Shown piece by piece: positions 1-64,000 of a stretch of 64,000 bases of DNA. Within the stretch, counting starts at the first letter, position 1; each line of letters starts with the position of its first letter. The notes below the pieces were generated by a model. The model was given only the letters and a program-made list of their open reading frames with translations. It was not told where the DNA came from and did no database searches. Location: NCBI GenBank assembly GCA_028717685.1, contig JAQUNI010000001.1, positions 54,306 to 118,305 on the forward strand. Direction: 5' to 3'. The position numbers and the translations under genes are program-made. The stretch comes from Patescibacteria group bacterium (GTDB taxonomy: Bacteria > Patescibacteriota > JAQUNI01).

Positions 1-199
1 ACTCTTTAGCTATCCTTTGAGGAATAGTGCTTGCAATATTATTTGCAGCTAATACCTCCTCTGAGAATCCCTCACAAATTAGGTCTGCAGAATATTTCTT
101 TATTATTTTGACTAACAAGCATTTAAGGGAATTATTCCTATCTAAACATTGTCTTTTATGATCTATACCTATCAAATTTATTTGTTTATGATTTTTCAT
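1..199 (-). CDS. hypothetical protein, N-terminal part only (gene runs off the window start)
   Basis: Minus-strand ATG at 199 with an open frame to position 1 (begins MKNHKQINLIGIDHKRQCLD...). Not in ORF track because it has no stop in the window. Confidence 0.35.
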   Translation of the reverse strand, partial: MKNHKQINLIGIDHKRQCLDRNNSLKCLLVKIIKKYSADLICEGFSEEVLAANNIASTIPQRIAKE

Positions 200-364
200 T
201 TTGCGCGGTAATAAAACCTACTTCGTATTCGAACTTACCTTCGAACCAATATCTTGGCTAATCTAAGCTCATTTTTGGGAAAATCGTCCGGACTGGGGTA
301 TCGAGGTCTTCGAATTAATATTTTGGCTAAAGAATCGCATTTTCAGGAAATTCGTATGGACTAG

Positions 365-436
<72 letters not shown>

Positions 437-445
437 AAAGACGAA

Positions 446-829
446 TTACGAAGTACGAATTATAGTTTTAGTAGTTTTAATGAGGCCATTGATCATTTTA
501 CTAAGTTCAATGGTTTGGGTAGCTACAGGGTCAAAATCTTTATTGCTCAAATAGTTTATATCTCTGGCAATTAACAACTGATTTTGAACCTCGGTTAAGG
601 ATCCTAAAGCGCGGCAATAAAACTGCATCTTCTCTTTATAAGAAGGTCTACTAAATCCTTCAGCAATATTAGAAGTGAAAGAAACGGCTGCTCTCCTTAA
701 TTGGCTAGTTAAACCAAAGATTTCTTCTCTGGGAAATTTTTGGGTGACTTTGTAGATCATCAAGACTAATTTGTGTCCTTCTTTCCAAACTCGCAAATCG
801 GTAAAAGATTTAATTTTATTTTGATCCAT
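446..829 (-). CDS. four-helix-bundle protein (23S rRNA intervening-sequence protein / Avd-like fold family)
   Basis: 127 aa. Shares the conserved core with the two pilus-locus paralogs (W-x-K, LT-Q-RRAAVS-SNIAEG). Lies 10 bp from tRNA-Gln. Confidence 0.6.
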   Translation of the reverse strand: MDQNKIKSFTDLRVWKEGHKLVLMIYKVTQKFPREEIFGLTSQLRRAAVSFTSNIAEGFSRPSYKEKMQFYCRALGSLTEVQNQLLIARDINYLSNKDFDPVATQTIELSKMINGLIKTTKTIIRTS

Positions 830-873
830 GAAAATTGTTTATCCGTGATTCGTAATTCGGAATTCGTGATTCG

Positions 874-2397
874 CTATTTCACAATCTCCCCTCCCAAAAC
901 CTCCAGTGCTTCTTTAGTTAAATTGTTATTCTGTTGCAATTCTACCTTTTCACATTGAATCTGCCATTTGCCACCTAAGATTTGGTCTAAAACCCCTTCC
1001 ACTGTTTTTTTATTGCGGGCTTGAGAAACCATATCCTTATGGAAATCCCGCGGGAAACCCAAAACTAAAGAGCCATCGCGAAAAGCGACTGGCTGGCAGA
1101 GTTTCAAGAAAGCGCACAAAGAATAATTTAAAGGCTCCACCGCCTTTAACACCTCATTCCATTTACCTACCACCTGTTCTAAATTCATTGTCGGCTTTTG
1201 ATATTCGGGTAAGGAAGGAAATGATGTTTTTTCTTCTTTTTCTTCCAGTTTCGGGCTTTGGATTTTTTCCCGCGCTTCCGCTACCTTACCCATTGCTTCA
1301 CTATATTCTATAATGGCTAACTCCAAAGACAATTGAGGAATTAAAGCCGCATCCAAACTATTCTTCGCGGCCATAAAAAGCCTCACTAAATAGGCTAAAC
1401 TTTTCAGAGAGAAATTTTGGGCGCGAGCAACTAATTCTTCTTTTTGGGCAGAAGAAAAAGAAAGCCCGGCGTGATCCAGCAAAGCGGGCTGAACCTTAGC
1501 CAACATCATTCTGCGGAGATAATCAACAAGCTCGTCCGTAAAATTAAATAAGTCTTGACCATTGGCGACAGTCTCATTTACTTTGCGAATAGCTTGCGCA
1601 CTGTCGCAAGAAGCCAGCATATTCACGAAATCTGATATTAAAGACCAATCGACCGTGCCTAAAAAATCAGCCACTTTGCGGAGCTTGAGCTCTTTTTTGG
1701 GCCAAGAGAGAATCTGACCTAAAACACCTTCGGCATCCCGCTCCCCGCCGTCCGCTTTGATGGCGATCAATCTCAAAATCTCGGGGTTTAAAACGCGCTT
1801 CTCCTCCCTTAAAATCCGCGTTAAGCGGTGTTCAATTTCAGCGACGGTCAATTTTTTAAAATCAAATCTCTGACAGCGCGAGAGAATCGTCTCGGGCACT
1901 TCGTGCACCTCTGTCGTCGCTAAAATGAAAAGAGTATGCGGAGGCGGCTCTTCCAAGGTTTTCAAAAGAGCGTTAAAGGCTTCCCGCGTCAACATATGCG
2001 CTTCATCAATAATATAAACTTTAAAACTATCTCTTTGGGGCGCGAAACGCACATTCTCACGGAGAGCGCGAATTTCATTGATGCCGCGGTTGGAGGCGGC
2101 GTCAATCTCAACCAAATCCAATGACCTGCCAGAGGTAATCTCCTGACAACTCGCGCAACGGTTGCAGGGTTCCACCTTTCCGAGCCTGCGTTCGCGCGCG
2201 CTTTTTTTGTTCTGGCAATTAATCGCCTTAGCGAGAATGCGCGCCACGGTGGTCTTGCCAATGCCGCGAGGACCCGCGAAAATATAAGCATGGGCAATCT
2301 TGCCCAAGCTTAACTCATTCTTTAAAGTTTGGATAATGGCAGTCTGTCCTTCCATTTCAGAAAATTTTTGAGGTCTGTATTTACGATATAAAGTCAT
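874..2397 (-). CDS. dnaX: DNA polymerase III subunit gamma/tau
   Basis: 507 aa. Walker A GPRGIGKTT, zinc-binding cysteine cluster CNRCASCQ, clamp-loader AAA+ layout. Confidence 0.9.
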   Translation of the reverse strand: MTLYRKYRPQKFSEMEGQTAIIQTLKNELSLGKIAHAYIFAGPRGIGKTTVARILAKAINCQNKKSARERRLGKVEPCNRCASCQEITSGRSLDLVEIDAASNRGINEIRALRENVRFAPQRDSFKVYIIDEAHMLTREAFNALLKTLEEPPPHTLFILATTEVHEVPETILSRCQRFDFKKLTVAEIEHRLTRILREEKRVLNPEILRLIAIKADGGERDAEGVLGQILSWPKKELKLRKVADFLGTVDWSLISDFVNMLASCDSAQAIRKVNETVANGQDLFNFTDELVDYLRRMMLAKVQPALLDHAGLSFSSAQKEELVARAQNFSLKSLAYLVRLFMAAKNSLDAALIPQLSLELAIIEYSEAMGKVAEAREKIQSPKLEEKEEKTSFPSLPEYQKPTMNLEQVVGKWNEVLKAVEPLNYSLCAFLKLCQPVAFRDGSLVLGFPRDFHKDMVSQARNKKTVEGVLDQILGGKWQIQCEKVELQQNNNLTKEALEVLGGEIVK

Positions 2398-2440
2398 AAA
2401 TTGGGAATGGGGAATTAAGAATTAGGAATCAGGAATAAGA

Positions 2441-2923
2441 TTACGAATTACTTATATTTTTGCTTGCTTCTTTTTTATTAAACACAAAAAATTTATAGCC
2501 AATAAAATTCCAGATTAAAGAAACCGCGGTAGCCACAACCTTGACCGCGTTCGCCCATAATCCGACCGAGAGCCCGAAATGCGCGCTTACCACGGTAGTG
2601 CCCAAATAAACAATCGAACTGTTAATCCCCATTCCTATAATTGTCACAAAGATAAACTGGGCATATTGAAAAACTGCCCGCTCCTCTCCTTTATATTTGA
2701 AGGCCCACAGGCGATTCCAAAAGAAACTGTTCGTGGAAGCAATCGCGAAAGAGATCGCATTAAAAACGAAAACCGGCCAGCCGCGGTAAATACTAAAAAC
2801 CCACATCTCTAAATTTAAAATCCCGAAGTCAATCGCCGTGTTTATAAAGCCGACAACCACAAAACGCAAGAATTGACCAATAATGGGATACTTTTGCAAA
2901 AGATTTTTATTTTCTGGACCCAT
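2441..2923 (-). CDS. GtrA-family membrane protein (polysaccharide synthesis/translocation accessory)
   Basis: 160 aa, four predicted TM segments, N-terminal RFVVVGFINTAIDFGILNL signature typical of GtrA. Confidence 0.65.
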   Translation of the reverse strand: MGPENKNLLQKYPIIGQFLRFVVVGFINTAIDFGILNLEMWVFSIYRGWPVFVFNAISFAIASTNSFFWNRLWAFKYKGEERAVFQYAQFIFVTIIGMGINSSIVYLGTTVVSAHFGLSVGLWANAVKVVATAVSLIWNFIGYKFFVFNKKEASKNISNS

Positions 2924-3019
2924 AATTTTGTTTTATCTGATTAAAATTAAACAATTTTATTTTAACAAAAAAAAGAGAATCCAGCAATTAAAAAGATTCT
3001 TCGTTTCTGAAATTACGAA

Positions 3020-3050
3020 ATAGGCAGAGACGCAAGATTTTGCGTCTCTA
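3020..3050 (-). terminator. stem-loop just 3' of the 3051..3746 gene (candidate intrinsic terminator)
   Basis: agagacgc-aagatttt-gcgtctct hairpin abutting the stop codon; the U-tract is weak. Confidence 0.35.
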
Positions 3051-3746
3051 CTACTCCTCATCTACCAATCCTTCCAAACCTTCCAGCTCGCTGTCCAAGT
3101 CATCCACAATCTGACCGGGAACGACTTCTTTCTCTACCTCGGCAGAAGGCACAGCATTCTCATTTCCCCTTTTTTCTACCATATCTTTCAAACTCGTTTT
3201 CTTGATAATATTCTCCACCGCGCCCCATTCGGATTCGCCTTGAGCGGGAATAACCAATGTTACCTCATCACCAGCTTCGCCTTTAAAATAAGTGACGCTC
3301 GCTAATAAAACTTTGTAGGATTTGTTTTCAACAATTACCTGATACTCCCCTTTATCATCCTGGGAAAGCACGCCTAACACCTTTTTACGCTCCACGGGCC
3401 CAATTTGTTTGTAAATAAAAGAACCGTCCTCGGTAATGGTAAGTTTAAGGGTATCACCCTGAATAATCTTGGATTTAGAGGCATAATTGGCAGGCACGGG
3501 GTATTCTGTGTCGTCCGGCGCGACCATACTCTGACCATTGAAAATTCCCTGAATAATCCGCGTTTTTCCCACAGAAGAGGCTAACTCTTGAGCCTTTTCT
3601 ATAATTTGTTTTTTACTGATTTTTGGCTTGGAGCTTTCCACATCTCCCCCCAAAAATTCAGTCAGAACCTTTTTAGCCTGGGAAAGATTGGACTCCGCTT
3701 GCTCTAATATTTCACGAATTAAAGCGATTTTTTCTAAATCTGCCAT
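3051..3746 (-). CDS. hypothetical protein with acidic C-terminus
   Basis: 231 aa ORF, no recognisable motif. Followed by a stem-loop. Confidence 0.45.
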   Translation of the reverse strand: MADLEKIALIREILEQAESNLSQAKKVLTEFLGGDVESSKPKISKKQIIEKAQELASSVGKTRIIQGIFNGQSMVAPDDTEYPVPANYASKSKIIQGDTLKLTITEDGSFIYKQIGPVERKKVLGVLSQDDKGEYQVIVENKSYKVLLASVTYFKGEAGDEVTLVIPAQGESEWGAVENIIKKTSLKDMVEKRGNENAVPSAEVEKEVVPGQIVDDLDSELEGLEGLVDEE

Positions 3747-3873
3747 TTTTTTGCAATTTCTCTTTTATTTTATTTTTGGAGAAATTACCTGTTAATTTTT
3801 AGTTTTTGTTTTTGCGACTTTTTGATAAAAATAATATAGCAAAAAAAAGGGGAAAGGTCAATGATTTGCATTT

Positions 3874-3922
3874 GACCCCACTAGAGAAACATGCCCCACA
3901 CGAATTTCTAACGGGGTTGACC
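3874..3922. repeat. copy of the dispersed CCCCGTTAGAGAA / TTCTCTAACGGGG palindromic motif family
   Basis: gaccccactagagaaac...tttctaacggggttgacc in the divergent intergenic region. Confidence 0.5.
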
Positions 3923-4035
3923 TTCCAGAAATAAAGTTTTATAATTAATTTAACAGCACGAAACTTGCCTGTACTTTTTGAAGTTAAGACGAATAATGTC
4001 CTCCTTCGTTCTAGCGAACTACGGAGGGCAAAAAA

Positions 4036-4980
4036 ATGAAAACCAAAAAAATCAGAATCATTAAATCTTATAATCTAACTTGGTATGATCTGGAGGCGCC
4101 GGAAGAAAAAGAATATAAATTTTTGCGTGAGCGTTTTCAATTTCACCCCCTAGATATTCAGGACTGCATTTCACCGGTGCAACGCCCTAAGATGGAAGAA
4201 TATAATCACTATATTTTTTTAATTGTCCGCATACCCTTCTACCAAAAGGAGGAGAGAGTGATTCGCGCTATGGAGATAGATATCTTTGTGGGGCAAAATT
4301 ATCTCGTTACCGCGCATCAGGGCAAAAGCACTACCTTGAAAGACTTTGTCCGCGAATGCCACGATTATCGCACGATTCGGGAAAAATATTTTCAATTTGG
4401 ACCTGGCTTCTTATTATATGAAATCTTAAACCGGATGTTTGACCGCTGCTATTCTCTCCTTGACGCCGTAGGTAGCGAAATTGACCGCGTGGAAAATAAA
4501 ATGTTCAAAGGCCAGGAAGGAGAGATCGTGGAAATCATCGCGGGAATCAAGAGAAATGTAATCAATCTACGCAAAATCATGAAAGCGCACGGACCACTGA
4601 TGAAAAGATTAATCAACAACGAAAAATTCTTTTTAAATTTAAACGGCGCCCGCTTTAACAACAAGGACATTCTTTTTGATAATCTTTCAGACAAGGTCCA
4701 AGACATCTGGGACATCCTTGACGGCCATACGGAAACGATTGCCGCTTTAGAGACTACGAATGAAAATCTGATTTCTCATCGTTTGAATGAAATCATGAAA
4801 ACCCTCACGATTGTCTCATCTATCCTTTTACCAGCAGCGTTGGTGACACAAATCTTCGGCATGTCCTACGACAACGCGCCTCTTTTAACCAATCGGATCG
4901 GATTCATTATTGTTTTCCTTTTAATCTTCTTTTTACCGCTTACTCTCATTCTTTTTTTCAAAAAGAAAAAATGGTTGTAA
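4036..4980 (+). CDS. CorA-family divalent cation transporter
   Basis: 314 aa, cytoplasmic N-domain plus two C-terminal TM helices, with GMSYDNAP in place of the canonical YGMNF loop. Confidence 0.7.
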   Translation: MKTKKIRIIKSYNLTWYDLEAPEEKEYKFLRERFQFHPLDIQDCISPVQRPKMEEYNHYIFLIVRIPFYQKEERVIRAMEIDIFVGQNYLVTAHQGKSTTLKDFVRECHDYRTIREKYFQFGPGFLLYEILNRMFDRCYSLLDAVGSEIDRVENKMFKGQEGEIVEIIAGIKRNVINLRKIMKAHGPLMKRLINNEKFFLNLNGARFNNKDILFDNLSDKVQDIWDILDGHTETIAALETTNENLISHRLNEIMKTLTIVSSILLPAALVTQIFGMSYDNAPLLTNRIGFIIVFLLIFFLPLTLILFFKKKKWL

Positions 4981-5084
4981 AATTGATTGACTTACGTTAT
5001 ATTATAAAGGCAGCTTTTTAAAAAATAGCTGTCTTTATTAGTTATGTGCTGTTGGCAAAGAATACCGGAAAGGAGGGATAACTG

Positions 5085-5789
5085 ATGCACCTTGCAAAAA
5101 CTACGGCGGCACTCCATATGGGTTCCGAGCTAATCGGTAAAATATACAGAACCCAAGGAGGCTTAGCGCTAAGGATCGTGCGCGTGGTTCATCAATGGCC
5201 AATTTTCAAATGGGTCACAGCGGATATATTGACAGCAATGCGTATGGTAATTGCATTTACCAATGTCTTGCTGTTTATCCTAGGAATAAAATGGGGCTTA
5301 AAGAATTTTCTTCCTTTCTTGCTAAGCCTTACCATTATTGCCTATGGATCCGACCTCTTTGACGGACAAATGGCCCGCTTGGAAGTAGAAGAAGGGAAAA
5401 AGAAAAAAGATACAAATTTTGGTCCTTGGTTTGACAATATGGCGGACAAAGCCGTATGCATACCAAGTATGTTTTTCATAATGTGGTTGCGGAGAGTTTA
5501 TCTTGCGCCGATTGCAATGCTAATCGTAGATATCACTTTGGGAATTTTTCGCTGGGTGATTGCTCGGAAATATAAAATCCAGCTTAGCGCTAATCATTAT
5601 GGAAAATTCAAAACATGGTTGCAGGGTTTTAGTATCAATTTTGTTTTAGTAGACTACCTTATTCCGGGTATTGGACAGGTGGGATATTACATTTTGCTCT
5701 TTGGGGCTATCCCTGTAGGCATATTAAGCTTCCTAAAACATTATCAGAATGCATATCCTCAAATCAAGAGAGCGCAAAACGGGCTTTGA
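5085..5789 (+). CDS. CDP-alcohol phosphatidyltransferase family protein
   Basis: 234 aa membrane protein with DG-x2-AR...G-x3-D-x3-D (DGQMAR...GPWFDNMAD). Confidence 0.6.
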   Translation: MHLAKTTAALHMGSELIGKIYRTQGGLALRIVRVVHQWPIFKWVTADILTAMRMVIAFTNVLLFILGIKWGLKNFLPFLLSLTIIAYGSDLFDGQMARLEVEEGKKKKDTNFGPWFDNMADKAVCIPSMFFIMWLRRVYLAPIAMLIVDITLGIFRWVIARKYKIQLSANHYGKFKTWLQGFSINFVLVDYLIPGIGQVGYYILLFGAIPVGILSFLKHYQNAYPQIKRAQNGL

Positions 5790-5889
5790 AATAAAAGGCC
5801 CTTTTTTTTATCAATTTAATGAGGTAAAATAGGAGAAGGAATGAAATTATTCTACCTTGAATTACGAAATTCATTTGTCTATTAGCAGG

Positions 5890-5965
5890 CTATTCTCCCT
5901 CCCCCTCCAACTCCCCCTCGGGCAGGGGGAGTGTAATCAAGCTTATCGCTAATAGACGATACATT
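5890..5965. repeat. GC-rich ~76 bp element, copy 1 of 2 (second copy at 26135..26210)
   Basis: ctattctccctccccctcc-aact-ccccctcgggcagggggagtgtaatcaagct..., about 90 percent identical to the second copy; contains the hairpin ccccc-tcgggca-ggggg. Confidence 0.6.
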
Positions 5966-5992
5966 TTAGAATAATTAGAAATTTACAAATTT

Positions 5993-7459
5993 ATGCTTCA
6001 ACTCTACAACACTCTAACCAAAAAAAAGGAAACATTTATACCTCTGCATCGCGGCAAAGCAACGATGTATACCTGCGGTCCGACGGTTTATAATTACGCC
6101 CACATTGGCAATTTTCGCGCCTATTTAACCGCGGACATTTTGCGCCGTTTTTTGGAATATTCAGGCTATGAAGTAAAACACGTAAAAAATATTACCGATG
6201 TGGGACACTTAACGTCTGATTCCGACACTGGCGAGGATAAAATTGAAGCAACCGCGAAAAAGAAAAAATTGGATCCTTATGAAATTTCGCGTTTTTACAC
6301 GGAAAGATTTTTAGAGGATGAGGCACGGCTTAATATCCTCCCGGCGCACAAATATCCCCGCGCCACCGCGCATATTCAGGAAATGATTAAAGCAATCGCC
6401 AGTTTAATCAAAAATGGCTACGCCTATGAAAAAAATGGCAATGTATTTTTTGATATTGCGCGCTTTAAAGATTATGGTAAATTATCCGGCAACACTTTGG
6501 AAAAACTAAAACAAGGAGCGCGGATTGAACCCCATCCGGATAAAAAAAATCCTTTTGATTTTGCCCTCTGGAAAAAAGCGGAAAAGGACCATATTATGCG
6601 CTGGGAATCGCCTTGGAGCGCGGGGTATCCCGGGTGGCATATTGAATGTTCAGCAATGAGCATGGAATACCTTGGCGAAACATTAGATATTCACACGGGC
6701 GGAGAGGATAATATCTTTCCTCACCACGAAGATGAAATCGCCCAATCAGAAAGTTTAACAGGCAAGCCCTTTGTCCATTATTGGGCGCATACAAGCTGGC
6801 TCCTTGTGGACAACGAAAAAATGAGCAAATCGCGCGGTAACTTTTACACTTTGCGCGATCTTGTTAAACTTGGCTACTCGCCGATGGCTTTCCGGCTTTT
6901 GGTTTTGCAATCACACTACAAAAGCCATCTCAATTTCACCCATGGGGCAATTGACGCGGCGCAAGAAGGCTTACAAAAAATATACGATTTTACAGAAACT
7001 ATGCTCTTATCCGGCGAACACGAAAAAGGCGGCGCTTCGCCTCAAACAATCCGAAAGTTGATAAAGGAATACGAAAAAAAATTCATAGAAGCGCTGAACG
7101 ACGATTTGAATACGCCCCAAGCCGTAGCCGTATTGTTTGATTTTATACGAAAAATCAATAATCTCGCTCCTCTGCGCAAGCGCGAAGCAAAGCCGATTTA
7201 CAAATTTATATTACATTTGGATCGGGTTTTGGGACTCAAGATAGACAAAGTGGGTCAAGAAAAGCAGGAAATTCCAGAAGAAATAAAAAAGATGGCAGAG
7301 GAAAGAGAAAAGGCGCGCGAGGCAAAAGATTTCGCGCAAGCGGATAACTTGCGAAGGGAAATTAAAAAGGCCGGATTCCTAATCCGCGATACAAAGAAAG
7401 GCGCAATTTTGACTAAAAAAAGAGGGCACTCTCTAAACAGTGCCCACGTAAGGAGCTAA
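5993..7459 (+). CDS. cysS: cysteine--tRNA ligase
   Basis: 488 aa, class I motifs HIGN (AHIGNFRAY) and KMSKS (KMSKSRGN). Confidence 0.92.
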   Translation: MLQLYNTLTKKKETFIPLHRGKATMYTCGPTVYNYAHIGNFRAYLTADILRRFLEYSGYEVKHVKNITDVGHLTSDSDTGEDKIEATAKKKKLDPYEISRFYTERFLEDEARLNILPAHKYPRATAHIQEMIKAIASLIKNGYAYEKNGNVFFDIARFKDYGKLSGNTLEKLKQGARIEPHPDKKNPFDFALWKKAEKDHIMRWESPWSAGYPGWHIECSAMSMEYLGETLDIHTGGEDNIFPHHEDEIAQSESLTGKPFVHYWAHTSWLLVDNEKMSKSRGNFYTLRDLVKLGYSPMAFRLLVLQSHYKSHLNFTHGAIDAAQEGLQKIYDFTETMLLSGEHEKGGASPQTIRKLIKEYEKKFIEALNDDLNTPQAVAVLFDFIRKINNLAPLRKREAKPIYKFILHLDRVLGLKIDKVGQEKQEIPEEIKKMAEEREKAREAKDFAQADNLRREIKKAGFLIRDTKKGAILTKKRGHSLNSAHVRS

Positions 7460-7482
7460 CAATTTTTTAACTTGAATCATTA

Positions 7483-8568
7483 TTAGGACAGGGGTGGGTA
7501 GAAAAAAAACAACTGGACGCGGGGATTGCCCACGATCATATAATCTCTTTCTGATAAACAGTGGGGCATCATTAGGGTCACGCCCGGTTTTAAATAAAGG
7601 TCGGAACCAAATCCCCTTAAGTATCCGCTCCCAGAAGTCACGGCTATTCCATAGAAGAAGCCCTCTTTGCATATTTTAACCTCTGAATTAACCGTAAGGC
7701 GAGAAGCGCCAAAGAATTGCTGTGTACCATCTGGCAGGATGGCGCATTCGTTATTTCCGCCTTCCGCCCAGATGGTGCGGGGCTTCATAAACACTTCACT
7801 TTCAAACTTTTCCCTGTTGAGATAGCCAAAGTCAAGAGAACCTAGGGCTGTTTCCCAGTCCAATCCTAATAGCCCGTCGGCAGCACGAGGCAGACCAAGC
7901 ATCTTCCACTCGGCGAAGATGCTCCAGTCCGTCGGTTCCTGCGGCTCAAGGACACAGCAACCCATCAAGGAATGTGGCACTCCCGCGGGAATATAGAAGA
8001 TATCCCCCCCAATCTCTGGTTCATATATATACATATAGTTGCGCATCGCGTTTCCGTTTTGATCCTTATACCATCCCGTAATGTCACGGCGAGTGATCTG
8101 GCGGTCCCAGCCCACCCATACTTTGGCATCTCTCCTTATTGCTATAATAATCCAGGCTTCCGTCTTCCCAAAAGGAGAGTTTAAATGTTTTTGCGCAAAT
8201 TTGCGATCCGGATGCCAGTGGACAGGGATATAGCTTGCTGTGTCAAAAATCTTTACTAAAATCCCCAGCGCCTGCCCCCATTTTAGTAAATGGTCGGGTC
8301 CTAACATTTCGGCTGGGAATTGCGCAATCAGCTCGGTTAAAAGGACGGTGCCGCCTTCAGGAAGCGCAACCCGCCCAATCCCTTCATTGGGCTCGTTCGT
8401 TCTTCCTGGCGTCATTGCCTTGTTTGTAGAAAGAAACCAGCCTTCGGGGCGGCGATCATCTTTAGGATGAGGTTCGCCAAAGAATTGCGCCCTTAACTTT
8501 CCACCCTGGTAACAATGTGGAAAAACACTGGGGACCAGAACCAACGGACGTTCTAATAAGCTTCCCAT
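7483..8568 (-). CDS. class I mannose-6-phosphate isomerase-like cupin protein
   Basis: 361 aa with PVHWHPD and FYIPAGVPHSL metal-binding cupin motifs. Looks more GC-rich than its neighbours. Confidence 0.5.
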   Translation of the reverse strand: MGSLLERPLVLVPSVFPHCYQGGKLRAQFFGEPHPKDDRRPEGWFLSTNKAMTPGRTNEPNEGIGRVALPEGGTVLLTELIAQFPAEMLGPDHLLKWGQALGILVKIFDTASYIPVHWHPDRKFAQKHLNSPFGKTEAWIIIAIRRDAKVWVGWDRQITRRDITGWYKDQNGNAMRNYMYIYEPEIGGDIFYIPAGVPHSLMGCCVLEPQEPTDWSIFAEWKMLGLPRAADGLLGLDWETALGSLDFGYLNREKFESEVFMKPRTIWAEGGNNECAILPDGTQQFFGASRLTVNSEVKICKEGFFYGIAVTSGSGYLRGFGSDLYLKPGVTLMMPHCLSERDYMIVGNPRVQLFFFYPPLS

Positions 8569-8657
8569 CTTTGACCTCCTTGAAAGAGAGTTATTGGTTT
8601 ATAGCGTTGTGAAAAAGAGCCCTCTAGAATTTAAAATTTTAACACTGTCTTATAAAA

Positions 8658-9704
8658 ATGTCTAATTTTTGGCAAAAACTTCCCAAACCCTTTATTTGTC
8701 TGGCTCCCCTGGCAGGGATCTCTGACTCCCCTTTTCGCCAAATCTGCAAGGAATTTGGCGCGGATGCGGTTTTTACCGAAATGATCTCCGCTGAAGGACT
8801 TAGCCGCGAGCAAAATAAAACTCTAGAACTTACTTATTTTTCTCAAAAAGAACGACCCATTATTTTGCAACTCTTTGGTAAAAATCCAGAGAGTTTTGGG
8901 CGCGCCGCGCAAGTGATTCAAAATTTATCGCCTAGGAAAAAACCAGATGGCGTTGATTTAAATCTAGGCTGTCCGGCGCGCAAGGTAAAAACTCACGGTT
9001 CGGGAATCGCTTTGATGCGCGATCCCGATCTTGTTAATAAAATTATCGCCGCAATCACCGCGAACACCGATCTGCCGCTCTCCATTAAAATCCGCGCGGG
9101 AATTAGGAAAGAAGGGATTAAAGCGGCGAGTTTCGCCTCAAAAATCAACTGGCAAAAACTAGCCGCCATTATTGTCCACGGCCGTTATCTAGAACAAGGA
9201 TTTTCCGGACCCATTGATTATACGGAAATTAAAAAAATCAAAATGATTGTGGGCGATAAAACCGTGATTGGAAATGGAGGGATTAATGGCTTAAGAAGCG
9301 CCCAAATAATGTTTAAAAAAACAGATGTTGATGGCATAATGATTGGCAAGGGAGCTTTGGGGAGACCGTGGATTTTTGAAAAAATTAAAAAAGCCTTAAA
9401 AAGAAAGACTCCCCCCTTCCTCCCGGAGGTCAAGGGAGAAATAAATACTCCCCCTCTTGATAAAGAAGGGGAAAGAGAGAGGGTCTTCGCCCCTTTATTG
9501 CCAAACACAATAAAAACCGCCCTCAAGCACGCGAGATTGATGATTGAACTCAATGGCGAGGGAAAGGGAATACGGGAAATGCGGAAACACCTTTTGTGGT
9601 ATTTCCGCGATTTTGAGGGCGCTAAAGGAATAAGAAAAAAACTTACTAAAATTGAAACATTTAGAGATTTGGAGGACACTCTCCTTTATCTTTCCAGCAA
9701 TTAG
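8658..9704 (+). CDS. tRNA-dihydrouridine synthase
   Basis: 348 aa, N-terminal LAPLAGISDSPFR and LNLGCPARKV, characteristic of the Dus family. Confidence 0.85.
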   Translation: MSNFWQKLPKPFICLAPLAGISDSPFRQICKEFGADAVFTEMISAEGLSREQNKTLELTYFSQKERPIILQLFGKNPESFGRAAQVIQNLSPRKKPDGVDLNLGCPARKVKTHGSGIALMRDPDLVNKIIAAITANTDLPLSIKIRAGIRKEGIKAASFASKINWQKLAAIIVHGRYLEQGFSGPIDYTEIKKIKMIVGDKTVIGNGGINGLRSAQIMFKKTDVDGIMIGKGALGRPWIFEKIKKALKRKTPPFLPEVKGEINTPPLDKEGERERVFAPLLPNTIKTALKHARLMIELNGEGKGIREMRKHLLWYFRDFEGAKGIRKKLTKIETFRDLEDTLLYLSSN

Positions 9705-9883
9705 CCGCAACAATCATACCGCAAAAGATTAAGGCTGAAAGAATGATGAGCAATTTTATTATAAGCATCCCCCACCTTTTTTTAAAAGATGGGGAACCCT
9801 CTTTCTTTAATAAACGCACCCTTTGAACCCCTTCTTTTTCTATGCTATACTAAAATGAATTAACAGGCAAAATCTAGAAGCCT

Positions 9884-11242
9884 ATGGCCGGAACGCAAAA
9901 TCAAAAAGAAATAGAAAAAATGCCGCCTCAAAATATTGAAGCCGAGAAATCGGTTTTAGGGGCGGTGATGCTTGATCAAGACGCAATCATAAAAATCGCG
10001 GACACGATTAATGCCCAGGATTTTTATGTGCAAAAAAACAAACAAATTTTTGAAGTAATGCTTGAGCTTTATGAAAAGAGAGAACCGATTGACATCTTAA
10101 GCCTGTCTAACTGCCTGGAAAACAAAGGCACATTAAAAGAGCTGGGGGGGTCAACGTATTTAACGAGCCTCGTGAATAGCGTGCCTAGCGCCGCGAATAT
10201 TTTGCATTACGCGAAGATTGTTCGGGAAAAAGCGACCTTGCGCAGACTGATTCAAACTGGCCAAAAGATTGTGGAGTTAGGATATCTGGAAGAAGAGGAT
10301 TTGGAAAAATTATTAGATAAAGCAGAGCAAGGATTATTTTCCGTTTCCCAGAAATACTTAAAACACAATTTCATCCCCATCCAGAGTATTTTAACCGAGG
10401 CCTTTGACCGCATTGATGAACTCCACAAACAGAAAGGCAAGCTCCGCGGCTTGCCGACAGGCTTTACAGATTTAGATAATCTCCTGGCAGGTCTGCAAAA
10501 TTCCGACCTTATTGTCCTCGCCGCCAGACCTTCAATGGGGAAAACTTCTTTAGCCCTGGATATTGCCCGCCAAGTAGCCACGCAAACGAAAGTGCCGGTT
10601 GGCATCTTTAGTTTGGAAATGAGTAAAGAACAGCTTGTGGACCGTCTCCTTTGCGCCGAAGCGGGCGTGGACCTTTGGAAAATGCGTACCGGTAAAATTA
10701 AAGAGGATGAATTCCCATATATTGGCGAGGCAATGGGCGTTTTGGCGGAAACGCCGATCTTTTTAGATGATTCCGCAACCAGTAATATTATGGAAATCCG
10801 CACTAAAGCCCGCCGCCTGCAAATGGAGCATAAAGTGGGACTCTTAATTATTGATTATTTGCAGTTGATGGAGGGCCGCACAACTGACAATCGGGTGCAG
10901 GAAGTTTCAGAAATTTCCCGCAATTTAAAGGCAATTGCCAGAGAACTTAATATCCCCGTCCTTGCTTTGTCTCAGCTCTCGCGCGCCGTGGAATCGCGCT
11001 CACCGGCCATTCCTCAACTTTCTGATTTACGCGAATCGGGCAGTATTGAACAAGATGCCGATGTGGTAATATTTATCTATCGGGAAGTAATGTACAAGCG
11101 GGAAACCGAACGCGCTAATATTGCCGACATCTTTATTAAAAAACACCGCAATGGTCCTACTGGCCAACTGGAGCTTTATTTTAACGAAAATCAAGCTTCA
11201 TTCAAAAATCTAGACAGGCAACACAGTGAACTAACTACCTAA
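9884..11242 (+). CDS. dnaB: replicative DNA helicase
   Basis: 452 aa, N-terminal PQNIEAEKSVLGAVM, Walker A ARPSMGKTS, DnaB C-terminal RecA-like domain. Confidence 0.92.
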   Translation: MAGTQNQKEIEKMPPQNIEAEKSVLGAVMLDQDAIIKIADTINAQDFYVQKNKQIFEVMLELYEKREPIDILSLSNCLENKGTLKELGGSTYLTSLVNSVPSAANILHYAKIVREKATLRRLIQTGQKIVELGYLEEEDLEKLLDKAEQGLFSVSQKYLKHNFIPIQSILTEAFDRIDELHKQKGKLRGLPTGFTDLDNLLAGLQNSDLIVLAARPSMGKTSLALDIARQVATQTKVPVGIFSLEMSKEQLVDRLLCAEAGVDLWKMRTGKIKEDEFPYIGEAMGVLAETPIFLDDSATSNIMEIRTKARRLQMEHKVGLLIIDYLQLMEGRTTDNRVQEVSEISRNLKAIARELNIPVLALSQLSRAVESRSPAIPQLSDLRESGSIEQDADVVIFIYREVMYKRETERANIADIFIKKHRNGPTGQLELYFNENQASFKNLDRQHSELTT

Positions 11243-11328
11243 CTGTCATTTCATAAAGCAGCCTGCCATGGGCGGACTTCGTCACGCCGAAGGCGGACTC
11301 CTCGCGTAATGACATTTATTTACTAACT

Positions 11329-11610
11329 ATGTTTGACTCTCTTAAAAATCTCAACCAATTAAGGCAACAAGCTAAAAAAATCAAAAAAGAATTAGGTAAA
11401 GAAATCTTGATCGGCACCGCGGAAGATGGCAAAATTCAAATCACGATGGACGGCAACCAAGAGGTGAAGGCTGTGCGCGTAGAACCGGATTTGCTTACTT
11501 CCGAAAACAAGGAAAAAATTGAAAAAGGCATCAAAGAAGCGATTACCCAATGCATTACCCAAATGCAAATGGCGATGGCAAGGAAGATGCAGAATGGAGG
11601 AATGTTTTAA
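11329..11610 (+). CDS. ybaB: nucleoid-associated protein YbaB/EbfC
   Basis: 93 aa with the typical YbaB pattern; sits upstream of recR, the classic arrangement. Confidence 0.85.
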   Translation: MFDSLKNLNQLRQQAKKIKKELGKEILIGTAEDGKIQITMDGNQEVKAVRVEPDLLTSENKEKIEKGIKEAITQCITQMQMAMARKMQNGGMF

Positions 11611-11746
11611 GTTAAAAGTTAAAAGTGCAAAGTGAAAAGTTGAATTTAAAGTTTAAAGTTTCTTTTGTAAAAGCAGCTGCTCCGCAATAATTTTGTACTT
11701 TAAACCGCAATTTTGAACTTTGAATTTTTAACTTTGAACTAATTTT

Positions 11747-12352
11747 ATGTCTCTTCTTCCCCAATCCATAAAAGATTTAATAGACGAATTTGCCAAGCTG
11801 CCCGGCATCGGTCCTAAGACCGCGGCTAGGCTTACTTTTTATTTATTAAAACAGCCGGATCAAGAACTGGAACGTTTTGGCGAAACCTTGCAAAATCTAA
11901 AGCAGAAAATCAACCTCTGCCCCACTTGCTTTACATTAGTTCAAAATAACTTCTGTCCTTTTTGCGATAATGTTAACCGCGATTCTGATCTAATCTGCAT
12001 AGTGGAAGAACCTTTGGATATTATTGCCCTGGAAAAAACCAAAGAATACCGCGGGCTTTACCATGTCCTCCACGGCATCATTTCACCGATGGATGGAATC
12101 GGACCCGAACACCTAAAAATCCCCGAGCTAATCTCCCGCATTAAAAAAAATAAACCCAAGGAGATTATCATCGCGACCAATCCCTCTCTTGAGGGAGAGG
12201 CAACGGCGATGTATTTACAACGGATTTTAAAAGATTTCAAGATCAAGCTTACTCGCCTTGGACGGGGATTGCCCACAGGCGGCGAATTGGAATATGCGGA
12301 TGAAATTACCCTAGTGAACGCTCTGCAAGGGCGGAGAGAAATAAAGCTGTAA
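11747..12352 (+). CDS. recR: recombination protein RecR
   Basis: 201 aa, helix-hairpin-helix, C4 zinc finger CPTCFTLVQNNFCPFC, Toprim domain. Confidence 0.92.
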   Translation: MSLLPQSIKDLIDEFAKLPGIGPKTAARLTFYLLKQPDQELERFGETLQNLKQKINLCPTCFTLVQNNFCPFCDNVNRDSDLICIVEEPLDIIALEKTKEYRGLYHVLHGIISPMDGIGPEHLKIPELISRIKKNKPKEIIIATNPSLEGEATAMYLQRILKDFKIKLTRLGRGLPTGGELEYADEITLVNALQGRREIKL

Positions 12353-12407
12353 AACAAAATATAGAGACGCAATTCATCATATCTCTATAACATATTGATT
12401 CTATTTT

Positions 12408-12448
12408 CTATAGAGACAGGTTTAAAATTTGTCTCTATAGTTTTTTTT
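12408..12448 (+). terminator. intrinsic terminator after recR
   Basis: Perfect 10-bp stem ctatagagac / gtctctatag with 13-nt loop, followed by T8. Confidence 0.7.
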
Positions 12449-12452
12449 ATTT

Positions 12453-12492
12453 ACCCCGTTAGATTCGGTTTAGAAATATATTTCTAAACGGG
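12453..12492. repeat. copy of the CCCCGTTAGA palindromic motif family
   Basis: ccccgttagattcg-gtttagaaatatatttctaaac-ggg; inner part is a perfect palindrome. Confidence 0.5.
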
Positions 12493-12499
12493 ATTGGAT

Positions 12500-12823
12500 C
12501 TAACCTGGTTTACACACAATCTCTTGCACTTGTAAAACTGTATACTGCGGACGAAAACCTTGCCTTTTGGTATATCGCTTTTTCGCTTTGAATTTCAAAA
12601 TATGCACTTTTTTACCTTTCTTCGCTGGCTCCAAAACCTTGACGGAAACCAAAGCGCCAGAGACGCGCGGCTGACCGATCTTAATCCCTTTGTCATCTGC
12701 ATATGCTAGAACATCATCTAAATTCACGATTTCTTCTTTTTGGACATCCATTTTATCCACTTCTAAAACATCACCCCGCGAAACCATATATTGTTTTCCC
12801 TGAACACGAATAATCGCAAACAT
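12500..12823 (-). CDS. rplU: 50S ribosomal protein L21
   Basis: 107 aa, MFAIIRVQGKQYMVSRGDVL... typical of bL21. Confidence 0.9.
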   Translation of the reverse strand: MFAIIRVQGKQYMVSRGDVLEVDKMDVQKEEIVNLDDVLAYADDKGIKIGQPRVSGALVSVKVLEPAKKGKKVHILKFKAKKRYTKRQGFRPQYTVLQVQEIVCKPG

Positions 12824-12915
12824 AAAATAAGGTAAATAATAATACGTGTTGAGATTATAGCAAAAAAAGAAAAACTGGTCAAATAAAAATAATACGCGCT
12901 TCTCTAGAAAAGGTG

Positions 12916-14037
12916 CTATAAAGAAACATTACGCGCCTCCTTACGGCGGTACCGCAAAACCAAGGTTAAAGCCAGACTAACCATAACGACGATCATAATG
13001 ATCAGCGCCAAAAGTTTTTCTTTAGCTTGTAGAAACAAACCCGAAACCCCAAAGGCAAAAGATAAAAAATATAGAAAGAGCACGGCTTGACGATGAGTAA
13101 AGCCAATGCCCAAAAGACGGAAATGCAGATGTTTTGCGTCGCCCTTAAATGGCGAACGGTGCTCAAAAAAGACACGGCGGCAAATCACCCACAATGCGTC
13201 TAAAATCGGAATCCCCATAATAAGGAGCGTGGTGGCGATTTTTCCTCCCGCTAAAATAGCAAGCACCGCAAGCATAAAACCAGCGAACGTACTCCCGCCT
13301 TCGCCTAAAAAAATCTTCGCTGGATGGAAATTCAGAACTAAAAACCCCAAGAATGCGCCGGCGCAAATCACGGATAATAAAGCCGTTTCTGGCTGGTGCA
13401 CGGCTTGGCTTAAACTTAAAAAAAACAAAATGCCTGCTCCAATCGCTGTAACCCCCGAAGCCAAACCATCCAAACCATCCAGATATTTCGTAGTGTAGAT
13501 CATGCCCAAAATCCAGAAAAAGGCAAACAAATCCGCAAACAAAGTAAGATAATAAGGAATACCCGCTAAAGTAAAAATATGGATTTTCACCTGATCAAAA
13601 TAAAAAAGCCCACCCAAAGGATTAGTCGCGTATTTGATGCCAATGCCGGAAGCTACGATGGCGGCAGCGGCAAGGAGCGGCCAGATAAACTGCTTCCACG
13701 GTTTCAAATTATATTTGTCGTCTAAAATTCCTCCAATCATTAAAAATAAGCCGCCTATTAAGACGCCAATAATATTTTTCAGCCTAATCGTGCCTGTGGC
13801 TAAACTATGCGTAAAGAAAAGGTAAAATAGAACTACCAAAGCGAAAGCCGCATAAACCGCCAGACCGCCTAAAAGAGGAATCGGCGCCTTTTGAATCTTG
13901 CGTGGTAAAATTGGATAATCCAAAATCTTGAAATGCAAAGCCAACTTGCGTACTAAAAAAGTCAAAATCAAACATAGCAACGCTCCAATGAAAAAGGGAG
14001 GAATAAAACTGGCTAAATTATAATTGAAAGTTGACAT
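12916..14037 (-). CDS. glycosyltransferase family 4 polyprenyl-phosphate sugar-1-phosphate transferase (MraY/WecA family)
   Basis: 373 aa, about 10 TM helices, IPLLGG loop, conserved D-x-x-D region and DAKHLHFRLL motif. Confidence 0.65.
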   Translation of the reverse strand: MSTFNYNLASFIPPFFIGALLCLILTFLVRKLALHFKILDYPILPRKIQKAPIPLLGGLAVYAAFALVVLFYLFFTHSLATGTIRLKNIIGVLIGGLFLMIGGILDDKYNLKPWKQFIWPLLAAAAIVASGIGIKYATNPLGGLFYFDQVKIHIFTLAGIPYYLTLFADLFAFFWILGMIYTTKYLDGLDGLASGVTAIGAGILFFLSLSQAVHQPETALLSVICAGAFLGFLVLNFHPAKIFLGEGGSTFAGFMLAVLAILAGGKIATTLLIMGIPILDALWVICRRVFFEHRSPFKGDAKHLHFRLLGIGFTHRQAVLFLYFLSFAFGVSGLFLQAKEKLLALIIMIVVMVSLALTLVLRYRRKEARNVSL

Positions 14038-14145
14038 TGAAAAAAATTAAAAATGAAAAGTGAAAAATGTAAAATTAAATTGAAAACAATTTTTTCATTT
14101 TAGATTGTGATTTTTAATTTTTCATTTTATATTTTACGTTTTCTA

Positions 14146-15735
14146 CTACACTTCCTTAAACAGCGCGCTGGAATGGGCTTTTGCGTCTTTGATATTTTCG
14201 GCTTTATGCAGCCGCGGTTTAGGCGTTACTAAAAAGCCCATATATTTTTTTAAGGCAAGTCGCGTCTGGGCGTCAATCGCGGGCACGCTCCCAAAAAAGA
14301 TGGTTACAACGGGCAGTAAAATCCACTGTAAAACCATATAAAAATACTCATAACGCCGATGCCGTTTGGGTCGCGGCGGCACTAAAACTGTGGAAATAAT
14401 CGCGGAAACGAAAATCCCAACCATAGAAAGGGACATTAAAAGCCGCGTCAAATAGGGAAGATTGCGCGCTAACACTGTTTCCCGAAAATCATCGCCTCCC
14501 AGAAATATGGGCATCCAACCGACAACCATTAAAATAATCGCCGTTACCGCCCAAGAATATTTTCCCTCTAACTCCCTGTAAATAATGCGCGTCTTTTTGA
14601 AAAAAGGAATGCCGCGCGTTCTTATGGAACGAAAAATCACATAAGGCAAATTTTCCACGCCCCAACCCCAACGCCTCCGCTGTTTATATTGATTTACAAT
14701 ACTTTCCCAAAAAGATCTGCCCAAAACCGTATCCATAGAGACCGGCATATAAAGAGGAATCACGCGATAGTTCCCGCGATAATGGAAAAAGCATTGATAG
14801 AAAATGCGCGAGTCTTCCGAGACGATATTCGTCTGCCAAAAACCGATTTCCACCGCGGTTTGGAAGCTCATCGCGTGGGAAGAAAAAGTTCCCATTCGCT
14901 CTGGACGCTCCTGCTCCATCATATGCCAAAAGGTAGTGGAAGCGCTAGCCACGCGCGCGAGAGCCGGCGCATCCCAAAGGTTGTTATTAAAGAAAGGAAC
15001 AGGTTGGTAGGAAGCGCGCGTCCGATTTGGTGTCGCAAGATAATGATAGGCAAGACAGGAAAAATATCTGGGGTGGACACAGGTATCGGCGTCAAAAACA
15101 GAAACGATCACATTGTCATAGGGGATACCCTCTCTATCAAGCCATTTTTGGACCTCGCGACCCGCCCAAGTCTCGTTAGAACCCTTGCCGGCAAGTTCGC
15201 CGATAATATCGCCAGGGTGCACCGTAACCATAAATTTATAAAACTTGCTGCCAAATTTTTCTTCTAGGGCACCTGCGTTTTTTAAACCGTTTTCACAATC
15301 CCTCTCTTCCACGCCGAGCACAACAATCATCTTCCCTGTAGGATAATCGGAATCCACTAGGGCTTTAAAAGTGGTTTCTAAAACCTCCAATTCTTCTTTA
15401 TAAGTAGGCAGGATAATCAAATGATAAAGCTCGCTCCATTTTTTATCACCCTGAAAGCTCTGGCATTTTGAGAACCAATCCGTTTTCAGATAGCGCTTCA
15501 TGCGAAAATAAGAAGCAACCTGGTGGATGCAAAGATAAGAAACGCGCAAGAGCCAGTGCAAATCAAAGGCAATAATAAAAATCGCCACGGAGACAGGCTC
15601 AATAAATGAGAATATAATACAAGAAAGAAGCGTGCCCCAAGCCAAAGCCGCAGGAAGAATTTCTAAACTGCGATAAAGAATCCGATCAGAGGGGCTATCT
15701 AAACTTGTGTAGTGAGCGATACCTTTAGGGTCCAT
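14146..15735 (-). CDS. membrane glycosyltransferase family 2, processive type
   Basis: 529 aa with VFDADT (DXD) and QRRRWGWG (Q-x-x-RW) motifs of cellulose/chitin-synthase-like GT2 enzymes, flanked by TM segments. Confidence 0.7.
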   Translation of the reverse strand: MDPKGIAHYTSLDSPSDRILYRSLEILPAALAWGTLLSCIIFSFIEPVSVAIFIIAFDLHWLLRVSYLCIHQVASYFRMKRYLKTDWFSKCQSFQGDKKWSELYHLIILPTYKEELEVLETTFKALVDSDYPTGKMIVVLGVEERDCENGLKNAGALEEKFGSKFYKFMVTVHPGDIIGELAGKGSNETWAGREVQKWLDREGIPYDNVIVSVFDADTCVHPRYFSCLAYHYLATPNRTRASYQPVPFFNNNLWDAPALARVASASTTFWHMMEQERPERMGTFSSHAMSFQTAVEIGFWQTNIVSEDSRIFYQCFFHYRGNYRVIPLYMPVSMDTVLGRSFWESIVNQYKQRRRWGWGVENLPYVIFRSIRTRGIPFFKKTRIIYRELEGKYSWAVTAIILMVVGWMPIFLGGDDFRETVLARNLPYLTRLLMSLSMVGIFVSAIISTVLVPPRPKRHRRYEYFYMVLQWILLPVVTIFFGSVPAIDAQTRLALKKYMGFLVTPKPRLHKAENIKDAKAHSSALFKEV

Positions 15736-15793
15736 AAAAAAAATGTAAAATTAAAAATGAAAAATGTAAAATAACATTTGAGATTTTACATTT

Positions 15794-16207
15794 TTACTGG
15801 TTAATATAAATAAGACTTACTGCTCCGATTAAAACAAAAATTTGCACCGTGAACGCGGTTAAAAGTAAAATATAATTTACAAGACGATCTTTCAAATAAA
15901 ACCAAAAACCGAGGACAAAATTCATTAAGATAATGAAGAGCCCGATTAAAGGAAGGGTAAAAACACGGTGATAAGAACCGATTAAATCAATGCCAAAATA
16001 GATATTATAATGAAGAGGAATGGGATATTCCGAGGGTTTGATAAAATAAGCCAAAAAAATCCAACTTAAAATGTTAAAAAATAAGCTCCCCAAAAAAAAT
16101 CCTAAATTAGTTTTATTGCGCCAAAACTGGGCGCGAAAAAAGCTCCGGACATAAGCCCAGAAATGGCGAAAAATATTCGGTTTTTCTTGATTCTGAACTT
16201 CTTGCAT
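15794..16207 (-). CDS. hypothetical membrane protein
   Basis: 137 aa, four hydrophobic segments, no motif recognised. Confidence 0.4.
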   Translation of the reverse strand: MQEVQNQEKPNIFRHFWAYVRSFFRAQFWRNKTNLGFFLGSLFFNILSWIFLAYFIKPSEYPIPLHYNIYFGIDLIGSYHRVFTLPLIGLFIILMNFVLGFWFYLKDRLVNYILLLTAFTVQIFVLIGAVSLIYINQ

Positions 16208-16414
16208 CTTGCTATAACTATATCTAAAAAAGCCTTAAAAGTAAACCCCGTTAGAGAATTTTGTCGTCCTTCGGTTCTTTGAGCTGAGCTCAAAATTATA
16301 TCCCTACTGTTCATAAATTAGATTGCTAAAATGTGGAATATTTTCTATAATAAATACGAAGTGACATCAGTAAACCCCATTAGGGAACGAAGCTTTCTAG
16401 CAGGGTAAATAAAA

Positions 16415-18019
16415 ATGCACACAAAAAGCAAAATCACAGTAGTTTTATTTTTACTGATTTTGATTCTCGCCGGCGTCTTCCGTTTTTGGCAAATCAGGGA
16501 TCTTCCTGGCGGACTCTACTCGGATGAAGGCGCGAATGGCTTGGATGTTTTGGATATCTTATCCGGCAAGAACCGCGATGTCTTTTATGAGCGCAACTAT
16601 GGTCGGGAGGGATTATTCTTCTACCTGCTCGCTCTCTCGGTTAAAATTTTTGGCATTGGTGTCTGGCAAATGAAAATCGTCTCGGGGATTTTAGGAATCC
16701 TCACGATTATCGGCCTTTATCTCTTGACCAAAACACTTTTTAACCGCACGATCGCCCTTTTAGCCTCTCTATTTGCCGCAGTGTCTATTCCTTATACTTT
16801 CTTGAGCCGCGTGGCTTTCCGCGCCAATATGCTGCCTTTTGTCTCGGTTTTTCTTTTTTATTTCTGCGTGAAGACCCTCAAAGATAAAAAGGATAAATAC
16901 TTTTATTCTTTTTTAGCCGGCATCTTCTTAGCCTTAGGATTTTATACTTATATTTCTTTCCGCATTATCCCCTTCTGCATCATCGCTCTTATTATCCTAT
17001 TTGAAATTATTTGCCGCCGCACTGGCAACCCGAAAGGATTTATTGTCCCTCACCGAAAACAAATTTTCACTGCTCTTATTGCTTTTCTGATTGCCATCGC
17101 GCCTCTTGCTTTCTATTTCTACCAACACCCCTCTTCTTTTTTTGGCCGCGCCAATGATGTTTCTATTTTGAATCCCAATCTAGCGCATGGCCCTTTTTAT
17201 TATCTCCTCCGTAATGTTGGTCTCACCGCAATTATGTTTAATGTCTATGGCGATGCCAATTGGCGCCATAATCTTTCGGAAGCGCCATTTTTTGACCCTG
17301 TGACTGGCGTTCTTTTCTTAGTCGGCTTGATCATCGCGGCGACTATATTTTTAAAAACAGGTTTAAAAGTTTTAAAGCATAAAGACATCGCTTTGCGCGA
17401 AACCTTTGCCGGCTATCTTCTTATTTTTGGCTGGCTTTTCAGCCTCCTTGTTCCGATGATAGCAACAGAAGAAGCAATTCCGCATTTCTTGCGCAGTATT
17501 GGCATTATCCCTGTCGTGTTTATTTTTCCCGCTTTGGGTCTGCGCGCCCTTTTCTTACGCATCCGCTACCGACCAGTGATGCTCGGTTTCCTGCTTCTTC
17601 TTTTAGTTGTCTTTGTGGTTAATTATAATCTCTGGCTATATTTTCAAGTAGCTAAAAACTCTTACGGATATTATACCTCCTATTATGGCGATTTAACTTT
17701 GGTCAGTAACTATATCAATGAAATTAACACGGGTAATACTAAATCCTCTCTCACTACTAGCGCTAATACTTTTCTAGTGCTTGATGATAAGGCTGACCGC
17801 ACTGTCAGCTTCTTAACTGCGCCCGCGAATCCTTATACTTTAATACCAATCAACGCAGAGATAAAAACGACCTATCCCGAAAGCGCGAAAATTATCTTCC
17901 CCTCTTTAAGTTTTAATCGCTTGGCTTCCTTCCAGAATATTTTCCCGGAAGCGAGATTAGTCTACGAAGAATACAATCGGTTTGGGGAAAAGGCGTTTGA
18001 AGTATATACCCTGCAATAA
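16415..18019 (+). CDS. GT-C glycosyltransferase family 39 (ArnT/PMT-like)
   Basis: 534 aa polytopic protein with the first-loop acidic motif (YSDEGANGLD) typical of ArnT/PMT-type GT-C enzymes. Confidence 0.7.
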   Translation: MHTKSKITVVLFLLILILAGVFRFWQIRDLPGGLYSDEGANGLDVLDILSGKNRDVFYERNYGREGLFFYLLALSVKIFGIGVWQMKIVSGILGILTIIGLYLLTKTLFNRTIALLASLFAAVSIPYTFLSRVAFRANMLPFVSVFLFYFCVKTLKDKKDKYFYSFLAGIFLALGFYTYISFRIIPFCIIALIILFEIICRRTGNPKGFIVPHRKQIFTALIAFLIAIAPLAFYFYQHPSSFFGRANDVSILNPNLAHGPFYYLLRNVGLTAIMFNVYGDANWRHNLSEAPFFDPVTGVLFLVGLIIAATIFLKTGLKVLKHKDIALRETFAGYLLIFGWLFSLLVPMIATEEAIPHFLRSIGIIPVVFIFPALGLRALFLRIRYRPVMLGFLLLLLVVFVVNYNLWLYFQVAKNSYGYYTSYYGDLTLVSNYINEINTGNTKSSLTTSANTFLVLDDKADRTVSFLTAPANPYTLIPINAEIKTTYPESAKIIFPSLSFNRLASFQNIFPEARLVYEEYNRFGEKAFEVYTLQ

Positions 18020-18044
18020 TTTTTTTACTATTTATCAAAATTTA

Positions 18045-18181
18045 ATAATTTTCCCTGCGAAAAATTTTCAATTTTCAATTTCTAATTTTTATTAAATTTT
18101 TAATCTTAAAATTTTTAAACATTTAAAATTGATTTATTGAAAATTTAATAAAAATTGAAAATTAGAAATTAAAAATTACTT
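18045..18181. repeat. AT-rich MITE-like element, copy A (terminal inverted repeats aattttcaatttctaattt / aaattagaaattaaaaatt)
   Basis: Left TIR 18070..18088, right TIR about 18160..18178; element ends in aaaattactt directly abutting the ATG of the next gene. Highly similar to copy B. Confidence 0.55.
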
Positions 18182-19933
18182 ATGAAATGGCTCACTAAAT
18201 TTGCTCCTCCTCTTCTGATCACTATAATAGTTTTGGTTTCCTTTTTTTCGGTCCAAAAAGATTCCGCGATTATGGATGAGGTCGCCCATATCCCTGCTGG
18301 CTATTCCTACCTGAAATTTGGAGACTACCGCTTAAATCCCGAGCATCCCCCTTTAGCGAAAATGCTGTCCGCTCTTCCTCTCCTTTTCTTGCACCTCCAA
18401 TTCCCCTTAAACCATCCCACTTGGACAACCGACGTGAATGGTCAATGGGAAGCGGGATATCAGTTTTTATACCACCTTGGCAATGACGCGGATCAAATAC
18501 TCTTTTGGTCGCGCCTGCCGATTATCGCTCTTTTAATCTTGCTGGGGATCTATGTCTGGAAATGGGCAAAAGAGCTCCTGGGGGCAAAATGGGCGCTGGC
18601 GGTTCTGTTTTTGTATGCTTTCTCTCCCACGATTATTGCCCATAGCCACTATGTGACCACTGATTTAGCCGCAACATGTTTTATCTTTATCGCCTTTTAT
18701 TATTTTGTTCATTATTTAAAAAAACCGAGCCTTAAGAATACTCTTTTGGCTGGTCTTGCTCTGGGCTTAGCCGAGGTCGCTAAATTTTCGGCGGTTCTTC
18801 TTTTCCCGTGTTTTGTTCTCCTTGCCCTTATTCCCCTCCTTTTAAACAGGTCTCCCCAAACTTCTTGGCTCAAGCAAACAAAAAACCATATCGGCAAATT
18901 TATCCTCATTTGTTTGATCGCGCTCGGAGTAATCCTTATTGTCTATCAACCCGCGGTCTGGGCTTTCAATTTAGAAAAACAACAAGAATTAATCCGCGGT
19001 TCTATCGGACCGGAAAAAATTGAAAATATTGTGCTCGCTATAAGTAAAATCCCAGGAGCGCAAGGTTTTGCCCAATATATCTTGGGCGTTGTGATGGTCT
19101 TTGCCCGCGTGGGAGGCGGCAACACCAATTACTTCTTGGGTCAGGTTTCTAATCAAGGGTGGTGGTATTATTTCCCAACCTGTTTTTTTCTAAAAGAAAC
19201 AATTTCGGTCTTAATCTTAACAGGATTAGCTTTGCTTTTTGTGATTCGCAAATTTGTCATCAATCTCGTAAAAGACCGTCCGCGCAAATGGCTTCCTTGG
19301 TTTAGGGAATACGCGCTTTGTCATCTGGCGGAAATCTCAATGGTAGTTTTTATCATTGTTTATGGGGTAGTCAGCATGAGAGGCAAACTGAACTTAGGCG
19401 TCCGCCACATTATGGTCCTTTTCCCCTTTATCTATATTTTAATCATTAAAGAATTCAAACGGCGTATAGCAGAAACTGCCTATAAAAAACTTTTCACAGG
19501 AATATTGATTGTTCTCCTTGTTTGGGTTGGCGTGGAAGTCACGATAAATTATCCTTCGTACCTTGCTTATTATAACGAGCTTGGTGGCGGTCCGAAGAAT
19601 GGCTATAAATTGATCACAGATTCCAATCTGGACTGGGGGCAGGATTTAAGACGTATGGCGGAATGGGTGAACGCCAATCCTGAAATCTCAAAAATTAAAG
19701 TAGATTATTTTGGCGGCGGAGTGCCCTCTTATTATCTTGGCGATAAATATCAAGAATGGCATTCGCAAAATGGACCAACAACGGGTTGGATTGCTGTCAG
19801 CGCAAATTATTTTTCTGAAAGTATTTATCGCAAAGATTCCACCTTTGCCACCTCTTACTATTATCTAGAATTAAAAAAGCCCGAAAAAATCTTCGGGCAT
19901 TCCATATTTGTGTATTATATACCGGAGGAATAA
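18182..19933 (+). CDS. GT-C glycosyltransferase family 39 (ArnT/PMT-like), second tandem paralog
   Basis: 583 aa polytopic protein; loop motif MDEVAHIPAGYSY and PEHPPLAKML resemble the ArnT/PMT family. Confidence 0.7.
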   Translation: MKWLTKFAPPLLITIIVLVSFFSVQKDSAIMDEVAHIPAGYSYLKFGDYRLNPEHPPLAKMLSALPLLFLHLQFPLNHPTWTTDVNGQWEAGYQFLYHLGNDADQILFWSRLPIIALLILLGIYVWKWAKELLGAKWALAVLFLYAFSPTIIAHSHYVTTDLAATCFIFIAFYYFVHYLKKPSLKNTLLAGLALGLAEVAKFSAVLLFPCFVLLALIPLLLNRSPQTSWLKQTKNHIGKFILICLIALGVILIVYQPAVWAFNLEKQQELIRGSIGPEKIENIVLAISKIPGAQGFAQYILGVVMVFARVGGGNTNYFLGQVSNQGWWYYFPTCFFLKETISVLILTGLALLFVIRKFVINLVKDRPRKWLPWFREYALCHLAEISMVVFIIVYGVVSMRGKLNLGVRHIMVLFPFIYILIIKEFKRRIAETAYKKLFTGILIVLLVWVGVEVTINYPSYLAYYNELGGGPKNGYKLITDSNLDWGQDLRRMAEWVNANPEISKIKVDYFGGGVPSYYLGDKYQEWHSQNGPTTGWIAVSANYFSESIYRKDSTFATSYYYLELKKPEKIFGHSIFVYYIPEE

Positions 19934-20090
19934 ATTTCTAATTTTCAATTTCTAATTTCTATTAAATTTTTAATTTTAAAATTTTCAAACACCATTAGAA
20001 ATGAAAAATTTCTAGACGGGATAAACCTTTTAAAAATTAATTCATTAGAAATTTAATAAAAATTGAAAATTAGAAATTGAAAATTACTTA
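19934..20090. repeat. AT-rich MITE-like element, copy B
   Basis: Left TIR 19940..19958 and right TIR 20067..20085 are perfect reverse complements; internal sequence near-identical to copy A; right end overlaps the stop codon of the convergent gene. Confidence 0.55.
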
Positions 20091-21136
20091 TAATACACCA
20101 ATCCCTGCACCCTTAAATCAATATAGTATTTAATTTCTTTATTATTTTTCCCAATATCCTCTTTGAAAACTAAGGTTAAAGCTTCAAGTTGGTTTTGCAA
20201 GCTCTGTCTAGTGTCAAAAAATATTTGATAACCTTTGTCCGTTTTTATATACAAGTCGCGGGAATCAGAAATCGGCACAATGAATTCTTGGATTTTCAAA
20301 TCCGTCTTTAGAGATAACAAATCCCGCACTTGAAAAAGGAAACTTAAAAAAGAGGGGTCTAAAATCTGCTCGCGCGGTTCTACTTTTTTAAAAGACTGAT
20401 CATAAAGAACGGGTAATCCCTTTTCCCATACCGTTTCCTCGGGAATTTCCTCGCCGATTATTCCTTCCGCATCTAAAAAGTGATAAAGAATAGTGGGATT
20501 TTCGGGATAGGAGGTTGGAGTCAAGATGGCTTGTGACTCTTTATCTTTAACTTCCCCGATTTCCTCCCTACTCGTAGAATCACTGGCAAAAGCTTCAGGG
20601 GGTAAAAATAAATCCTGCGGCGCGCCATTTGCCCAAATCGCTTTCGGCTCCCTCTCGGTAATGATAATTTTTAAAACATCGGGGAATTCTTTTTTAATGT
20701 CTATTTTCTCAATCTGGGCAAAATGGGCATAGATTACGCTGCTTAAATGCTTTTTACCCGCAATAATCAAATTTTCTTTGGGAAAAATAAAGGCGCGTCC
20801 CTTTAAATTCTCGCGCGCCAAATTTTCCACATCTTCACCCTTGACATTAACATTGCCTACCACTACAATCTCCTTGATTTGCCAGAACGGAAAAAAGAAT
20901 AAAAAATAAACAAGCGAACCTAACGCAAGCAAAAAAAGGAAAAAGGCAATTTTCCGCTGCAAATGTCCCGAAGCCTCGCGGACGCGAAAACGAGGAGTCG
21001 CGAGATAAATCCTCGGGCTCGCTAAGGTCCGCTTTTTCCTAAAAAACCCGCGTTTCCACTCCACTTTCCTTTTGCGGGATTTTTGTTTATACGGGTTTAA
21101 GTATAATTTTTTGCGGCTGGGTTTATGAGAAAACAC
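20084..21136 (-). CDS. FtsQ/DivIB-like cell division protein (POTRA domain)
   Basis: 350 aa; basic N-terminus, one TM helix, then POTRA-like IKEIVVVGNVNVKGEDVENL. The ORF starts with GTG; the true start may be further in. Confidence 0.5.
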   Translation of the reverse strand: MFSHKPSRKKLYLNPYKQKSRKRKVEWKRGFFRKKRTLASPRIYLATPRFRVREASGHLQRKIAFFLFLLALGSLVYFLFFFPFWQIKEIVVVGNVNVKGEDVENLARENLKGRAFIFPKENLIIAGKKHLSSVIYAHFAQIEKIDIKKEFPDVLKIIITEREPKAIWANGAPQDLFLPPEAFASDSTSREEIGEVKDKESQAILTPTSYPENPTILYHFLDAEGIIGEEIPEETVWEKGLPVLYDQSFKKVEPREQILDPSFLSFLFQVRDLLSLKTDLKIQEFIVPISDSRDLYIKTDKGYQIFFDTRQSLQNQLEALTLVFKEDIGKNNKEIKYYIDLRVQGLVYYK

Positions 21137-21166
21137 TTGACAAAATACTAATGTTTATTATATAAT
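21137..21166 (+). promoter_or_regulatory. sigma-70-type promoter (TTGACA-18 nt-TATAAT)
   Basis: Perfect -35 TTGACA (21137..21142) and -10 TATAAT (21161..21166), about 90 bp upstream of the 21257 gene, which has an AAGGAGA ribosome-binding site. Confidence 0.5.
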
Positions 21167-21256
21167 ATTAACTCGCTCTTTGATGGTACATTCTATATCT
21201 ATATTTAGTTGTGCTTTGAATAGTTACAAAAAATTCTAATAATAAGGAGAGATGTT

Positions 21257-21751
21257 ATGTCTTTTAATAGCGATATATATGATAGTTTTAGGGATATAAC
21301 AACACCATATCAAGAGAAAAAAGTCGTAGCAGAAAAATTAGAAGGGATTATGCAAGAAATAGGAGAAATCTCTGCTAATTTGGTGCAACTCAACTCTGTG
21401 GAATTGTTAAAAGAGATTCTTTCCTTCCTTAAGCAAGATAGGCGAGGAGAAGCAGAGGAAGCCATTGGAAAAGCATGGCCAACTCTGGAACGTGAGTATT
21501 ATAGTCTCGCGGAAGGATCCTCTTCCATCCCTCCTGAAAAGAAAAAAAAATTCTGGAAAATAGCCTCTTTAATAGAAGAGGCTGAGGACGATTTTATAGC
21601 CCAAGGATTAGATACTAACGTGTCTTTTTCTTTGGGCGGGGATAGCCATATAAGAACCATTAAACAGGACATGTGGCTCCCTCCAGACAAAAGAACCTAT
21701 ACGGTTCTTTTGCAAGAATTAATGCAAGCTGTATCTCTTCCGCAACCCTAA
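21257..21751 (+). CDS. hypothetical protein (first gene of the small plus-strand island)
   Basis: 164 aa, strong SD, no recognisable domain. Confidence 0.5.
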   Translation: MSFNSDIYDSFRDITTPYQEKKVVAEKLEGIMQEIGEISANLVQLNSVELLKEILSFLKQDRRGEAEEAIGKAWPTLEREYYSLAEGSSSIPPEKKKKFWKIASLIEEAEDDFIAQGLDTNVSFSLGGDSHIRTIKQDMWLPPDKRTYTVLLQELMQAVSLPQP

Positions 21752-21904
21752 AAGTTGCGGATTTTTTTATAAGAATTGAAATATGATTTTTCACGATGCG
21801 ATTTCCCAAACACTTGCTCTGTGATTAATCTTCTGCTTTAATATAAACAGGTTTGTTCCTAAATGCACCCTTAATGCACCTTGAATATCTTCAGGAGGTG
21901 AAAA

Positions 21905-22165
21905 ATGGCGGAAGGTTTAAATATAAAACTAAGCCCTGTCCAAAGCTTAACAGCAAGAATAATCGCTGGAAAAGAAAATATGACAGGAGAAGAAATAATA
22001 ACTGTCGCCCTAAACCTATATGAAACCGTACAGGGTGAGCTAGACTCATCACCTGACCGAGTAACCTTAGCGTTGGTGAAAAACGATGGAGAAATTTACA
22101 AGGAAATAATTCTCCCTAACCATATTCCTATACTACCCGCCCACACCGATATAATTTCAATATAA
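21905..22165 (+). CDS. small ribbon-helix-helix-like protein (paralog 1)
   Basis: 86 aa with AGGAGGTG ribosome-binding site; N-terminal strand-helix-helix pattern; alignable to the next ORF (L-I-S...ALxxL...EL-S...LALV...KEIxLP). Confidence 0.45.
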   Translation: MAEGLNIKLSPVQSLTARIIAGKENMTGEEIITVALNLYETVQGELDSSPDRVTLALVKNDGEIYKEIILPNHIPILPAHTDIISI

Positions 22166-22193
22166 AAACCATCATCTTAAGGGAGGTTTAACA

Positions 22194-22469
22194 ATGTCAG
22201 AGTTGAGTATCACATTTAGTAAGAACTGGAGTGCCGAGATAACAAGAATGGCTGAAAAAAGGGGAATAGAACCAAAAAACTTGATTTTAGACGCGCTGAC
22301 TGTATTATCAGCCTTAGAAGAAGAACTAGCTTCTGGAGAGGGAAAACAAGGTTTAGCTTTAGTAAGCCCCCGTTTCCGAATCAGAAAAGAAATAGTGCTT
22401 CCCCGTTATTCCTCTAAACTATTAACAAAGAATGCGCTCACAATAGAGCCCACACTCGCCGTAGACTAA
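22194..22469 (+). CDS. small ribbon-helix-helix-like protein (paralog 2)
   Basis: 91 aa with GGGAGG ribosome-binding site; ITFSKNWSAEITRMAEKRGIEPKNLILDAL resembles a CopG/Arc-type RHH. Confidence 0.45.
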   Translation: MSELSITFSKNWSAEITRMAEKRGIEPKNLILDALTVLSALEEELASGEGKQGLALVSPRFRIRKEIVLPRYSSKLLTKNALTIEPTLAVD

Positions 22470-22499
22470 AAGCTACGGTTTTTTTATTCTACTAGACCC

Positions 22500-22640
22500 T
22501 TCTCCGCCTCCCGCTTCCCAAGGGGAGAGGAGTTATTATCCCCTCCTTTCCAAGGAGGGGCTAGGGGAGGTTCTGAGTCAGAACCCCACCCATCCTCCCC
22601 TTGGAAAGGGGAGGTGGGGGGAGAAAGGAAGGGGTCTTTC
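22500..22640. repeat. GC-rich imperfect palindrome / hairpin cluster (probable bidirectional terminator)
   Basis: Hairpins cccctcc-tttccaa-ggagggg and cctcccc-ttggaaa-ggggagg arranged around the perfect palindrome ggttctgagtcagaacc, between the island and the convergent serS. Confidence 0.5.
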
Positions 22641-23926
22641 TACCTCTTAATCTCTTTGAACCCACAATACTTCTGCAAAATCTTGGGCACTTCAATGGAA
22701 CCGTCTTTGCGCTGGTAATTTTCCATAATCGCAATTAAAACCCTACCAATCGCAATAGCAGTAGAGTTGATAGTATGGACAAATTTTTTATTCCCTTTCT
22801 CGTCTTTATATTTGATATTCAGACGGCGCGCTTGGAAATCCGTGTCGTGACTCGCCGAAACTACCTCGCGATAACAACTCTCTGACGGCAGCCAAGCTTC
22901 TAAGTCAATTTTTTTAGCATTAGGCGCGCCCAGATCGCCGGTTGCGATATTCACGGCTTGATAATGAATTCCCAAGCCCTGCCAAATTTCTTCCACGATT
23001 TTAACAATCATTTCGTAAACTTGCCACGAATCTTCTTGCGTAGCGAACGCGAACATTTCCAGTTTATCAAATTGATGCCCCCGCAAAATTCCTTTTAAAT
23101 CCTTACCATAAGCGCCAGCCTCCCGCCGAAAGCAAGACGAAAAACCCATATAAAGTTTTGGTTTCCCGGGGGCTAGCCCCAAAATCTCGTCCATATGGTA
23201 CGCTGCAAGCACAACCTCGGCAGTGCCAATTAAATATAATTTTTCTTTTTCATCACCCGTGAGCTCATAAATCTCATTTTTATCCGCGGGGAAGAAGCCT
23301 GTGCCATACATCGCGGCTTCGCGCACGAGCATAGGCGGCAGGATCGGAGTAAAACCTTTTTTAATTAAAATATCTAAGACATATTGTATAAGAGCAAATT
23401 CCAGGCTCACAAGCTCGTTTTTTAGATACCAAAAACGGGCGCCTGAAACCTGCGCGCCTTTTTTAATATCTATTAAATCCAAAGCCTCTCCCAATTCATA
23501 ATGGGATTTGGGTTTAAAATCAAATTTTGATGGCTCTCCCCATTGATGATCCACCGCGTTGCCAGAAGCATCCGACGCCACTGACACAGAATGATCCGAA
23601 AGATTGGGAAATTGATCTAATAAAATTTTGATCTCCGCTTCTTTCTTCTCCAATTCCTCCCTTAAAACCTGCAATTGCTCCTTGTTCTTTTTCATTCCCA
23701 TAATCATCTTGGCTTTTTCCTCCTCGCCCTGCGTCTGCACAACCTTTGCTGAAAATTCGTTCTTGACTTGTTCCAACTCATTTTTCTTTTGAATTAATGC
23801 CCGCCGTTTTTTATCCCAATCTAAAAATTCATCCACTTTTCCTGATGGCATTGCCTTTAAATGGCGATTTTTTAATTCTTGGCGCCAGAGGTCTGGCTGT
23901 TCGCGCAATAATTTTATGTCAATCAT
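22640..23926 (-). CDS. serS: serine--tRNA ligase
   Basis: 428 aa, N-terminal coiled-coil arm and class II catalytic core. Confidence 0.92.
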   Translation of the reverse strand: MIDIKLLREQPDLWRQELKNRHLKAMPSGKVDEFLDWDKKRRALIQKKNELEQVKNEFSAKVVQTQGEEEKAKMIMGMKKNKEQLQVLREELEKKEAEIKILLDQFPNLSDHSVSVASDASGNAVDHQWGEPSKFDFKPKSHYELGEALDLIDIKKGAQVSGARFWYLKNELVSLEFALIQYVLDILIKKGFTPILPPMLVREAAMYGTGFFPADKNEIYELTGDEKEKLYLIGTAEVVLAAYHMDEILGLAPGKPKLYMGFSSCFRREAGAYGKDLKGILRGHQFDKLEMFAFATQEDSWQVYEMIVKIVEEIWQGLGIHYQAVNIATGDLGAPNAKKIDLEAWLPSESCYREVVSASHDTDFQARRLNIKYKDEKGNKKFVHTINSTAIAIGRVLIAIMENYQRKDGSIEVPKILQKYCGFKEIKR

Positions 23927-23950
23927 AATTTTATCTTTATAACGTGAATA

Positions 23951-26068
23951 TTAAAGTCCTAAATTTTGAGATATATCTTGCATCGCCCGGAGGCCGATTT
24001 TCACAAACTCTTCTAAAGATAAACCAAAGGATTCACAAGAAGTAATTACTTCTCGCCGCGCGCCTTGGGCGAAGGATTTTTCTTTAAATCTCTTTAAGAT
24101 AGACTGCATTGATAAATCAGATAATTTTTTTGATGGCAAAACCAAGGTGGCAGCCACAATCAAACCAGTCAAAGGATCCACAGCGTAAATCGCTTTTTCC
24201 ATCAAGGTTTTGCGAGGCGCGCCGCATTGATCATTATGCGCCTTAATGCCAACCAAAATTACGGGATGCACTCCTTCCTGCTCTAAAATCCCTACGGTGG
24301 TCGGACCGTGTTTTTCCGGCGCTTCGCGATAATCAAACATTTCCATATCTAAGTCGTGCAGAAGACCAGTAAGCCCCCAGACTTCCTTATTCTTTTGAAA
24401 ATGCTTGGCAAGAGCAGCCATTATCGCTTCCGTTGCCAACATATGTTTGCGCGAATTTTCATTCTTCACATATTGGCAAACCAAATCCCAAGCTTTGGCG
24501 CGCGTAATCCCTAGGTTCTCTGCCTCTTCGTTTTGAGCGGGCGCTTTTGTCGCTGGACAGACCTTTTGCGTATTTAATGGTTTCATTAAAGGAAAAAATA
24601 CTGCCTCACGGATGCTCGGAGCGTTGGTTAAAAACATTACCAGACGATCAATACCCATGCCCCAACCCGCGATCGGCGGCATTCCGTATTCCATTGCCCG
24701 CACATAATCTTCATCCATCATATGCGCCTCCGCGTCTCCCGCTTCCCGCATTTCAACCTGTTCTTCAAAACGCCTACGCTGCTCCAGAGGGTCAACTAAC
24801 TCAGAATAAGCATTGACTAATTCCTGCCCTAAAACCACTAACTGAAAACGATCCACAATCTTTGGATTCTGGTCATTCCTGCGCGCCAAGGGCGATAATT
24901 CAATGGGATGACCAGTTAGAAAAAGGGGACCTTTAATTTTCGGCCGCGAAACCTTTTTGTATAATTGATCTACTAAACCCCCAAAGCCTAATTTGCCAAA
25001 GCCTTCAATTTCAATTTTTTTCTTCCGCATTTCCTTTCTAAGTTTCTCCGCGGTATCAGCCTTGTTAATATCAATACCGCAATCTTCCAAAATCAAGCTT
25101 CCAAAATTTTTTCTCTGCCAAGGAGGAGTAAAATCTATTTTCTGACCTTGATAGTCAATCTGCAAGCTCCCAAAAACGCGGTTTAAGAGATAAACCAACA
25201 TTTCTTCAGTTTGCGCCATTAAAAATTCATAATTTTTGTAAGCCCAATAAAATTCCAGCATCGTAAAATCTTGAAGATGGGCGGTGTCCATTCCTTCATT
25301 GCGAAAAACCCGCGCCATCTCAAAAACCTTTTCCAAACCGCCTACAATTAAGCGCTTCAAATATGTTTCCGGCGCAATCCTTAAATACAAGGGAATTTGC
25401 AGGGCTTCGTGCTCTGTAATGAAAGGACGCGCGAGCGCGCCCGAAGCCTTGGTTTGAAGCACTGGCGTCTCCACCTCCAAAAAACCCCTCTCCGTCAGAA
25501 AATCACGCAGGGCATCGCAGATCTCCGCGCGCTTTTTGAAACGCTCACGCACTTCCGGATGAACAAGCAGATCCAAATAACGTTCCCGAAATCTAATCTC
25601 TTGATTAGAGAGACCTTTCCATTTTTCCGGCAAAGGACGGATGGATTTAGCGAGAATTTTATAATCGGAAACGAGGAGGGTTCTTTCCCCTTTCCGAGTG
25701 ACAAATACGGTTCCTTGGAGTTCAATAAAGTCGCCAATGTCAAAATTTTTAAAAAATTTGTATTTCTCCGGACCTGAAATGTCTTTTTTGAGATAAGCTT
25801 GGATTCTGCCGCTTTCATCATCAATATGGATGAAGGTAGAGCCGCCGTGTTCGCGAATGTTGCGTATGCGCCCCGCGACCACAATCTCGCCTTTTTCTTT
25901 TTCTATGGCTTCAAAATCATCCAATATTTTTTTGACTGTATGCGTCCGACGCGAAGAATCAGGGTAAGGATTGATTTCGGCTTTTAAAATTTTATTCAAT
26001 TTTTCTTTGCGATTTTGGATTAAATCTTTAAGCATATATTTTATTATACCTTGAGTTACGAAATTCAT
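23951..26068 (-). CDS. lysS: lysine--tRNA ligase (class II) fused to a C-terminal HD-domain phosphohydrolase
   Basis: 705 aa. Residues 1 to about 500 are a complete LysRS. The last ~200 aa carry HD-domain motifs: H (RKHMLATEA), HD (LLHDLD), H (KAHND), D (YAVDPL). Confidence 0.85.
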   Translation of the reverse strand: MNFVTQGIIKYMLKDLIQNRKEKLNKILKAEINPYPDSSRRTHTVKKILDDFEAIEKEKGEIVVAGRIRNIREHGGSTFIHIDDESGRIQAYLKKDISGPEKYKFFKNFDIGDFIELQGTVFVTRKGERTLLVSDYKILAKSIRPLPEKWKGLSNQEIRFRERYLDLLVHPEVRERFKKRAEICDALRDFLTERGFLEVETPVLQTKASGALARPFITEHEALQIPLYLRIAPETYLKRLIVGGLEKVFEMARVFRNEGMDTAHLQDFTMLEFYWAYKNYEFLMAQTEEMLVYLLNRVFGSLQIDYQGQKIDFTPPWQRKNFGSLILEDCGIDINKADTAEKLRKEMRKKKIEIEGFGKLGFGGLVDQLYKKVSRPKIKGPLFLTGHPIELSPLARRNDQNPKIVDRFQLVVLGQELVNAYSELVDPLEQRRRFEEQVEMREAGDAEAHMMDEDYVRAMEYGMPPIAGWGMGIDRLVMFLTNAPSIREAVFFPLMKPLNTQKVCPATKAPAQNEEAENLGITRAKAWDLVCQYVKNENSRKHMLATEAIMAALAKHFQKNKEVWGLTGLLHDLDMEMFDYREAPEKHGPTTVGILEQEGVHPVILVGIKAHNDQCGAPRKTLMEKAIYAVDPLTGLIVAATLVLPSKKLSDLSMQSILKRFKEKSFAQGARREVITSCESFGLSLEEFVKIGLRAMQDISQNLGL

Positions 26069-26134
26069 TTTGTTATTGTGGGAGATTTTTCCTCCTCTTG
26101 ACCTGCGGGAGACAGGGAGGGGTCTAATAAATGA

Positions 26135-26210
26135 CTATTCTCCCTCCCCCTCCGCCTCCCCCTCGGGCAGGGGGAGTGTAATCAAGCTCCTCGTTAATAG
26201 ATGACATATT
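26135..26210. repeat. GC-rich ~76 bp element, copy 2 of 2
   Basis: ctattctccctccccctcc-gcct-ccccctcgggcagggggagtgtaatcaagct..., near-identical to 5890..5965. Confidence 0.6.
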
Positions 26211-26258
26211 CCGCAATTCAAGGTCTTTAATATATTATACCAAAAACCGTAAATTTTA

Positions 26259-26293
26259 CCAAACAAAAACAGAGACGCAAAATTTCACGTCTC
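26259..26293 (-). terminator. intrinsic terminator after greA
   Basis: On the minus strand: agagacg-tgaaattttg-cgtctct followed by GTTTTTGTTT. Confidence 0.5.
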
Positions 26294-26322
26294 TACGCAT
26301 AAAATATTTATCATCCCTCTCC

Positions 26323-26814
26323 TTAAGATATTTCCAAAATTTTGTATTCTATCTTACCACCCGGGGTCTCCACCTCTACTGTATCTCCTTTTTTCTTACC
26401 AAGAAGCGCCTGACCAATCGGGCTTTCATTAGAAATCTTCCCCAATGGAGGGTCAGCCTCGTTGGAGCCGACAATAGTAAATTCCTTCTCGCTGGCATTA
26501 TTTTTCACCTTCACACTGTTTCCCACTGCCACAATATTATGCTGACCATTTTTATCAATAATAACCGCATTTTTAATCGTATTTTCAATCTCTATGATCT
26601 TTCCTTCATTAAAAGCCTGTTCATCCTTTGCGTCTTGGTATTCCGCGTTTTCAGAAAGATCGCCCAGTTCCTTGGCTACTTTAATCCGATTGGCAATTTC
26701 TCTTCTCTTGACTGTCTTGATAAACTCCAATTTTTCTTTTAATTTTTTAAGCCCTTCGGCAGTAATATATTTCTTTGTCATATTTTGTAAGTTTTTTAAA
26801 ATGCGCTTACGCAC
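26323..26814 (-). CDS. greA: transcription elongation factor GreA
   Basis: N-terminal coiled-coil plus C-terminal FKBP-like domain; acidic tip LGDLSENAEYQDAKDEQ. True start is probably the internal Met at 26781 (MTKKYITAEGL). Confidence 0.85.
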   Translation of the reverse strand: MRKRILKNLQNMTKKYITAEGLKKLKEKLEFIKTVKRREIANRIKVAKELGDLSENAEYQDAKDEQAFNEGKIIEIENTIKNAVIIDKNGQHNIVAVGNSVKVKNNASEKEFTIVGSNEADPPLGKISNESPIGQALLGKKKGDTVEVETPGGKIEYKILEIS

Positions 26815-26947
26815 TATATAAGCACATTTCTAGAGTTTTCTATTTAATTTAATATCACCATCATAATCCAAGGAAAAGGTGATGTCAAGAGGATAAATCA
26901 AATGCAAACTTTAAAAATCAAGATGCCTGCCTAAGCTGTTACTTAAG

Positions 26948-27766
26948 CTAACGGGGATTTTTAAACTTTGCATTATTTACCAGTTCCACCAGATTCATAA
27001 GGAGCATCATCACGGTCATTGGTCCGACGCCGCCCGGCACAGGCGCCAGAAAAGAAGCTTTTTTCTTCACGCTCGCCGCTTCCACATCCCCTTGGATTTT
27101 TCCCGCCCTCCAGCTCGTACCGGCATCAATTACGACGGCTCCTTTCTTGATCATCGTCCTGCGAATTAAATTGGGTTTACCCACACCCGAAATAATGATA
27201 TCAGCTTTTTTAACTTGAGCGGCTAGAGCTTTTGTATTTTGATCGTAAACCTTTACGCTTGCGCCTAGTTTTTGCATTAAACGCGCCGTTGGCTCGCCCA
27301 CTAATTTCCCCGCTCCCACTACCGCTACTTTCCGACCCTTCACTCCAATCTTATATTCCGCAAGAAGCGCGGCAATTCCTAAAGCCACAGGCGAGACGAC
27401 AGCGCGATTTTTAAAACCCTCTACGTCCATCTTCTTGGGTATACATTTCAAGACTTGATCTCTATCAATACCTTGAGGCAGGGGCAATTGTACCACTACG
27501 CCGTGAGGTTTTTTTTCTTTAATCGCTAAACGCAATATTTGGCAAATCTTTGGAGCGGGAGAAGAGGGAGGCAAAGTGACTAAGGAAAAGCTGACCCCCA
27601 AGGAATGGCAAATTTCCTTTTTCTTGCGCACAAAAATTCGGGAGGCTCGATCCTGTCCGACCATCAAAACTAAAAGGCGAGGCTTTATAGATAGGCCCTT
27701 TATCTCCTTCTGAAGATAATGAAAAAAATTTCGGGCTAGTTTTTTACCATCTAAAATCTGGAACAT
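26948..27766 (-). CDS. folD: bifunctional methylenetetrahydrofolate dehydrogenase/cyclohydrolase
   Basis: 272 aa, NAD(P) fold VVGAGKLVGEPTA and PVPGGVGPMTV motif. Confidence 0.9.
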   Translation of the reverse strand: MFQILDGKKLARNFFHYLQKEIKGLSIKPRLLVLMVGQDRASRIFVRKKKEICHSLGVSFSLVTLPPSSPAPKICQILRLAIKEKKPHGVVVQLPLPQGIDRDQVLKCIPKKMDVEGFKNRAVVSPVALGIAALLAEYKIGVKGRKVAVVGAGKLVGEPTARLMQKLGASVKVYDQNTKALAAQVKKADIIISGVGKPNLIRRTMIKKGAVVIDAGTSWRAGKIQGDVEAASVKKKASFLAPVPGGVGPMTVMMLLMNLVELVNNAKFKNPR

Positions 27767-27897
27767 AATATTGGTAATCAGTAATTAGTAATTAGTAATT
27801 GGTAATCGGGAGTCCTATAAATTACAAAATTTTTGAAAAGGAGTGAGCAAGAAAATTAGAGACAAATACTTAATTCCTGCTTCCTGATTTGTTCTTC

Positions 27898-29823
27898 CTA
27901 CTGCCTATTGAAATACCACTCTAACACATTTTTTGCGATAGGCACGGCTGCTGCTTCACCGCCACCGCCGCCTTCAATTAAAATAGTAAGTGCAATTTTA
28001 GGGTGGTCGTAAGGCGCAAAACCAGTAAACCAAGCATGGGTAGGCTGTCCGCTGCCCGCAAATTGCGCGGTGCCTGTTTTTCCCGCCACCGCCACGGGAA
28101 GGCTATTAAGCAAACGGGCGGAACCTTCGGTCACGGTTTGGCGCATACCTTGCCGCACCACCTCTAAACTTTTGCTACTAATAAAATCTTTTCGGATAAT
28201 CTCGGGGGAGATTTCTGTTTCTTTTTTTTCTATCTCATCAATCATCTTGTAGCCAATCTTTGGCTTGTAAAGAATCCCGCCATTCGCAATAGTAGCAATA
28301 TAATTAGTAAGCTGCAAGGGACTCACTAAAATATCCCCTTGGCCAATACTCGCGTGATAAGTGTCTCCGATGTACCATTGTTCCCCTTTGACTTTTTCTT
28401 TCCATGCCGCATCAGGCACGAGGCCCGCTGCTTCTCCCGGTAAATCCACGCCGAGAGGGGCATTAAAACCAAACTTACTTGCCCAGGCTTTTATTCTATC
28501 TATTCCTAAACCCTCAATTCCAATGTCTTCATTTCCTCCGCCTACCATATAAAAAAACACATTGCAGGACTCGGCAATCGCGCGTCTGACATCCACCGCG
28601 CCGTGGGCTTTCCAGTCCGGAAAATTCCAAACCGTCCCTCCCCAACCTTGGTAAATGAGATTCCCCGGGCAATTCACTACTTCCGACGGGGTAATAATTT
28701 TTTCCTCTAAAGCGGCGGCGGCGATGAGAGGTTTGATAATGGAACCCGGGGGATATTCTCCGGAAATCGCTCGATTAAACAAAGGCTCGCTAGGATCACG
28801 ATTCAACTCGTTCAATTTCTCTTCTGAAATCCCTTGGGTAAAAAGGTTATTATCATAAAAAGGGAAATTAACCAGCGCTAGAATGTGGCCATTCTCCGGA
28901 TCCATAGCCACAACGGCTGCTCTTTCTGTTTTTGTTTGAGAAAGCATTGCCTTAACTTCCTCGGCAATCTTTTTTTCCAATTCTAGGTCCAAAGAGAGCT
29001 GCAAACTGCGACCCGCCTCGGGACTTTCTTGCCCGATGATCTTGGCAATTTGCCCGCGCGAATTTACCTCCGCAATCTTGCGACCATTTTTACCTTTTAA
29101 GACTTGTTCGTAGGAATATTCCACACCTTGTTTGCCAATATAATCGGTTAAAAAATAGCCCTGCTCTTTGTTCGCGGCGTACTCTTCCGGCGAAATCCTG
29201 CCGGTATAACCTATAATATGGGAAATAAGTTCCCCGCCAAGATATTCCCGCACAGGAGAACTAAGAAGACTAATCCCGGGCAGAGAAGATAATTTTGCGT
29301 CCAGAATTAACGCCTGGTCGCGCCCTAAATTACGCACCAAGATTTCCGGTTCATAAGAATGAGGATCCGCCTCCTGAAAAGCGGTCTCAATCTCTGTCGC
29401 GTCTTTCCCTAAAATCTGGGCTAAATTTTCAATAAAACTTTTTCTCTCGGGAGGAGGAGGCAAATCCGCAGGAATGAACACAACCTCGAAATTGGGAATG
29501 TTGCGCACCAATAAGTTACCCTTCTGATCATAAATAACGCCCCGAGGAGCCGCCAGGCTTAAAGTGCGAATCCGATTACTTTCCGCTTCCCTGGTGTAAG
29601 ACTCCCCAGCTAAAATCTGCAGGGAAAAAATACGCCAACCCAAGATCAAAAAACAAATAATCACTACCAATCTGAAAAGACTCAAGCGCCCTAAGCGGAA
29701 ACGCAGATCCGCCGGCCTTAAATCATCCTCTTGCGCAAAACCTTCCTGTCCCTCCCAATCCTTCTCCGCTAAAAACTTTTCGGAAATCTTAAATTCGGAT
29801 TTTGAAAAATTAAAAAAATGCAT
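27898..29823 (-). CDS. mrdA: penicillin-binding protein 2 (peptidoglycan transpeptidase)
   Basis: 641 aa, N-terminal TM anchor, SxxK (SIIKP), SCN and KTGTA motifs; located downstream of mreBCD. Confidence 0.85.
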   Translation of the reverse strand: MHFFNFSKSEFKISEKFLAEKDWEGQEGFAQEDDLRPADLRFRLGRLSLFRLVVIICFLILGWRIFSLQILAGESYTREAESNRIRTLSLAAPRGVIYDQKGNLLVRNIPNFEVVFIPADLPPPPERKSFIENLAQILGKDATEIETAFQEADPHSYEPEILVRNLGRDQALILDAKLSSLPGISLLSSPVREYLGGELISHIIGYTGRISPEEYAANKEQGYFLTDYIGKQGVEYSYEQVLKGKNGRKIAEVNSRGQIAKIIGQESPEAGRSLQLSLDLELEKKIAEEVKAMLSQTKTERAAVVAMDPENGHILALVNFPFYDNNLFTQGISEEKLNELNRDPSEPLFNRAISGEYPPGSIIKPLIAAAALEEKIITPSEVVNCPGNLIYQGWGGTVWNFPDWKAHGAVDVRRAIAESCNVFFYMVGGGNEDIGIEGLGIDRIKAWASKFGFNAPLGVDLPGEAAGLVPDAAWKEKVKGEQWYIGDTYHASIGQGDILVSPLQLTNYIATIANGGILYKPKIGYKMIDEIEKKETEISPEIIRKDFISSKSLEVVRQGMRQTVTEGSARLLNSLPVAVAGKTGTAQFAGSGQPTHAWFTGFAPYDHPKIALTILIEGGGGGEAAAVPIAKNVLEWYFNRQ

Positions 29824-29950
29824 TAATGGTTCGGCACAGCTCCTTAAGCTTTGCCCTGTAATCCGCCTAAGGCGGACAGGGCTTTGCCGAAGGATTAAAG
29901 TATAAGTCCGCCCAGCCGTATGGCGTGCGCGGCCTGCCTGCCTCCTTTTT

Positions 29951-30505
29951 TTATTTAATTTGTTCTTCTGTCTTTAATAATACAGAATAACAATATCTTA
30001 ATATCCTGTAGCTCAATATTGTCACCGCTAAATTATAAAATATTGTGGGCAAAACCAGATATTTTAAATCATAAAATAAATCTATTTGAAGATCGCTTAA
30101 GCGCATCCAGCTAAAAAGTTTTACCAAAATAATCAGGGCTAAATTGTAAATCATACTGCCTAAAATAGTCATGAGAATAATCGCGCTCACGCCCCTTTCT
30201 CTGAATAACTTAAGAGATAATATTCTGACCAAGAAGATAACTAAAATAAAACTTAGAGTTACCACCCCGAAAGGAAGACTGGAACTAAAGTCTAAAAAAA
30301 GCAAAAATGGGAAATACCATTTCAAGGTTGTCTTGACTCCGAGGGTAAGAAAACAAATTAAGAAACCAATCAAAATAAAGTTTGGCCTCGCTAATCCAAT
30401 ACTTAAATGAGGTCCCCAAACCAACTCCAGAAAAAGTAAAAATAATAAAATCAGCAAGAAAAAAAATTTATTCATAATAGTTAAGCTTGCGGCAAAATTC
30501 TCCAT
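29951..30505 (-). CDS. mreD: rod shape-determining protein MreD
   Basis: 184 aa polytopic membrane protein between mreC and mrdA; assigned by position and topology. Confidence 0.5.
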   Translation of the reverse strand: MENFAASLTIMNKFFFLLILLFLLFLELVWGPHLSIGLARPNFILIGFLICFLTLGVKTTLKWYFPFLLFLDFSSSLPFGVVTLSFILVIFLVRILSLKLFRERGVSAIILMTILGSMIYNLALIILVKLFSWMRLSDLQIDLFYDLKYLVLPTIFYNLAVTILSYRILRYCYSVLLKTEEQIK

Positions 30506-30579
30506 TTAAAAGATGCGGACCACACCTATCTCCTTAAAATCTTCAATCTGAAGGATTGATGGTTCGGCTTCGCTCACCA

Positions 30580-31410
30580 TTAATCATTGAGCGTAGTTGA
30601 AGAGTTGACATCCGTCACGACCAGCACCTTTTCTAATTTTGAAAAGTTCACATAAGACCGCACTTGGGCTTTTTGGAAAAGTTCACCGCTATTACTTTCC
30701 ACCTTCACAATTTCACCAATCACTAACCCTTTGGGCAATTCACCGGAAAGCCCAGAGGTAATAACTATATCCCCGACCTGCACAATCTCGTTTTGGGGAA
30801 TCATCTCCATTGTCAATCCCAAACCATGCTGACCATAAATATTACCACTTGCTCGCGAATCAATAATTAAAGCGTTCACCACGCTATTTTGATCAGTAAT
30901 TAATAAAACGGTCGCTGTTTTGGAAAAAACTTCAATTACCTTGCCGACCAAAAATCCTTCCCCGAAAATCACGGGCGCGCCAACCCTGACATTATCTTGC
31001 GCGCCGCGATTGATTTTCAGACTCTGAATGAGATTGTCCGGATTCCGCCCAATGACTTCAGCGTCAATTCCTCTCACTCCTCCCTTCTCTTTAAATTTTA
31101 ATTGATCACGTAAAAACACGTTTTCCTTCTCTATTTCTCTTAATCTCACATTTTCCGCAATTAAATGATAATTCTCTTCACTTAAACCTTGGTTTTCCCG
31201 CGCGAGATCTCGGATCGCCGTCAAGAGATGAAAAAAATTATCAATTTTATTGACTGTTTTAAAAGCCGCTCTTTCCACGGACGCAGTAACAACAAAAATC
31301 GCATTTTCCACAGGACGCAAAACCTTCACGTAATGCAAAAAAATGAGCAGTGTAATCACGCCCATTGCTAATAAAATCATACCCGATTTAGAACGAAAAA
31401 AACGAGGCAT
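30580..31410 (-). CDS. mreC: rod shape-determining protein MreC
   Basis: 276 aa, N-terminal TM, coiled-coil, beta-rich C-domain; immediately downstream of mreB. Confidence 0.75.
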   Translation of the reverse strand: MPRFFRSKSGMILLAMGVITLLIFLHYVKVLRPVENAIFVVTASVERAAFKTVNKIDNFFHLLTAIRDLARENQGLSEENYHLIAENVRLREIEKENVFLRDQLKFKEKGGVRGIDAEVIGRNPDNLIQSLKINRGAQDNVRVGAPVIFGEGFLVGKVIEVFSKTATVLLITDQNSVVNALIIDSRASGNIYGQHGLGLTMEMIPQNEIVQVGDIVITSGLSGELPKGLVIGEIVKVESNSGELFQKAQVRSYVNFSKLEKVLVVTDVNSSTTLND

Positions 31411-31518
31411 AAAAAAGCGTAAAGTGAAAAGTGTAAAGCGTAAAGTGTAAAAAATAATAACCCAGTATTTTAAGTTGCACGCTGTTCATTTTATGCTTTA
31501 CGCTTTAAGTTTTAAGCT

Positions 31519-32559
31519 TTATTTATACTGCGTGTCCACCAACACCTCGCGCAAGAGGTCTAAATTTTCTAAGACCATGCCCGCGCCCCGAACAACACAA
31601 GTCAAGGGATCATTGGCGATCTGGACGGGCATCTGCGTCTCGCGTGCGACAAGACGGTCAAGACCGCGCAGGAGCGCGCCTCCGCCCGCCAAAATAATAC
31701 CCCGATCCATAATATCCGCGACAAGTTCAGGAGGGGTTTCCTCAATCGTTCCTTTAATATTAGAAACTAGATTTCTGATGGAACGCGATAAGGCTTCGCG
31801 CACCTGACTATCATTAATAATCACCTCCTTTGGCAGACCCGTGACGAGGTCCCGACCGCGCAACTTTGCTTCCAAGGGTTTCTTCAAAGGCCAAGCCGAG
31901 CCAATGGCGATTTTAATTTCTTCGGCTTTCCTTTCGCCGATTAATAAATTAAAGTGGTCGCGGGAATATTGAATAACATTCTCGTTTAATTCATCTCCCG
32001 CAATCCGCAACGATCGCGCCACCACGCCCCCGCCCAGAGAAATTACCGCCATCTCGGTTGTGCCGCCGCCGATATCCACAATCATACTTCCCGAAGCATC
32101 TTGCACGGGAAGGCGGGAACCGATGGCCGCGGCCATCGGTTCTTCAATCAAGAAAGCTTGCCTCGCGCCAGCCGTGCGCGTGGCATCCTCCACCGCTCGC
32201 CGCTCCACTTCGGTGCAGCCCGAAGGAATGCCAATCACTACCCTAGGTCGCGGAATAAGAGTGAACATTCCTTGGTGCACCTTCTGAATAAAATATTTTA
32301 ACATCTGCTCGGTCACTTCAAAATCAGAAATCACCCCGTCCACAAGTGGACGAGTGGCTACAATATGCATCGGCGTTCTTCCCACCATCTTTTTCGCTTC
32401 ATTGCCAATTGCCAAAACCTGACCCGTCTTCGTATTCATAGCCACGACCGAAGGCTCATTGATGACGATGCCTTTCCCACGCACATACACTAAGGTATTC
32501 GCTGTCCCTAAATCAATGCCGATGTCGCGGGAAAAAGCGCCTAAAAAACGATTAAACAT
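31519..32559 (-). CDS. mreB: rod shape-determining protein MreB (actin-like)
   Basis: 346 aa, IGIDLGTANTLVYV phosphate-1 motif and DIGGGTTE. Confidence 0.92.
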   Translation of the reverse strand: MFNRFLGAFSRDIGIDLGTANTLVYVRGKGIVINEPSVVAMNTKTGQVLAIGNEAKKMVGRTPMHIVATRPLVDGVISDFEVTEQMLKYFIQKVHQGMFTLIPRPRVVIGIPSGCTEVERRAVEDATRTAGARQAFLIEEPMAAAIGSRLPVQDASGSMIVDIGGGTTEMAVISLGGGVVARSLRIAGDELNENVIQYSRDHFNLLIGERKAEEIKIAIGSAWPLKKPLEAKLRGRDLVTGLPKEVIINDSQVREALSRSIRNLVSNIKGTIEETPPELVADIMDRGIILAGGGALLRGLDRLVARETQMPVQIANDPLTCVVRGAGMVLENLDLLREVLVDTQYK

Positions 32560-32624
32560 AATTTGGAATTAGGAATAGAGAATAATGAATAAGGAATAAG
32601 GAATTCTGAAAGTTACGCAATTCC

Positions 32625-32675
32625 TAAAAAAGGAGTAAGCAGAAATCTAAGGCAAACGCTTAACTCCTGCTTCCT
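32625..32675 (-). terminator. intrinsic terminator after proS
   Basis: On the minus strand: GGAGTTAAGC...GCTTACTCC stem (one bulge) followed by T6. A related sequence occurs after mrdA at 27833..27885. Confidence 0.5.
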
Positions 32676-32699
32676 AATTCCTGATTCCTGATTCCCAAC

Positions 32700-34187
32700 C
32701 TAGTACGCTTGGGCGAAGAGCCAGCGATATTTCGCGTCTTTGCCGCAGTAAATACATTTACCTCTCTCTTCCTTTACGTCAAGCTCCAAACATCGCGCAG
32801 TCGCACGAGTTTCTTCTTTAATCTTATCCTCGCATTCGCTCTTCTCACACCAAAAGGCGCGCAGAAAACCCCGCTCCTTCTTCATTATATCTTGAAACTC
32901 CGGATAAGAATCAATAAGATGGGTGTGCTCTTGCGTGAATTTTTGGTGCCGCTCGAAAATCTCTTTTTGCATTATCTCCAGAGCCTTGCGAACCATAGAC
33001 GGCAATTCCGCAAGTTTTATTTTCTCTTTAACAAAATTATCGCGCCTGACTAAAGTCGCCGCTCCCGCTTTCATTTCCCGCTCACCAATTTCCACGCGCA
33101 GAGGCACCCCTTTCAATTCCCACTTATTAAATTTAAAACCGGCAGTTTCTCCTTCTCTTAAATCCACTTCCACGCGGAAATCTTGGAGCGACTCTTTCAC
33201 CTTTTCCGCAAAACCCAATACCTTGTCCTGACTTTCTGTTTTGAATATTGGAATAATGATGACCTGTAGGGGCGCGATTTGCGGAGGGAGAACCAAACCA
33301 TTATCATCGCCGCCCGCCATCACAAGACCGCCGATGCTGCGCGTGGAAAGACCCCAGCTGTTCTGCCAAGGATAAAGATCGCGCCGGTCTTTGTTTTGCA
33401 CGGTCCAATGAAAAGCGCGCGAGAAGTTTTGACCCAAATCGTGCGAAGTGCCACCCTGCAGAGCCCTGCCATCCGGCATCAAAATTTCAAAACTAAAAGT
33501 TTTTGCGGCGCCGGCAAATTTTTCTCTCTCGCTCTTCACGCCCGCGATGCCATAAAGAGATAAAAGCTCATTGTAGACTTTTTTGTATGTTTGAAGCGCC
33601 CACGTTACTGTCTCCAGACTCTCTTTCTGGGTCGCGTGCGCGCAGTGCCCTTCCTGCCACAAAAATTCCGAAGTCCTTAAAAATAAATAGGTTCTTTTCT
33701 CCCAGCGCACTACATTATTCCACTGATTAATCATAATCGGCAAGTCGCGCCAAGACTTCACCCATTTTTTGTACATTTCATACATCACAGTTTCCGAGGT
33801 GGGACGAATCACAAGTTTCTCTTTCAGTTTCTCGCCGCCTGCTTCCGTGACAACAGCCATCTCCGGAGCAAATCCCGCCACATGCTCTTTCTCTTTATTT
33901 AAAAAACTTTCCGGAATAAAAAGGGGAAAATAAGCATTTTGGACGCCATGGGTTTTAATTAAAGGGTCAAGAAAGGCTTGGATTTTCTCCCACAAAGCGT
34001 AACCATAAGGCCTAATAACCATACAGCCCTTCACAGGCGCGTAATCCGCGAGTTCCGCTTTCAAAATAACATCTTGATACCACTTTCTTAGATCTTGGCT
34101 CTTTTTGGTAATTTGTTTAACCCTCCCGCTGTTCGCCTCAGATAAACTGTTTGAGGATTTCGCTTGTTCGGTTTTATTTTTAATCAT
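32700..34187 (-). CDS. proS: proline--tRNA ligase (archaeal/eukaryotic type)
   Basis: 495 aa, class II core and a C-terminal zinc-binding domain ending CIYCGKDAKYRWLFAQAY. Confidence 0.9.
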   Translation of the reverse strand: MIKNKTEQAKSSNSLSEANSGRVKQITKKSQDLRKWYQDVILKAELADYAPVKGCMVIRPYGYALWEKIQAFLDPLIKTHGVQNAYFPLFIPESFLNKEKEHVAGFAPEMAVVTEAGGEKLKEKLVIRPTSETVMYEMYKKWVKSWRDLPIMINQWNNVVRWEKRTYLFLRTSEFLWQEGHCAHATQKESLETVTWALQTYKKVYNELLSLYGIAGVKSEREKFAGAAKTFSFEILMPDGRALQGGTSHDLGQNFSRAFHWTVQNKDRRDLYPWQNSWGLSTRSIGGLVMAGGDDNGLVLPPQIAPLQVIIIPIFKTESQDKVLGFAEKVKESLQDFRVEVDLREGETAGFKFNKWELKGVPLRVEIGEREMKAGAATLVRRDNFVKEKIKLAELPSMVRKALEIMQKEIFERHQKFTQEHTHLIDSYPEFQDIMKKERGFLRAFWCEKSECEDKIKEETRATARCLELDVKEERGKCIYCGKDAKYRWLFAQAY

Positions 34188-34207
34188 ATGGATGCAAAAA
34201 ACTTGTA

Positions 34208-34247
34208 GTGAACCCCATTAGAGAATGAAGTTCTCTAACGGGGTAAA
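34208..34247. repeat. copy of the CCCCGTTAGAGAA / TTCTCTAACGGGG palindromic motif family
   Basis: gtgaaccccattagagaa-tgaag-ttctctaacggggtaaa between rseP and proS. Confidence 0.55.
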
Positions 34248-34258
34248 TTTATTGAATA

Positions 34259-35356
34259 TTAGAAGAACATTTTAATTTTGTCCACAATGCCGAATTTTAA
34301 AACATCACGCGAAGTAATCATCAGCATCAATCCCATCAAAAGCACAAAACCCACTGTATTAGCCCATCTTTCAAACTTCCGATTCAAAGGGCGACGGATG
34401 ATGCTTTCCACGCCTAAAAAGAGCAGACGCCCGCCATCCAAAGCGGGAAAAGGAAGGATATTGATAATCGCGAGATTAATGGAAAGAAGAGCGGTAAACT
34501 GCATCAAATAAACAAACCCTAAAGCAGTCGCGCGCCCCGTCATCACCGCCACGCCCACGGGACCAGACAGGTCCGCGGAAACTTTTCCCGTCATAATAAT
34601 GTTCGCAACGAGATCATACAAAGTCCGCGCAATGAATTTCACGGCATAAGCAGTATCTATAATTCCCGCTTTCACCGCCTGCAGCAGGGGATAAGAAATA
34701 ATCGCGGTTTTTACAAGCCCCACGCCCATAGGACCGTCGCCCTCGGGAAAATTAACGCGCGGCGTCCCTTTAAGGATAATTAATTCCTTACCCCTTTCAA
34801 CGAGGAAGGTGGTTTCGCTACCGCGCGACGCGTTGATTATTTGCTGCATATCCTCTATTTCTTTAATTTCCTTGCCATTAATCTCGCGCACGGTATCGCC
34901 TATTTCCAAACCTGCGGCTTCAGCGGGCGAACCTTTATTAATCTCCAAAATCTGTACTTTAGGATCCCTAATGTTGCCTTTAACCTCGCCCTCCACCGTC
35001 TGCGGCGCGCCAATCTTGTAGCCCGCGGAAATTAAGACAGCAGCTAAAACAAGGTTCATCACGACCCCTGCCACCAAGGTGAGAGCGCGCTTGCCATAAG
35101 ACTTAGAGGTAAAACTGCGCGGATCTTGCTTTTCTCCTCCGTCTTCACCCTGAATCTTAACAAAACCGCCTAGGGGAATAAGATTCATCGAGTAAACCGT
35201 CTCCCCGCGCCGCACAGCAAAAAGACGCGGCGGAAAGCCGAAGCCGAATTCTTCTACCCCCATTCCGAATTTCTTTGCCATCACAAAATGGCCCAACTCG
35301 TGGACAAAAATCAGCAAACCTAAAATTAAAATAAAAACAAAAAGAGTAAAAAACAT
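34259..35356 (-). CDS. rseP: RIP metalloprotease RseP (site-2 protease, M50 family)
   Basis: 365 aa, HELGHF zinc motif in the first TM region, central PDZ domain. Confidence 0.85.
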   Translation of the reverse strand: MFFTLFVFILILGLLIFVHELGHFVMAKKFGMGVEEFGFGFPPRLFAVRRGETVYSMNLIPLGGFVKIQGEDGGEKQDPRSFTSKSYGKRALTLVAGVVMNLVLAAVLISAGYKIGAPQTVEGEVKGNIRDPKVQILEINKGSPAEAAGLEIGDTVREINGKEIKEIEDMQQIINASRGSETTFLVERGKELIILKGTPRVNFPEGDGPMGVGLVKTAIISYPLLQAVKAGIIDTAYAVKFIARTLYDLVANIIMTGKVSADLSGPVGVAVMTGRATALGFVYLMQFTALLSINLAIINILPFPALDGGRLLFLGVESIIRRPLNRKFERWANTVGFVLLMGLMLMITSRDVLKFGIVDKIKMFF

Positions 35357-35480
35357 GGAAAATTTCTAATTGACCTAATGTCTAATTTCTAAATAATTCC
35401 CAATGTCTAATAACCAATGACTAAAGAAAAATTTTAGACATTAGACATCAGTTATTAGTTAGGTCAATATAAAAATTAGA

Positions 35481-36038
35481 TTAATGAGGCATGATTTCCT
35501 TTTCTTTCTTCTCGCTCATCATTTCTAATTTCAGGGTATATTCCTTGGTCTTCTGATCCAATTCCTCTAAACCACGAAACTTTTCATCCTCGGACATAGC
35601 TCCTTGTTTGGTCGCTTCTTGAACCTCTTCCCTGACCTTGTCACGCCAATGCCGCAAAGCAATCCGACTCTGCTCCAGTTTTTCCCTCAAAACCTTGATG
35701 AGCTGCTCCCTCCTCTCCTCCGTAAGATCAGGGAGTTTAATCCGAATAGCGTCCCCTTCTATGCTCGGATTTAAACCTAAGGGGGAACTCGCAATAGCCT
35801 TTTCCACATCCTTAATCACATTTTGATCCCAAGGTCTCACCACTAATATATTCGGTTCCGGAGCGGAAATGCTGCCTAGCTCTCGAATCTGCATCCGCGA
35901 GCCGTAAACCTCTACGACTAAATTTTCCACCAGAGAAGGATTTGCCCTGCCCGTCCGTATCCCCGCCAATTCTTCACCAAAATGCTTTAATGCCGCATCA
36001 AACTCGGGAGCGTATTTTTTAAAAATTGACTCAAACAT
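35481..36038 (-). CDS. frr: ribosome recycling factor
   Basis: RRF pattern (RTGRANPSLVENL, PLTEERR). The ORF-track start at 36056 lies inside a repeat; ATG at 36038 (MFESIFKK) is the more likely start. Confidence 0.9.
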   Translation of the reverse strand: MFESIFKKYAPEFDAALKHFGEELAGIRTGRANPSLVENLVVEVYGSRMQIRELGSISAPEPNILVVRPWDQNVIKDVEKAIASSPLGLNPSIEGDAIRIKLPDLTEERREQLIKVLREKLEQSRIALRHWRDKVREEVQEATKQGAMSEDEKFRGLEELDQKTKEYTLKLEMMSEKKEKEIMPH

Positions 36039-36045
36039 ATAGTAA

Positions 36046-36168
36046 GTAAACCCCATTAGAGAACTTCTTTTCTCTAACCCCGTTTGGAAATATGTTTCTA
36101 ACGGGGTCAGCGTCTATATTTTTCCCACCACCGACTTTGTCGGCGGCTTTCTCTAACGGGGTAAAAAT
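36046..36168. repeat. cluster of three copies of the CCCCGTTAGAGAA / TTCTCTAACGGGG motif
   Basis: gtaaaccccattagagaa...ttctctaacccc-gtttggaaatatgtttctaacgggg...tttctctaacggggtaaaaat, plus a ccgac-tttg-tcgg hairpin. Confidence 0.55.
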
Positions 36169-36170
36169 AA

Positions 36171-37217
36171 TTATTTCTTGACTGCTCTCAAACCTAAATA
36201 AATAGTGTTGGGATTCACAGGATGATACCTGATGATATGGATCGCTTCAGCCGCATACATTTTGCGCACCTGCCAAGACTCGCCCTCGTTCACCGACTTA
36301 AAGACCGTATTCCCAGCAATAAAAAACAACTCTTCTTGATTCTGGGGATTCACCGCGATCGCCACAATCGGCAAAGAAGCGGAGGGCGTTAAAGTCTTCA
36401 TCGGCGTCCAAGTCCTGCCTCCGTCTTGACTTAAGAGCAAGCCATAGCTCGTCGCCAGATAAAAAGTATTATTCCGCCTATCCCTTTCCAATTGATAAAT
36501 CCACGACCCGCCCTTAAAGGGCTTTAAACCCTCCAGGGCAATTTCCGTCCAGGAAATGCCGCCGTCCTCGCTTTTAAAAATACCCTCGGTAGACGTTACA
36601 TACCACATCATTCTAGAATCCTGCTCGTCCATCTGCAGCCTTCCTGTCTTCGCCGTAAGTTCTGCTAATTTAGTCCATGTTTTGCCCTGATCCTCTGATT
36701 TTAAAATCCCGCCCCAACCCGTGGTGGTAATGATATTATTATGATTATACCAATCAATCACAACATTATAAAGGGGCTGTCCCGCTATCGCGTCGGTAAA
36801 AATCATCTCCCAATTTTCTCCGCCGTCGCGCGTCGCGTATAGCCGGCCTGCCCCGCCCGAAAACACGCTCACATACATAATCTTAGGGTCGTCAGAATCA
36901 ATAGCCATATCCCAAACGTCCCCAATGGTAATTTTCGTTGCCGCCCAGGTGTCCCCATTATTGCGAGAAACATACATTCCCTTGCCTTCCGAACCAAGAT
37001 AAATTGTCTCTTTGTCCACGGGGTCAAAAACAATCTTTAAGATATTTAAAGCGGCAATGCTACTCTTCTCGTCAATCTTCACTTTGAAGGCCCAGGTCTC
37101 ACCCCCGTCATCCGATCGCCAAATCCCCGCCTGCTTGGATTGAAAACAACCTGGCAGGCTTAAACCTAAAAAGAGGAAGGTTATAGGGAGCAAAAGAAGG
37201 AACGATTTTCGGGTCAT
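36171..37217 (-). CDS. BNR/Asp-box repeat lipoprotein (beta-propeller)
   Basis: 348 aa, signal peptide with lipobox-like LPGC, at least six Asp-box repeats (DGGETW, NGDTW, DGGENW, DQGKTW, DGGISW, DGGRTW). Confidence 0.55.
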   Translation of the reverse strand: MTRKSFLLLLPITFLFLGLSLPGCFQSKQAGIWRSDDGGETWAFKVKIDEKSSIAALNILKIVFDPVDKETIYLGSEGKGMYVSRNNGDTWAATKITIGDVWDMAIDSDDPKIMYVSVFSGGAGRLYATRDGGENWEMIFTDAIAGQPLYNVVIDWYNHNNIITTTGWGGILKSEDQGKTWTKLAELTAKTGRLQMDEQDSRMMWYVTSTEGIFKSEDGGISWTEIALEGLKPFKGGSWIYQLERDRRNNTFYLATSYGLLLSQDGGRTWTPMKTLTPSASLPIVAIAVNPQNQEELFFIAGNTVFKSVNEGESWQVRKMYAAEAIHIIRYHPVNPNTIYLGLRAVKK

Positions 37218-37222
37218 AAAAA

Positions 37223-38167
37223 TTAGATATTAATTAACAATGTTTCTAAAGCCAAACGTTTATTAATATTAAATTTCAAATTTTTTAAAATGATTTGCGT
37301 TGTCTGCGCAAGAGACAAAACCTCTCGGCTGGCGTAAGCTTGGCTTGCCTTCACAATCTCCGGAGCAAAATCGGGATTACTCGCTAAATCCAGGCAATTA
37401 TTTTTGGCTAAGATTAAATTGTGATAAAAACCAAGCCACTCTCTTAGCATCTCTTCTAAAGCTTTGCCGTCGCGGGAGACTTTTTCCGCAAAGATAAAAC
37501 GCCTGGCCAGAGAATCACTTTTTAATCGGATCAGATTGCGGACATAATCTATTTTCTTTTCCACTTCCTCGGGATTTTGAAAATAAGTCCAAGCCAATCC
37601 CGGACGCCCTTCCGAAAGATAAGCCAAGACGCGGGCTTGCTCCGAAGAGGCTCCCGCGCTCTTTAAAAAACTTTCTATCTCGCATAGGGCGACGCGGTAA
37701 AACTTAAAAATCTGGCACCGCGAAACAATCGTGGGCAATAAAATTTTTGCAGAGGGAGCGATTAAAATCAAAATCGTCTGCCCCGATGGTTCTTCTAAAA
37801 GCTTCAAAAAAGAATTCGCCGCTGGTCGGTTCATCTTTTCCGCGCAGGGCAGAAAGGCGATTTTATAAGAAGCGAAATAAGGAGTAAGAGCAAGATGATG
37901 TTTTAGTTCCCTCATCTGGTCAATAGTCACCAGTTTTTCTCCCTCCACAATTTTCACATCTGGATGCGCGCTTATTTTTTCCTTGTCTGCCAAATCCAAA
38001 ATTTCCGCGATAAACCGCTTTGCGATTGCTTCTTTTCCTAAATGCGGATCGCCCGCAAAAAGATAGGCATGAGCAAAATTTTTCCGCGCCAAACTATGGC
38101 TCAAAATCTCAAGCTGAATTTTATGTCCCGCAATGCCGGAAAAAACATTCTTTGGAGGATTCGCCAT
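37223..38167 (-). CDS. holB: DNA polymerase III subunit delta'
   Basis: 314 aa AAA+ clamp-loader fold with degenerate Walker A (GDPHLGKEA). Confidence 0.75.
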   Translation of the reverse strand: MANPPKNVFSGIAGHKIQLEILSHSLARKNFAHAYLFAGDPHLGKEAIAKRFIAEILDLADKEKISAHPDVKIVEGEKLVTIDQMRELKHHLALTPYFASYKIAFLPCAEKMNRPAANSFLKLLEEPSGQTILILIAPSAKILLPTIVSRCQIFKFYRVALCEIESFLKSAGASSEQARVLAYLSEGRPGLAWTYFQNPEEVEKKIDYVRNLIRLKSDSLARRFIFAEKVSRDGKALEEMLREWLGFYHNLILAKNNCLDLASNPDFAPEIVKASQAYASREVLSLAQTTQIILKNLKFNINKRLALETLLINI

Positions 38168-38380
38168 ATTTTCTGTGTCCAGCGCCTTTTTGAACGCCCC
38201 GCCGTCTTTTTCGTCGGAGGAAAAGAAACTACAACTTTTCGGTGAGGCTTTAATAGCTTGCCAAAAAGGGGCTTTAATTTATTATAACATAATTTTGAAA
38301 TAAAAAAAGTGCGGGCTAATTGACCGCACCTAAACATAAAAAGTCTGTATTCGCAATCTAAATTTCTGTCTGTGGAACAA

Positions 38381-39151
38381 TTATAAAATCTTTAATAACT
38401 GCTCATGAATTTTCGTGCCATTACTCGCCAAAAAGATACTATTTTTATCATTCTTTTCCTGCCTCCCTTTAAAATCGGTGATTAAAGCCCCTGCCTCTTG
38501 AGCAATTAATTTACCCGCAATATAATCGTAAATTTCATTGTCATTATTGATAATCGCCTCAATTTTCCCAGAAGCTAAGAGACAAAAATCCAAGGCGGGC
38601 GACCAATTAGTTAAGACTCTTTTCACTTTTACTGCGTTTAGTTTTCTGGTAAGATTATCGGCGTATTCTCTGGAATTAACATCATTACAAGTATAAACAA
38701 CACTAACTCTTTTGATGTCCGCTTCTTGATTAACTCGCAGTTTTTTATTTTCCAAAAAGGCGCCTTTTCCTTTTTCGGCGCGATAGGTCTGATTTAAGAT
38801 GGGGCTGTGAATCACCGCGGAGATCACCTCATTATTTTTCAATAAAGCGATGCAAACCGAAAAATTGGGAATACCTAAAACAAAATTATTGGAGCCATCC
38901 ATAGGATCAACAACGAAGGTGTAATCTGATTTTTTATCTATTATTCCTTTCTCTTCGGAAAAAATATTGTAATGAGGAAATTCCAGGGAGAGAATCTTTA
39001 AGATTACAGCTTCGGATTCCAAATCCGCCTCTGTACGAAAATCAGAAACAGTGGATTTCTCTTGCAGCTCCATCGTCTTGCCAAAATATTTTTTGAGAAT
39101 TCGGCCGCCATTTTCTGCGGCTTGGATTATTTTTTTTAAGCTAGAATCCAT
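38381..39151 (-). CDS. inositol monophosphatase family protein
   Basis: 256 aa with FVVDPMDGSNNF metal-binding motif of the IMPase/SuhB family. Confidence 0.8.
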   Translation of the reverse strand: MDSSLKKIIQAAENGGRILKKYFGKTMELQEKSTVSDFRTEADLESEAVILKILSLEFPHYNIFSEEKGIIDKKSDYTFVVDPMDGSNNFVLGIPNFSVCIALLKNNEVISAVIHSPILNQTYRAEKGKGAFLENKKLRVNQEADIKRVSVVYTCNDVNSREYADNLTRKLNAVKVKRVLTNWSPALDFCLLASGKIEAIINNDNEIYDYIAGKLIAQEAGALITDFKGRQEKNDKNSIFLASNGTKIHEQLLKIL

Positions 39152-39234
39152 ATATCCCTATTTTACCAAAAAATCCTGCTTGCGGATAAAAAAACAGAAT
39201 TATATTCATTTTAAAAAAATAGTTAGCCCTACCT

Positions 39235-40245
39235 TTAAGTTTTACTAGACAGAATACTGTGCTTGTAGAGTTCCAAATTCTCTAGGGCTATGCCCGTGCC
39301 GCGAACCACGCAGAGAAGGGGATCTTCGGCAACATAAGAAGGCACGCCGATTGCTTTGCTCACGAGTTTATCCATATTGCGTAAAAGGGCGCTTCCACCG
39401 GATAAAACCATCCCCCGATCAATCACGTCCGCGGAAAGCTCGGGCGGTGTTTTTTGAAGCACGGATTTAATCACGTTGATAATCTCTCGCAAAGGATCTT
39501 GAATCGCTTCGGTCACTTCATTAGAGGTGATTTCAATGCTGCGCGGCAATCCCCCGACAATGTCGCGACCGCGAATCTCCGTCTTTTTATTTTCCGAAAG
39601 AGGCAAAGCGCTTCCGAGCTTGATTTTTACCGCTTCCGCCGTGGCGTCGCCAATCGCTAAATTATGCTTCGCACGCACATAATCTGTAATCGCTTGATCA
39701 AATTTATTGCCAGCCACGCGCGCAGAATTGGAGGTTACCACCCCTCCCAAAGAAATAATCCCCACCTCGGTCGTCCCGCCGCCGATGTCAATAATCATAT
39801 TCCCCACGGATTGACCGATTGGAATCCCCGCTCCAATTGCCGCCGCCACAGGTTGCTTGATTAAATAAACCGCTTTGGCGCCCGCGTTCATCGTAGCGTC
39901 CACCACCGCTCTCCTCTCTGTGGAAGTAATCCCCACAGGCACAGAGACCATCACTTCCGGACGAAATAACCTGACCCCGCCAGTCGCTTTGTTAATAAAA
40001 TAACGCAGCATCGTTTCGGTAATCCGATAATCCGCAATCACCCCGTCGCGCATTGGCTGGGAAGCTTTGATGTTTTCGTGGGTGCGGCCAAGCATTTGCT
40101 TCGCTTCCAACCCCACCGCTAAAATTTTATTGTCATCTAAAGAAACCGCCACTACTGTCGGTTCGTTAATCACCATTCCCCTCTTCGGCACGCAGACTAG
40201 GGTATTCGCGGTGCCGAGATCAATACCAATGCGTTTTGTGAACAT
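39235..40245 (-). CDS. MreB-like actin homolog (second paralog, stand-alone)
   Basis: 336 aa, IGIDLGTANTLVCV and DIGGGTTE; about 60 percent identity by eye to the operon-encoded MreB. Confidence 0.85.
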   Translation of the reverse strand: MFTKRIGIDLGTANTLVCVPKRGMVINEPTVVAVSLDDNKILAVGLEAKQMLGRTHENIKASQPMRDGVIADYRITETMLRYFINKATGGVRLFRPEVMVSVPVGITSTERRAVVDATMNAGAKAVYLIKQPVAAAIGAGIPIGQSVGNMIIDIGGGTTEVGIISLGGVVTSNSARVAGNKFDQAITDYVRAKHNLAIGDATAEAVKIKLGSALPLSENKKTEIRGRDIVGGLPRSIEITSNEVTEAIQDPLREIINVIKSVLQKTPPELSADVIDRGMVLSGGSALLRNMDKLVSKAIGVPSYVAEDPLLCVVRGTGIALENLELYKHSILSSKT

Positions 40246-40746
40246 AATGAAAACTTAAAACGAAAAGCGTAAAACGCAAAACTACAATGCAAAACTTAAA
40301 ACTTTTTTTATCTTACTTGACGCCTTGATTATAGCATAGCGGAAATTGACGAGTCAAAGGAACGAATCTAGCAGTTGGAATTAAGAATCAAGAATTAAGG
40401 GATTGTTATATTTGTTTCATTGTTGCATTGTTGCATTGTTGAATTCGTAAATATCTTTTCGACCGTCATTGCGAGGCTATTTCCATAGAATCTTAGAAGC
40501 TACATTATCAACCCCCCTACCCCCTTGCCAGGGGGGTCAATTTTTTCCCCTTAGAAAATGAAGGGTGGGGGCTGGAAAAATTTTCTCCCCTGATAAGGGG
40601 AGAAGCAAGAGGGGTTGTAAAATGTAAATCAAAAAAGACAAGATTTTTTTTCTTGCCTTTTCTGTTGTAACCTCTTGATAATCTAATTTTTTAAAAATAG
40701 AACTTTAAGCCCCTCACTTGGTGGCATGGGGGAGAATTCAGAGAGA

Positions 40747-42021
40747 TTATTTTACTCTTTTTATTTCCGCTCCTAAAGACTTTAATTTTCCTTCTATATT
40801 TTCATATCCCCGATCAATCTCCTCCGCCCGTTCAATGATTGATCGTCCGGAGGCGGCGAGAGCGGCGAGAACCAAGGTCGCGCCAGCGCGCAAATCAAGG
40901 CTCGTAATCTTACGACCGCGAAGTTTGGTCGGACCAAAAATTTTGGCGCGGTGGGCGTCCAGAATCTCCACTCTCGCGCCCATCTTTTTAAGTTCCCCTA
41001 AATATTGCAACCTGCCTTCGTACATTGGATCGTGAACCATACTCTCGCCTTTAGCTTGAGTCAAAAGCACGGCAAAGGGCGCCTGCAAATCTGTAGGAAA
41101 ACCGGGATAGGGCAAGGTTTGGATTTTCAGAGCATTAAAACGGGGCGAGGGTAAAGTCTGCACATAATCCTTGCCCACGACAAAATGAGCGCCTGTTTCT
41201 TCTAACTTCTTCAAAAAAATCTTCAAATGTCCCGGATCCAAATTCTTTACTTTCACTGCGCCACCCGTGATTAAACCCGCGATAATCAATGTTCCCGCTT
41301 CAATCATATCGGGTATAATTTTGTGCCGAACGCCATGCAAAGTCTTGACGCCTTCAATCACAATCGTGTGCGTCCCCGCCCCATGAATCTTGGCTCCCGC
41401 TTGCCTTAAAAAACGCGCCAGATCTTGGACATGGGGCTCCGAGGCGGCAAGCTTAATCACGGTTCTACCCTTGGCCGTCACAGCCGCCATAATTAAATTC
41501 TCAGTTGCCGTCACGCTAAATTCTTCTAAAACCACTTCCGTTCCTCTCAATGCTTTCGTTTCCAAAACATAACAATCTTTCTCATGACGGATTTTCACCC
41601 CTAAGGATTGCAGAGCGTCCAAATGCGTATCTATAGGTCTTGCGCCAATATGACAACCACCAGGGTGAGGAATTTTTACTCTTCCAAAACGCGCGAGGAG
41701 TGACCCCACTAAAAGAATAGAGGAGCGCATCTCCCGCACTTCGGGAAAATTTAAGCCTCGAGATTTGACCGCCATCGCGTTCAATCGCACGCGATGGCTT
41801 CTCAGGTCACTTGCGACCTCTATATTCAGCCGCTCTAAGATTCGCTTCATCTTTTCCACATCCAAAATATTAGGGACATTTTCCAAAACCGTGCTACCCT
41901 GAACAAGTAGGCTTGCTGCCAAAATGGGAGTAGCTGCATTCTTTGCGCCTTGCACAGTAACCTCACCATTTAATTTTTTTCCACCTTGGATAATAAATTT
42001 TGCCATAAATGACTTTGACAA
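40747..42021 (-). CDS. murA: UDP-N-acetylglucosamine 1-carboxyvinyltransferase
   Basis: 424 aa, N-terminal KFIIQGGKKLNGEVTVQGAKNA, EPSP-synthase-like fold. Confidence 0.9.
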   Translation of the reverse strand: MSKSFMAKFIIQGGKKLNGEVTVQGAKNAATPILAASLLVQGSTVLENVPNILDVEKMKRILERLNIEVASDLRSHRVRLNAMAVKSRGLNFPEVREMRSSILLVGSLLARFGRVKIPHPGGCHIGARPIDTHLDALQSLGVKIRHEKDCYVLETKALRGTEVVLEEFSVTATENLIMAAVTAKGRTVIKLAASEPHVQDLARFLRQAGAKIHGAGTHTIVIEGVKTLHGVRHKIIPDMIEAGTLIIAGLITGGAVKVKNLDPGHLKIFLKKLEETGAHFVVGKDYVQTLPSPRFNALKIQTLPYPGFPTDLQAPFAVLLTQAKGESMVHDPMYEGRLQYLGELKKMGARVEILDAHRAKIFGPTKLRGRKITSLDLRAGATLVLAALAASGRSIIERAEEIDRGYENIEGKLKSLGAEIKRVK

Positions 42022-42146
42022 TTGGTTCTTAATATGCTAAGTTAAATGCCGCCTTATTTTCCCTTGTTCAATGGCTGGCTGGATTATAATATGGTTAAAT
42101 TCTCAAGAACAAACACTAAAACAGTTAAATAACAAACAATTGATTT

Positions 42147-43505
42147 ATGCCCTATCTTTTCCGCCGCTTTCTTCTATTTCTAATCATCTTCATCTTTCTC
42201 TTGGCTGCCCCTTTAGTCTGTTTTTACGCTCGAGGGTATCGTTTTGATTTCCAAACTTTAGAATTCACGAAAACCGGCACCATCAGCATTAAAACTATTC
42301 CGCGCGGCGCTAGTATTTATCTGAATAATAAACTCTATCAAAACTTAAGCCCGACAAAAATTGATGGCTTAAAACCCAAAGACTACACCCTGAAAGTCAC
42401 CAAACCCGGATACCAAGACTGGCAAGCGACCTTGACCGTAAAGCCCGAACTGGTAACCTCGGCAACACACATTATCCTCTTCCCAGAAAAAATCGAAGAA
42501 GAAGTATTGACAGCCGGCCAAATCAATAATTTTAATTTAAGCCCAGACCAAAAAAAAATTATTTATAATATCGCGCAGGGCGAGGATAAAGGTCTCTGGA
42601 TCTTTGATCTGGACAAAAAACAAAATCTCAAAATTTCTGACATTTATTTTGATGAATTTGATTGGTCAGAGGATAGTCAGAAAGCGATTTTAACAAGAGA
42701 AGAAAAAAGCCAAAAAAGATACGGCATTTTGAATCTGAAGGCAAATGATGCGCCAGATTATTCATTTAAAATTCAAGATTTAGGAAGTGTCTTCCAAAAA
42801 CCAATTGAAGAGGTGCATTGGCAAGCGGGTAATAATCAGAGGCTATTTCTTTTAAGCCAAGGTGATCTTTATGAAGTGAACTTTATAAAACTTGAAATTA
42901 CCTTGCTCCAAAAAAACATTAAAGCCTACGCGCCCAATGCTTACGGCCTTTTCTGGATTCAAGAAGATCAAAGAAATTATTCCCTCGTTGCTCAAGATTA
43001 CCGTCTTCTGAATCGCACCCAAATGATTGCTTCTTTGCCGGCGCGAGAAGAATATAAGATTATCCCGGGCGCAAAAAAAATTGCCGTTCTCGCGGATAAT
43101 GATCTTTTCTTAATCCAAGACGAATCAACCTTGCAAATTGCGTCTAACGTAATAGACGCAATTTGGTCGCCAGACGGACAAAGATTGCTCTATTTTAACG
43201 AGCATCAATTAGGGAATTATTACTTAAAAGATGAAGAGAATATAATCTTAACGCGAGATAGCAGAATTCTAAAAAATGTCGGCTGGTGGCCGCGATCACA
43301 ATATATAACCTTCACTGCGGAAGGAAAATTAAAATTTCTTGACGCAGCGCCAGAGATGAATACCCACTATATTACCGAGATAAAAAACACCCGCATCCCT
43401 GACACCAGAATTTACTGGAATAAAGATACAAAAGGAATCTTTATGCTTTCCCAAAATAGTCAAGAAGAAAGGGAAATTATGGAGATGAGATTAATAGAAG
43501 AATAG
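42147..43505 (+). CDS. PEGA domain-containing membrane-anchored protein
   Basis: 452 aa, N-terminal TM, PEGA-like domain (IKTIPRGASIYLNN...KPGYQDW), then a beta-rich region. Confidence 0.5.
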   Translation: MPYLFRRFLLFLIIFIFLLAAPLVCFYARGYRFDFQTLEFTKTGTISIKTIPRGASIYLNNKLYQNLSPTKIDGLKPKDYTLKVTKPGYQDWQATLTVKPELVTSATHIILFPEKIEEEVLTAGQINNFNLSPDQKKIIYNIAQGEDKGLWIFDLDKKQNLKISDIYFDEFDWSEDSQKAILTREEKSQKRYGILNLKANDAPDYSFKIQDLGSVFQKPIEEVHWQAGNNQRLFLLSQGDLYEVNFIKLEITLLQKNIKAYAPNAYGLFWIQEDQRNYSLVAQDYRLLNRTQMIASLPAREEYKIIPGAKKIAVLADNDLFLIQDESTLQIASNVIDAIWSPDGQRLLYFNEHQLGNYYLKDEENIILTRDSRILKNVGWWPRSQYITFTAEGKLKFLDAAPEMNTHYITEIKNTRIPDTRIYWNKDTKGIFMLSQNSQEEREIMEMRLIEE

Positions 43506-43531
43506 AATCTTAAGGGCGGCTTCGCCATTTA

Positions 43532-43559
43532 GGGTGTCGCTCGCAAGCGACACCTTTTT
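43532..43559 (+). terminator. intrinsic terminator after the PEGA protein gene
   Basis: ggtgtcgct-cgca-agcgacacc stem-loop followed by TTTTT. Confidence 0.7.
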
Positions 43560-43661
43560 AACAAATTAACAAAAAATTCAGGTTTAAGTTTACCCCCACA
43601 CCAATACATTGATGGTGGGGGCACACCAAAATCTTTGGTGAAGGATTTGGCGCCGCATACT

Positions 43662-44189
43662 TTACCTCTTGGAAAACTGCGGCGCGCGCCGGGCTCCTTT
43701 GAGCCCGTATTTTTTTCTCTCTTTTTTACGCGGATCGCGCTTTAGGAAACCGGCTCGTTTTAGCCTTTTCCGGAAATTGGGCTCAAAAAGGAATAAAGCT
43801 CGCGCAATCCCATGGCGCACTGCTTCGGATTGGCCCTTGACCCCGCCACCCTTGACCTTCACTTCCAAGTCAAAACCCTCCGGACGACCGACACAATTCT
43901 GGGCTTCGCATACTATTTTTTGCAAGCGGGATTCTAAAAAATATTTTGGGTAATCTTTATTATTGACTGTGATCTGACCCTTTCCGACCCTTAATTTGAC
44001 ACACGCAACCGCCTCTTTTCGCCTCCCCACAGCATAAAAATAACGCCCCTTGCGCGATCCCTTGCCCTTGGATACCTTCAGGTCCACTTCCTTCTCCGCT
44101 ATTTGCGCGGGAGTCTCTTTTTTCGATTTAGATCCGGGTTTGACCTTCACCTTTTTGGAAATACTTTTCGTTTTTTTTGAACTCTGCAT
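43662..44189 (-). CDS. rpsI: 30S ribosomal protein S9 with Lys-rich N-terminal extension
   Basis: 175 aa; C-terminal 130 aa is canonical uS9 ending ...RRAPQFSKR; about 45 extra basic residues at the N-terminus. Confidence 0.9.
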   Translation of the reverse strand: MQSSKKTKSISKKVKVKPGSKSKKETPAQIAEKEVDLKVSKGKGSRKGRYFYAVGRRKEAVACVKLRVGKGQITVNNKDYPKYFLESRLQKIVCEAQNCVGRPEGFDLEVKVKGGGVKGQSEAVRHGIARALFLFEPNFRKRLKRAGFLKRDPRKKERKKYGLKGARRAPQFSKR

Positions 44190-44265
44190 AAATTAATTGT
44201 TCTTTTGAAAACTTAGAAGATAAAAATTTTTTAAGAAATAATAAACCCTTACCACAAACTAAAGC

Positions 44266-44697
44266 TTAAAACGACCTCTGATGTTCTGATAACGAGGTAA
44301 ACTTATTTTGATAAGGATGTTTCTGAGCCGTAAAAATTTTTAACCGTCTTAACATTGTCTTCCTTAATTTATTATCGGGCAGCATTCCCCTCACTGCTCT
44401 TCTTAATACGAGAGACGGATCGCGACCAAAGGCCTTTTTAAATGTTTCCGTCTTTAAACCGCCAGGATAGCCGCTATGACGATAATATTTCTTTTGCTCG
44501 ACCTTTTTGCCTGTGACCCTTATTTGACGCGCGTTAATCACTACCACCCAATCCCCCCGATCTTCATAGAGAACAAATTGGGGCTTGTTTTTCCCCCTTA
44601 AAAGAATAGCAGTCTCACCTGCCAAACGTCCCAGCACTTTATTTTTGGCATCAAGGAGATGCCACTCTCTTTCAATTTCTCTCCCTTTGACTTTCAT
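44266..44697 (-). CDS. rplM: 50S ribosomal protein L13
   Basis: 143 aa; upstream of rpsI as in the conserved rplM-rpsI operon. Confidence 0.9.
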   Translation of the reverse strand: MKVKGREIEREWHLLDAKNKVLGRLAGETAILLRGKNKPQFVLYEDRGDWVVVINARQIRVTGKKVEQKKYYRHSGYPGGLKTETFKKAFGRDPSLVLRRAVRGMLPDNKLRKTMLRRLKIFTAQKHPYQNKFTSLSEHQRSF

Positions 44698-44825
44698 AGA
44701 GATAATATCTAATTTCTAATATTAAATACAATAGCTAATAATTAAAGCTTTTGTAACTTATAGCCTATAACTTGTGACTCAAGCCTTGTATTACAAGTTT
44801 CAAGTTATAAATTATAAAAATTATT

Positions 44826-45176
44826 TTACACTAATTCTATCTTCACCATTTTTGCACTGTCGCCAGCACGAGAGGAAAGTCTGATTATTCTGGTATAACC
44901 GCCAGGGCGCGTTTTATATTTCGGCCCTAGGACTTTAAAAACTTTTCCAGTCGCTTCTTTGGTCAAAAAGCGCAAAACATAACGCCGGTTCGCCAAACTT
45001 TCCGATTCTTTTCCCCGGGTCACCAATCTCTCCGCTAAAGGCCGCACCGCTTGCGCTCTGGCAGCTGTGGTCACAATTTGGTTATGCAAAATCAAAGCAT
45101 TAGCCAACTGCCTAAGCAAAGCCTTTCTTTCATCGGGAGTTCTTTTTAATTTATTTCCCTTCTTTAAATGACGCAT
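44826..45176 (-). CDS. rplQ: 50S ribosomal protein L17
   Basis: 116 aa; downstream of rpoA as in the conserved alpha operon. Confidence 0.9.
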   Translation of the reverse strand: MRHLKKGNKLKRTPDERKALLRQLANALILHNQIVTTAARAQAVRPLAERLVTRGKESESLANRRYVLRFLTKEATGKVFKVLGPKYKTRPGGYTRIIRLSSRAGDSAKMVKIELV

Positions 45177-45303
45177 AATAAAATCTTTTTACCCCACACC
45201 TTTGTAAGAAGAGTACCCCGCGAGCCTAGGCTAACGGGTATGAATAGATATCAGTGAAATCCTTGCCTTCCGAGGTTTAATACTTCACGAGAAAGTGCGG
45301 GAT

Positions 45304-46281
45304 TTATTTTTTTTGCTGCAATAAAATTCCTTTCCGACCTAGAATTCTTTTTATCTCTTTTCTCGCCGAATCACCAATGCCGGGGATTTTGCCCAACTTC
45401 TCTTCAGTCATTTTAGCTAAATCTTTCACCTTGGTAACTCTTTTCTTCTTGAGAGCGTTCAACGTCCGCTTAGATAACCTTAGTTCCTCCAAAGACAAAT
45501 CTTCTAAAATGGCGGCGCTTGCCAAAACCGCTTTCTCTCTCTTATCCCCTACGTTCCGTCTCGGAGTCTTTTTAATCATCTCCTTGACTTTAGCCAGTTT
45601 TAACCCTGCCAGACAAGAAAAATGATTCACTAAAATCTTTGCCGCTTCTTCCAAGGCGTCTTTAGGGCTCACTGTACCATCCGTCTCCAAGTCTATATTC
45701 AACTTATCAAAATTCGTCATTTCTCCCACCCGAATATTCTCAATCTTGTAGGATACATTCTTAATAGGAGTAAAAATCGCATCAACGGCAATTTCACCAA
45801 TTTCGCGCTTCTCTTCCTCCCTTTGTTCCACTGGTTTGTACCCCCTCCCTTGACTCACTGTAATTTCCATCTCCAGTTCAGCTTTCTTATCCGTCAAGGT
45901 CGCAATGCGCAAATCGGGATTAGCGATCTCCACATCGCTCCCCGTTTTTATATCACGCGCCTTCACTTCCTTTTCACCCTTAACATTTAAAGTAATCTTG
46001 ACTGGTTCTCTTTTATACACTTTGAACCTCAACTGCTTCAAATTTAAAATGATATCCACCATATCTTCTTTCACAAAAGGCAAAGCGGAAAATTCATGAT
46101 CCACCCCCTTAATCTTTACCGCGGTTACCGCCCCTCCAGGCAAAGAGGAAAGCAATACCCTCCGCAGAGCATTGCCCAGGGTTAAACCGTATCCTGGAAA
46201 ACAGGGCTCAATTACTAAAGTCGCCCGATTCCCTTGGGATTTAATGATTTCCACTTTTTGCGGTAATTGAATTTCCTCCAT
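45304..46281 (-). CDS. rpoA: DNA-directed RNA polymerase subunit alpha
   Basis: 325 aa; N-terminal dimerisation domain and C-terminal HhH domain; sits between rpsD and rplQ. Confidence 0.92.
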   Translation of the reverse strand: MEEIQLPQKVEIIKSQGNRATLVIEPCFPGYGLTLGNALRRVLLSSLPGGAVTAVKIKGVDHEFSALPFVKEDMVDIILNLKQLRFKVYKREPVKITLNVKGEKEVKARDIKTGSDVEIANPDLRIATLTDKKAELEMEITVSQGRGYKPVEQREEEKREIGEIAVDAIFTPIKNVSYKIENIRVGEMTNFDKLNIDLETDGTVSPKDALEEAAKILVNHFSCLAGLKLAKVKEMIKKTPRRNVGDKREKAVLASAAILEDLSLEELRLSKRTLNALKKKRVTKVKDLAKMTEEKLGKIPGIGDSARKEIKRILGRKGILLQQKK

Positions 46282-46367
46282 ATTATTTGGTTCTAAAAGA
46301 CACTTCTTGAAGACTTAGGGTAAATTTTTATCTCTAAGCCTTGAAGCGCTTTTTATCTAAAATGTTA

Positions 46368-46994
46368 TTAACGCGAATAGTACTCCACAATCAACGCCAT
46401 ATCCACGGAATGATCGACATCTCTGCGACCTGGTTTTCTTAAAACTGTAATTACCTTAGTTTTAGGCTCTACAGAAAGCCACGTTACGGGTGCTTCCACA
46501 GGCAAATCAAGTTCTTTAAAATACTTATTATTTTGCGCCCTGGGAATTAAGGCAATCTTATCCTTCTCCTTCACCTCATAAGAGGGGATATTAACTTTTT
46601 TACCGTTGACTACAAAAAATTCATGATTCACTAATTGCCTCGCCTGCTGACGCGAACGAGCTAATTGCGCCCGATAAACGACATTGTCCAATCTGGATTC
46701 TAAAATTTGAAACAAAATATCGCCGGTAACTCCTTTTTTTTGACTTGCCACTTTATAATAGCGGCGGAATTGCCGTTCCAGAATACCATAAAGACGGCGC
46801 AGTTTCTGTTTCTCGCGCAAATGAAGACCATATTCGGATAGCCTGGCATTAAAGGCTTTAGGGCCTGTCCTGCCAGGAATATAATTTTTGCGCACCATCG
46901 CGCATTTAGGACTAAGACACCGCCCACCCTTTAAAAAAAGTCTTATTCCTTCACGGCGACAAAGGCGACATTTAGGACCTATTAATTTAGCCAT
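46368..46994 (-). CDS. rpsD: 30S ribosomal protein S4
   Basis: 208 aa, N-terminal zinc ribbon (CRLCRREG...C..C), S4 domain. Confidence 0.92.
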   Translation of the reverse strand: MAKLIGPKCRLCRREGIRLFLKGGRCLSPKCAMVRKNYIPGRTGPKAFNARLSEYGLHLREKQKLRRLYGILERQFRRYYKVASQKKGVTGDILFQILESRLDNVVYRAQLARSRQQARQLVNHEFFVVNGKKVNIPSYEVKEKDKIALIPRAQNNKYFKELDLPVEAPVTWLSVEPKTKVITVLRKPGRRDVDHSVDMALIVEYYSR

Positions 46995-47102
46995 AAATTC
47001 GGAATTAGGAATAGGGAATTATGAATCATGAATCAGAAATTAGGAAGCGAGGAAAAAAGCTGTTCATCTTTATTCCTGATTCCTGATTCCCACTTCCTTT
47101 AG

Positions 47103-47561
47103 TTATACTCTTCTTGCTTTGCGCGGCCGACAACCATTGTGAGGAATAGGCGTAACATCCTGAATAGATAGAATAGTTAAACCGTTGGCCGCAAGTGCTC
47201 TCACTGCCGATTCACGCCCCGACCCAATCCCGTTTAAGAAAACGTCCACCTTTTCTAAACCATAAATCTGTGATTTTTCGCAAGCGCTTTGAGCTACTTT
47301 AGAAGCGGCATAAGGCGTGGATTTCTTTGCTCCCCTGAATCCCAAGCGTCCAGCAGAACCTTGGGCAATCACATTACCATGCAAATCGGTCAAACTAATA
47401 ATAGTATTATTATAAGTAGCATAAATGTGTGCTTGACCTTGCGGCACGTATTTCCGAATTTTCTTGCGTTTTCCCTCGGGTTTCGCCTCGCCCGTTTTGG
47501 CTTTCTGCTCTGTATCGTAATCCGCATTAGATTCAATTGTTTTAATCTTCTTTTTGCCCAT
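47103..47561 (-). CDS. rpsK: 30S ribosomal protein S11 with basic N-terminal extension
   Basis: 152 aa; canonical uS11 core (HIYATYNNTIISLTD) preceded by about 25 extra Lys-rich residues. Confidence 0.9.
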   Translation of the reverse strand: MGKKKIKTIESNADYDTEQKAKTGEAKPEGKRKKIRKYVPQGQAHIYATYNNTIISLTDLHGNVIAQGSAGRLGFRGAKKSTPYAASKVAQSACEKSQIYGLEKVDVFLNGIGSGRESAVRALAANGLTILSIQDVTPIPHNGCRPRKARRV

Positions 47562-47640
47562 AATGTTGGAATTAGGAATTGTGAATCAGGAATTAGGAAA
47601 GAAGAAAAAAGGCTATTCATCTTTATTCCTTATTCAGATT

Positions 47641-48030
47641 TTATGTTTTTTCTGACGCCGACCTGCGACCGCTGCCTGCTGTTTTACGGACATTGCCCCG
47701 CACTGTCCGAGAGTTGGTGCGGGTACGTTGACCGCGGGCAGGAAGATTCTTCGCGTGCCGCGAGCCCCTATAACTTCCAATTTCTTTAAGACGTTTAATA
47801 TTGGTGGCGACTATCCTTCTTAAATCCCCTTCCACCTTATATTTTTTTTCAATAATATCCCGGAGCCTCCCTTCTTCTTCACTCGTCAGGAGAGACACAT
47901 GTTTATCGACATCCACCCGCGCCTCCACTAAAATTTTTCTAGCCAAAGATTGCCCTATGCCATAAATATAGGTTAAACCAATCTCTATTCTCTTATTGGG
48001 AGGTAAAATAACCCCTGCGATGCGAGCCAT
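47641..48030 (-). CDS. rpsM: 30S ribosomal protein S13
   Basis: 129 aa, [26 protein letters not shown]. Confidence 0.92.
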
Positions 48031-48132
48031 AAAATTGGAATTGTGAATTATGAATTATGAATTATGAAATTTGACAGCACATTCTTAATTTTAGATTTTC
48101 GCGATTCGTAATTCGTAATTCTAGATTCGGTG

Positions 48133-48246
48133 TTAGCCTTGCCTTTGTTTATGTTTGGGATTTTCACAAATCACAAAAACCCGTCCCCTCCGCCGGACAA
48201 TTTTACATTTTTTGCAAATCTTTTTTACAGAAGGTCTGACTTTCAT
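48133..48246 (-). CDS. rpmJ: 50S ribosomal protein L36
   Basis: 37 aa, not in the ORF track (<60 aa): [37 protein letters not shown], with the C-x2-C...C-x4-H zinc ribbon; between infA and rpsM as expected. Confidence 0.88.
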
Positions 48247-48364
48247 AATCCAAAATTATTAACTCTTCGGCAAAGTTCAGGCCGTTCAGGTCGTTCAGAC
48301 TCCGAAGAGTCTTCAGACTCAAGGAGCTCTGAAAAGGTACTGAACAAAGTCGAAGCATTAAAGA

Positions 48365-48583
48365 CTATAATGATCGATAAACGATGCGGCCGAGGGAAAG
48401 ATCATAAGGACTTAATTCCACGCGAACCCTGTCACCCGGCATAATCCGAATCTTGTTCAGCCGCATTTTACCGGAGAGATGTGCTAAAATCTCATGGCCG
48501 TTTTCCAGTTTCACCTTAAAGGTCGTAGATGGCAAAACTTCGGAAACTTTCCCCTCCATTTCAATTACATCTTTTCTGGACAT
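48365..48583 (-). CDS. infA: translation initiation factor IF-1
   Basis: 72 aa from the internal Met ([13 protein letters not shown]...). The ORF-track version (to 48631) adds 16 N-terminal residues that are probably not translated. Confidence 0.9.
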
Positions 48584-48721
48584 CCTGCCGGAAAACACAG
48601 GATTATTTTTAGTCTTCTTGAACTTAATCATAGGAAATAAAACCCCTTGAAAATCTTACTTAATGTAACATAAAATACTAAAAAAAACAAGGATTTCTGC
48701 TAAACCCGATTTACCCTGCGT

Positions 48722-48765
48722 GATAAACCCCGTTAGATCCCGTTAGAAATATATTTCTAACGGGG
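48722..48765. repeat. copy of the CCCGTTAGAAATA palindromic motif (perfect 26-bp palindrome)
   Basis: cccgttagaaatatatttctaacggg is a perfect palindrome, preceded by a direct half-site ccccgttaga. Confidence 0.6.
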
Positions 48766-48931
48766 CCACGCGTAGTTTAAAAACCACGCTCAAGGTGTTT
48801 TTATATTATATAACCAAAGACACTAAAGAAGCAATACCTCCCAAAGAAATATGACGAAATCCTTATCTCGCGGAGACAAATGCCTTTTAAATATTCTAAC
48901 ATTACAACTTCTTAAATTTACCAACTATTCT

Positions 48932-50707
48932 TTAGGGAAGGGCGCTTAAAACTTGAACTTCTATCTTTTTCTCCAAGGCAGGAACCTTTCGAACCCAAAA
49001 TGGCCAAAGGCGAATATCTACCTGCCGTACCTCCGCAAGCGATTGCAGATATTTTTGAGCCGCTTCTTTGTTTAAATTGACAATCTTTTCCTTAACCTTC
49101 CCCTCGTCAATTTTCCAAAATACCTCCTTTTCTATATGCACCGTCATTAGGGCTTTTTTTTCATTTAAATCAACGCTCTCTAACTTATAACTTACCCCCT
49201 CTTCAGAAAGATTAAGGATATATTTATCGGTTCCCAAAAGACTACTTACCGCGCGCAAGGCCGCATCCCGAGCCTCTTCTTGGGAAAAAATGAGCGCCCT
49301 CATTTGAATTTTAACGACGGTCTCAAATGTATCCGCTTCCTCGTCAACCTTCTTACTGTGTTTCACTTCCGAAACCTCGCTAATAAGCGCCCCCTCGGAT
49401 AAGGTAAACCCAGCAGGGAGATTATTATTAATTTCTGCGCGGGCGCTAGACGTGAGACTCTCAGTAATCGCTTTTTGCGCTTCCTCTAAATCCTTTTGGG
49501 TTACTATTTCTATATCGCGCGAAATTCCACCGACGAATGGATTACTGCTCTTCGCATAAATCTTCTCTTGTTTAGCGGGCGAAAAGGCCACGATGTAAAA
49601 ATCCGATGGTCCGATATTGCCTTCGGGACCAGCCTGATCCGCTACCACGCCGACCTTCACGCTGCCCGGAATCACCTTGCCTTCGCCAGAAACTGACGCA
49701 GGAGGAATAGTCACCTGACTTTCTGTCCGAAATAAAATATTTTCTCGCGACATTAAACGAGTAGTGGGCACAAGGAGCTGACTCACGCCCAATTCATTAT
49801 AAAGGATGACCTCTCCCCGCGCTTTTTCTAAAACCTGTTTCTTTCCCGTAGGTTTAAAAATTCGCGTTTCCTGTTTTTCCAAAGTAATGATCCGCCCGCT
49901 AATGCCCTCTTTTGAATTATCCGTTGCAGGGACGTCAGCTTTCACGACAAGGCTCACGTTCTCGCTCAAAGGTTCACTCTTGGGCACAATCGTAACCGTT
50001 GCCTTTGGTAAAATCAAAAAAATAATCACTAAAATCAGAAAAAAGCTAAAGCCGATAAATCCTAAACCCACTTTTGCCGAAAGAGAGGAAAGCCTTGTTG
50101 TTTTTCGTTTAGATCTCTTCTTTATCCTCCCTCTGTATTCTCTTTCGGGAGAAGGGTCCGGCGGGCGGGAAGAATCAGATTCCACAGGCGACGACCTCCG
50201 CCTTGGATCGGCGAGACTAGTCTGCCCAGAGGAAGAATCTTGCCGTAAAGGGTAAAACTTATTGCTCTTGGCACGGCGAATAATATCAGACACAGAGACC
50301 GCGGCCACGCCATCAGGGGACAAAAATGGATTGGCGGCTCGCGGAGAAGATTGACGCCAATCTTCTCTTTGCGGGATTGGATTTCCCATCTTCGTCTCTT
50401 GCGGCTTTTCAATCTCCGTAGTCAAGACTGCTTGGTTGCCTACTTTTTCTCGGACTTCTAAGCCGGCGCGAGTAGCCAGATGCTTCCCCAGTTGATCGGC
50501 GGTAACAATAATAATCTTTCGGCCTAAAATGTCACCCTGGCTTTTTAAAAGCTTCAGATTGATGAAACTTTGCGAGAGGAGAGCCCTTTGAGGAATTACC
50601 AAAATAATCTCTCTATCGGTAATCTTCCGAATCCGATCAATTACGCTCGTAATCTCTTCATCAATATCAATGTAAATGGTTTTCATAATAATAAACTCAA
50701 AGCTCAA
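48932..50707 (-). CDS. hypothetical membrane-anchored protein
   Basis: 591 aa; N-terminal soluble region, Ser/Pro/Arg-rich linker, single central TM (GLGFIGFSFFLILVIIFLIL), large C-terminal domain. No motif recognised. Confidence 0.45.
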   Translation of the reverse strand: MSFEFIIMKTIYIDIDEEITSVIDRIRKITDREIILVIPQRALLSQSFINLKLLKSQGDILGRKIIIVTADQLGKHLATRAGLEVREKVGNQAVLTTEIEKPQETKMGNPIPQREDWRQSSPRAANPFLSPDGVAAVSVSDIIRRAKSNKFYPLRQDSSSGQTSLADPRRRSSPVESDSSRPPDPSPEREYRGRIKKRSKRKTTRLSSLSAKVGLGFIGFSFFLILVIIFLILPKATVTIVPKSEPLSENVSLVVKADVPATDNSKEGISGRIITLEKQETRIFKPTGKKQVLEKARGEVILYNELGVSQLLVPTTRLMSRENILFRTESQVTIPPASVSGEGKVIPGSVKVGVVADQAGPEGNIGPSDFYIVAFSPAKQEKIYAKSSNPFVGGISRDIEIVTQKDLEEAQKAITESLTSSARAEINNNLPAGFTLSEGALISEVSEVKHSKKVDEEADTFETVVKIQMRALIFSQEEARDAALRAVSSLLGTDKYILNLSEEGVSYKLESVDLNEKKALMTVHIEKEVFWKIDEGKVKEKIVNLNKEAAQKYLQSLAEVRQVDIRLWPFWVRKVPALEKKIEVQVLSALP

Positions 50708-50736
50708 ATGTCAAAACTCAAAACTACAGGTCAAAA

Positions 50737-51096
50737 CTAAAAATTTTTCTTTTTATATTTTTTTAAAAGTTGATTTAATATTTTCAATAAAGGTTTTCGC
50801 CAATCATCTTCTAACTGAGATTTGATGAGTTGCACTAATATCTTATCTCCTGAAGTCAGATGCAATTTTTCCAACTTTTTACATTGAGCTAAAATTTCAA
50901 AATCAATATCGGTGGCTAAAACATATTTGCTTTTCTCTAATGGGGTTAACTGAAACTGCTTTGTCAATCTCTGTTTTCTTCTTTGAAGTAATTCCTGATA
51001 ATGCCTATCTTCTTTTAAAACTTTTCTTAATTTATATCCCTGATATCCTAGATTCAGATAAAAATCTTCAATCGCTTGCATTGATTTCTCTTGCAT
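50737..51096 (-). CDS. hypothetical protein
   Basis: 119 aa basic ORF immediately downstream of the FtsA-like gene on the same strand. Confidence 0.4.
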   Translation of the reverse strand: MQEKSMQAIEDFYLNLGYQGYKLRKVLKEDRHYQELLQRRKQRLTKQFQLTPLEKSKYVLATDIDFEILAQCKKLEKLHLTSGDKILVQLIKSQLEDDWRKPLLKILNQLLKKYKKKNF

Positions 51097-51118
51097 AACT
51101 TTTAACTTTTAACTTATC

Positions 51119-52417
51119 TCATGTTTGCATCATCCTCACCACGCGCCTTAAAATGCCGCCCATCGCCCCTTCCTCGCCAGCTAAATCCAGAGCCAAGTTT
51201 GCGAGCGCCATTGGCGTCACATCTTGAGTCTGGGTGAGTTTCCCGGTTTGATCCACAATATTTACCACTTCCTCCGGTTTAATAAAACTTACTTGCGGCA
51301 GTTTGGCAAAAGCTAAATCTTCTGACCAGCGAGGATTCACAATACTCGCTTTGATTTCCGGCAAGAGAGAGCCGCCGCCGCAAAGCAGAATCCGCGAAGG
51401 CAATAAATCAGATTCAGTAAACTCTGATAAAGCGAGTTCCAAACCCGACATCCAGACTCGCGTATCGCCGGCCAAAACTTCTTTAACGCGATTGAGCTCT
51501 CTTATATCTAACTGACCTAAGGAATATTTGATTTTTAATTCCTCTGCCTCGGGCAATCCTATCCCTAATTCTTGAGAGATTCTTTTGGTAAAAGCGCGTC
51601 CGCCGAGGGCGAACATTTTGGTCCCCTCCACACCTCCATTGCGCACGACCGCGATATCCGTCGTCCCGCCGCCTACATCAAGAAAAATAGCGGAAAATTC
51701 CGGCGCGTCTTCAAGCCCCAAGGAACGCGCCACGGCGTAAGGCTCGGCGGCGATAGAGAGTAAATCTAAATCTAATTCCGCGGCAATAGTCTGAAGCGCG
51801 CCCAAGTGCACTAAAGGGGCGTAAGCATTGAAGATGCCAATAGAGACATCTTTGCCTTGAAAACCCAAAGGATTAGTCACCCTGTAGCCATCAATCCTGA
51901 CATCCACAATCGCCGCGTTAATCAATTTCACGTCAATCTCCGCGTGCCCTGTTTCCCAAGCAAGCTGCTTCCTTACTTTATCAAAAGCTTTCCATTGCAC
52001 CTTATGCAGAATATTCTTTAATTCCGGCATATCAATCTTGGTTTTAGGCTTCAATCTTTCATAATGCACGGTCGTTGTGGACCCTTTAACAAGTTCGCCA
52101 GCAATACCCAAAATAACCTGCGTGGGGCGAAAACCCACTTCCTTCTCCGCTTCCCGGATCGCTTTCTCGCAGGTAGTGACGACGCCGGCAATATCCGTCA
52201 CCGCGCCTGATTGCATGTCGCCGAAAGCCTGATTCGCGCGACCCACTCCACCAACATAACCTTTACCCTCTTTAGAATCTACCTTGAAAATCAAAGCCTT
52301 TACTACCGCTGTCCCGATATCCAAAGCAAGAGCGTAATGGTTCTTTTCCTTTCTTTTTTTTAATCTTGCCAATAATCCCATAGTAATCCTCTTAAAAACC
52401 CAAAAATTTCCCCGCAA
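51119..52417 (-). CDS. actin-like ATPase of the FtsA/PilM family (probably cell division protein FtsA)
   Basis: 432 aa with LALDIGTAVVK, DVGGGTTDIAVV and LCGGGS motifs and an inserted subdomain resembling FtsA 1C. No ftsZ adjacent, so the assignment is tentative. Confidence 0.55.
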   Translation of the reverse strand: MRGNFWVFKRITMGLLARLKKRKEKNHYALALDIGTAVVKALIFKVDSKEGKGYVGGVGRANQAFGDMQSGAVTDIAGVVTTCEKAIREAEKEVGFRPTQVILGIAGELVKGSTTTVHYERLKPKTKIDMPELKNILHKVQWKAFDKVRKQLAWETGHAEIDVKLINAAIVDVRIDGYRVTNPLGFQGKDVSIGIFNAYAPLVHLGALQTIAAELDLDLLSIAAEPYAVARSLGLEDAPEFSAIFLDVGGGTTDIAVVRNGGVEGTKMFALGGRAFTKRISQELGIGLPEAEELKIKYSLGQLDIRELNRVKEVLAGDTRVWMSGLELALSEFTESDLLPSRILLCGGGSLLPEIKASIVNPRWSEDLAFAKLPQVSFIKPEEVVNIVDQTGKLTQTQDVTPMALANLALDLAGEEGAMGGILRRVVRMMQT

Positions 52418-52625
52418 AATTAGGAGTTGATTTTTATTAACAGATGAGGTTTAAAATCGTTTATTTTTTTATTCAGGCGTTCCTCTCTACTTCATTTCTT
52501 TAAAAAATACAACATATCACAAAAAATATGACCTTCAGCGATAAAATATGTCTCGCCTCTTACTGAAATAATTATACAATTTTTGTCTTGATTTGACAAA
52601 TGTTTATCCACAAAGCCTTCTGCTA

Positions 52626-52654
52626 TTGACTTTTCCTGATTTTTATATTATATT
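52626..52654 (+). promoter_or_regulatory. candidate sigma-70-type promoter for the rlpA-like gene
   Basis: TTGACT, 17 nt spacer, TATATT; downstream gene has AGGGAGG ribosome-binding site. Confidence 0.35.
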
Positions 52655-52696
52655 AAACACTCCCCAAAAACCGAAAAAATAGGGAGGAAAAACAGA

Positions 52697-53281
52697 ATGA
52701 TAAAAGTATGGCTTGTCCTTATTATTTCTATGTTGGCAGGGGTGCTCGTTTATCAACTCACACATCCCGCGATACCCATTACGCCTACGCAGAATTTGCC
52801 GACTCAACGGTCCGAGAAAAAAGAAAATGCGCGGAAAACAATTTTATGTCGTAACGTTCATTATACCATAACAACATCGCGCTTGCCCCGCAGCAAGATA
52901 ATGCAAATTAAAATTGAAGCGCTTGCCAGTTGGTATGGCGAAATATTCCACGGCAAAATAATGGCGAATGGCGAAAAATTTGATAAAAATAATTTCACTA
53001 TTGCCACGAATCTATCAAAAACCATTCTACCTTTAAACCAAAGGGTGACGGTGCAAAACCCGCGGACTAAAAAAGAAGTCATCGCCCGCGTGACCGATCG
53101 CGGACCGTGGGATTGTGCTATGGAGAATGGTAAAATAGAACTAGTATATCTGAATGAACATCTCGTGCCTCATCCCGAAAGAAAGTTTGACCTTTCCGAA
53201 AGGATGGCGCGCGAGTTAGGTTTTTGGGAAAAAGGGGTAGAGAAGATTATTATCCTCTTCTCCATACCCGCAGAGTCTTAA
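52697..53281 (+). CDS. RlpA-like double-psi beta-barrel protein (septal lytic transglycosylase family)
   Basis: 194 aa, N-terminal TM/signal, DPBB signature ASWYG...GKIMANGEKFD...VTDRGPW. Confidence 0.7.
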   Translation: MIKVWLVLIISMLAGVLVYQLTHPAIPITPTQNLPTQRSEKKENARKTILCRNVHYTITTSRLPRSKIMQIKIEALASWYGEIFHGKIMANGEKFDKNNFTIATNLSKTILPLNQRVTVQNPRTKKEVIARVTDRGPWDCAMENGKIELVYLNEHLVPHPERKFDLSERMARELGFWEKGVEKIIILFSIPAES

Positions 53282-53300
53282 AAAAGACTCTTTTTTATTT
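53271..53300 (+). terminator. intrinsic terminator after the rlpA-like gene
   Basis: agagtctt-aaaa-aagactct stem-loop overlapping the stop codon, followed by TTTTTTATTTT. Confidence 0.65.
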
Positions 53301-53403
53301 TATCTTTATCCCTTCGCCTTTTTAGAGAAGAATACTCCGCAGTCTCTGCGGAGTGATAGATTTATATATCAATCCATCAAACAGCTTATCCCCCATTCAA
53401 TCT

Positions 53404-53432
53404 TTGACAAAATTAATATTCAATTATATAGT
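53404..53432 (+). promoter_or_regulatory. candidate sigma-70-type promoter
   Basis: TTGACA, 17 nt spacer, TATAGT, about 30 bp upstream of the 53465 gene. Confidence 0.4.
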
Positions 53433-53464
53433 ATCATCAGAAACTTAAAAAAACAAAAAACCTT

Positions 53465-54166
53465 ATGGAAAAAACAAAAAAATCTCCAACTACCTCTCTT
53501 AAAACAGTCCTGACCTTCATCTTGTTATTGCTTATTACCGCCGTCTTAATTTGCGCTGGTTACTGGTATAAGGATAATAAGACGGATCAAACGCAAAAAT
53601 CCGCTCCCGCGCCAGCAGCAACAACAACCAAAAAAAATAATACAGGAGTCTGGAATACATATGTAAATCAGAGATTTAATTATTCCGTGCAGTATCCCCC
53701 TAAATTAATCTTAATGCCTCTTTCCGAGGGGGATAATCCCTTCACGGACGCTGTAGAAATAGGCGATGAGGGCACCTTCATCGTGGAAAAAACAGAAACA
53801 CCAGGCGAGACGGACAAAACAATGGTTGTTGAGGGCATCTATTTAAACGACCAGAATAAAAATCTCACCCTTAAAGAATTCGCAGAAACCCAAGGTTCAT
53901 TTATTAATCTCTGTCATGAAGATAGACCAGAAAAAACCCAAGAAGTAACCGCTAAAAACGGCGCTAAAGGAATTGAAGCCTGGTATTGGGTTAAAGAGGG
54001 ATGCGAGGGAGCAGAGGCAAGGAAGTTAAATGATCCCTATGTTTTCTTTGACGCGCGACCAACTAACGATGTGATCATTGAATTATATGAAGGTCAAATA
54101 GATGATGTATTTCCCGAAATCGTCTCCACCTTTACTTTTATTGAACCTCGTAACTACGGAGATTAA
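53465..54166 (+). CDS. hypothetical membrane-anchored extracytoplasmic protein
   Basis: 233 aa, N-terminal TM anchor (VLTFILLLLITAVLICAGYW), Ala/Thr-rich linker, globular domain of unknown function. Confidence 0.45.
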   Translation: MEKTKKSPTTSLKTVLTFILLLLITAVLICAGYWYKDNKTDQTQKSAPAPAATTTKKNNTGVWNTYVNQRFNYSVQYPPKLILMPLSEGDNPFTDAVEIGDEGTFIVEKTETPGETDKTMVVEGIYLNDQNKNLTLKEFAETQGSFINLCHEDRPEKTQEVTAKNGAKGIEAWYWVKEGCEGAEARKLNDPYVFFDARPTNDVIIELYEGQIDDVFPEIVSTFTFIEPRNYGD

Positions 54167-54437
54167 TCCTCGCCCCAATAATCTGAAACCGTAATATATC
54201 GCACTAAAAGAAACGATCGGCGTAAAACATAAGTTTAATTATCAAAAAGGCTTTAAAGCACCATAAATCCCGCGCCTTTGCGAGCGGAATAAAAAGACCT
54301 TGGAAGGTAAGGGATTTTTTGATACCTAACTTGCCTAACGGCAGGTATTCTTCTCTAAAAGGCACGAGATAAACCATTCATCTCTAATGAATAGTTTTTT
54401 TTAAATTAAAAAACCTAGCAAAAAATGCTAGGGTAAT

Positions 54438-54803
54438 CTAAGAGATATCAAACACCTGAAAATCACTGCCTATGGCGACGAAGTAACCCGGACGACCGAA
54501 TTCTCCTGCCACTATTGTCCAAAACAAAGACCAAAGCAATAAAGATTGAGATGAACTTTGATGCCGCATACACAATGTGTATAGCGTTTTTGTGGACATC
54601 CCCAGGCTTTGCCGAGAATGACCGCCACCAAGCTCAGTCTCCAGAGCGGGAGGACTAATTATGTCTTCCTCTCTAATCGCATCATACTCGGCGAGTAGCG
54701 CGGATGGCAAATTATTTCGGATCAACTCCTTGTTATTGGTCTCGTTCTTTCCCATATGAAAACCTCCTTCACAAAAAGAATCTAGCTGAACTTTTCCCAA
54801 CAC
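54438..54803 (-). CDS. hypothetical protein (uncertain ORF)
   Basis: 121 aa ORF with atypical composition, overlapping the nitroreductase stop by 22 bp; a hairpin plus T-tract on the minus strand at 54400..54434 lends some support. Confidence 0.25.
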   Translation of the reverse strand: MLGKVQLDSFCEGGFHMGKNETNNKELIRNNLPSALLAEYDAIREEDIISPPALETELGGGHSRQSLGMSTKTLYTLCMRHQSSSQSLLLWSLFWTIVAGEFGRPGYFVAIGSDFQVFDIS

Positions 54804-55291
54804 ACAATCTCTGTAATGTTCTTGCGCGGCTTTGCCGCTGGCGTTTCATCTGGAACGCCAATAGGTAAAAGGGCGACTATTTTATATTTCTCCGGCACTT
54901 TTAATATTGCTTCTACTTTCTTTTGATCAAAAGAGCCAATCCAGCAAGCGCCCAATCCTTCCGCGGTGGCTTGCAGCGCCATATGCTCCACGGCAATAGC
55001 CAAGTCTACCGCATAGGCGGGAACTTCGCAAGACATCAGGCTTTTAGGATTCAAAGCCACAGCCGCGATCACAACAGGCGCCTCGGCGATAAAACTTTGG
55101 TTGGCAACAATACTAATCTTCTTGCGAATCTCTGTGTTGCGCACCACAATAAATTTCCAATCCTGGGCATTATGCGCCGAAGGGGCGAGCCGTGCGGCTT
55201 CCAAAATTTTATTCAGTTTTTCTTCAGGCACAGGATCCGCTTTGTACCTTCGAATACTGCGCCGTTCGCGAATTGCTTGCGTAACATCCAT
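54782..55291 (-). CDS. nitroreductase family protein
   Basis: 169 aa, N-terminal RRSIRRYKADPVPEEKLNKILEAARLAPSAHNAQDWKFIVV typical of the NADH/FMN nitroreductase fold. Confidence 0.8.
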   Translation of the reverse strand: MDVTQAIRERRSIRRYKADPVPEEKLNKILEAARLAPSAHNAQDWKFIVVRNTEIRKKISIVANQSFIAEAPVVIAAVALNPKSLMSCEVPAYAVDLAIAVEHMALQATAEGLGACWIGSFDQKKVEAILKVPEKYKIVALLPIGVPDETPAAKPRKNITEIVCWEKFS

Positions 55292-55294
55292 ATT

Positions 55295-55702
55295 TTATTT
55301 TTTCACTTTTTTAAAGCCTAAACTTTTTAATACTCTTATTGCCTGAATTAAATCCTTATCCTTCACTAAAATATGATCAGTGGAATAACTGGAAAGGACG
55401 AAAACACTGATCTTTGCCAGAGCTAACGACGTAGTGACTTTTGCCAGAAAACCCACTAATTCAAAGGGGAAAACTAAATCAAAAGTAATTATTTTCCATC
55501 CATTTTCCACGGATATTACACCATATTCAGGAATTTTCTCTTGTTCTATCACGACAGTGGTTTCCTTCTGGTCTTGGATCACCGCAAACGCATTAGGTAA
55601 AGGTCTCTTGGTTTTCAAAACTGCGTAAGTTTCATGGTGGATATAGATTTTTCCCTCCTTAAAATAATTTTTTAGTTCACTTTGATTTTGCTGACGGGCC
55701 AT
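55295..55702 (-). CDS. ACT domain-containing protein
   Basis: 135 aa; C-terminal region fits a beta-alpha-beta-beta-alpha-beta ACT-like pattern. Confidence 0.45.
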   Translation of the reverse strand: MARQQNQSELKNYFKEGKIYIHHETYAVLKTKRPLPNAFAVIQDQKETTVVIEQEKIPEYGVISVENGWKIITFDLVFPFELVGFLAKVTTSLALAKISVFVLSSYSTDHILVKDKDLIQAIRVLKSLGFKKVKK

Positions 55703-55854
55703 AATGACATTTGCGGGTTTTAATTTTAGAAATCTCTAAATTTTTTCGGTACCGAAAACTTGCCGATGTCCGATACGCCGGCCGACCTTTGCGACTGCCA
55801 ATTTTGGCATAATTTCTCATATCAAAATTATCACCCCTCTTACACTCAATTGCT

Positions 55855-56289
55855 TTACTTTACTTTGCGTGGCACCATGTCTTTTGGCTTATCCTTGATA
55901 TTTAAGAAATCCATAATACCTGATTTTATTCCCTCTAAAGTTTTGCTATTGTGCAGGCCAGCTTTCTCCGCCTGATTATAATCCAAGAATGATAATGCGC
56001 TTTCCCATTGCTCATTGTGGATATTTCCGATATTTTTCAAAGATAATTCCCCCCAAATGGCGTCAGAGGCATTCGTATTGCCTGGTTCACTAAACGATAG
56101 AGTGATTTCTCCCCTATTTTTGAGAGCAAAGTAGATTGGTCCACCCCCTTTTTTTAAAGAATTTCTTAAAAGGTCTTTATTCATAGCAGGCGGATCTATC
56201 CGGAAGGTATAACCTTTTTGCTCTTCGCTTTCAGGAGATAAATCTGGGTCCCCAGCTTCTTCAGGGTTAAATTTGATTTCTTCAGGCAT
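55855..56289 (-). CDS. hypothetical protein
   Basis: 144 aa ORF, no motif recognised. Confidence 0.4.
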   Translation of the reverse strand: MPEEIKFNPEEAGDPDLSPESEEQKGYTFRIDPPAMNKDLLRNSLKKGGGPIYFALKNRGEITLSFSEPGNTNASDAIWGELSLKNIGNIHNEQWESALSFLDYNQAEKAGLHNSKTLEGIKSGIMDFLNIKDKPKDMVPRKVK

Positions 56290-56705
56290 AGATTTGGTTT
56301 TAATTAGTTAAATTAATTGTCTAACTGCTATCCCGCTGCAGAGGCATCTTGCTTATATTATATCAAAAATTTTGGAAATAAAAAGGGCTATACCGCGAAC
56401 TTTTCGGAGGTCAGACGAAAGTCTGACAATTACCCTCGCGCGACCTCCGCGTGTCAAGCTTTCGCTTGACCTCCTTATGCGCGCCGCAACTTTTTGGAGA
56501 AAATAAAGATAAAACACGAAGCATTCTGCTACTGGGGCGCGTGCGTTTCTGGATTTCTGCTCCCTTGTCTCTTATCAAATATTTTGGTAATATTAGAATG
56601 TGGCAGGCGGTAATGTTCATATATAAAGTATTCCGCAATTTAATATTGCTAATAAATTATAATAAACTCGGGCAAAATCAATATAAAAACGGATAAGGGG
56701 AAAAA

Positions 56706-56861
56706 TTGGCTTATCATAAGGGAAAATTAGCCCATCTTGTCGATGTTTCCAATAATACGGTTACTGACATTAAAGCAGGAAAACAAGGTAATCTCACTAT
56801 AAGAAACTCTAAAAAAATCGCCAAAGCCCTCGGTATATCTGTGGATAATTTTTTAATATAA
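56706..56861 (+). CDS. small helix-turn-helix (XRE/Cro-type) protein
   Basis: 51-codon ORF with TTG start, not in the ORF track: HKGKLAHLVDVSNNTVTDIKAGKQGNLTIRNSKKIAKALGISVDNFL matches helices 2-5 of XRE-type HTH domains. Start codon uncertain. Confidence 0.35.
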   Translation: MAYHKGKLAHLVDVSNNTVTDIKAGKQGNLTIRNSKKIAKALGISVDNFLI

Positions 56862-56870
56862 TACATTCAT

Positions 56871-57242
56871 ATGGCAACAACAAAGAAAAAAATTCTCATC
56901 ATAGAAGACGAAAAGCCAATGGCACGCGCGCTTGAACTTAAACTCACGCACGCGGGCTTTGAGGTGAAAGCGGTATTTAATGGCGAGGAGGGAATCAAAC
57001 TTCTCCAAGAAGAAACCTACGCGCTCATCCTTCTCGATTTGGTAATGCCCAATGTGGACGGATTTATGGTACTGGAGATCCTTAAAGAGAAAAAAATAAA
57101 AACTCCGGTCATGGTTCTTACTAATTTGAGTCAAGATAAGGATGAGGAGCGTACGAAAGCGCTCGGCGCAAAGGAGTTTTTTATTAAATCCAATACGACA
57201 ATTGCAACCATCGTTGAGAAGGTAATAAAACTTCTAGAATAA
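56871..57242 (+). CDS. stand-alone response regulator receiver domain (CheY-like)
   Basis: 123 aa: KILIIEDEKPM (acidic pocket), phospho-acceptor Asp in ILLDLVMP, T/K in VMVLTNL...K. Confidence 0.8.
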   Translation: MATTKKKILIIEDEKPMARALELKLTHAGFEVKAVFNGEEGIKLLQEETYALILLDLVMPNVDGFMVLEILKEKKIKTPVMVLTNLSQDKDEERTKALGAKEFFIKSNTTIATIVEKVIKLLE

Positions 57243-57312
57243 CTATTTTCTTGTGAACCCCGCTAGAGTTATTTTTATGGTTAAAACGGGGAAAAAAATA
57301 AAAATATAAAAT

Positions 57313-59061
57313 ATGAAGGACAAATTAAAAAACGATACAGTCAATTCCAACGGGGTGAAATTTGACGACAAAACAATAAAGAAGATTCTCTTAAAAGGGA
57401 ACTATATTACTGAAGAAGATGTTAAGAACGCGGATGATTTTGCCACAACGCACCAAGTGTCATTCATAGGGTATCTGCTCCAAGAAAATCTCATCACCAA
57501 GGACCTCTTGGGGCAGGCGATTGCCGAATCGTTCAAGGTTCCCTACGCTGACTTAAATTCAGCACCACCCGCACCTCTGCAGGTGCAAAAAATTCCGGAG
57601 GAGACCGCGAAAAAATATCACGCGGTTATTTTCGCTGAAGAAAAAAACAAAACCGTAGTCGCCACCGATAATCCAGAAGATCCAACACTCCTGCCGGAAT
57701 TAGAAAAGCTGTTTGTCGGCAGGAGGTTGAGCATTGTCTATTCGCTGACCGAGGACATCAACGCGAGCTTTGTGCATTATCAAAAGCCGCTTGAAACCCG
57801 CTTCTCTAAGATTATTGAGAGCAAAGGGCGAGTCGCGCCAGAGCTTTTGGAAGAAATTTTTGATGACGCGCTCGTATATCATGCCTCCGACATCCATTTT
57901 GAACCCAGGCAGAAAGATGTGCTTGTGCGGTTTCGCATTGACGGCGTTTTACAAGAAACCGGCAGGATCCCCAAAGAATATTACGAAAATATTCTTAATC
58001 GCATCAAGGTGCAAAGCGGTTTGCGCATTGATGAACACTTTGCCGCGCAAGACGGTTCGCTCCGGTATGAACCCTCCTCCTTTAAAGCTTCCTCCTACGC
58101 TAACGCTCCAGCGGGCAAAAAGGATAGCGTTGTTGTTGACCTTAGAACCTCAGTTGTCCCCACTGTTGAAGGAGAAAAAGTGGCATTGCGCGTACTCTCG
58201 GCATATGTGCAAGGATTTTCTCTTGGTGATCTTGGTCTTTCGCCGGCACATCAGCAGATACTTGAGCAAGCCGCCACAAAACCATTTGGCATGATTCTCG
58301 TAGCAGGTCCCACTGGTTCCGGAAAAACCACTACGCTTTACGCACTTTTGAAACTTGTAAATAGCCCAGAGGTGAACATCACCACTATTGAGGACCCGGT
58401 GGAGTACAGGGTGCTCGGCGTGAATCAAATTCAAATCAATCCTCTAACAAATCTCACTTTTGCCAAAGGACTGCGTTCTATCGTCCGCCAAGACCCGGAT
58501 ATTATTCTGGTCGGCGAGATTCGCGACGAAGAAACAGCAGAAATCGCCGTAAATGCGGCACTCACCGGCCATCTTCTCTACTCCACATTTCACGCCAACG
58601 ATGCCGCTACCGCCATTCCTCGGCTTCTGGATATGGGCATTGAACCGTTTCTTTTGGCTTCCACGCTTGAGGTTATTGTCGCCCAGCGACTCGTGCGTAA
58701 AATTTGCGAACATTGCCGGCATAGTGTTACCAAATCGGCAAATGATTGGAAGACGCCTCAGCTTCGGTCAGTTATGCCATATCTTTCCAAAAAGTCGATC
58801 ACGCTCTATGAAGGGAAGAAGTGCGAGATGTGCGGCTATACGGGGTACAAAGGACGAACTGCTATTTTTGAATTCATCCAAATCACTCCGGAGATGCGGA
58901 ATCTCATCTTACACTCCCCGTCAACTAAAGAAATCTGGCAACTCGCCAGTAAGGATGGTTCAAAAACACTTTTTGAAGACGGCATTGAAAAAGTTAAGAC
59001 TGGAGTAACCACAATAGAAGAGCTGCTTCGCGTCGCCGAACCGCCGCAGAAGAGTGGGTAG
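57313..59061 (+). CDS. pilB: type IV pilus assembly ATPase PilB (GspE family)
   Basis: 582 aa: N-terminal GSPII_E N1 domain, Walker A VAGPTGSGKTTT, Asp/His boxes, tetracysteine motif (CEHC...CEMC). Confidence 0.9.
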   Translation: MKDKLKNDTVNSNGVKFDDKTIKKILLKGNYITEEDVKNADDFATTHQVSFIGYLLQENLITKDLLGQAIAESFKVPYADLNSAPPAPLQVQKIPEETAKKYHAVIFAEEKNKTVVATDNPEDPTLLPELEKLFVGRRLSIVYSLTEDINASFVHYQKPLETRFSKIIESKGRVAPELLEEIFDDALVYHASDIHFEPRQKDVLVRFRIDGVLQETGRIPKEYYENILNRIKVQSGLRIDEHFAAQDGSLRYEPSSFKASSYANAPAGKKDSVVVDLRTSVVPTVEGEKVALRVLSAYVQGFSLGDLGLSPAHQQILEQAATKPFGMILVAGPTGSGKTTTLYALLKLVNSPEVNITTIEDPVEYRVLGVNQIQINPLTNLTFAKGLRSIVRQDPDIILVGEIRDEETAEIAVNAALTGHLLYSTFHANDAATAIPRLLDMGIEPFLLASTLEVIVAQRLVRKICEHCRHSVTKSANDWKTPQLRSVMPYLSKKSITLYEGKKCEMCGYTGYKGRTAIFEFIQITPEMRNLILHSPSTKEIWQLASKDGSKTLFEDGIEKVKTGVTTIEELLRVAEPPQKSG

Positions 59062-59067
59062 TAGGAT

Positions 59068-59084
59068 TAGTTGGTAGTTTGTAG
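59068..59084. repeat. left inverted repeat flanking four-helix-bundle gene 1
   Basis: tagttggtagtttgtag is the perfect reverse complement of 59468..59484. Confidence 0.7.
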
Positions 59085-59103
59085 TGAGTAGTTAGTAGTA
59101 AAT

Positions 59104-59463
59104 ATGAAAATTGAATCGTACGAAAATTTAATTGTGTGGCAAAAGTCAATGGATCTGGTGATTGCTGTTTATGCATTGACAGAAAAATTTCCAAAAGAAG
59201 AACTATACGGTTTAACTTCACAAATGCGCCGCGCAACTGTTTCAGTTCCTTCCAATATTGCGGAAGGTAGTAGGCGTGGTTCTCGAAAAAATTTTAGAAA
59301 TTTTTTACTCAATGCGTATGGTTCCAGTGCAGAGCTTGGGACTCAGATCAAAATCGCGAAACGGCTTTCATACGGAAAAACCAAAAATTATGAGCAAGCG
59401 GATGCACTGCTTGATGAAGTAATGCGCATGTTAGACAAATTGACGTATGGGCTCAAAGAATAA
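59104..59463 (+). CDS. four-helix-bundle protein (23S rRNA IVS-protein / Avd-like fold family), copy 1
   Basis: 119 aa (MKIESYENLIVWQKSMDLV...LTSQMRRATVSVPSNIAEG); about 92 percent identical to the copy at 61765..62124. Confidence 0.7.
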   Translation: MKIESYENLIVWQKSMDLVIAVYALTEKFPKEELYGLTSQMRRATVSVPSNIAEGSRRGSRKNFRNFLLNAYGSSAELGTQIKIAKRLSYGKTKNYEQADALLDEVMRMLDKLTYGLKE

Positions 59464-60886
59464 AAGTCTACAAACTACCAACTACAAACTACAAACTATC
59501 TTCCTAGGCAAAGAACGGGACTATTTTATTGAGAATTTAAGCATGCTGGTCGCCGCTGGCATGCCGATTTTGGGCGTTCTCGACTCCATTGCCAAAGAAC
59601 TGCGCTCGCGCCGCATGAAAAAAATTCTTGCTCTTATTCGGGAATATATTGAATCTGGCTCGCCAATTTGGAAAGCGCTTCAAACAACTAACCTGTTTGC
59701 CGACCACACTATCTCGCTTATCCGCCTTGGCGAAGAATCGGGAAAGCTTACGGAGAACTTAAAAGTGGTCGCGAATGAACAAGAAAAAAATCGGGTGTTC
59801 CACTCCAAGCTTCGTTCCGCCATAATGTATCCTGTATTCGTACTCTCACTCACGGTCATTATCGGTGTGGGCATTGCGTGGTTTATTTTGCCCAAGCTGG
59901 CGCTGGTGTTTGCCCAGCTTAAAATAACCTTGCCCCTTATCACAAAAATTTTGATCGGATCGGGAACATTTCTTGGCGAATATGGCCAATACGTCGTGCC
60001 CGCGGCAGTTATAGCAATATCAGTTATTTTTTTCTTTATTTTCTCATTTCCAAAAACAAAATTTATCGGGCAATTTATTTTATTTTCTTTGCCCGGCGTT
60101 AAACAACTTATTAAGGAAGTGGAGCTGGCGCGGCTCGGTTATCTTTTAGGCACGCTTCTTGACGCTGGACTGCCGGTAACCCAAGCGCTCAACTCGCTCG
60201 CAAGCGCTACCGAGATTGCGCCATACAAAAAACTCTACAAACACCTGCGCGACTCGGTAGAAGACGGCAATCCGTTCCGGAAAAGCTTTATTTCCTTTAA
60301 GCGCACTAATCATCTTATTCCCGAACCTATTCAGCAACTCATCGTCGCTGGTGAACAGTCAGGCACTCTTTCAGCAACTCTTCTTAAAATCGGAGAGACT
60401 TATGAAGCTAAAGCGGACACGACGACAAAAAATTTGACCGTGATTCTGGAGCCGATATTACTCGTCATCGTGTGGCTCGGCGTTGTAGCCGTGGCGTTAG
60501 CAGTGATTTTGCCAATCTACAGCCTTATCGGCGGATTTAACGCCAACCAGCCCGCAGCGGCACAGCCTCCTCCTGCCGAAGAACAGGTAATCAGTCCGCC
60601 GCCAAGTGTGGAAACAACAGCTCCAGATACAGAAACCGTGGAAGTAATACCCCCTCCGGATACAGAAATCATAGAGAAAAAACCAACAACGCTCCGCGTT
60701 CTTCCCACTAGCGTAGGGTATCTTAACGTGCGCGAGAAACCATCATTAACAAGTAAAATCGTCACGCGCGTTAAGCCGGGTGAAACATTTGAATACACTG
60801 AAAAAAACGAGAGCTGGTATAAAATTATTTTGCCGGATGGCAATTCCGGATGGGTGTTTGAAAAATATGTTGAAGAAAATGAATAA
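59447..60886 (+). CDS. pilC: type IV pilus platform protein PilC (GspF family) with C-terminal SH3b-like domain
   Basis: 479 aa: two GspF repeats and three TM segments, then a Pro/Thr/Glu-rich linker and an SH3b-like domain (YLNVREKPSLTSKIVTRVKPGETFEY...WYKI...GWV). ATG overlaps the 4HB stop. Confidence 0.85.
   Translation: MGSKNKSLQTTNYKLQTIFLGKERDYFIENLSMLVAAGMPILGVLDSIAKELRSRRMKKILALIREYIESGSPIWKALQTTNLFADHTISLIRLGEESGKLTENLKVVANEQEKNRVFHSKLRSAIMYPVFVLSLTVIIGVGIAWFILPKLALVFAQLKITLPLITKILIGSGTFLGEYGQYVVPAAVIAISVIFFFIFSFPKTKFIGQFILFSLPGVKQLIKEVELARLGYLLGTLLDAGLPVTQALNSLASATEIAPYKKLYKHLRDSVEDGNPFRKSFISFKRTNHLIPEPIQQLIVAGEQSGTLSATLLKIGETYEAKADTTTKNLTVILEPILLVIVWLGVVAVALAVILPIYSLIGGFNANQPAAAQPPPAEEQVISPPPSVETTAPDTETVEVIPPPDTEIIEKKPTTLRVLPTSVGYLNVREKPSLTSKIVTRVKPGETFEYTEKNESWYKIILPDGNSGWVFEKYVEENE
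59468..59484. repeat. right inverted repeat flanking four-helix-bundle gene 1 (also encodes the N-terminus of PilC)
   Basis: ctacaaactaccaacta; read in the pilC frame it encodes LQTTNYKLQT. Confidence 0.7.
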
Positions 60887-61038
60887 ACAAAACTAACAAA
60901 TGACACATAACATCTGACACATGACATTTGACACATATGAAACAAAAAAAATTATAGGAAAATAAAAGGGCATCGTCAGATGTTAGGTATCAGATGTTCC
61001 AAAAGGGTTTACCCAGCACCACTTTTTAGATTATAAAC

Positions 61039-61731
61039 ATGTATTACGTCTATACCTTAATTAGTAAGTTAAAAAATAAGACAGAAATATATATTGGATC
61101 AACAAATGATCTGAGAAGAAGACTAAGAGATCATAATAATGGTAAAGAAAGATCTACAAAACGTTATAGGACGTGGAATCTGATTTACTACGAAGCATAT
61201 ATAACAGAGAGTCTAGCAAGATTAAGAGAAAAACGATTGAAACATCACGGAAATGCGATGAAAGAATTAAAAAAAAGAATCGGATTATCCGAATGGAAAA
61301 GTGGTGCTGGGTTTACCTTGCTGGAAGTTCTTCTCTCTATCGCGGCGATCGCGATTATCGCCGTAATTTCTATTCCCATTTATCAGTCGTTTCAGGTGCG
61401 AAACGATCTTGATATCGCGACCATGGAAATTGCCCAAACTTTGCGGCGCGCGCAAGTACTTTCCCAAGCGGTTGATGGCGACACAAGCTGGGGCGTTTCT
61501 CTCGCAAGCGGAAATATCACGCTTTTTAAGGGCGTAAGTTACGCCACCCGCGATACCAATTTTGATGAAGTGTTTGATGTATCAACAAATATCACTCCAT
61601 CGGGACCTTCCGAAATCGTGTTTGTAAAATTTACAGGCTTACCACAGACCACGGGGACAATAATGCTATCCTCCAATATGAATGAAACGAGAAATATAGT
61701 AATTAACCAGAAGGGAATGGTTAATTATTAG
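61039..61731 (+). CDS. GIY-YIG nuclease domain fused in frame to a type IV prepilin
   Basis: 230 aa. Residues 1-90 are a complete GIY-YIG domain (YYVYTL...IYIGSTNDLRRRLRDHN...YYE...E). Residues 74-91 look like a prepilin leader (MKELKKRIGLSEWKSGAG) followed by the cleavage/methylation motif G/FTLLEV and a hydrophobic helix. Confidence 0.7.
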   Translation: MYYVYTLISKLKNKTEIYIGSTNDLRRRLRDHNNGKERSTKRYRTWNLIYYEAYITESLARLREKRLKHHGNAMKELKKRIGLSEWKSGAGFTLLEVLLSIAAIAIIAVISIPIYQSFQVRNDLDIATMEIAQTLRRAQVLSQAVDGDTSWGVSLASGNITLFKGVSYATRDTNFDEVFDVSTNITPSGPSEIVFVKFTGLPQTTGTIMLSSNMNETRNIVINQKGMVNY

Positions 61732-61736
61732 TTGGT

Positions 61737-61752
61737 AGTTTGTAGTGGGTAG
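61737..61752. repeat. left inverted repeat flanking four-helix-bundle gene 2
   Basis: agtttgtagtgggtag is the perfect reverse complement of 62129..62144. Confidence 0.7.
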
Positions 61753-61764
61753 TTGGTAGTAAAT

Positions 61765-62124
61765 ATGAAAATTGAATCATACGAAAATTTAATTGTGTGG
61801 CAAAAGTCAATGGATTTAGTGATTGCTGTTTATGCATTGACAGGAAAATTTCCAAAAGCAGAACTATACGGTTTAACTTCACAAATGCGCCGCGCGGCTG
61901 TTTCAATTCCTTCCAATATCGCGGAGGGGAGCAGGCGCGGTTCTCGGAAGGATTTTAGAAATTTTTTACTCAATGCGTATGGTTCTGGTGCAGAGCTTGA
62001 AACTCAAGTTAAAATTGCGAAACGACTTTCATACGGAAAAACCAAAGATTATGAGCAGGCGGACGCGCTGCTCGATGAAGTAATGCGCATGTTAAACAAA
62101 TTGACGTATGGGCTCAAAGAATAA
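61765..62124 (+). CDS. four-helix-bundle protein (23S rRNA IVS-protein / Avd-like fold family), copy 2
   Basis: 119 aa from the ATG at 61765 (the ORF track starts at an upstream TTG). Ten substitutions relative to copy 1. Confidence 0.7.
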   Translation: MKIESYENLIVWQKSMDLVIAVYALTGKFPKAELYGLTSQMRRAAVSIPSNIAEGSRRGSRKDFRNFLLNAYGSGAELETQVKIAKRLSYGKTKDYEQADALLDEVMRMLNKLTYGLKE

Positions 62125-62746
62125 AAATCTACCCACTACAAACTACAAACTACCCACTCAACAAGGCTTCAGCCTTGTTGAAGTTATTCTCGCCAGCGCG
62201 GTGTTTGTTTTGTTCGTTACCGCGCTTGTCGGAGCGTACCTCTATGGGCAGGAGTCAACCGCGCTTGCCGGCAATCGCGCGCGCGCGACGATTCTTGCCG
62301 AAGAAGGGCTTGAGGCAGTGCGCAATATCCGCGATGCCGGATTTTCTAATCTCACCGACGGCACCTACGGATTGGCTGTTGTCGGCAACCAATGGGCGTT
62401 ATTCGGAACATCAGACACAACGGGTATTTTTACCCGCCAAATTACAATTTCCGCTGTAGATTCAGAACGAAAAAGCGTGACTGCGAATGTCGCTTGGCAA
62501 CAAAATGCCCAGCGCCCGGGAGCAGTTGCCCTGACGACCTATCTTACTAACTGGAAAAAGGCGACTCCTGTCAATTCCTGCGATATTTACTGCCAGTTGT
62601 TGGGAACCTATACCACTGGTACCTGTCGGGAAAATTCCCAACAATGTACTAAGTATGACGAGATTTATGAGGCGGGCGGTGATCCTATTTGTGTGACTAG
62701 TTTTCCTGGCGACGCCAGCCATGATACTTGTTGCTGCAAACCATAA
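62108..62746 (+). CDS. type IV pilin-like protein with Cys-rich C-terminus
   Basis: 212 aa: leader MGSKNKNLPTTNYKLPTQQG, cleavage motif G/FSLVEV (Glu at +5), hydrophobic helix; eight Cys in the last 55 residues. ATG overlaps the 4HB copy 2 stop. Confidence 0.7.
   Translation: MGSKNKNLPTTNYKLPTQQGFSLVEVILASAVFVLFVTALVGAYLYGQESTALAGNRARATILAEEGLEAVRNIRDAGFSNLTDGTYGLAVVGNQWALFGTSDTTGIFTRQITISAVDSERKSVTANVAWQQNAQRPGAVALTTYLTNWKKATPVNSCDIYCQLLGTYTTGTCRENSQQCTKYDEIYEAGGDPICVTSFPGDASHDTCCCKP
62129..62144. repeat. right inverted repeat flanking four-helix-bundle gene 2 (encodes part of a prepilin leader)
   Basis: ctacccactacaaact; in the pilin frame it encodes LPTTNYKL. Confidence 0.7.
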
Positions 62747-62751
62747 TTTAG

Positions 62752-62823
62752 GGATTAGTTTGTAGTGAGTAGTTGGTAGGTTGTAGTTTTCTACTCACTA
62801 CTCACTACAAACTACAAACTAAC
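62752..62823. repeat. inverted-repeat hairpin of the leader-coding motif with no gene in the loop
   Basis: agtttgtagtgagtagttggtag...ctactcactactcactacaaactacaaact: the same arms that flank the 4HB genes, here adjacent, just upstream of the pilin ATG at 62824. Confidence 0.6.
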
Positions 62824-63348
62824 ATGCTACCAACTACAAACTACCAACTACAAACCCAGCGTGGCTTCACGCTAATTGAACTGCTTCTCTATGTTGCCGT
62901 TGCGTCGGCGATACTTTTGGCGATTTCGGTTTTTCTTTCAATCCTCCTTCAGTCGCGCATCAAAAATCAAACTATCGCTGAAGTGGAACAGCAGGGGCTT
63001 CAAGTTATGCAACTCGTTACGCAAACCGCGCGCAACGCCGAGGCAATCACCTCGCCAGCGCAGGGCGCAAGCGCTTCATCTTTGACGCTTGACGTTATTT
63101 CTGCTGCCAGTGACCCCACTATTTTTGATCTCGCAAGCGGCGCGATTCGCGTCAAAGAAGGGGCTGGTTCAGCTACCGCTCTTACTAATTCTCGCGTTAC
63201 CGCTTCCGCTCTCACATTCCAAAATCTCTCTCGCACCGACACTCCGGGCACGGTTCGCGTCCAATTCACCCTCGCACATACAAATCCAGAAGGCAGAAAT
63301 GAATACTCATTTACTAAAACATTTATCGGCTCTGCGAGCCTGCGCTAG
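62824..63348 (+). CDS. type IV pilin-like protein
   Basis: Start taken at ATG 62824 (ORF track: 62773). Leader MLPTTNYQLQTQRG, cleavage motif G/FTLIEL (Glu at +5), hydrophobic helix LLYVAVASAILLAISVF. Confidence 0.7.
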   Translation: MLPTTNYQLQTQRGFTLIELLLYVAVASAILLAISVFLSILLQSRIKNQTIAEVEQQGLQVMQLVTQTARNAEAITSPAQGASASSLTLDVISAASDPTIFDLASGAIRVKEGAGSATALTNSRVTASALTFQNLSRTDTPGTVRVQFTLAHTNPEGRNEYSFTKTFIGSASLR

Positions 63349-63480
63349 TCATAATGCGGCAAATGCCGCAACGACTGACACTTGATACCTAGCACCTGAC
63401 AACTGACCACTAACATCTAACATTTTGTTAGGTGTCAGATGCCAAATGTCAGGTGTTAGGTGCTAGGTGTCAAGTGTTAA

Positions 63481-63927
63481 TTGTATAGAACCAGGTTATT
63501 CACACTCATGATTATTTTAAAATATAAAAAGTGTTATAATAAACAGGAGGATGGGTTCATTACCCTAATAAGTGTCTTGGTGGTTGGAGCGGTTGGAATA
63601 GCCCTCACAATTTCCGTGATTTTGCTCGGGCTTGGGTCGTCGCGAACAAGTTTTACGAATGAGCAGTCAAACCAAGCGAAAGCCCTCACTAACGCCTGTG
63701 CCGAAGAAGCTCTTCAGCAAATTCGTGATTCTGTGAATTTTGAAGGTACCGGTAGCCTTACTTTAGGTCTGGGCAGCTGCACCTATACCGTGACCAAACT
63801 TGTTAGCCAGAACCGAACCGTCACCGCCAGCGGGACAGTGGGAACAATCATAAGAAAAGCAAGTATTGCTCTTGATACAATCAGACCGAGCATCAACATC
63901 ACTTCCTGGCAAGAGGTGGCTGATTAG
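63481..63927 (+). CDS. minor pilin/pseudopilin-like protein
   Basis: 148 aa: G/FITLIS followed by a hydrophobic helix (VLVVGAVGIALTISVILLG); Ser instead of Glu at +5. True start is probably an internal Met. Confidence 0.5.
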   Translation: MYRTRLFTLMIILKYKKCYNKQEDGFITLISVLVVGAVGIALTISVILLGLGSSRTSFTNEQSNQAKALTNACAEEALQQIRDSVNFEGTGSLTLGLGSCTYTVTKLVSQNRTVTASGTVGTIIRKASIALDTIRPSINITSWQEVAD

Positions 63928-64000
63928 TTAGTAGTTTGTAGTGAGTAGTGAATAAAAAACTACCAACTAACACGCTACCAACTACAAGCTAAATAAACAT
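63928..64000. repeat. further copy of the pilin-leader inverted-repeat motif at the window edge
   Basis: agttagtagtttgtagtgagtagtg...ctaccaactaacacgctaccaactacaagc; probably precedes another pilin-like gene beyond the window. Confidence 0.45.

What the first reader, a model, noticed from the sequence alone, without database searches (positions are those of the whole stretch)
59062..59510. Four-helix-bundle gene sits in the loop of an inverted repeat between pilB and pilC, translationally coupled to pilC
Perfect 17-bp inverted repeats (59068..59084 and 59468..59484) bracket a 119-aa four-helix-bundle gene. In 23S rRNA intervening sequences, proteins of this family are encoded in the loop of a long stem that RNase III excises; the same geometry appears here inside a protein-coding pilus operon. 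The 4HB stop overlaps the pilC ATG (ATGGGCTCAAAGAATAA), and the right repeat arm is translated as the PilC N-terminus (MGSKNKSLQTTNYKLQT). This suggests a hairpin-bounded module that could process the pilB-pilC transcript or gate pilC translation.
Basis: partly seen in the sequence, partly recalled or inferred. Interest (0 to 1): 0.8.

Follow-up and report, generated by a model that had tools for sequence, protein, structure and literature searches.

The report
Hairpin-bounded 4HB cassette in pilus operon
A small four-helix-bundle gene enclosed by two complementary runs of 7-base repeats sits seamlessly between pilB and pilC and supplies pilC's start codon; it has the architecture of the classic 23S rRNA "intervening sequence", and in 80 related loci from many phyla (none of them in rRNA) this gene family is bracketed the same way.

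Summary
A perfect 17-nt inverted repeat, extending to 31 nt, brackets a 119-aa PF05635 gene (E 8e-39). All three modules in the window fold with the arms as the closing stem. The pilC ATG lies inside the 4HB 3' end, and the right arm encodes PilC residues 8-17. NCBI's annotation and the N-termini of PilC homologues agree with that start.

- The arms are tandem heptamer arrays (TAGTTKG / CTACAAA).
- The window holds three such modules and about 20 heptamer hairpins in all.
- In 77 testable related loci from many phyla, 45 have arm-pairing scores of 14 or more, against 1/429 and 2/228 controls. Units differ by locus, but the arms stay complementary and the 5' arm keeps a YAG(T/G) core.
- Relatives keep the same pilB-pilC site occupied (L081), ORF-deleted (L082, L083) or decayed (L086).

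The Coxiella IVS stem is also heptameric and is cut by RNase III.

Function is inferred, not shown. The likeliest role is a translation-gating, RNase III-sensitive intercistronic stem. Arm mismatches show no G.U bias, so DNA-level maintenance is not excluded.

This is a new variant of a known kind. My literature searches found no paper describing the family-wide heptamer rule.

The parts
57313..59061 (+). pilB (T2SSE ATPase). Its TAG stop (59059-59061) lies in the degenerate 5' extension of the left heptamer array.
   Evidence: Pfam T2SSE E 3e-114; sequence. In relatives L082 and L083 the pilB stop is a TAG inside the array.
59061..59099 (+). Module 1, 5' arm: tandem heptamers TAGTTGG TAGTTTG TAGTGAG TAGTTAG TAGT.
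   Evidence: TRF period 7, 4.6 copies; inverted repeats I1/I4; forms the closing stem in MFE and centroid.
59104..59463 (+). 4HB-1: 119-aa four-helix-bundle (IVS-family) gene in the loop.
   Evidence: PF05635 E 8e-39; TIGR02436; 2GSC E 7.5e-26. dN/dS 0.11 against 4HB-2. NCBI MDD5626507.1.
59468..59498 (+). Module 1, 3' arm: CTACAAA CTACCAA CTACAAA CTACAAA CTA. Translated as PilC residues 8-17.
   Evidence: ORF translation.
59447..60886 (+). pilC (T2SSF with a C-terminal SH3_3 domain). Its ATG lies inside the last codons of 4HB-1 (17-nt overlap).
   Evidence: Pfam; homologue N-termini; the exact 479-aa product is annotated by NCBI as MDD5626508.1.
61729..61760 (+). Module 2, 5' arm (TAGTTGG TAGTTTG TAGTGGG TAGTTGG TAGT).
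61765..62124 (+). 4HB-2: 92% aa identity to 4HB-1, with dS 0.33.
62129..62159 (+). Module 2, 3' arm (CTACCCA CTACAAA CTACAAA CTACCCA CTC). Translated as part of a prepilin leader.
   Evidence: Homology between modules 1 and 2 stops exactly at the array ends.
62108..62746 (+). Prepilin whose ATG lies inside 4HB-2. The leader MGSKNKNLPTTNYKLPTQQG|FSLVEV is module-encoded.
   Evidence: N_methyl motif; NCBI MDD5626511.1 has the same start.
841..873 (-). Module 3, 5' arm (sense strand is minus): CGAATCA CGAATTC CGAATTA CGAATCA CGGAT, directly after the dnaX stop.
446..829 (-). 4HB-3: 127 aa, about 40-42% identity to 4HB-1.
   Evidence: PF05635 E 3e-37; tblastn; alignment.
441..462 (-). Module 3, 3' arm (TAATTCG TACTTCG TAATTCGT). 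Overlaps the 4HB-3 C-terminus and ends 5 nt before tRNA-Gln (436..364).
62755..62855 (+). ORF-less hairpin of the same TAGTTKG unit family. The next prepilin's ATG (62824) lies within the 3' arrays (leader MLPTTNYQLQTQRG|FTLIELL).
   Evidence: fold dG -40.8, z -5.3.
63915..63991 (+). ORF-less hairpin of the same unit family. The upstream gene's stop TAG (63925-63927) is in the 5' arm.
   Evidence: fold z -4.6.
63375..63480 (+). ORF-less heptamer hairpin with a stem of about 47 bp (unit CTGACAC / TGTTAGG) between two pilin-cluster genes.
   Evidence: fold dG -63.7, z -12.1.
60895..60998 (+). ORF-less heptamer hairpin (GACACAT / GTCAGAT) downstream of pilC.
   Evidence: fold z -4.9.
11604..11740 (+). 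Representative ORF-less intercistronic heptamer hairpin elsewhere in the window. The others are at 14042-14142, 15739-15796, 18063-18178, 19933-20086, 31411-31523, 32560-32695, 46996-47097 and 48028-48121.
   Evidence: The arms abut the upstream stop and end 0-6 nt before the next start.

Best explanation
What it is (shown). This is an IVS-type cassette: a PF05635 four-helix-bundle gene enclosed by two complementary arrays of about 4.5 tandem heptamers, inserted seamlessly between two co-directional genes. The layout matches the ORF-bearing intervening sequence of 23S rRNA, but here it sits in an mRNA. The host genes now depend on it:
- pilB terminates at a TAG belonging to the 5' array.
- pilC, and a prepilin at module 2, start at an ATG inside the last codons of the 4HB gene and read through the 3' array.

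The cassette is old at this site. Relatives have it intact (L081), with the ORF deleted but the hairpin and the 4HB start codon retained (L082), as an ORF-less hairpin with a different, compensated unit (L083), or decayed (L086).

How it most likely works (inferred). On the operon transcript the two arrays pair into a 25-31 bp duplex that buries the start regions, and this organism hardly uses Shine-Dalgarno sites. A ribosome finishing pilB would melt the 5' arm, exposing the 4HB start 4 nt beyond it. A ribosome finishing 4HB would re-initiate at the overlapping pilC ATG and read through the freed 3' arm. This gives a coupled chain pilB to 4HB to pilC. Transcripts that are not being translated keep the duplex, which is the kind of substrate RNase III cuts in the homologous Coxiella and Leptospira IVSs. 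For pilC such a cut is an OFF event, because it separates the ATG from the gene body.

The periodic arms allow pairing in several registers and can be regenerated by slippage, which would explain fast unit turnover with preserved complementarity.
For: Identity:
- Family matches.
- The GxxRxxxSxxxNxxE motif is conserved (G36, R43, S47, N51, E54; motif from PMC3936711).

Stem:
- The arm-arm stem closes both MFE and centroid structures in all three modules, with z -5.7, -8.0 and -0.9.

Generality and covariation:
- 45/77 loci have arm-pairing scores of 14 or more, against 1/429 shifted and 2/228 cross-locus controls (MWU p 5e-37 and 2e-32). There is a period-7 autocorrelation peak on both flanks.
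- Only 5/200 other genes in the same loci are bracketed.
- Compensatory unit changes occur at the orthologous site: TAGTTTG/CAAACTA in the window, TAGCTTN/NAAGCTA in L083, GTGAG/CTCAC in L081, and GTGGG/CCCAC in module 2.

Seamless intercistronic placement (48 strong loci):
- Median gap from upstream stop to array is 1 nt.
- Median gap from array to next start is 8 nt.

Host dependence:
- PilC core and N-termini.
- The L082 deletion allele MKIASY-KLQT-LFLGKERDYF.
- NCBI starts.

Other support:
- The protein is functional: dN/dS is about 0.11 for module 1 vs module 2 and vs L081.
- The genome is SD-poor: 6/54 genes have an SD-like motif.
- Experimental precedent: the Coxiella IVS has a 28-bp stem, tandem GACAGAT heptamers with strain-variable copy number, and an RNase III cut mapped at the first repeat (PMC4990558).
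Against: - There are no transcript data for this organism, so both coupling and cleavage are inferred.
- Arm mismatches show no G.U excess over A.C (36 vs 42, p 0.57). An RNA-specific constraint would predict such an excess.
- RNase III cleavage within the stem would decapitate pilC and the prepilin, so cleavage cannot be the productive pathway here.
- Module 3 forms the stem, but its overall fold is not better than shuffles (z -0.9).
- Two ORF-less hairpins in the same operon carry the YAG arm on the 3' side (sequences).
- The model does not explain why the period is 7 or why a YAG(T/G) core is conserved.
- RNase III itself was not looked for; only 64 kb of the genome was available.
Confidence: 0.55

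Rival explanations
1. Protein-recognition arrays. The 4HB protein, a homopentameric toroid in the solved relative, binds the YAG(T/G)NNN heptamers at roughly one subunit per repeat, on RNA or DNA. The cassettes and the many ORF-less heptamer hairpins would then form a cis/trans regulatory or RNP system, and the stem would be secondary to protein binding. This is not exclusive of the best explanation.
For: - The 5'-arm units have a strand-specific conserved core: AG in 42/47 units against 25 expected, preceded by T or C in 37/42 and followed by T or G in 34/42.
- The median is 4.5 repeats per arm, IQR 3.8-5.4, against a pentamer in Xcc0516/2GSC (PMC4990558 citing Lin 2006).
- The protein is under strong purifying selection.
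- Unit similarity tracks protein similarity (Spearman -0.18, p 5e-11).
- Within the window, the two unit families (TAGTTKG and NGAATYA) match the two 4HB clades present and recur in ORF-less hairpins.
Against: - There is no binding evidence of any kind.
- Co-divergence of unit and protein is equally explained by common descent of whole modules.
- Many ORF-less hairpins in the window have A/T-rich units without YAG (AAAAATG, AATTTTC).
- Array lengths range from 2.4 to 16 repeats.
- Coxiella S23p appears not to be made, yet its IVS is still processed (PMC4990558).
Confidence: 0.25
2. A DNA-level selfish element. The arrays act as terminal inverted repeats or recombination substrates of a small non-autonomous mobile cassette. 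It spreads by recombination or template switching between heptamer arrays, arm complementarity is kept by DNA-level homogenisation, and the RNA stem is incidental.
For: - Homology between modules 1 and 2 starts and stops exactly at the outer ends of the arrays, about 435 bp.
- The same unit family fills four consecutive spacers of the pil cluster.
- At the orthologous prepilin in L082, a different 4HB clade and unit occupy the same position, which suggests cassette turnover.
- G.U and A.C mismatches are symmetric, as expected if both strands are equivalent.
- Copy number of the heptamers varies between Coxiella strains (PMC4990558).
Against: - There is no transposase or recombinase in or next to any module.
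- No target-site duplication is seen.
- dS of 0.33 between the two window copies argues against recent transposition.
- The site has been occupied since before lineages with 68-84% PilC identity diverged.
- The 4HB gene is almost always co-oriented with both neighbours and abuts their stop and start codons. That points to a constraint linked to transcription or translation, not random insertion.
Confidence: 0.2
3. An invertible DNA switch (inverton). The inverted repeats are recombination sites, and flipping the 4HB segment removes pilC's start codon, giving phase-variable piliation.
For: Inverted repeats flank a roughly 400-bp segment upstream of surface-structure genes. Inversion would uncouple pilC and the prepilin from their ATGs.
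Against: - No invertase is nearby.
- Orientation is fixed relative to the neighbours in the related loci: a co-directional upstream ORF in 47/48 strong loci and a co-directional downstream ORF in 69/80.
- The same architecture occurs next to dnaX/tRNA and many housekeeping genes, and in rRNA (PMC4990558).
- Periodic arrays of variable unit are not typical recombinase sites.
Confidence: 0.03
4. An Avd accessory protein of a diversity-generating retroelement.
For: Weak similarity to bAvd (PF22296, 30.9 bits) and to NF033474 DivGenRetAVD (32 bits). DGRs are common in CPR bacteria (my own knowledge).
Against: - Both scores are below the curated cut-offs (40 and 80 bits).
- The neighbours of all three modules are pilB, pilC, pilins, dnaX and a tRNA, with no reverse transcriptase.
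- No TR/VR-type long direct repeat was reported around the module.
Confidence: 0.02

Closest known systems
ORF-bearing intervening sequence (IVS) of 23S rRNA (Coxiella burnetii, Leptospira; S23p/PF05635)
   Same: - Same protein family.
- The ORF lies in the loop of a stem formed by terminal inverted repeats about 400 nt apart.
- In Coxiella the 5' arm is likewise made of tandem heptamers (GACAGAT, containing the CAG core), with strain-variable copy number.
- The ORF start lies just inside the stem (PMC4990558).
   Different: - The host transcript is an mRNA operon, not rRNA. No rRNA is in the window, and 0/80 related loci are in rRNA.
- Flanking protein genes take their stop and start codons from the cassette, and one arm is translated.
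- The 4HB gene is under purifying selection, whereas Coxiella S23p is decaying and apparently untranslated.
- RNase III excision has not been shown here and would be destructive for pilC.
Intergenic heptamer repeats: cyanobacterial STRR, Xanthomonas GGGAATC inverted pairs, Beggiatoa/cyanobacterial TAACTGA repeats
   Same: - Tandem 7-nt units in intergenic or intercistronic spacers, often abutting start codons.
- Sometimes in inverted pairs: 70 pairs in X. campestris (PMC4692102), and Nostoc hupS-asr0689 TTGTCAG with the complementary CTGACTA array (PMC2408588).
- The STRR units as I recall them (CCCCAGT, TTGTCAG, CAACAGT) and the reverse complement of TAACTGA (TCAGTTA) share the CAGT core found here (PMC4679880).
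   Different: - Those papers treat the repeats as stand-alone simple repeats (G-quadruplexes, translational regulators, typing markers), and none links them to a 4HB gene.
- Here the arrays are the two arms of a cassette carrying PF05635.
- ORF-less hairpins can arise from such cassettes by deletion of the ORF (L082).
DGR accessory variability determinant (Avd)
   Same: Distantly homologous four-helix bundle. The solved relatives are pentamers (PMC10053308; PMC4990558 citing Lin 2006).
   Different: - Below the Avd model cut-offs.
- No reverse transcriptase, TR or VR nearby.
- Whether Avd genes have a heptamer bracket was not examined.
REP/REPIN and MITE-type intergenic palindromes
   Same: Short intergenic inverted repeats that are transcribed within operons and can affect mRNA processing.
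   Different: - REPs and MITEs have a genome-wide conserved sequence and depend on a transposase (RAYT or IS).
- Here each hairpin has its own unit, the arms are internally periodic, the cargo is a 4HB gene, and no transposase is associated.
Structure-mediated translational coupling (for example the coat-replicase hairpin of RNA phage MS2; established knowledge, not tested here)
   Same: A long-range stem hides a downstream start and is opened by ribosomes translating the upstream cistron. A stop/start overlap (ATG...TAA, or ATGA in L082) is present.
   Different: The stem here is a periodic repeat array enclosing a whole extra gene. Coupling is inferred from geometry only.

Membership tests
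PF05635 / TIGR02436 four-helix-bundle (23S rRNA IVS) protein | Profile score above the curated cut-off | tested here: met
   PF05635 scores 132.6, 136.7 and 127.3 bits (cut-off 33.8). TIGR02436 scores 124.7 and 122.1 bits (cut-off 24).
PF05635 / TIGR02436 four-helix-bundle (23S rRNA IVS) protein | Conserved motif GxxRxxxSxxxNxxE | tested here: met
   G36, R43, S47, N51 and E54 are invariant in alignment A1. The motif is as given in PMC3936711.
PF05635 / TIGR02436 four-helix-bundle (23S rRNA IVS) protein | Four-helix-bundle fold assembling into a pentameric toroid | not tested
   Only sequence homology to 2GSC (E 7.5e-26 over residues 6-114). No structure was predicted and the oligomeric state was not assessed.
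rRNA intervening sequence (IVS) | Inserted in a helix of 23S (or 16S) rRNA | tested here: not met
   There is no rRNA in the window; the only Rfam hit is tRNA-Gln. The flanks are pilB/pilC, pilins and dnaX/tRNA.
rRNA intervening sequence (IVS) | Terminal inverted repeats forming a stem that encloses the ORF | tested here: met
rRNA intervening sequence (IVS) | Excision by RNase III at the stem | not testable with these tools
   Needs transcript-end mapping or an in-vitro assay. The precedent exists only in Coxiella and Leptospira (PMC4990558).
DGR Avd | Score above the NF033474 / PF22296 cut-offs | tested here: not met
   32 and 27.5 bits against a cut-off of 80; 30.9 and 28.5 bits against a cut-off of 40.
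DGR Avd | Adjacent reverse transcriptase with a TR/VR repeat pair | tested here: not met
   All neighbours of the three modules were identified and none is a reverse transcriptase. No long direct repeat lies around the module. The rest of the genome was not available.
STRR-type intergenic heptamer repeats | Tandem 7-nt units in intergenic or intercistronic DNA | tested here: met
   TRF and autocorrelation.
STRR-type intergenic heptamer repeats | CAGT-like core shared with STRR1-3 and with the reverse complement of TAACTGA | tested here: met
   YAG(T/G) is present in 42/47 units across loci, and the window unit is TAGTTKG. The STRR unit sequences come from my own knowledge and from PMC2408588 and PMC4679880.
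Inverton (invertible promoter/segment) | Site-specific recombinase nearby and both orientations observed | tested here: not met
   No recombinase is adjacent. Orientation is constant relative to the neighbours in the related loci. Read-level data were not available.
MITE / insertion sequence | Target-site duplication and a cognate transposase | tested here: not met
   No direct repeat lies at the module borders, and there is no transposase in the modules or their neighbours.

The most novel reading that the evidence does not exclude
PF05635 four-helix-bundle genes and the long-unexplained intergenic heptamer repeats (STRR, GGGAATC, TAACTGA and similar) are two halves of one widespread system. 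The system would be a cassette whose pentameric 4HB protein reads YAG(T/G)NNN heptamer arrays, about one repeat per subunit. It would install register-tolerant stems exactly between cistrons to control coupling and processing of operon mRNAs. The 23S rRNA IVSs would be the rare rRNA-borne special case, and ORF-less heptamer hairpins would be its relics or trans targets.
Probability: 0.25. Interest if true: 0.9.

Novelty: new variant of a known kind. Interest (0 to 1): 0.75.

Why it matters

This locus and the 80-locus comparison tie the two together and give concrete, testable predictions:
- arm-dependent translational coupling,
- RNase III sensitivity,
- 4HB binding to its heptamer array.

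The window shows that host genes can become dependent on such a cassette for their stop codon, start codon and N-terminal residues (pilB, pilC and prepilin leaders). This matters for gene calling in CPR genomes.

It also cautions against reading 4HB genes inside cas or other operons as functional partners of those systems. The cmr3-4HB-cmr2 example in PMC3936711 has the same tight intercistronic placement.

Tried and rejected
1. Universal terminator / open reading idea. The idea was that TAG in every 5'-arm unit closes all three frames while the 3' arm stays open. It is true for the window, but support across loci is weak: all 3 frames are closed in 20/48 left arms against 13/48 right arms. 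I dropped it as a general explanation.

2. G.U versus A.C mismatch asymmetry, as a test for selection on the sense RNA. There is no asymmetry (36 vs 42), so it gives no support for a purely RNA-level constraint.

3. Anti-phage defence annotation. There are no PADLOC hits.

4. Known RNA families. No Rfam family covers any hairpin.

5. The look-up of encoding contigs with the window's 4HB found nothing. The exact look-up recovered the NCBI records instead.

6. HEPN-clan relationship recalled from memory. No HEPN family appears in Pfam even at E up to 10, and the literature search gave nothing usable. I make no such claim.

7. Integron attC analogy (7-bp core sites). I considered it by reasoning only and set it aside: there are tandem arrays rather than a single core pair, and no integrase is adjacent.

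8. Intrinsic terminators. I set this aside by inspection: no U-tract follows the 3' arms.

9. A weak fourth 4HB tblastn hit at 40083-39907 (E 0.02) lies inside an mreB-like ORF and is treated as spurious.

10. Ralph and McClelland 1993 (PMC47033) could not be read.
Full report
**1. Checking the observation**

The sequence is as described.
- Arms 59068-59084 and 59468-59484 are perfectly complementary over 17 nt, and pairing extends to 31 nt at 87%.
- The motif is far beyond chance: 23 matches with up to 3 mismatches in the window against 0.06 expected.
- The enclosed ORF 59104-59463 (119 aa) is a clear member of PF05635 / TIGR02436 and a homologue of the solved Xcc0516 protein, PDB 2GSC.
- The neighbours are PilB (57313-59061) and PilC (59447-60886).
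- The pilC ATG lies inside the last codons of the 4HB gene, a 17-nt overlap, and the ORF reads through the right arm.
- Folding 59040-59520 as RNA gives an MFE and a centroid structure that both close with the arm-arm stem (dG -140.4 kcal/mol, z -5.7).

**2.

The arms are not arbitrary inverted repeats. They are tandem heptamer arrays, TAGTTGG TAGTTTG TAGTGAG TAGTTAG TAGT on the left and CTACAAA CTACCAA CTACAAA CTACAAA CTA on the right.

The window holds two more modules of the same build.
- Module 2: arrays 61729-61760 and 62129-62159 around 4HB-2 (61765-62124, 92% aa identity). It is followed by a prepilin whose ATG (62108) is again inside the 4HB 3' end. Its leader MGSKNKNLPTTNYKLPTQQG|FSLVEV is module-encoded.
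- Module 3 (minus strand): arrays 873-841 and 462-441 around 4HB-3 (829-446, about 40-42% identity). It lies between dnaX and tRNA-Gln and uses a different unit, CGAATYA / TAATTCG, whose arms are still complementary.

About 41 period-7 arrays, roughly 20 hairpins, are spread over the 64 kb. Almost all fill intercistronic spacers from the upstream stop codon to within 0-6 nt of the next start. In the pil cluster every spacer carries one. Two ORF-less hairpins (62755-62855 and 63915-63991) use the same unit family as modules 1 and 2.

NCBI's annotation of this Patescibacteria MAG (722-kb contig) independently calls the same 4HB, PilC and prepilin products with the same starts.

**3. Is the right arm really translated?**

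PilC homologues share a conserved core, (F/L)GLGKERDYFVENLSML, preceded by a variable stretch of 5-35 residues. In the window the core (IFLGKERDYF) begins immediately after the right arm. The only canonical start upstream of it is the ATG at 59447.

Orthologous junctions in relatives form a natural allelic series.
- L081 (PilC 68% identical): the same 17-nt 4HB/pilC overlap, with arms GTAGTGA/GTAGTTG against CTACTCA.
- L082: no 4HB between pilB and pilC. The left array is followed by the 4HB start and six codons (MKIASY), fused directly to right-arm heptamers (KLQT) and then the PilC core. This is an internal deletion that leaves PilC using the former 4HB ATG.
- L083-L085: an ORF-less hairpin with a changed but compensated unit (TTAGCTT / AAGCTAC). 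The ATG is in the loop and the arm is translated.
- L086-L087: a decayed 4HB C-terminal remnant.

In L082 and L083 the pilB stop codon is a TAG within the left array. In the window it lies in the array's degenerate 5' extension. At the orthologous prepilin in L082, a different 4HB clade with a different unit (GAATATG / CATATTC, 26 nt at 92%) occupies the same place. It has an ATGA stop/start overlap and its arm is read as the leader.

The cassette is therefore old at this site, and the host genes depend on it for a stop codon, a start codon and N-terminal residues. It sits where protein sequence is least constrained: the variable PilC N-terminus and the cleaved prepilin leader.

**4. Generality**

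A scan of one genome per species with a 4HB alignment returned 80 loci. They come from CPR lineages, Acidobacteriota, Bacteroidota, Clostridia, Planctomycetota, Cyanobacteria, Gamma- and Deltaproteobacteria, Verrucomicrobiota and Elusimicrobiota.

I scored the best ungapped complement between the 160 nt upstream and the 160 nt downstream of each 4HB gene.
- 45 of 77 testable loci reach a score of 14 or more.
- Only 1 of 429 same-geometry windows shifted within the same loci does so.
- Only 2 of 228 pairings of a left flank with another locus's right flank do so (MWU p 5e-37 and 2e-32).
- Autocorrelation of both flanks peaks only at period 7 (0.40 and 0.42 against 0.26) and its harmonic 14.
- Only 5 of 200 other genes in these loci are bracketed at their own boundaries. 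Those are an IS, a REP/RAYT pair, low-complexity matches, and a single heptamer bracket around a non-4HB ORF.

The unit differs from locus to locus (TAGTGAG, CAGTGAG, AGTTCAC, GTCAGTA, GGACAGT, TCGTATG and others), but the two arms of a locus match each other. This is arm covariation on a large scale.

Units diverge faster than the proteins yet correlate with protein similarity (Spearman -0.18, p 5e-11).

The 5'-arm unit keeps a strand-specific core.
- AG occurs in 42 of 47 units against 25 expected.
- It is preceded by T or C in 37 of 42 and followed by T or G in 34 of 42.
- Arrays have a median of 4.5 repeats.

The placement is seamless and co-directional.
- The median gap from upstream stop to left array is 1 nt.
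- The median gap from right array to next start is 8 nt.
- The arrays lie about 400 nt apart.
- The downstream start falls inside the cassette in a minority of loci (6 of 44), as it does in the window.

None of the 80 loci is in an rRNA gene.

**5. Relation to what is known**

The Coxiella burnetii IVS is the best-studied ORF-bearing IVS. It has a 28-bp terminal stem whose 5' arm consists of tandem GACAGAT heptamers. Copy number varies between strains, and the RNase III cut was mapped by RACE at the first repeat. Its S23p ORF is decaying and apparently untranslated (PMC4990558). The window's modules are therefore the same kind of element in a different host transcript. They differ in having a protein under purifying selection: dN/dS is 0.11-0.12 for module 1 against module 2 and against L081. 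dS is 0.33 between the two window copies, so they are not a recent duplication.

Intergenic heptamer repeats are known but unexplained.
- Xanthomonas GGGAATC repeats include about 70 inverted pairs (PMC4692102).
- Nostoc STRR-type arrays occur in operon spacers (PMC2408588).
- TAACTGA repeats end 1 nt before start codons in Beggiatoa and occur in cyanobacteria (PMC4679880).
- Several of these units contain the same CAGT core.

A 4HB gene wedged between cmr3 and cmr2 in Pleurocapsa, with 85-nt and 5-nt spacers, was read as a CRISPR association (PMC3936711). It fits the generic intercistronic cassette. In nine full-text searches I found no paper that links PF05635 genes in general to heptamer-array stems. 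The absence of a hit is not proof of novelty.

**6. Mechanism**

Shown:
- the anatomy,
- the family assignment,
- the predicted stems,
- arm covariation,
- host-gene dependence.

Inferred: this genome is nearly free of Shine-Dalgarno sites (6 of 54 genes), so a 25-47 bp stem ending a few nucleotides before a start codon should dominate initiation. The stems begin at or within the upstream stop codon, so a terminating ribosome would open them. That would enforce translational coupling: pilB to 4HB to pilC in module 1, and upstream gene to downstream gene at ORF-less hairpins. Untranslated transcripts would retain a duplex of the kind RNase III cleaves in the rRNA IVSs. For pilC and the prepilin such a cut separates the ATG from the gene body, so it would act as an OFF event rather than as maturation.

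Caveats:
- There are no transcript data.
- Arm mismatches show no G.U excess over A.C (36 vs 42). Complementarity may therefore be maintained at the DNA level, by slippage plus template switching between arms, or by selection for fully Watson-Crick duplexes.
- Module 3's overall fold is unremarkable (z -0.9).
- Two hairpins in the operon have the opposite YAG polarity.
- Neither the period of 7 nor the YAG core is explained. Together with the roughly 4.5 repeats per arm and the pentameric relatives, these keep open the possibility that the 4HB protein itself reads the arrays.

**7. Verdict**

The structural and coupling parts of the interpretation are supported, but the processing function is unproven.

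The element is a new variant of a known kind: an IVS-type 4HB cassette in mRNA, with host genes grafted onto it. The family-wide heptamer rule uncovered along the way seems to me the more important result. I found no prior description of it in the library I could search.

Noticed in passing
window 61039-61731 (+): A GIY-YIG nuclease domain is fused in frame to a prepilin (N_methyl motif at aa 90-111), and NCBI annotates it as one 230-aa protein. An internal ATG would give the leader MKELKKRIGLSEWKSGAG|FTLLEV. So a second kind of selfish ORF also sits directly on a pilin start in this cluster.
   Followed up: partly
window, all predicted starts: Only 6 of 54 genes have an SD-like tetramer at -16..-6. 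The organism appears to initiate mostly without Shine-Dalgarno pairing.
   Followed up: partly
window 63375-63480 (+): An exceptionally long ORF-less heptamer hairpin: a stem of about 47 bp, dG -63.7 kcal/mol, z -12. The YAG-type arm is on the 3' side, the opposite polarity to the 4HB modules.
   Followed up: partly
window 441-873 (-) and 364-436 (-): Module 3 lies between the dnaX stop and tRNA-Gln. Its 3' array overlaps the 4HB C-terminus (…IIRTS*) and ends 5 nt before the tRNA, so tRNA 5' maturation and the cassette share a transcript.
   Followed up: partly
window 2412-2450, 27770-27807, 32560-32695, 46996-47097, 47568-47599, 48028-48121: ORF-less arrays of the NGAATYA unit family, the same family as the arms of 4HB-3, are scattered through ribosomal-protein and other operons. 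The TAGTTKG family is confined to the pil cluster.
   Followed up: partly
window 50693-51115 (-): A 119-aa ORF (50737-51096) with no Pfam hit sits between two heptamer arrays (AAACTCA x7 and TAACTTT x3) that are not complementary to each other.
   Followed up: partly
L082 7596-8055: At the orthologous prepilin of a relative, a different 4HB clade with a different unit (GAATATG / CATATTC) occupies the same position. It has an ATGA stop/start overlap, and the arm is read as the leader MKKRSPYSIFNIPHSTQG|FSLVEV. This suggests cassette replacement at a fixed site.
   Followed up: partly
L018 3925-4771: Heptamer arms (TAGAACG TAGTGCG TAGAA / complement) bracket a 221-aa non-4HB ORF in a Kaiserbacteria genome. 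This may be a cassette with different cargo.
   Followed up: no
L035 4529-5251: REP-like 19-nt perfect palindrome arms flank a RAYT-like ORF. One arm is called by Rfam as Acido-Lenti-1 RNA (RF01687), which suggests that this family may be a REP element.
   Followed up: no
P0102 (Uhrbacteria 4HB), C-terminus: The protein ends …SLQTTNYKL, the peptide encoded by CTACAAA heptamers. In that genome the 3' array therefore runs into the 4HB coding region, with the same unit as in the window.
   Followed up: no
window 59447-60886 and homologues P0121-P0240: PilC here and in about half of the listed CPR homologues carries a C-terminal SH3_3 domain (PF08239) after a Pro/Glu-rich linker. The shorter homologues (about 355-375 aa) lack it.
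   Followed up: no
protein cluster of window PilC: The 90%-identity cluster that holds this PilC has a 38-aa transposase-like fragment as its representative (P0242-P0245). This is a clustering artefact in the protein collection.
   Followed up: yes

Follow-up and report, generated by a model that had tools for sequence, protein, structure and literature searches.

The pilus gene cluster of the analysed stretch of DNA (64,000 nt, hereafter the window) raises the question of why two closely similar 4HB genes, each enclosed by inverted repeats, are placed at its gene junctions, and how the neighbouring pilus genes came to start within them. The long plus-strand ORFs of the cluster (57313-63927) encode PilB, PilC, pilins, the 4HB proteins and a GIY-YIG fusion. 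We consider it likely that the segment 61729-62158 (module 2) is one copy of a selfish cassette of approximately 430 bp, which carries the 4HB gene in the loop of a heptamer-array hairpin and is lodged in a junction of this type IV pilus operon of a Patescibacteria genome. The cassette is probably mobile. The coordinates of the features are given in Table 1.

Table 1. Features of the 4HB modules and related elements in the window.
Feature	Position	Strand	Remarks
Module 3	437..876	-	Divergent 4HB gene; inverted heptamer arrays of a different unit (ACGAATY); adjoins tRNA-Gln
Left arm, module 1	59056..59100	+	Provides the final two codons of PilB and its stop (..KSG-stop, TAG 59059-59061)
4HB gene number 1	59104..59463	+	Paralogue of number 2
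PilC start and right arm of module 1 (59468-59498)	59447..59498	+	ATG inside the 3' end of 4HB number 1
GIY-YIG cassette in the pilin 1 leader	61005..61317	+	9-bp direct repeat and terminal inverted repeats
Left arm, module 2	61729..61761	+	Heptamers TAGTTGG TAGTTTG TAGTGGG TAGTTGG TAGTA
4HB gene number 2	61765..62124	+	119 aa; PF05635/TIGR02436 ("S23p/23S rRNA IVS protein" family)
Prepilin 2 CDS	62108..62746	+	212 aa; cleavage motif G/FSLVEV; 54-60% identical to pilin 2 of relatives
Chimeric leader, prepilin 2	62108..62167	+	ATG in the 4HB 3' end, arm-coded LPTTNYKLPT, then native ..QQG
Right arm, module 2	62129..62158	+	Heptamers CTACCCA CTACAAA CTACAAA CTACCCA CT
Cargo-less hairpin, TAGTTKG family	62750..62855	+	Pilin 2/pilin 3 junction; z -4.6
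Cargo-less hairpin, TAGTTKG family	63921..63985	+	Loop keeps GAATAAAAA, matching the last 4HB codons

The arms of module 2 are inverted arrays of TAGTTKG/CTACMMA heptamers, and period-7 arrays are present on both sides of the 4HB gene. Sequence comparison showed that 61737-61752 and 62129-62144, given in the preliminary description as perfect inverted repeats bracketing the gene, are exact reverse complements; the full perfect repeat comprises 18 nt (61735-61752/62129-62146) and stretches to 24 nt at 96% (61729-61752/62129-62152). Nine clusters of perfect inverted repeats (at least 16 nt, at most 800 nt apart) were found in the window vs. 0.13 per shuffle, the null being plain (mononucleotide) shuffles of the window. 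The arms can pair in many registers, because they are built of tandem 7-nt repeats, and the "perfect" arms reported for modules 1 and 2 belong to different registers. The left arm opens with a TAG (61729-61731) that serves as the stop codon of pilin 1, and the right arm is stop-free in the pilin reading frame.

In the predicted minimum-free-energy RNA fold of module 2, the structure is closed by a 23-bp stem formed by the arms (z -6.65). The mismatches in 60 stems comprise 80 G:U and 85 A:C pairs, i.e., there is no wobble bias on the sense strand, and pairing of the sense-strand RNA is thus not demonstrably under selection. Assignment of the module region to a known RNA family was rejected, as Rfam gave sub-threshold miRNA-like hairpin matches only. 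Intrinsic termination was likewise rejected, since the arm hairpins were missed by the terminator scan; its only match nearby is a 10-bp palindrome within the pilin 2 coding sequence. The number of sites found in a sigma-70 promoter scan was not above that in shuffles.

The predicted product of 4HB gene number 2 matches profile PF05635 over positions 1-106 of 106 (136.7 bits, cutoff 33.8; E 4e-40) and TIGR02436 (130.1 bits, cutoff 24), and is homologous to the solved four-helix-bundle protein PDB 2GSC (XCC0516; E 5e-27, residues 6-115). The gene is under purifying selection, with dN/dS values of 0.05-0.12. Its proportion of synonymous differences (pS) is 0.44-0.54 vs. saturated values of 0.73-0.81 in the flanking genes for PilC and pilin 1 in the same genome pairs; this lower synonymous divergence suggests horizontal spread, although constrained synonymous sites, instead of recent transfer, could also cause it. 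The 4HB gene is the only ORF of the cassette, which encodes no mobility enzyme (recombinase, nuclease), and comparison with empty sites revealed no target-site duplication at the junctions of module 1 or 2. For these reasons, classification as a transposon or MITE with its own transposase (e.g., a REP/RAYT unit) was rejected.

The gene downstream of module 2 encodes a type IV prepilin (class III signal peptide), which has Gly at position -1 (GGC, 62165-62167) and Glu at +5 (..QQG/FSLVEVIL), an N_methyl motif (PF07963) scoring 21.2 bits, exactly equal to the Pfam threshold, and a basic leader containing 4 Lys residues. Its sole in-frame ATG, at 62108, falls in the terminal 17 nt of the 4HB gene (stop codon at 62122-62124), and the two ORFs share these 17 nt in different frames, in line with the overlap of pilin ATG and 4HB stop noted in the preliminary description. 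The N-terminus of prepilin 2 reads MGSKNKNLPTTNYKLPTQQG/FSLVEV, and residues 8-17 are encoded by the right arm; this previously proposed coding of the leader by the repeat was thus confirmed, and the arrangement is conserved in other lineages. In relatives the native pilin 2 leader is MPKAWLVINQAG or MPKVWSTTNQKG. A parallel situation is found at module 1: PilC, like prepilin 2, has its only possible start at an ATG within the 3' end of the 4HB gene and reads through the arm, and this ATG together with the right arm encodes MGSKNKSLQTTNYKLQT in place of the native PilC N-terminus. On the other side of module 1, where the left arm supplies the end of PilB, the C-terminus of this protein in relatives is ..PPQQK or ..PPQK. 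The leader peptide is a by-product of translated CTACAAA repeats, and the same peptide is present on PilC and on a substrate-binding protein.

The homology of modules 1 and 2 starts at ATTAGTTGG and is confined to a unit of approximately 432 bp, extending from the left arm through the right arm; it begins and ends exactly at the arms, and the suggestion that arms and gene behave as a single unit is thereby borne out. The two 4HB genes share 91.3% nucleotide and 91.6% amino acid sequence identity (dS 0.33), close to the 92% estimated earlier. The two modules had previously been counted as independent occurrences, whereas they are paralogous copies of the same unit situated 2.6 kb apart. Their arms had been described as different, yet complementary within each module. 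However, arm alignment scores were 43 for module 2 with itself, 42 for module 1 with itself, 47 for module 2 with module 1 and 52 for module 2 with the related module L084. Cross-pairing of arms of the same family therefore equals self-pairing, and compensatory change between modules 1 and 2 was rejected as evidence.

Co-variation of the arms is visible across the wider family only, where complementarity is far above chance and is retained although the arms differ in sequence from locus to locus. Approximately 80% of 82 PF05635 genes, originating from many phyla, have such a bracket, each with its own heptamer. The inverted-repeat score of these 82 modules is 32.4 within modules vs. 15.8 across modules, and in 46 cases the left arm pairs best with the right arm of its own module, which ranks among the top 3 in 62. 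The flanks of PF05635 genes show identity of 0.39-0.40 at lag 7, whereas most other lags give 0.27 and lag 8 gives about 0.31; in-phase YAG is enriched upstream and CTR downstream. The YAG/CTR pattern applies to the majority but was rejected as a universal rule, because module 3 and many cargo-less hairpins are devoid of YAG. The presence of stops in all three frames, a further majority pattern, was found in just 44 of the 82 upstream arms and was discarded as an explanation of the heptamers. At 80 loci, PF05635 genes have unrelated genes as neighbours. Rfam detected no rRNA in the region 56500-64000 or in the 40 related loci scanned; a location inside 23S rRNA (helix 25 or 45) was thus rejected for module 2, which is flanked by pilin genes. 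We found no paper in the freely accessible literature that ties heptamer brackets to PF05635 genes outside rRNA.

Modules of this type, whose absence from related genomes the preliminary description had named as evidence against its reading, were found in such genomes. Both empty and occupied junctions were distinguished. The close relatives L081-L083 have a compact, apparently functional pilus operon with neither 4HB gene nor hairpin; in L081 and L083 (PilB identity 85% and 79%, respectively) its junctions are 3-12 nt long or overlapping. Natively, pilin 1 and pilin 2 overlap. The pilin 1/pilin 2 junction is occupied by a 4HB cassette in L084-L091, L093, L094/L095, the P0133 contig and L099, the last of which differs in both 4HB subfamily and arms. 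That several lineages share an occupied junction might also be due to ancient vertical inheritance combined with repeated loss. The 4HB subfamily of the window is accompanied by the same arm family in unrelated contexts (window, L084, L093, L092 and L096), including a position between sensor kinase genes and, in L096, a position upstream of a substrate-binding protein gene instead of a pilin gene. Within the 3' end of the 4HB gene, the window, L084, L093 and L096 have an in-frame ATG at -17 and/or -8. Among orthologous modules the left arm consists of 4, 5 or 6 units, whereas the right arm, which is translated, always has 4, indicating a coding constraint on it.

The window contains further elements of this kind. 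The 4HB gene of module 3 (446-829) shares 44% amino acid sequence identity, and two hairpins of the TAGTTKG family are cargo-less. In the hairpin at 62750-62855, the ATG of pilin 3 (62824) and its leader MLPTTNYQLQTQRG lie within the right arm. The hairpin at 63921-63985 appears to derive from a full module by internal deletion, as its loop has retained the last 4HB codons. In total, 25 stringent heptamer arrays were identified in the window vs. 0.3 expected; they are composed of many different units, and most of them are devoid of cargo.

A conserved GIY-YIG::prepilin fusion near module 2 shows the same theme. The GIY-YIG cassette is bordered by a direct repeat, GGGTTTACC (61005-61013 and 61309-61317), and by terminal inverted repeats (61011-61026 and 61297-61312), and its ORF begins at 61039 and continues in frame into the pilin. 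Since the cassette is translated within the prepilin leader, its release by the prepilin peptidase, in an intein-like manner, is possible. No paper linking GIY-YIG genes to prepilin leaders was found in the freely accessible literature.

Judged by its architecture, module 2 belongs to the same type as the ORF-bearing intervening sequence (IVS) in the 23S rRNA of Coxiella burnetii (IVSs with an S23p ORF occur also in Leptospira and others). The Coxiella IVS is 428 nt long, with a 28-bp terminal stem, the S23p ORF in its loop and tandem GACAGAT heptamers differing in copy number between strains; RNase III cleaves the stem at its middle, and the authors consider the IVS a selfish element (PMC4990558). 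The features shared with module 2 (approximately 432 bp) are (i) a size of about 430 nt, (ii) a PF05635 (S23p) ORF in the loop, (iii) a terminal inverted-repeat stem of more than 20 bp, and (iv) tandem heptamers beside the ORF, whose copy number varies between close relatives. Unlike the Coxiella IVS, which is inserted in helix 45 of 23S rRNA, the copies in the window are located between protein-coding genes, which translate the arms or take stop codons from them. The 4HB ORFs of the window are under purifying selection, in contrast to the decaying and apparently untranslated ORF of the Coxiella IVS (PMC4990558). Moreover, the Coxiella IVS is cut by RNase III, while putative excision of the window copies would be harmful. 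Module 2 is thus a known element type in a new form, with ends that the adjacent genes have incorporated.

Tandem intergenic heptamers have been described in other bacteria: GGGAATC in Xanthomonas (70-75 convergent inverted pairs) and the cyanobacterial STRR GGGGAYT (PMC4692102), and TAACTGA in Beggiatoaceae (PMC4679880). These 7-nt units resemble the window arrays in being length-variable and in often forming inverted pairs capable of hairpin formation; the respective papers relate them to G-quadruplexes or regulation, with no link to 4HB genes, whereas those of the window enclose a gene and include coding sequence. A homologous four-helix-bundle fold is found in Avd (PF22296, NF033474), an accessory protein of diversity-generating retroelements (DGRs), which is known as a pentamer that binds nucleic acid (PMC10053308). 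Membership of 4HB number 2 in this group was rejected, both scores being below cutoff (bAvd, 28.5 bits vs. 40; NF033474, 31.4 bits vs. 80), and neither a reverse transcriptase nor a template/variable repeat pair was found in the pilus cluster.

Palindromic selfish repeats tolerated in or beside coding regions include the Rickettsia palindromic elements, which are translated in frame, the Correia elements, which are co-transcribed and cut by RNase III, and the REP sequences, which flank a RAYT gene in inverted orientation. To our knowledge, none of them is built of heptamer arrays or carries a 4HB gene. Neither a transposase nor a nuclease fold is recognisable in the 4HB protein.

On these grounds, we propose that insertion of the cassette displaced the native overlapping pilin 1/pilin 2 junction. 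Pilin 1 now terminates at the TAG that opens the left arm, while prepilin 2, having lost its own ATG, would begin at the out-of-frame ATG in the last 4HB codons, cross the stop-free, C/A-rich right arm and rejoin its native leader just before G/FSLVEV. Translation of pilin 2 (and of PilC at module 1) may be coupled to termination of 4HB translation, with ribosomes restarting 14 nt before the stop codon. The prepilin peptidase would then remove the element-derived residues along with the leader, which would make the insertion nearly harmless, and the cassette would spread to gene junctions within and between genomes.

Several other explanations have to be considered. The hairpin might be an RNA processing or stability element of benefit to the host, cut by RNase III or protecting 3' ends and so setting the ratios of the cistrons, with the 4HB gene as incidental cargo. 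The near-perfect 23-24-bp stem closing the predicted fold, the mid-stem cleavage of the homologous Coxiella element (PMC4990558) and the location of the window's heptamer hairpins in tandem and convergent spacers but in 0 of 7 divergent ones (by our own estimate, p about 0.05) agree with this explanation. Nevertheless, we judge it unlikely: a putative RNase III cut in the arms would remove the stop of pilin 1 and part pilin 2 from its only ATG, which makes processing hard to reconcile with a captured start; close relatives do without any hairpin; the stem mismatches lack G:U bias; and strong purifying selection shows that the 4HB gene is not inert cargo. Given the abundance of cargo-less arrays of many units, the hairpins might instead be a genome-wide feature of the host (terminators, polymerase slippage), into whose loops 4HB genes land or in which they survive, the arms not being ends of the element; the heptamers of Xanthomonas and cyanobacteria, including convergent inverted pairs, likewise have no gene link (PMC4692102). 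This is rather improbable, as one arm family accompanies one 4HB subfamily across unrelated contexts, the homology of modules 1 and 2 takes in the arms, the bracket goes with PF05635 genes across many phyla, and a cargo-less hairpin holds the last 4HB codons.

According to the preliminary description, the 4HB protein might bind the TTNYKLQT leader of the neighbouring prepilin or the RNA stem, i.e., it would be a dedicated pilus accessory factor. Its conservation between pilin 1 and pilin 2 in several lineages, where the reading frames overlap, and the purifying selection acting on it, would fit such a function. Against this stand the occurrence of the same subfamily beside the substrate-binding protein gene and between sensor kinase genes, the tRNA abutting module 3, the unrelated neighbours across the family, the relatives possessing the operon without 4HB, and the origin of the leader as translated repeats, shared with two other proteins. 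A pilin-specific role is therefore not supported, and we consider this functional link very unlikely. It is hardly credible that nothing functional or mobile is involved, and that a gene with low-complexity flanks underwent local segmental duplication, the ORF through the arm being coincidental. The modules are indeed neighbouring paralogues, and heptamer arrays pair promiscuously with one another, but this explanation is already largely refuted by the occupied and empty junctions in other genomes, the conservation of the in-frame ATG across at least 4 contexts, the family-wide bracket, and the fixed copy number of the right arm as opposed to the variable left arm.

The selfish cassette proposed here may be part of a wider phenomenon. 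It is conceivable, although we advance this only tentatively, that PF05635 4HB genes with heptamer arms constitute minimal mobile cassettes distributed across phyla and homing to gene junctions, with a 4HB pentamer recognising the arrays and the prepilin leader offering a safe harbour. The 23S rRNA IVS may then merely be the best-known landing site. Near-harmlessness may be achieved by upstream stops in all frames and a downstream stop-free linker, to which this subfamily may add a portable start codon in the 4HB 3' end, and recognition of the arrays by the 4HB protein may serve either mobility or the handing on of ribosomes to the next gene. The GIY-YIG cassette nearby lends support to such a safe-harbour role of prepilin leaders.

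No function is known for the very large and widespread PF05635 family of "23S rRNA IVS proteins". In the data presented here the rRNA context is the exception, and the heptamer-array hairpin cassette at ordinary gene junctions is the rule. The locus is a concrete case of a tiny selfish cassette whose ends have been absorbed by host genes as a stop codon, a start codon and a leader peptide, and expression of the host operon may now depend on it. Cleavable signal and leader peptides appear to be tolerant of such insertions. If heptamer repeats prove to be linked to 4HB genes, this might provide a genetic context for the long-noted excess of intergenic heptamers in bacteria.

The 4HB gene at the junction of pilins 1 and 2, on a 722-kb Patescibacteria contig, gave high profile scores (Pfam E 4e-40; TIGR02436 130 bits) and its protein matched PDB 2GSC (E 5e-27). 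It shares 91.3% nucleotide and 91.6% amino acid sequence identity with the 4HB gene of module 1 (59104-59463), located between PilB and PilC. The gene is flanked by exact reverse complements (61737-61752 and 62129-62144), which belong to a perfect inverted repeat of 18 nt (61735-61752/62129-62146), or 24 nt at 96% when extended. Nine clusters of perfect inverted repeats (at least 16 nt, no more than 800 nt apart) were found in the window vs. 0.13 per shuffle. Each arm of module 2 is a tandem 7-nt array, the left one (TAGTTKG)n and the right one (CTACMMA)n; together they can form a 23-bp stem according to RNA fold prediction. The homology between modules 1 and 2 is confined to the region from ATTAGTTGG in the left arm to CTACmmACT in the right arm, so the repeated unit comprises the arms and the gene (approximately 432 bp). 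Module 2 fills the entire junction: the stop codon of the upstream gene lies in the left arm, and the downstream gene starts in the 3' end of the 4HB gene, the right arm being open in the frame of the latter. The ATG of prepilin 2 (62108) lies 17 nt within the 4HB ORF, in a different frame, and the N-terminus (MGSKNKNLPTTNYKLPTQQG|FSLVEV) carries a class III signal-peptide motif (Gly -1, Glu +5; N_methyl 21.2 bits). The coordinates, sequences and structural claims of the preliminary description, i.e., perfect inverted repeats around the 4HB gene and a pilin ATG overlapping it, are thus correct.

Coordinates of the cassettes, hairpins and associated features (window positions unless a locus of another genome is named)
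Feature	Position	Strand	Description
4HB gene 2	61765-62124	+	119 aa, PF05635/TIGR02436, four-helix-bundle
Module 3 4HB gene	446-829	-	44% identical; inverted ACGAATY arrays; adjoins tRNA-Gln
Pilin 1	61039-61731	+	in-frame fusion of GIY-YIG domain and prepilin
GIY-YIG::prepilin region	61005-61731		window
GIY-YIG::prepilin region	L098 560-1276
GIY-YIG::prepilin region	L099 332-1027
GIY-YIG::prepilin region	L100 278-928
4HB gene of a different subfamily	L099 1027-1410		~68% identical; TAGCTTN arms; directly after GIY-YIG::pilin 1 fusion; contig ends inside the gene
Stand-alone GIY-YIG homologue	L067 954-1166		Flavobacterium relative
Stand-alone GIY-YIG homologue	L007 4388-4585		Patescibacterium
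Hairpin without gene	62750-62855		TAGTTKG family
Hairpin without gene	63921-63985		TAGTTKG family; loop reads GTAGTGAATAAAAAACTACC
Heptamer hairpins	60895-60998; 63371-63484		TGACAYM family
ORF between heptamer arrays	50693-51118 (ORF 50737-51096)	-	119 aa, no Pfam match
PilC C-terminal extension	60520-60886		~100 aa, Pro-rich linker and SH3_3 domain
Palindrome, pilin 2 G|F codons	62158-62181		10-bp stem; CAACAAGGC TTCA GCCTTGTTG
Palindrome, pilin 3 G|F codons	62856-62875		8-bp stem; AGCGTG GCTT CACGCT
Dispersed intergenic palindromic repeats	12454, 16246, 16375, 34213, 36051, 48728		CCCCGTTAGAAA..TTTCTAACGGGG
Dispersed intergenic palindromic repeats	3020-3050, 12362-12440, 26270-26295		TAGAGACGCAA..GCGTCTCTA
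Dispersed intergenic palindromic repeats	5895, 26140		CTCCCTCCCCCTCC..GGGCAGGGGGAG

The cassette belongs with the S23p intervening sequences, an element type already known. The intervening sequence of the Coxiella burnetii 23S rRNA (428 nt) has the same architecture as the window modules: an S23p (PF05635) ORF occupies its loop, its terminal inverted repeats make a stem of 28 bp, and the copy number of its tandem GACAGAT heptamers varies by strain (PMC4990558). The Coxiella element resides inside 23S rRNA, whereas the window modules are located elsewhere; since no rRNA was found in the window region or in the 40 related loci scanned, the rRNA setting looks like an exception. For Xanthomonas and cyanobacteria, heptamer repeats in intergenic regions, some forming convergent inverted pairs, have been described with no connection to 4HB genes being drawn (PMC4692102), and we found no link between such repeats and 4HB genes in the open-access literature.

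Empty sites were identified in two related loci, L081 and L083 (PilB 85 and 79% identical to that of the window, respectively), sharing a cluster composed of a response regulator, PilB, PilC and four pilins, with junctions that are 3-12 nt long or overlapping and contain no 4HB gene, GIY-YIG gene or hairpin. Their pilin 2 ATG lies within the 3' end of pilin 1 and the leader reads MPKAWLVINQAG|FSLVEV or MPKVWSTTNQKG|FSLVEV; in another relative, L082, two junctions hold arrays that carry no cargo and are made of other units. The window lacks the native ATG of pilin 2, and pilin 1 takes its stop codon from the left arm's first TAG. PilB of the window has two extra arm-derived codons and a stop (..KSG*), while PilC starts with MGSKNKSLQTTNYKLQT-IFLGKERDYF, in which element sequence stands in place of the native N-terminus (MPKEPSKIVSPPRLFFTFGLGKERDYF in L081). 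The window PilC also has a C-terminal extension absent in L081-L083 (PilC of 367-371 aa), and small palindromes centred on the G|F codons of pilins 2 and 3 are absent in the relatives.

The closest 4HB homologues (P0126, P0130, P0122 and P0133; 81-87% identical) occupy the pilin1|pilin2 junction of other lineages and have the same arm family. In all three cases in which the DNA was examined (all but the P0133 contig), the sole in-frame pilin 2 ATG is placed within the last 4HB codons. Among occupied loci of other genomes, ATG codons at -17 and -8 give MNKNLQTTHYKLQTSNG|FSLVEV in L084 and L094, and an ATG at -8 gives MDKILPATHYKLQTQQG|FSLVEA in L093. The same 4HB subfamily was found between two sensor kinase genes (L092) and upstream of a substrate-binding protein gene (L096 and L097), where the -17 ATG is used and the arm is read through, yielding MNLINKNLQTTHYQLLTK followed by a transmembrane segment. 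As non-pilin neighbours use the embedded ATG, the start codon is a portable trait of the element subfamily and is not pilin-specific. The coupling of module and pilin proposed earlier is now backed by comparative data, insofar as the module supplies the start codon and leader, but the idea that the 4HB protein serves the pilin leader is not supported. Within this subfamily the left arm has 4, 5 or 6 heptamers and the translated right arm always 4; a constant number would be expected if gaining or losing 7 nt there put the gene out of frame. The other-subfamily 4HB gene following pilin 1 in L099 represents a different cassette lineage at the same junction.

In a survey of the PF05635 family, scanning one genome per species gave 589 relatives, of which the best 80 loci were analysed, spanning Patescibacteria, Bacteroidota, Acidobacteriota, Clostridia, Gammaproteobacteria, Planctomycetota and other phyla. 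Inverted heptamer arrays bracket the 4HB gene in most of these 80 loci, usually (NNNNYAG)n upstream and (CTRNNNN)n downstream, with the unit changing from locus to locus; the lag-7 identity in the 80-nt flanks was 0.39-0.40, compared with 0.27 for most other lags and the gene body, and ~0.31 for lag 8. When all left arms were paired with all right arms of 82 modules, the mean pairing score was 32.4 within and 15.8 across modules, the own right arm being the best partner in 46 modules and among the top three in 62. Arm similarity between modules drops to background below ~60-70% protein identity. Arm turnover is thus fast, with complementarity kept within each module. The compensatory change previously proposed for modules 1 and 2 was not borne out, as left and right arms of the TAGTTKG family are interchangeable, every left arm pairing about equally well with every right arm; the true co-variation is the family-wide arm complementarity, which is far broader than a two-module comparison. 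Mismatches in 60 stems (80 G:U vs. 85 A:C) revealed no sense-strand wobble bias, so the complementarity is strand-symmetric. Selection on sense-strand RNA alone would not yield this pattern; complementarity could be kept at the DNA level, e.g., by template-switch correction of quasi-palindromes, or regenerated on transposition.

Stringent heptamer arrays number 25 in the whole window (0.3 in shuffles), all of them intergenic or at gene boundaries, and the unit differs in many; that of module 3 is wholly unlike the unit of modules 1 and 2. The loop of the hairpin at 63921-63985 matches the inner end of the module left arm joined to the last 4HB codons (GAATAAAAA), and this hairpin looks like an internal-deletion, MITE-like derivative of the full module. 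The two TGACAYM hairpins have a polarity opposite to that of the 4HB modules (CTR-type units in the 5' arm, YAG-type in the 3' arm), and in the second the arms are 52 nt long and the RNA fold has a z-score of -10.7. When all intergenic spacers of the window are compared, heptamer hairpins are present in tandem and convergent ones and in 0 of 7 divergent ones, a weak trend (p about 0.05 by our own estimate) compatible with placement downstream of genes. The 119-aa ORF flanked by weakly complementary AAGTTAA (upstream) and TTTTGAG (downstream) arrays may be another kind of cargo.

The 4HB genes, window copies included, are under strong purifying selection (dN/dS 0.05-0.12), and the two window copies are separated by a dS of 0.33. 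In comparisons of the window or L084 with L093, synonymous sites of PilC and pilin 1 are saturated (pS 0.73-0.81), whereas the 4HB gene shows pS of 0.44-0.54 (dS 0.67-0.94). This gap could reflect constraint on synonymous sites of the 4HB gene, and occupancy of the junction could stem from ancient inheritance with repeated losses; together with two further observations, that the sites are empty in the closest relative and that the subfamily occurs in unrelated contexts, the gap suggests horizontal spread and repeated landing at the pilin1|pilin2 junction. The PilB|PilC copy would be later, made within the genome.

In the proposed mechanism, ribosomes would stop at the left-arm TAG, translate the 4HB gene, stop at 62122-62124 and re-initiate 14 nt upstream at 62108, which would mimic the overlapping-gene coupling of the compact relatives. 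The arm-coded residues of pilin 2 would lie in the cytoplasmic leader cut off at G|F by prepilin peptidase, and those of PilC and the substrate-binding protein would stay as a short cytoplasmic tail. One heptamer gained or lost would shift the frame by one, so that the array could put any downstream gene in frame. Cleavage of the stem by RNase III is documented for rRNA copies but would be harmful at this junction, and is therefore ranked as a rival to re-initiation and not as part of the mechanism. The 4HB gene is under selection, its protein has a fold like that of Avd, and heptamer arrays consistently accompany it; binding of the protein to these arrays is therefore the obvious hypothesis.

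Full-length fusions like that of the neighbouring pilin 1 were found in five more lineages (48-73% identical), three of which lack an internal Met near the GIY-YIG/prepilin junction. At the DNA level, the GIY-YIG cassette has a 9-bp direct repeat (GGNTTYACM), corresponding to the G|F-T codons, and terminal inverted repeats (CAGCACCACTTTT/AAAAGTGGTGCTG in the window, CCGCACCACTTTT/AAAAGTGGTGCGG in L098 and CCTCACCTTTTC/GAAAAGGTGAGG in L099), which co-vary among lineages: two substitutions are compensatory, and deletions in one arm are matched in the other. The right repeat codes for the end of the leader, KSGAG or KGEG. The gene structure suggests that the nuclease is made within the leader and freed by prepilin peptidase; GIY-YIG genes tied to prepilin leaders were not found in the open-access literature. 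On either side of the stand-alone homologues of L067 and L007, part of the 5' end of the gene that follows is duplicated in direct orientation, the duplicated parts being an rmlB-like N-terminus (KKILITGGAGF) and a tRNA 5' half.

The GIY-YIG leader fusion, along with the leaders that the arms encode for pilins 2 and 3, suggests that selfish cassettes find a safe harbour in cleavable prepilin leaders. The finding is broader than first described, and what is new here is the setting of the element and its consequence, i.e., host genes are given a stop codon, a start codon and a leader.

What the first reader, a model, noticed from the sequence alone, without database searches (positions are those of the whole stretch)
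61039..61731. Complete GIY-YIG nuclease domain fused in frame to a type IV prepilin at the leader position
A full small GIY-YIG domain (residues 1-90) runs without a stop into a canonical prepilin cleavage/methylation motif (G/FTLLEV) and hydrophobic helix. Prepilin leaders are normally 5-25 residues, so a ~90-residue folded nuclease domain as leader is highly atypical. Either prepilin peptidase releases a free GIY-YIG domain together with the mature pilin, or a selfish GIY-YIG element inserted precisely at the pilin 5' end and the pilin is translated from internal Met74 (MKELKKRIGLSEWKSGAG/FTLLEV).
Basis: partly seen in the sequence, partly recalled or inferred. Interest (0 to 1): 0.75.

Follow-up and report, generated by a model that had tools for sequence, protein, structure and literature searches.

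The report
Selfish nuclease gene inside pilin leader
A 300-bp mobile element that encodes only a small GIY-YIG nuclease has inserted, in frame, exactly at the leader-cleavage codons of a type IV pilin gene and rebuilds the cleavage site at its own end, so the cell's prepilin peptidase can probably cut nuclease and pilin apart; this recurs widely in Patescibacteria and I found no description of it.

Summary
ORF 61039..61731 encodes a complete GIY-YIG domain (residues 1-80), an 11-residue linker, then a canonical prepilin site (KSGAG|FTLLEV), transmembrane helix and pilin body. Two independent assemblies are identical, so it is not an artefact.

The origin is a mobile-element insertion. The nuclease gene is bracketed by a perfect 16-bp inverted repeat and a TTTA direct repeat. 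A relic of the original short pilin leader lies just upstream. Orthologues with an empty site (MKNAQG|FTLLEV) exist. The same repeat-bounded architecture surrounds related 81-100 aa free-standing GIY-YIG genes at unrelated sites.

The right inverted repeat reads K-S-G-A-G, so its terminal GGG becomes the Gly(-1) codon. Among the 145 closest representative relatives examined, 82 of the 88 proteins of at least 150 aa carry the same in-frame prepilin junction. Met74 is not a conserved start: 5 of 14 fusions have no in-frame start codon before the cleavage site.

Best reading: the fusion is translated whole and prepilin peptidase releases a cytoplasmic nuclease plus a normal pilin. This cleavage step is inferred, not shown. 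I found no paper describing the arrangement. The closest known nuclease family is Ssn, small GIY-YIG nucleases whose genes are flanked by hairpin repeats.

The parts
60994..61029 (+). Relic of the pilin's original start codon and short leader, now a mini-ORF MFQKGLPSTTF* that ends 9 nt before the nuclease ATG and is in frame with it. It contains AAAGGGTTTACC, a relic of K-G-F-T.
   Evidence: Read directly from the sequence. The same arrangement occurs in L002 (MKNSGLTPHLF*, stop 3 nt before the ATG) and L017 (MEPQKKGFTPTF*). In L001 the relic MKNSGFT is still in frame with the nuclease.
61008..61011 (.). Left copy of the TTTA direct repeat (target-site duplication). The boundary is ambiguous by up to 3 nt because the flanking G/C bases are both palindromic and repeated (GGTTTACC).
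   Evidence: Of 33 related loci, 23 have a flanking direct repeat of at least 4 nt, against a control mean of 0.99.
61011..61026 (.). Left inverted-repeat arm, ACCCAGCACCACTTTT.
   Evidence: It is a perfect 16-mer complement of 61297-61312. The arms co-vary between loci.
61039..61278 (+). GIY-YIG nuclease domain, residues 1-80. GC is 0.28-0.33, against about 0.5 in the pilin part.
   Evidence: Pfam hit, composition, conserved Y3/Y5, Y18, G20, R28, H32, E57, AlphaFold2 fold, Foldseek hits to 1zg2 and Slx1.
61279..61311 (+). Linker, residues 81-91 (GLSEWKSGAG). It is the new end of the leader, and Gly91 (GGG 61309-61311) is the predicted -1 residue.
   Evidence: KSGAG is the consensus junction in the 82 fusion clusters.
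61297..61312 (.). Right inverted-repeat arm, AAAAGTGGTGCTGGGT, read in frame as K-S-G-A-G.
61312..61315 (.). Right copy of the TTTA direct repeat (the Phe92 codon plus the first base of Thr93).
61312..61731 (+). Mature pilin, Phe92 to Tyr230, plus the stop codon. It is the orthologue of the 143-145 aa pilins that follow PilC in relatives.
   Evidence: Foldseek gives weak matches to EpsH/GspH-type minor pseudopilins.
57313..60886 (+). Context: type IV pilus ATPase PilB (57313-59061) and platform protein PilC (59447-60886), separated by an inserted four-helix-bundle (IVP) gene.
   Evidence: Relatives show the synteny RR-PilB-PilC-pilin.

Best explanation
A roughly 300-bp mobile cassette (61012-61311) carries only a GIY-YIG nuclease gene. 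It is bounded by inverted repeats with CCC...GGG termini and flanked by a TTTA duplication. It inserted into a type IV pilin gene between the Gly(-1) codon and the Phe(+1) codon of the prepilin cleavage site.

This lineage of the cassette has no stop codon before its right end. The right inverted repeat is read as K-S-G-A-G, so the terminal GGG recreates Gly(-1) in front of the duplicated TTT-A(CN).

Shown: the insertion origin, the element boundaries, the recurrence of the arrangement, and purifying selection on both halves.

Inferred: the whole 230-aa protein is translated, probably by ribosomes brought in by the old pilin start through the relic mini-ORF. The very basic nuclease domain (net charge about +13) stays in the cytoplasm while the pilin helix inserts into the membrane. 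Prepilin peptidase, which cuts on the cytoplasmic face after the leader's last Gly, then releases a free nuclease and a normal N-terminal Phe pilin. On this reading the insertion is nearly harmless to the host, and the element borrows the expression signals of a pilin gene.
For: Insertion origin:
- Inverted repeats, the TTTA duplication and the relic leader are present in the window and in L001 and L002.
- In L002 the PilC stop, a 2-nt spacer and ATG AAA AAT TCT GGC are exactly as in the empty site of L083 (ATG AAA AAT GCC CAG GGC TTC ACG), followed by the element and then TTCACT CTA ATA GAA.
- Flanking direct repeats of at least 4 nt occur in 23 of 33 related loci, against a control mean of 0.99 and maximum of 4.
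- Two copies in one MAG are 91% identical only within the 316-bp element.
- An ORF-less inverted-repeat pair lies in the L083 spacer.
- GC is 0.29-0.33 in the nuclease part and about 0.5 in the pilin part.

Recurrence:
- In-frame fusions to different pilins occur in 13 species-level genomes.
- 82 of 88 long representatives among the closest GIY relatives carry the junction.

Selection:
- pN/pS is 0.24-0.31 for the nuclease and 0.20-0.29 for the pilin, with synonymous sites near saturation. An unfused pilin pair gives 0.19.
- Catalytic residues are invariant.
- P0003 and P0004, 92% identical in the pilin part, are both fused.

Against a separate start: 5 of 14 fusions have no in-frame start codon before Gly(-1).

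Topology: the leader is cytoplasmic, variable in length and ends in Gly or Ala, and the peptidase active site is on the cytoplasmic face (PMC10191384, read).

Structure: two well-folded modules joined by a lower-confidence linker.
Against: - No protein-level evidence exists that the fusion is made or cleaved.
- No prepilin peptidase gene lies in the 64-kb window (motif check).
- I found no example of a leader longer than a few tens of residues or containing a folded domain, so processing is an extrapolation.
- The transcript is predicted to close into a long stem (17 perfect base pairs plus extensions, z -5.9). If RNase III cut that stem, the pilin body would be separated from every start codon.
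- One pilin-inserted element (L015) keeps its own stop and has a separate overlapping (ATGA) ORF for the prepilin, so fusion is not the only solution.
- The genome-locus sample was ranked with a query that included the pilin N-terminus, which favours in-frame cases.
Confidence: 0.6

Rival explanations
1. The pilin is made separately by internal initiation (Met74 in the window, giving the leader MKELKKRIGLSEWKSGAG). The long fusion is a by-product or is not made.
For: An in-frame ATG lies 17 codons before Gly(-1) in the window and in L001. This genome hardly uses Shine-Dalgarno sequences (6 of 59 ORFs), so the absence of a ribosome-binding site is not an argument against it. L015 shows that a separate prepilin ORF downstream of the nuclease can exist.
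Against: Met74 is the GNA[M/I/L] consensus position of the nuclease family and also occurs in free-standing copies. Other fusions have Q, L, I or F there. Five of 14 fusions (L002, L006, L008, L017, L020) have no in-frame ATG, GTG or TTG at all between the nuclease core and Gly(-1).
Confidence: 0.1
2. The insertion simply inactivates or cripples this pilin. The fused protein is not processed or assembled, and paralogous pilins in the cluster compensate. The open frame reflects recency or a property of the element rather than pilin function.
For: Several other pilin genes follow in the cluster. No processing evidence exists. The relic leader in the window has already lost its frame relative to the pilin.
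Against: The pilin part is as constrained as unfused orthologues (pN/pS 0.20-0.29 against 0.19). Gly(-1), Glu(+5) and the hydrophobic helix are kept in 82 fusion clusters with intact ORFs of 189-612 aa. Both P0003 and P0004, which have diverged to 92%, keep the fusion. The decay of the relic leader argues that the insertion is not brand new.
Confidence: 0.12
3. The fusion is a domesticated, functional arrangement. The prepilin signal is used to bring the nuclease to the cytoplasmic face of the type IV pilus and DNA-uptake machinery, for example to cut incoming single-stranded DNA, as Ssn nucleases modulate transformation in Neisseria.
For: Ssn-type single-domain GIY-YIG nucleases cut ssDNA at hairpin repeats and modulate natural transformation (PMC11893778). 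Both halves are under purifying selection. The fusion is very widespread.
Against: The same cassette family sits at many unrelated sites with its own stop codon: DnaA-box-like sequences, start codons, next to a tRNA gene. Fused pilins are scattered among unfused orthologues rather than forming a clade. This is the pattern of a parasite, not of a host innovation. Membership of Ssn could not be tested.
Confidence: 0.1
4. Sequencing or assembly error joined two separate genes.
For: None beyond the unusual architecture.
Against: Two independent assemblies are identical over 903 nt. More than 80 distinct fusion clusters come from many projects.
Confidence: 0.01

Closest known systems
Ssn family of single-domain GIY-YIG nucleases (cd10448; SsnA of Neisseria meningitidis) with flanking NTS/SRM hairpin repeats (PMC11893778)
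   Same: A nuclease of about 80-100 aa consisting of a GIY-YIG domain only. The gene is bracketed by inverted-repeat or hairpin-forming sequences. ORF-less hairpin copies exist. The authors themselves noted that the repeat-gene-repeat layout looks like an insertion sequence.
   Different: Here one long-range inverted repeat closes the whole gene rather than a self-contained hairpin on each side. Variable 4-5 bp flanking duplications and sharply bounded multi-copy units show actual insertion events. The element sits inside coding sequence, in frame with a prepilin. Assignment to cd10448 and ssDNA cleavage could not be tested.
Inteins and 'fractured genes' with split inteins plus a free-standing homing endonuclease (PMC2677866)
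   Same: A selfish nuclease gene is inserted within a host protein-coding gene, and the damage is repaired after translation, so the host protein stays functional.
   Different: There is no Hint or splicing domain. Separation would be done by a host enzyme, prepilin peptidase, at a site the element rebuilds. Only one host fragment has to survive, because the leader is disposable.
Palindromic elements inserted in frame in protein-coding genes (Rickettsia palindromic elements; prokaryotic MITEs, reviewed in PMC10969869, which I listed but did not read in detail; the rest is from my own knowledge)
   Same: Short inverted-repeat elements are tolerated inside ORFs and translated as extra peptide. 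ORF-less hairpin copies here are translated as leader extensions (G-LPSTTF...KSGAG).
   Different: The element here carries its own nuclease gene and targets a processing site, so the extra peptide would be removed rather than retained.
Non-intron insertions encoding GIY-YIG proteins in rRNA genes of CPR bacteria (PMC11270868), and classical 23S rRNA intervening sequences
   Same: The host clade is the same. Small ORFs are carried in stem-loop insertions that are not group I or II introns. Two IVP (23S-IVS protein) genes sit in hairpin loops next to this locus.
   Different: Those insertions are in rRNA and are removed at the RNA level. This one is in an mRNA coding region and would be removed at the protein level.
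Type IV prepilins with long leaders (T4b pilins, Streptococcus sanguinis pilins; PMC10191384)
   Same: A hydrophilic cytoplasmic leader ends in Gly, followed by a hydrophobic helix with Glu5, and is processed on the cytoplasmic face.
   Different: Known long leaders are tens of residues and unstructured. This one is 91 residues with a folded enzyme domain.

Membership tests
GIY-YIG nuclease superfamily (PF01541) | Match to the family profile above the curated threshold | tested here: met
   60.7 bits against a cut-off of 22.6, residues 1-75.
GIY-YIG nuclease superfamily (PF01541) | Conserved catalytic-core residues (Tyr of GIY, Tyr of YIG, Arg, Glu) | tested here: met
   Y3, Y5, Y18, G20, R28, H32 and E57 are invariant in an alignment with 22 relatives. 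The assignment of roles rests on general knowledge of the fold.
GIY-YIG nuclease superfamily (PF01541) | Three-stranded sheet plus helices fold | tested here: met
   AlphaFold2 pLDDT is above 89 over residues 1-80. Foldseek finds UPF0213 BH0048 (1zg2) and Slx1 at probability 1.0, but with weak E-values (1e-2 to 1e-1) because the whole chain was the query.
Type IV prepilin (class III signal peptide; PF07963 / TIGR02532) | Profile match above threshold, Gly at -1, Glu at +5, about 20 hydrophobic residues | tested here: met
   PF07963 scores 21.9 against 21.2 and TIGR02532 scores 19.8 against 16.3. The sequence is G91|FTLLE96VLLSIAAIAIIAVISIPIY.
Type IV prepilin (class III signal peptide; PF07963 / TIGR02532) | Short hydrophilic, unstructured leader at the extreme N-terminus | tested here: not met
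   The leader is 91 residues with a folded domain. Orthologues have leaders of 5-6 residues.
Type IV prepilin (class III signal peptide; PF07963 / TIGR02532) | Encoded with type IV pilus machinery | tested here: met
   PilB (T2SSE), PilC (T2SSF) and further prepilins are adjacent. Synteny is conserved in relatives.
Type IV prepilin (class III signal peptide; PF07963 / TIGR02532) | Cleavage and N-methylation by prepilin peptidase | not testable with these tools
   This needs biochemistry or proteomics. No A24 peptidase gene was seen in the window.
Ssn nucleases (cd10448) | CDD assignment to cd10448, or close homology to SsnA | not testable with these tools
   No CDD tool is available, no SsnA sequence is held (no supplements), and afdb50 is unavailable.
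Ssn nucleases (cd10448) | Single-domain protein of about 94 aa whose gene is flanked on both sides by 20-50 nt hairpin repeats | tested here: inconclusive
   Free-standing relatives are 81-100 aa, and solo hairpins occur next to some copies. Typically, though, the two flanks pair with each other rather than each forming a hairpin.
Ssn nucleases (cd10448) | Site-specific cleavage of single-stranded DNA | not testable with these tools
   Requires an enzymatic assay.
Insertion sequence / transposon | Terminal inverted repeats | tested here: met
   Arms of 14-28 bp with conserved CCCC(G/C)CAC...GTG(C/G)GGGG termini occur in most of 59 loci.
Insertion sequence / transposon | Target-site duplications that differ from site to site | tested here: met
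   TTTA, TTAT, ATAA, TATGA, TTGA, TAAA, TAGG and TCTCA are seen. 23 of 33 loci have at least 4 nt, against a control mean of 0.99.
Insertion sequence / transposon | Several copies in one genome with unrelated flanks | tested here: met
   L031 and L049, from the same MAG, are 91% identical over 316 bp, and the similarity ends at the element ends.
Insertion sequence / transposon | Encodes a recognised transposase (DDE, Y1/HUH, serine or tyrosine recombinase) | tested here: not met
   The only ORF is the GIY-YIG domain.
Homing endonuclease gene | Insertion at one conserved sequence of a conserved gene | tested here: met
   The pilin lineage always sits at GGN|TTY-ACN, the G|F-T codons.
Homing endonuclease gene | Spread by double-strand-break repair, leaving no target duplication; nuclease with an added DNA-binding domain | tested here: not met
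   Flanking duplications are present and the protein is a single domain.
Intein | Hint / protein-splicing domain with conserved junction residues | tested here: not met
   No such domain was found by Pfam or NCBIfam.

The most novel reading that the evidence does not exclude
The roughly 300-bp unit is an autonomous transposon whose only protein, an 81-90 aa GIY-YIG nuclease, mobilises it through its hairpin-forming ends. That would make it a transposition system outside all recognised transposase classes. One lineage has evolved an open right end that encodes K-S-G-A-G. It can then colonise the most conserved codons of any prepilin gene and be removed afterwards by the host's prepilin peptidase, a protein-level excision carried out by a signal peptidase. 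Release of the nuclease at the membrane next to the pilus and DNA-uptake machinery could additionally couple it to incoming single-stranded DNA.
Probability: 0.3. Interest if true: 0.9.

Novelty: new variant of a known kind. Interest (0 to 1): 0.8.

Why it matters
If the cleavage step holds, this is a third way for a selfish nuclease gene to live inside a host gene without destroying it, alongside self-splicing introns and inteins. The element hands the repair job to a host signal peptidase and carries the cleavage site in its own terminal repeat.

It would also show that prepilin peptidases can process leaders of about 90 residues that contain a folded domain. That bears on how these enzymes recognise substrates and could be used to co-express and release cargo proteins.

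The flanking duplications and sharply bounded copies give the first sequence-level evidence I am aware of that hairpin-flanked single-domain GIY-YIG genes are themselves mobile. The Ssn study left that question open for that kind of gene.

Practically, many Patescibacteria pilins are currently annotated only as 'GIY-YIG nuclease family protein', and their leaders and start sites are mis-called.

Tried and rejected
- Internal start at Met74. Rejected as a general mechanism. Shine-Dalgarno analysis was uninformative because only 6 of 59 ORFs in the window have such a motif.
- Assembly artefact. Rejected.
- Other GIY-YIG copies or extra inverted-repeat copies in the window. None found.
- Proper dN/dS. 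Synonymous sites are saturated (pS 0.5-0.93), so only uncorrected pN/pS is reported.
- Junction-centred protein search. It returned almost only free-standing nucleases because of the word index, so it did not serve as a census. The exhaustive search did.
- phmmer of the nuclease against PDB sequences. No hit.
- The contig for P0053 is not on record.
- Ssn membership. The paper has no held supplements and the afdb50 library was unavailable.
- Ribosome hopping from the relic leader to the duplicated GGG-TTT, and RNA-level excision of the stem-loop with re-ligation. Both were considered because of the direct repeats and the closing stem. They are unsupported: the gap is about 300 nt, and in the window the relic ATG is out of frame with the relic G-F-T.
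- Single ancient insertion inherited vertically. Rejected, because each fused pilin's nearest relatives are unfused.
- Literature searches for GIY-YIG together with prepilin, pilin, leader peptide, class III signal or target-site duplication found nothing relevant.

Full report
**1. The observation**

ORF 61039..61731 (+) is open for 230 codons.
- Pfam places a GIY-YIG domain on residues 1-75 (E 1.7e-16) and the prepilin N-methylation motif on residues 90-111. NCBIfam TIGR02532 agrees.
- The sequence around the junction is ...KKRIGLSEWKSGAG91|F92TLLE96VLLSIAAIAIIAVISIPIY.
- The AlphaFold2 model (mean pLDDT 94.7) has a compact beta/alpha nuclease domain at 1-80, a less confident linker at 81-93, a 50-residue pilin alpha-1 helix and a beta-sheet head. 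Foldseek matches the head to EpsH/GspH-type pseudopilins and the N-terminal domain to UPF0213 BH0048 and Slx1.
- The identical protein is in NCBI, from a Patescibacteria MAG. Two independent run-level assemblies match the window with no mismatch over 903 nt.

**2. Context**

The gene lies in a type IV pilus cluster. The order is response regulator, PilB, PilC, this gene, then further prepilins. In relatives the same cluster is compact. PilC is followed after 2 nt by a 143-145 aa pilin with a five- or six-residue leader, for example MKNAQG|FTLLEV in L083 and MKFSG|FTLIEM in L084. About a thousand such orthologues exist, and they align with residues 92-230 at up to 83% identity.

**3. The nuclease half is an insertion**

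- GC drops to 0.28-0.33 over the nuclease part and returns to about 0.5 in the pilin part.
- The nuclease gene is bracketed by a perfect 16-bp inverted repeat, ACCCAGCACCACTTTT at 61011-61026 and AAAAGTGGTGCTGGGT at 61297-61312. Immediately outside it is a direct repeat, TTTA, extendable to GGTTTACC.
- Just upstream lies ATG TTC CAA AAG GGT TTA CCC..TAG (60994-61029), which contains AAAGGGTTTACC. This is a decayed copy of a short pilin leader ending in K-G-F-T.
- The two other fusions whose DNA I fetched make the history explicit. In L001 the original leader ATG AAA AAT AGC GGC TTT ACC (MKNSGFT) is still in frame in front of the nuclease. In L002 the PilC stop, the 2-nt spacer and ATG AAA AAT TCT GGC are exactly as in the empty site. 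They are followed by [CTCA], the left arm, the nuclease, the right arm, [TTCA] and CT CTA ATA GAA.
- The element therefore entered between the Gly(-1) codon and the Phe(+1) codon and duplicated TTYA.

**4. The element is one of a family of small mobile units**

A scan of species-representative genomes returned 80 loci with related nuclease genes, nearly all in Patescibacteria MAGs.
- Most of these genes, fused or free-standing (81-100 aa), are bracketed by 14-28 bp inverted repeats. The termini are conserved (CCCC(G/C)CAC...GTG(C/G)GGGG). The inner parts differ between loci but always match between the two arms.
- Flanking direct repeats of at least 4 nt are present in 23 of 33 loci, against a mean of 0.99 (maximum 4) in a displaced-boundary control. 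They differ by site: TTTA, TTAT, ATAA, TATGA, TTGA, TAAA, TAGG, TCTCA.
- Two copies in one MAG are 91% identical over 316 bp, and the similarity stops at the element ends.
- ORF-less versions exist, both as solo hairpins next to some copies and in the PilB-PilC spacer of L083.

These are the signatures of a transposon-like element, yet its only ORF is the GIY-YIG domain.

**5. The pilin fusions are a specialised and widespread lineage**

In free-standing copies the stop codon lies at the inner edge of the right arm. In the pilin lineage there is no stop, and the right arm is read as K-S-G-A-G, so the terminal GGG becomes Gly(-1) in front of the duplicated TTT-A.
- Thirteen of the 80 genome loci are in-frame fusions to different pilin-like proteins of 210-671 aa.
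- An exhaustive search with the nuclease part alone found 4693 relatives. Among the 145 best newly retrieved representatives (of 150 listed), 88 are at least 150 aa. Of these, 82 carry ...KSGAG|FTLIE plus a hydrophobic stretch directly after the nuclease, with Gly(-1) at median residue 96. Clustering at 50% identity inflates the share of fusions, but not their absolute number.
- Fused pilins are scattered among unfused orthologues. The window's pilin is 83% identical to unfused P0006, but only 76% and 66% identical to the fused P0002 and P0004. This indicates repeated insertions or losses. The fused pair P0003/P0004 (92% identical) shows that the fusion can also persist.

**6. How the pilin is probably made**

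Five of 14 fusions have no in-frame ATG, GTG or TTG between the nuclease core and Gly(-1). Internal initiation therefore cannot be the general solution.

Both halves are constrained. pN/pS is 0.24-0.31 for the nuclease and 0.20-0.29 for the pilin, with synonymous sites near saturation. An unfused pair of pilins gives 0.19.

The topology fits. Prepilin leaders stay in the cytoplasm, vary in length, end in Gly or Ala, and are cut by a peptidase whose active site faces the cytoplasm (PMC10191384). The nuclease domain has a net charge of about +13 (counted from the sequence).

The best-supported mechanism is therefore:
- translation of the whole fusion;
- membrane insertion of the pilin helix;
- cleavage at Gly91|Phe92, releasing a cytoplasmic nuclease and a normal pilin.

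The relic mini-ORF ends 9 nt (window), 3 nt (L002) or 1 nt (L017) before the nuclease ATG, or is fused in frame (L001, L012). This suggests that the old pilin start still delivers ribosomes. All of these steps are inferred, not shown.

**7. Caveats**

- No peptidase gene is in the window.
- No leader of this size is documented in what I could search.
- The transcript is predicted to close into a long stem (z -5.9), which could be an RNase III target.
- L015 shows an alternative arrangement in which the nuclease keeps its stop and an overlapping ATGA starts a separate prepilin with a 23-residue, element-derived leader.

**8. Comparison with what is known**

- The nuclease most resembles the recently described Ssn family: single-domain GIY-YIG enzymes of about 94 aa whose genes are flanked by hairpin repeats. 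They cut ssDNA at those repeats and modulate transformation, and their authors noted the IS-like gene layout (PMC11893778). Membership could not be tested here.
- CPR rRNA genes are known to carry non-intron insertions encoding GIY-YIG proteins (PMC11270868).
- In concept the arrangement parallels inteins and 'fractured genes' (PMC2677866) and in-frame palindromic elements (MITE review PMC10969869). The difference is that the separating step would be done by a host signal peptidase at a site supplied by the element.
- Four literature searches combining GIY-YIG with prepilin, pilin, leader or target-site terms found no description of this arrangement.

**9. Verdict**

- The Met74 half is not supported.
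- Peptidase-mediated release is the leading but untested mechanism.

I rate this as a new variant of known kinds of selfish nuclease elements, of high interest.

Noticed in passing
window 59066-59500 and 61727-62160: Two copies, 91-92% identical, of a 23S-rRNA-IVS / four-helix-bundle (Avd-like) gene. Each sits in the loop of a hairpin built from 7-nt-period repeats (TAGTTKG / CMAACTA). The start codon of the next gene lies inside the 3' end of the IVP ORF, and the right hairpin arm is translated as its N-terminus: PilC MGSKNKSLQTTNYKLQT..., and pilin MGSKNKNLPTTNYKLPTQQG|FSLVEV. This looks like a second kind of small cassette using the same 5'-end niche.
   Followed up: partly
window 62755-62822 (pilin 62824-63348): A heptamer-repeat hairpin without an ORF. 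Its right arm encodes the leader MLPTTNYQLQTQRG|FTLIELL. Similar '...YKLQ...' leaders occur in pilins of other Patescibacteria (P0063, P0037, P0016, P0116).
   Followed up: partly
window 60893-60998 and 63371-63484: Further long intergenic hairpins made of 7-nt-period repeats (TGACAYN / TGTYAGG). The relic pilin start codon at 60994 lies in the right arm of the first one. Many other gene starts in the window are preceded by ATTCCYA-like repeats.
   Followed up: no
L031, L034, L043, L046, L049, L060 (element ends near 2456 and 2771): A sub-lineage of the 84-aa nuclease elements sits in TGTGGATAAC / GTTATCCACA, which is the DnaA-box consensus by my own knowledge, and duplicates TTAT / ATAA.
   Followed up: partly
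L032, L044, L057: Elements that duplicate TATGA, so the start codon of the downstream gene is copied on both sides of the insert.
   Followed up: no
L083 2292-2395: An ORF-less inverted-repeat pair, ATCCCTCACTTTTC / GAAAGGTGAGGGAT, with 76 nt between the arms, lies in the PilB-PilC spacer of a genome whose pilin site is empty. It looks like a miniature (MITE-like) derivative of the nuclease element.
   Followed up: partly
L003, L004, L006, L013, L015, L020 (just downstream of the nuclease core): Solo hairpins (left arm, short loop, right arm; tandem in L020) lie between nuclease and pilin. They are translated in frame as 'G-LPSTTF...KSGAG'. The three reading frames of the same DNA motif explain the odd C-terminal tails (LPSTTF, FTQHHF, VYPAPLF) of many free-standing nucleases.
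   Followed up: partly
window 59447-60886: PilC carries a C-terminal SH3_3 domain (residues 425-476) preceded by a Pro/Glu/Thr-rich repeat. Orthologues in L083 and L084 are about 110 residues shorter.
   Followed up: no
window 63481-63927: The last ORF has a pilin-like N-terminus without Glu5 (...QEDG|FITLISVLVVGAVG). The same non-canonical type is the fusion partner in L011, P0318, P0343 and P0367.
   Followed up: no
whole window: Only 6 of 59 long ORFs have a Shine-Dalgarno-like motif upstream, so start-site calls in this genome cannot rely on ribosome-binding sites.
   Followed up: no
L003, L005, L010, L015, L043, L047, L079: Contigs carrying these Patescibacteria-type elements and pilins are labelled Methylomirabilis, Gammaproteobacteria, Methylobacter or Elusimicrobia in their MAG records. 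This probably reflects binning errors.
   Followed up: no
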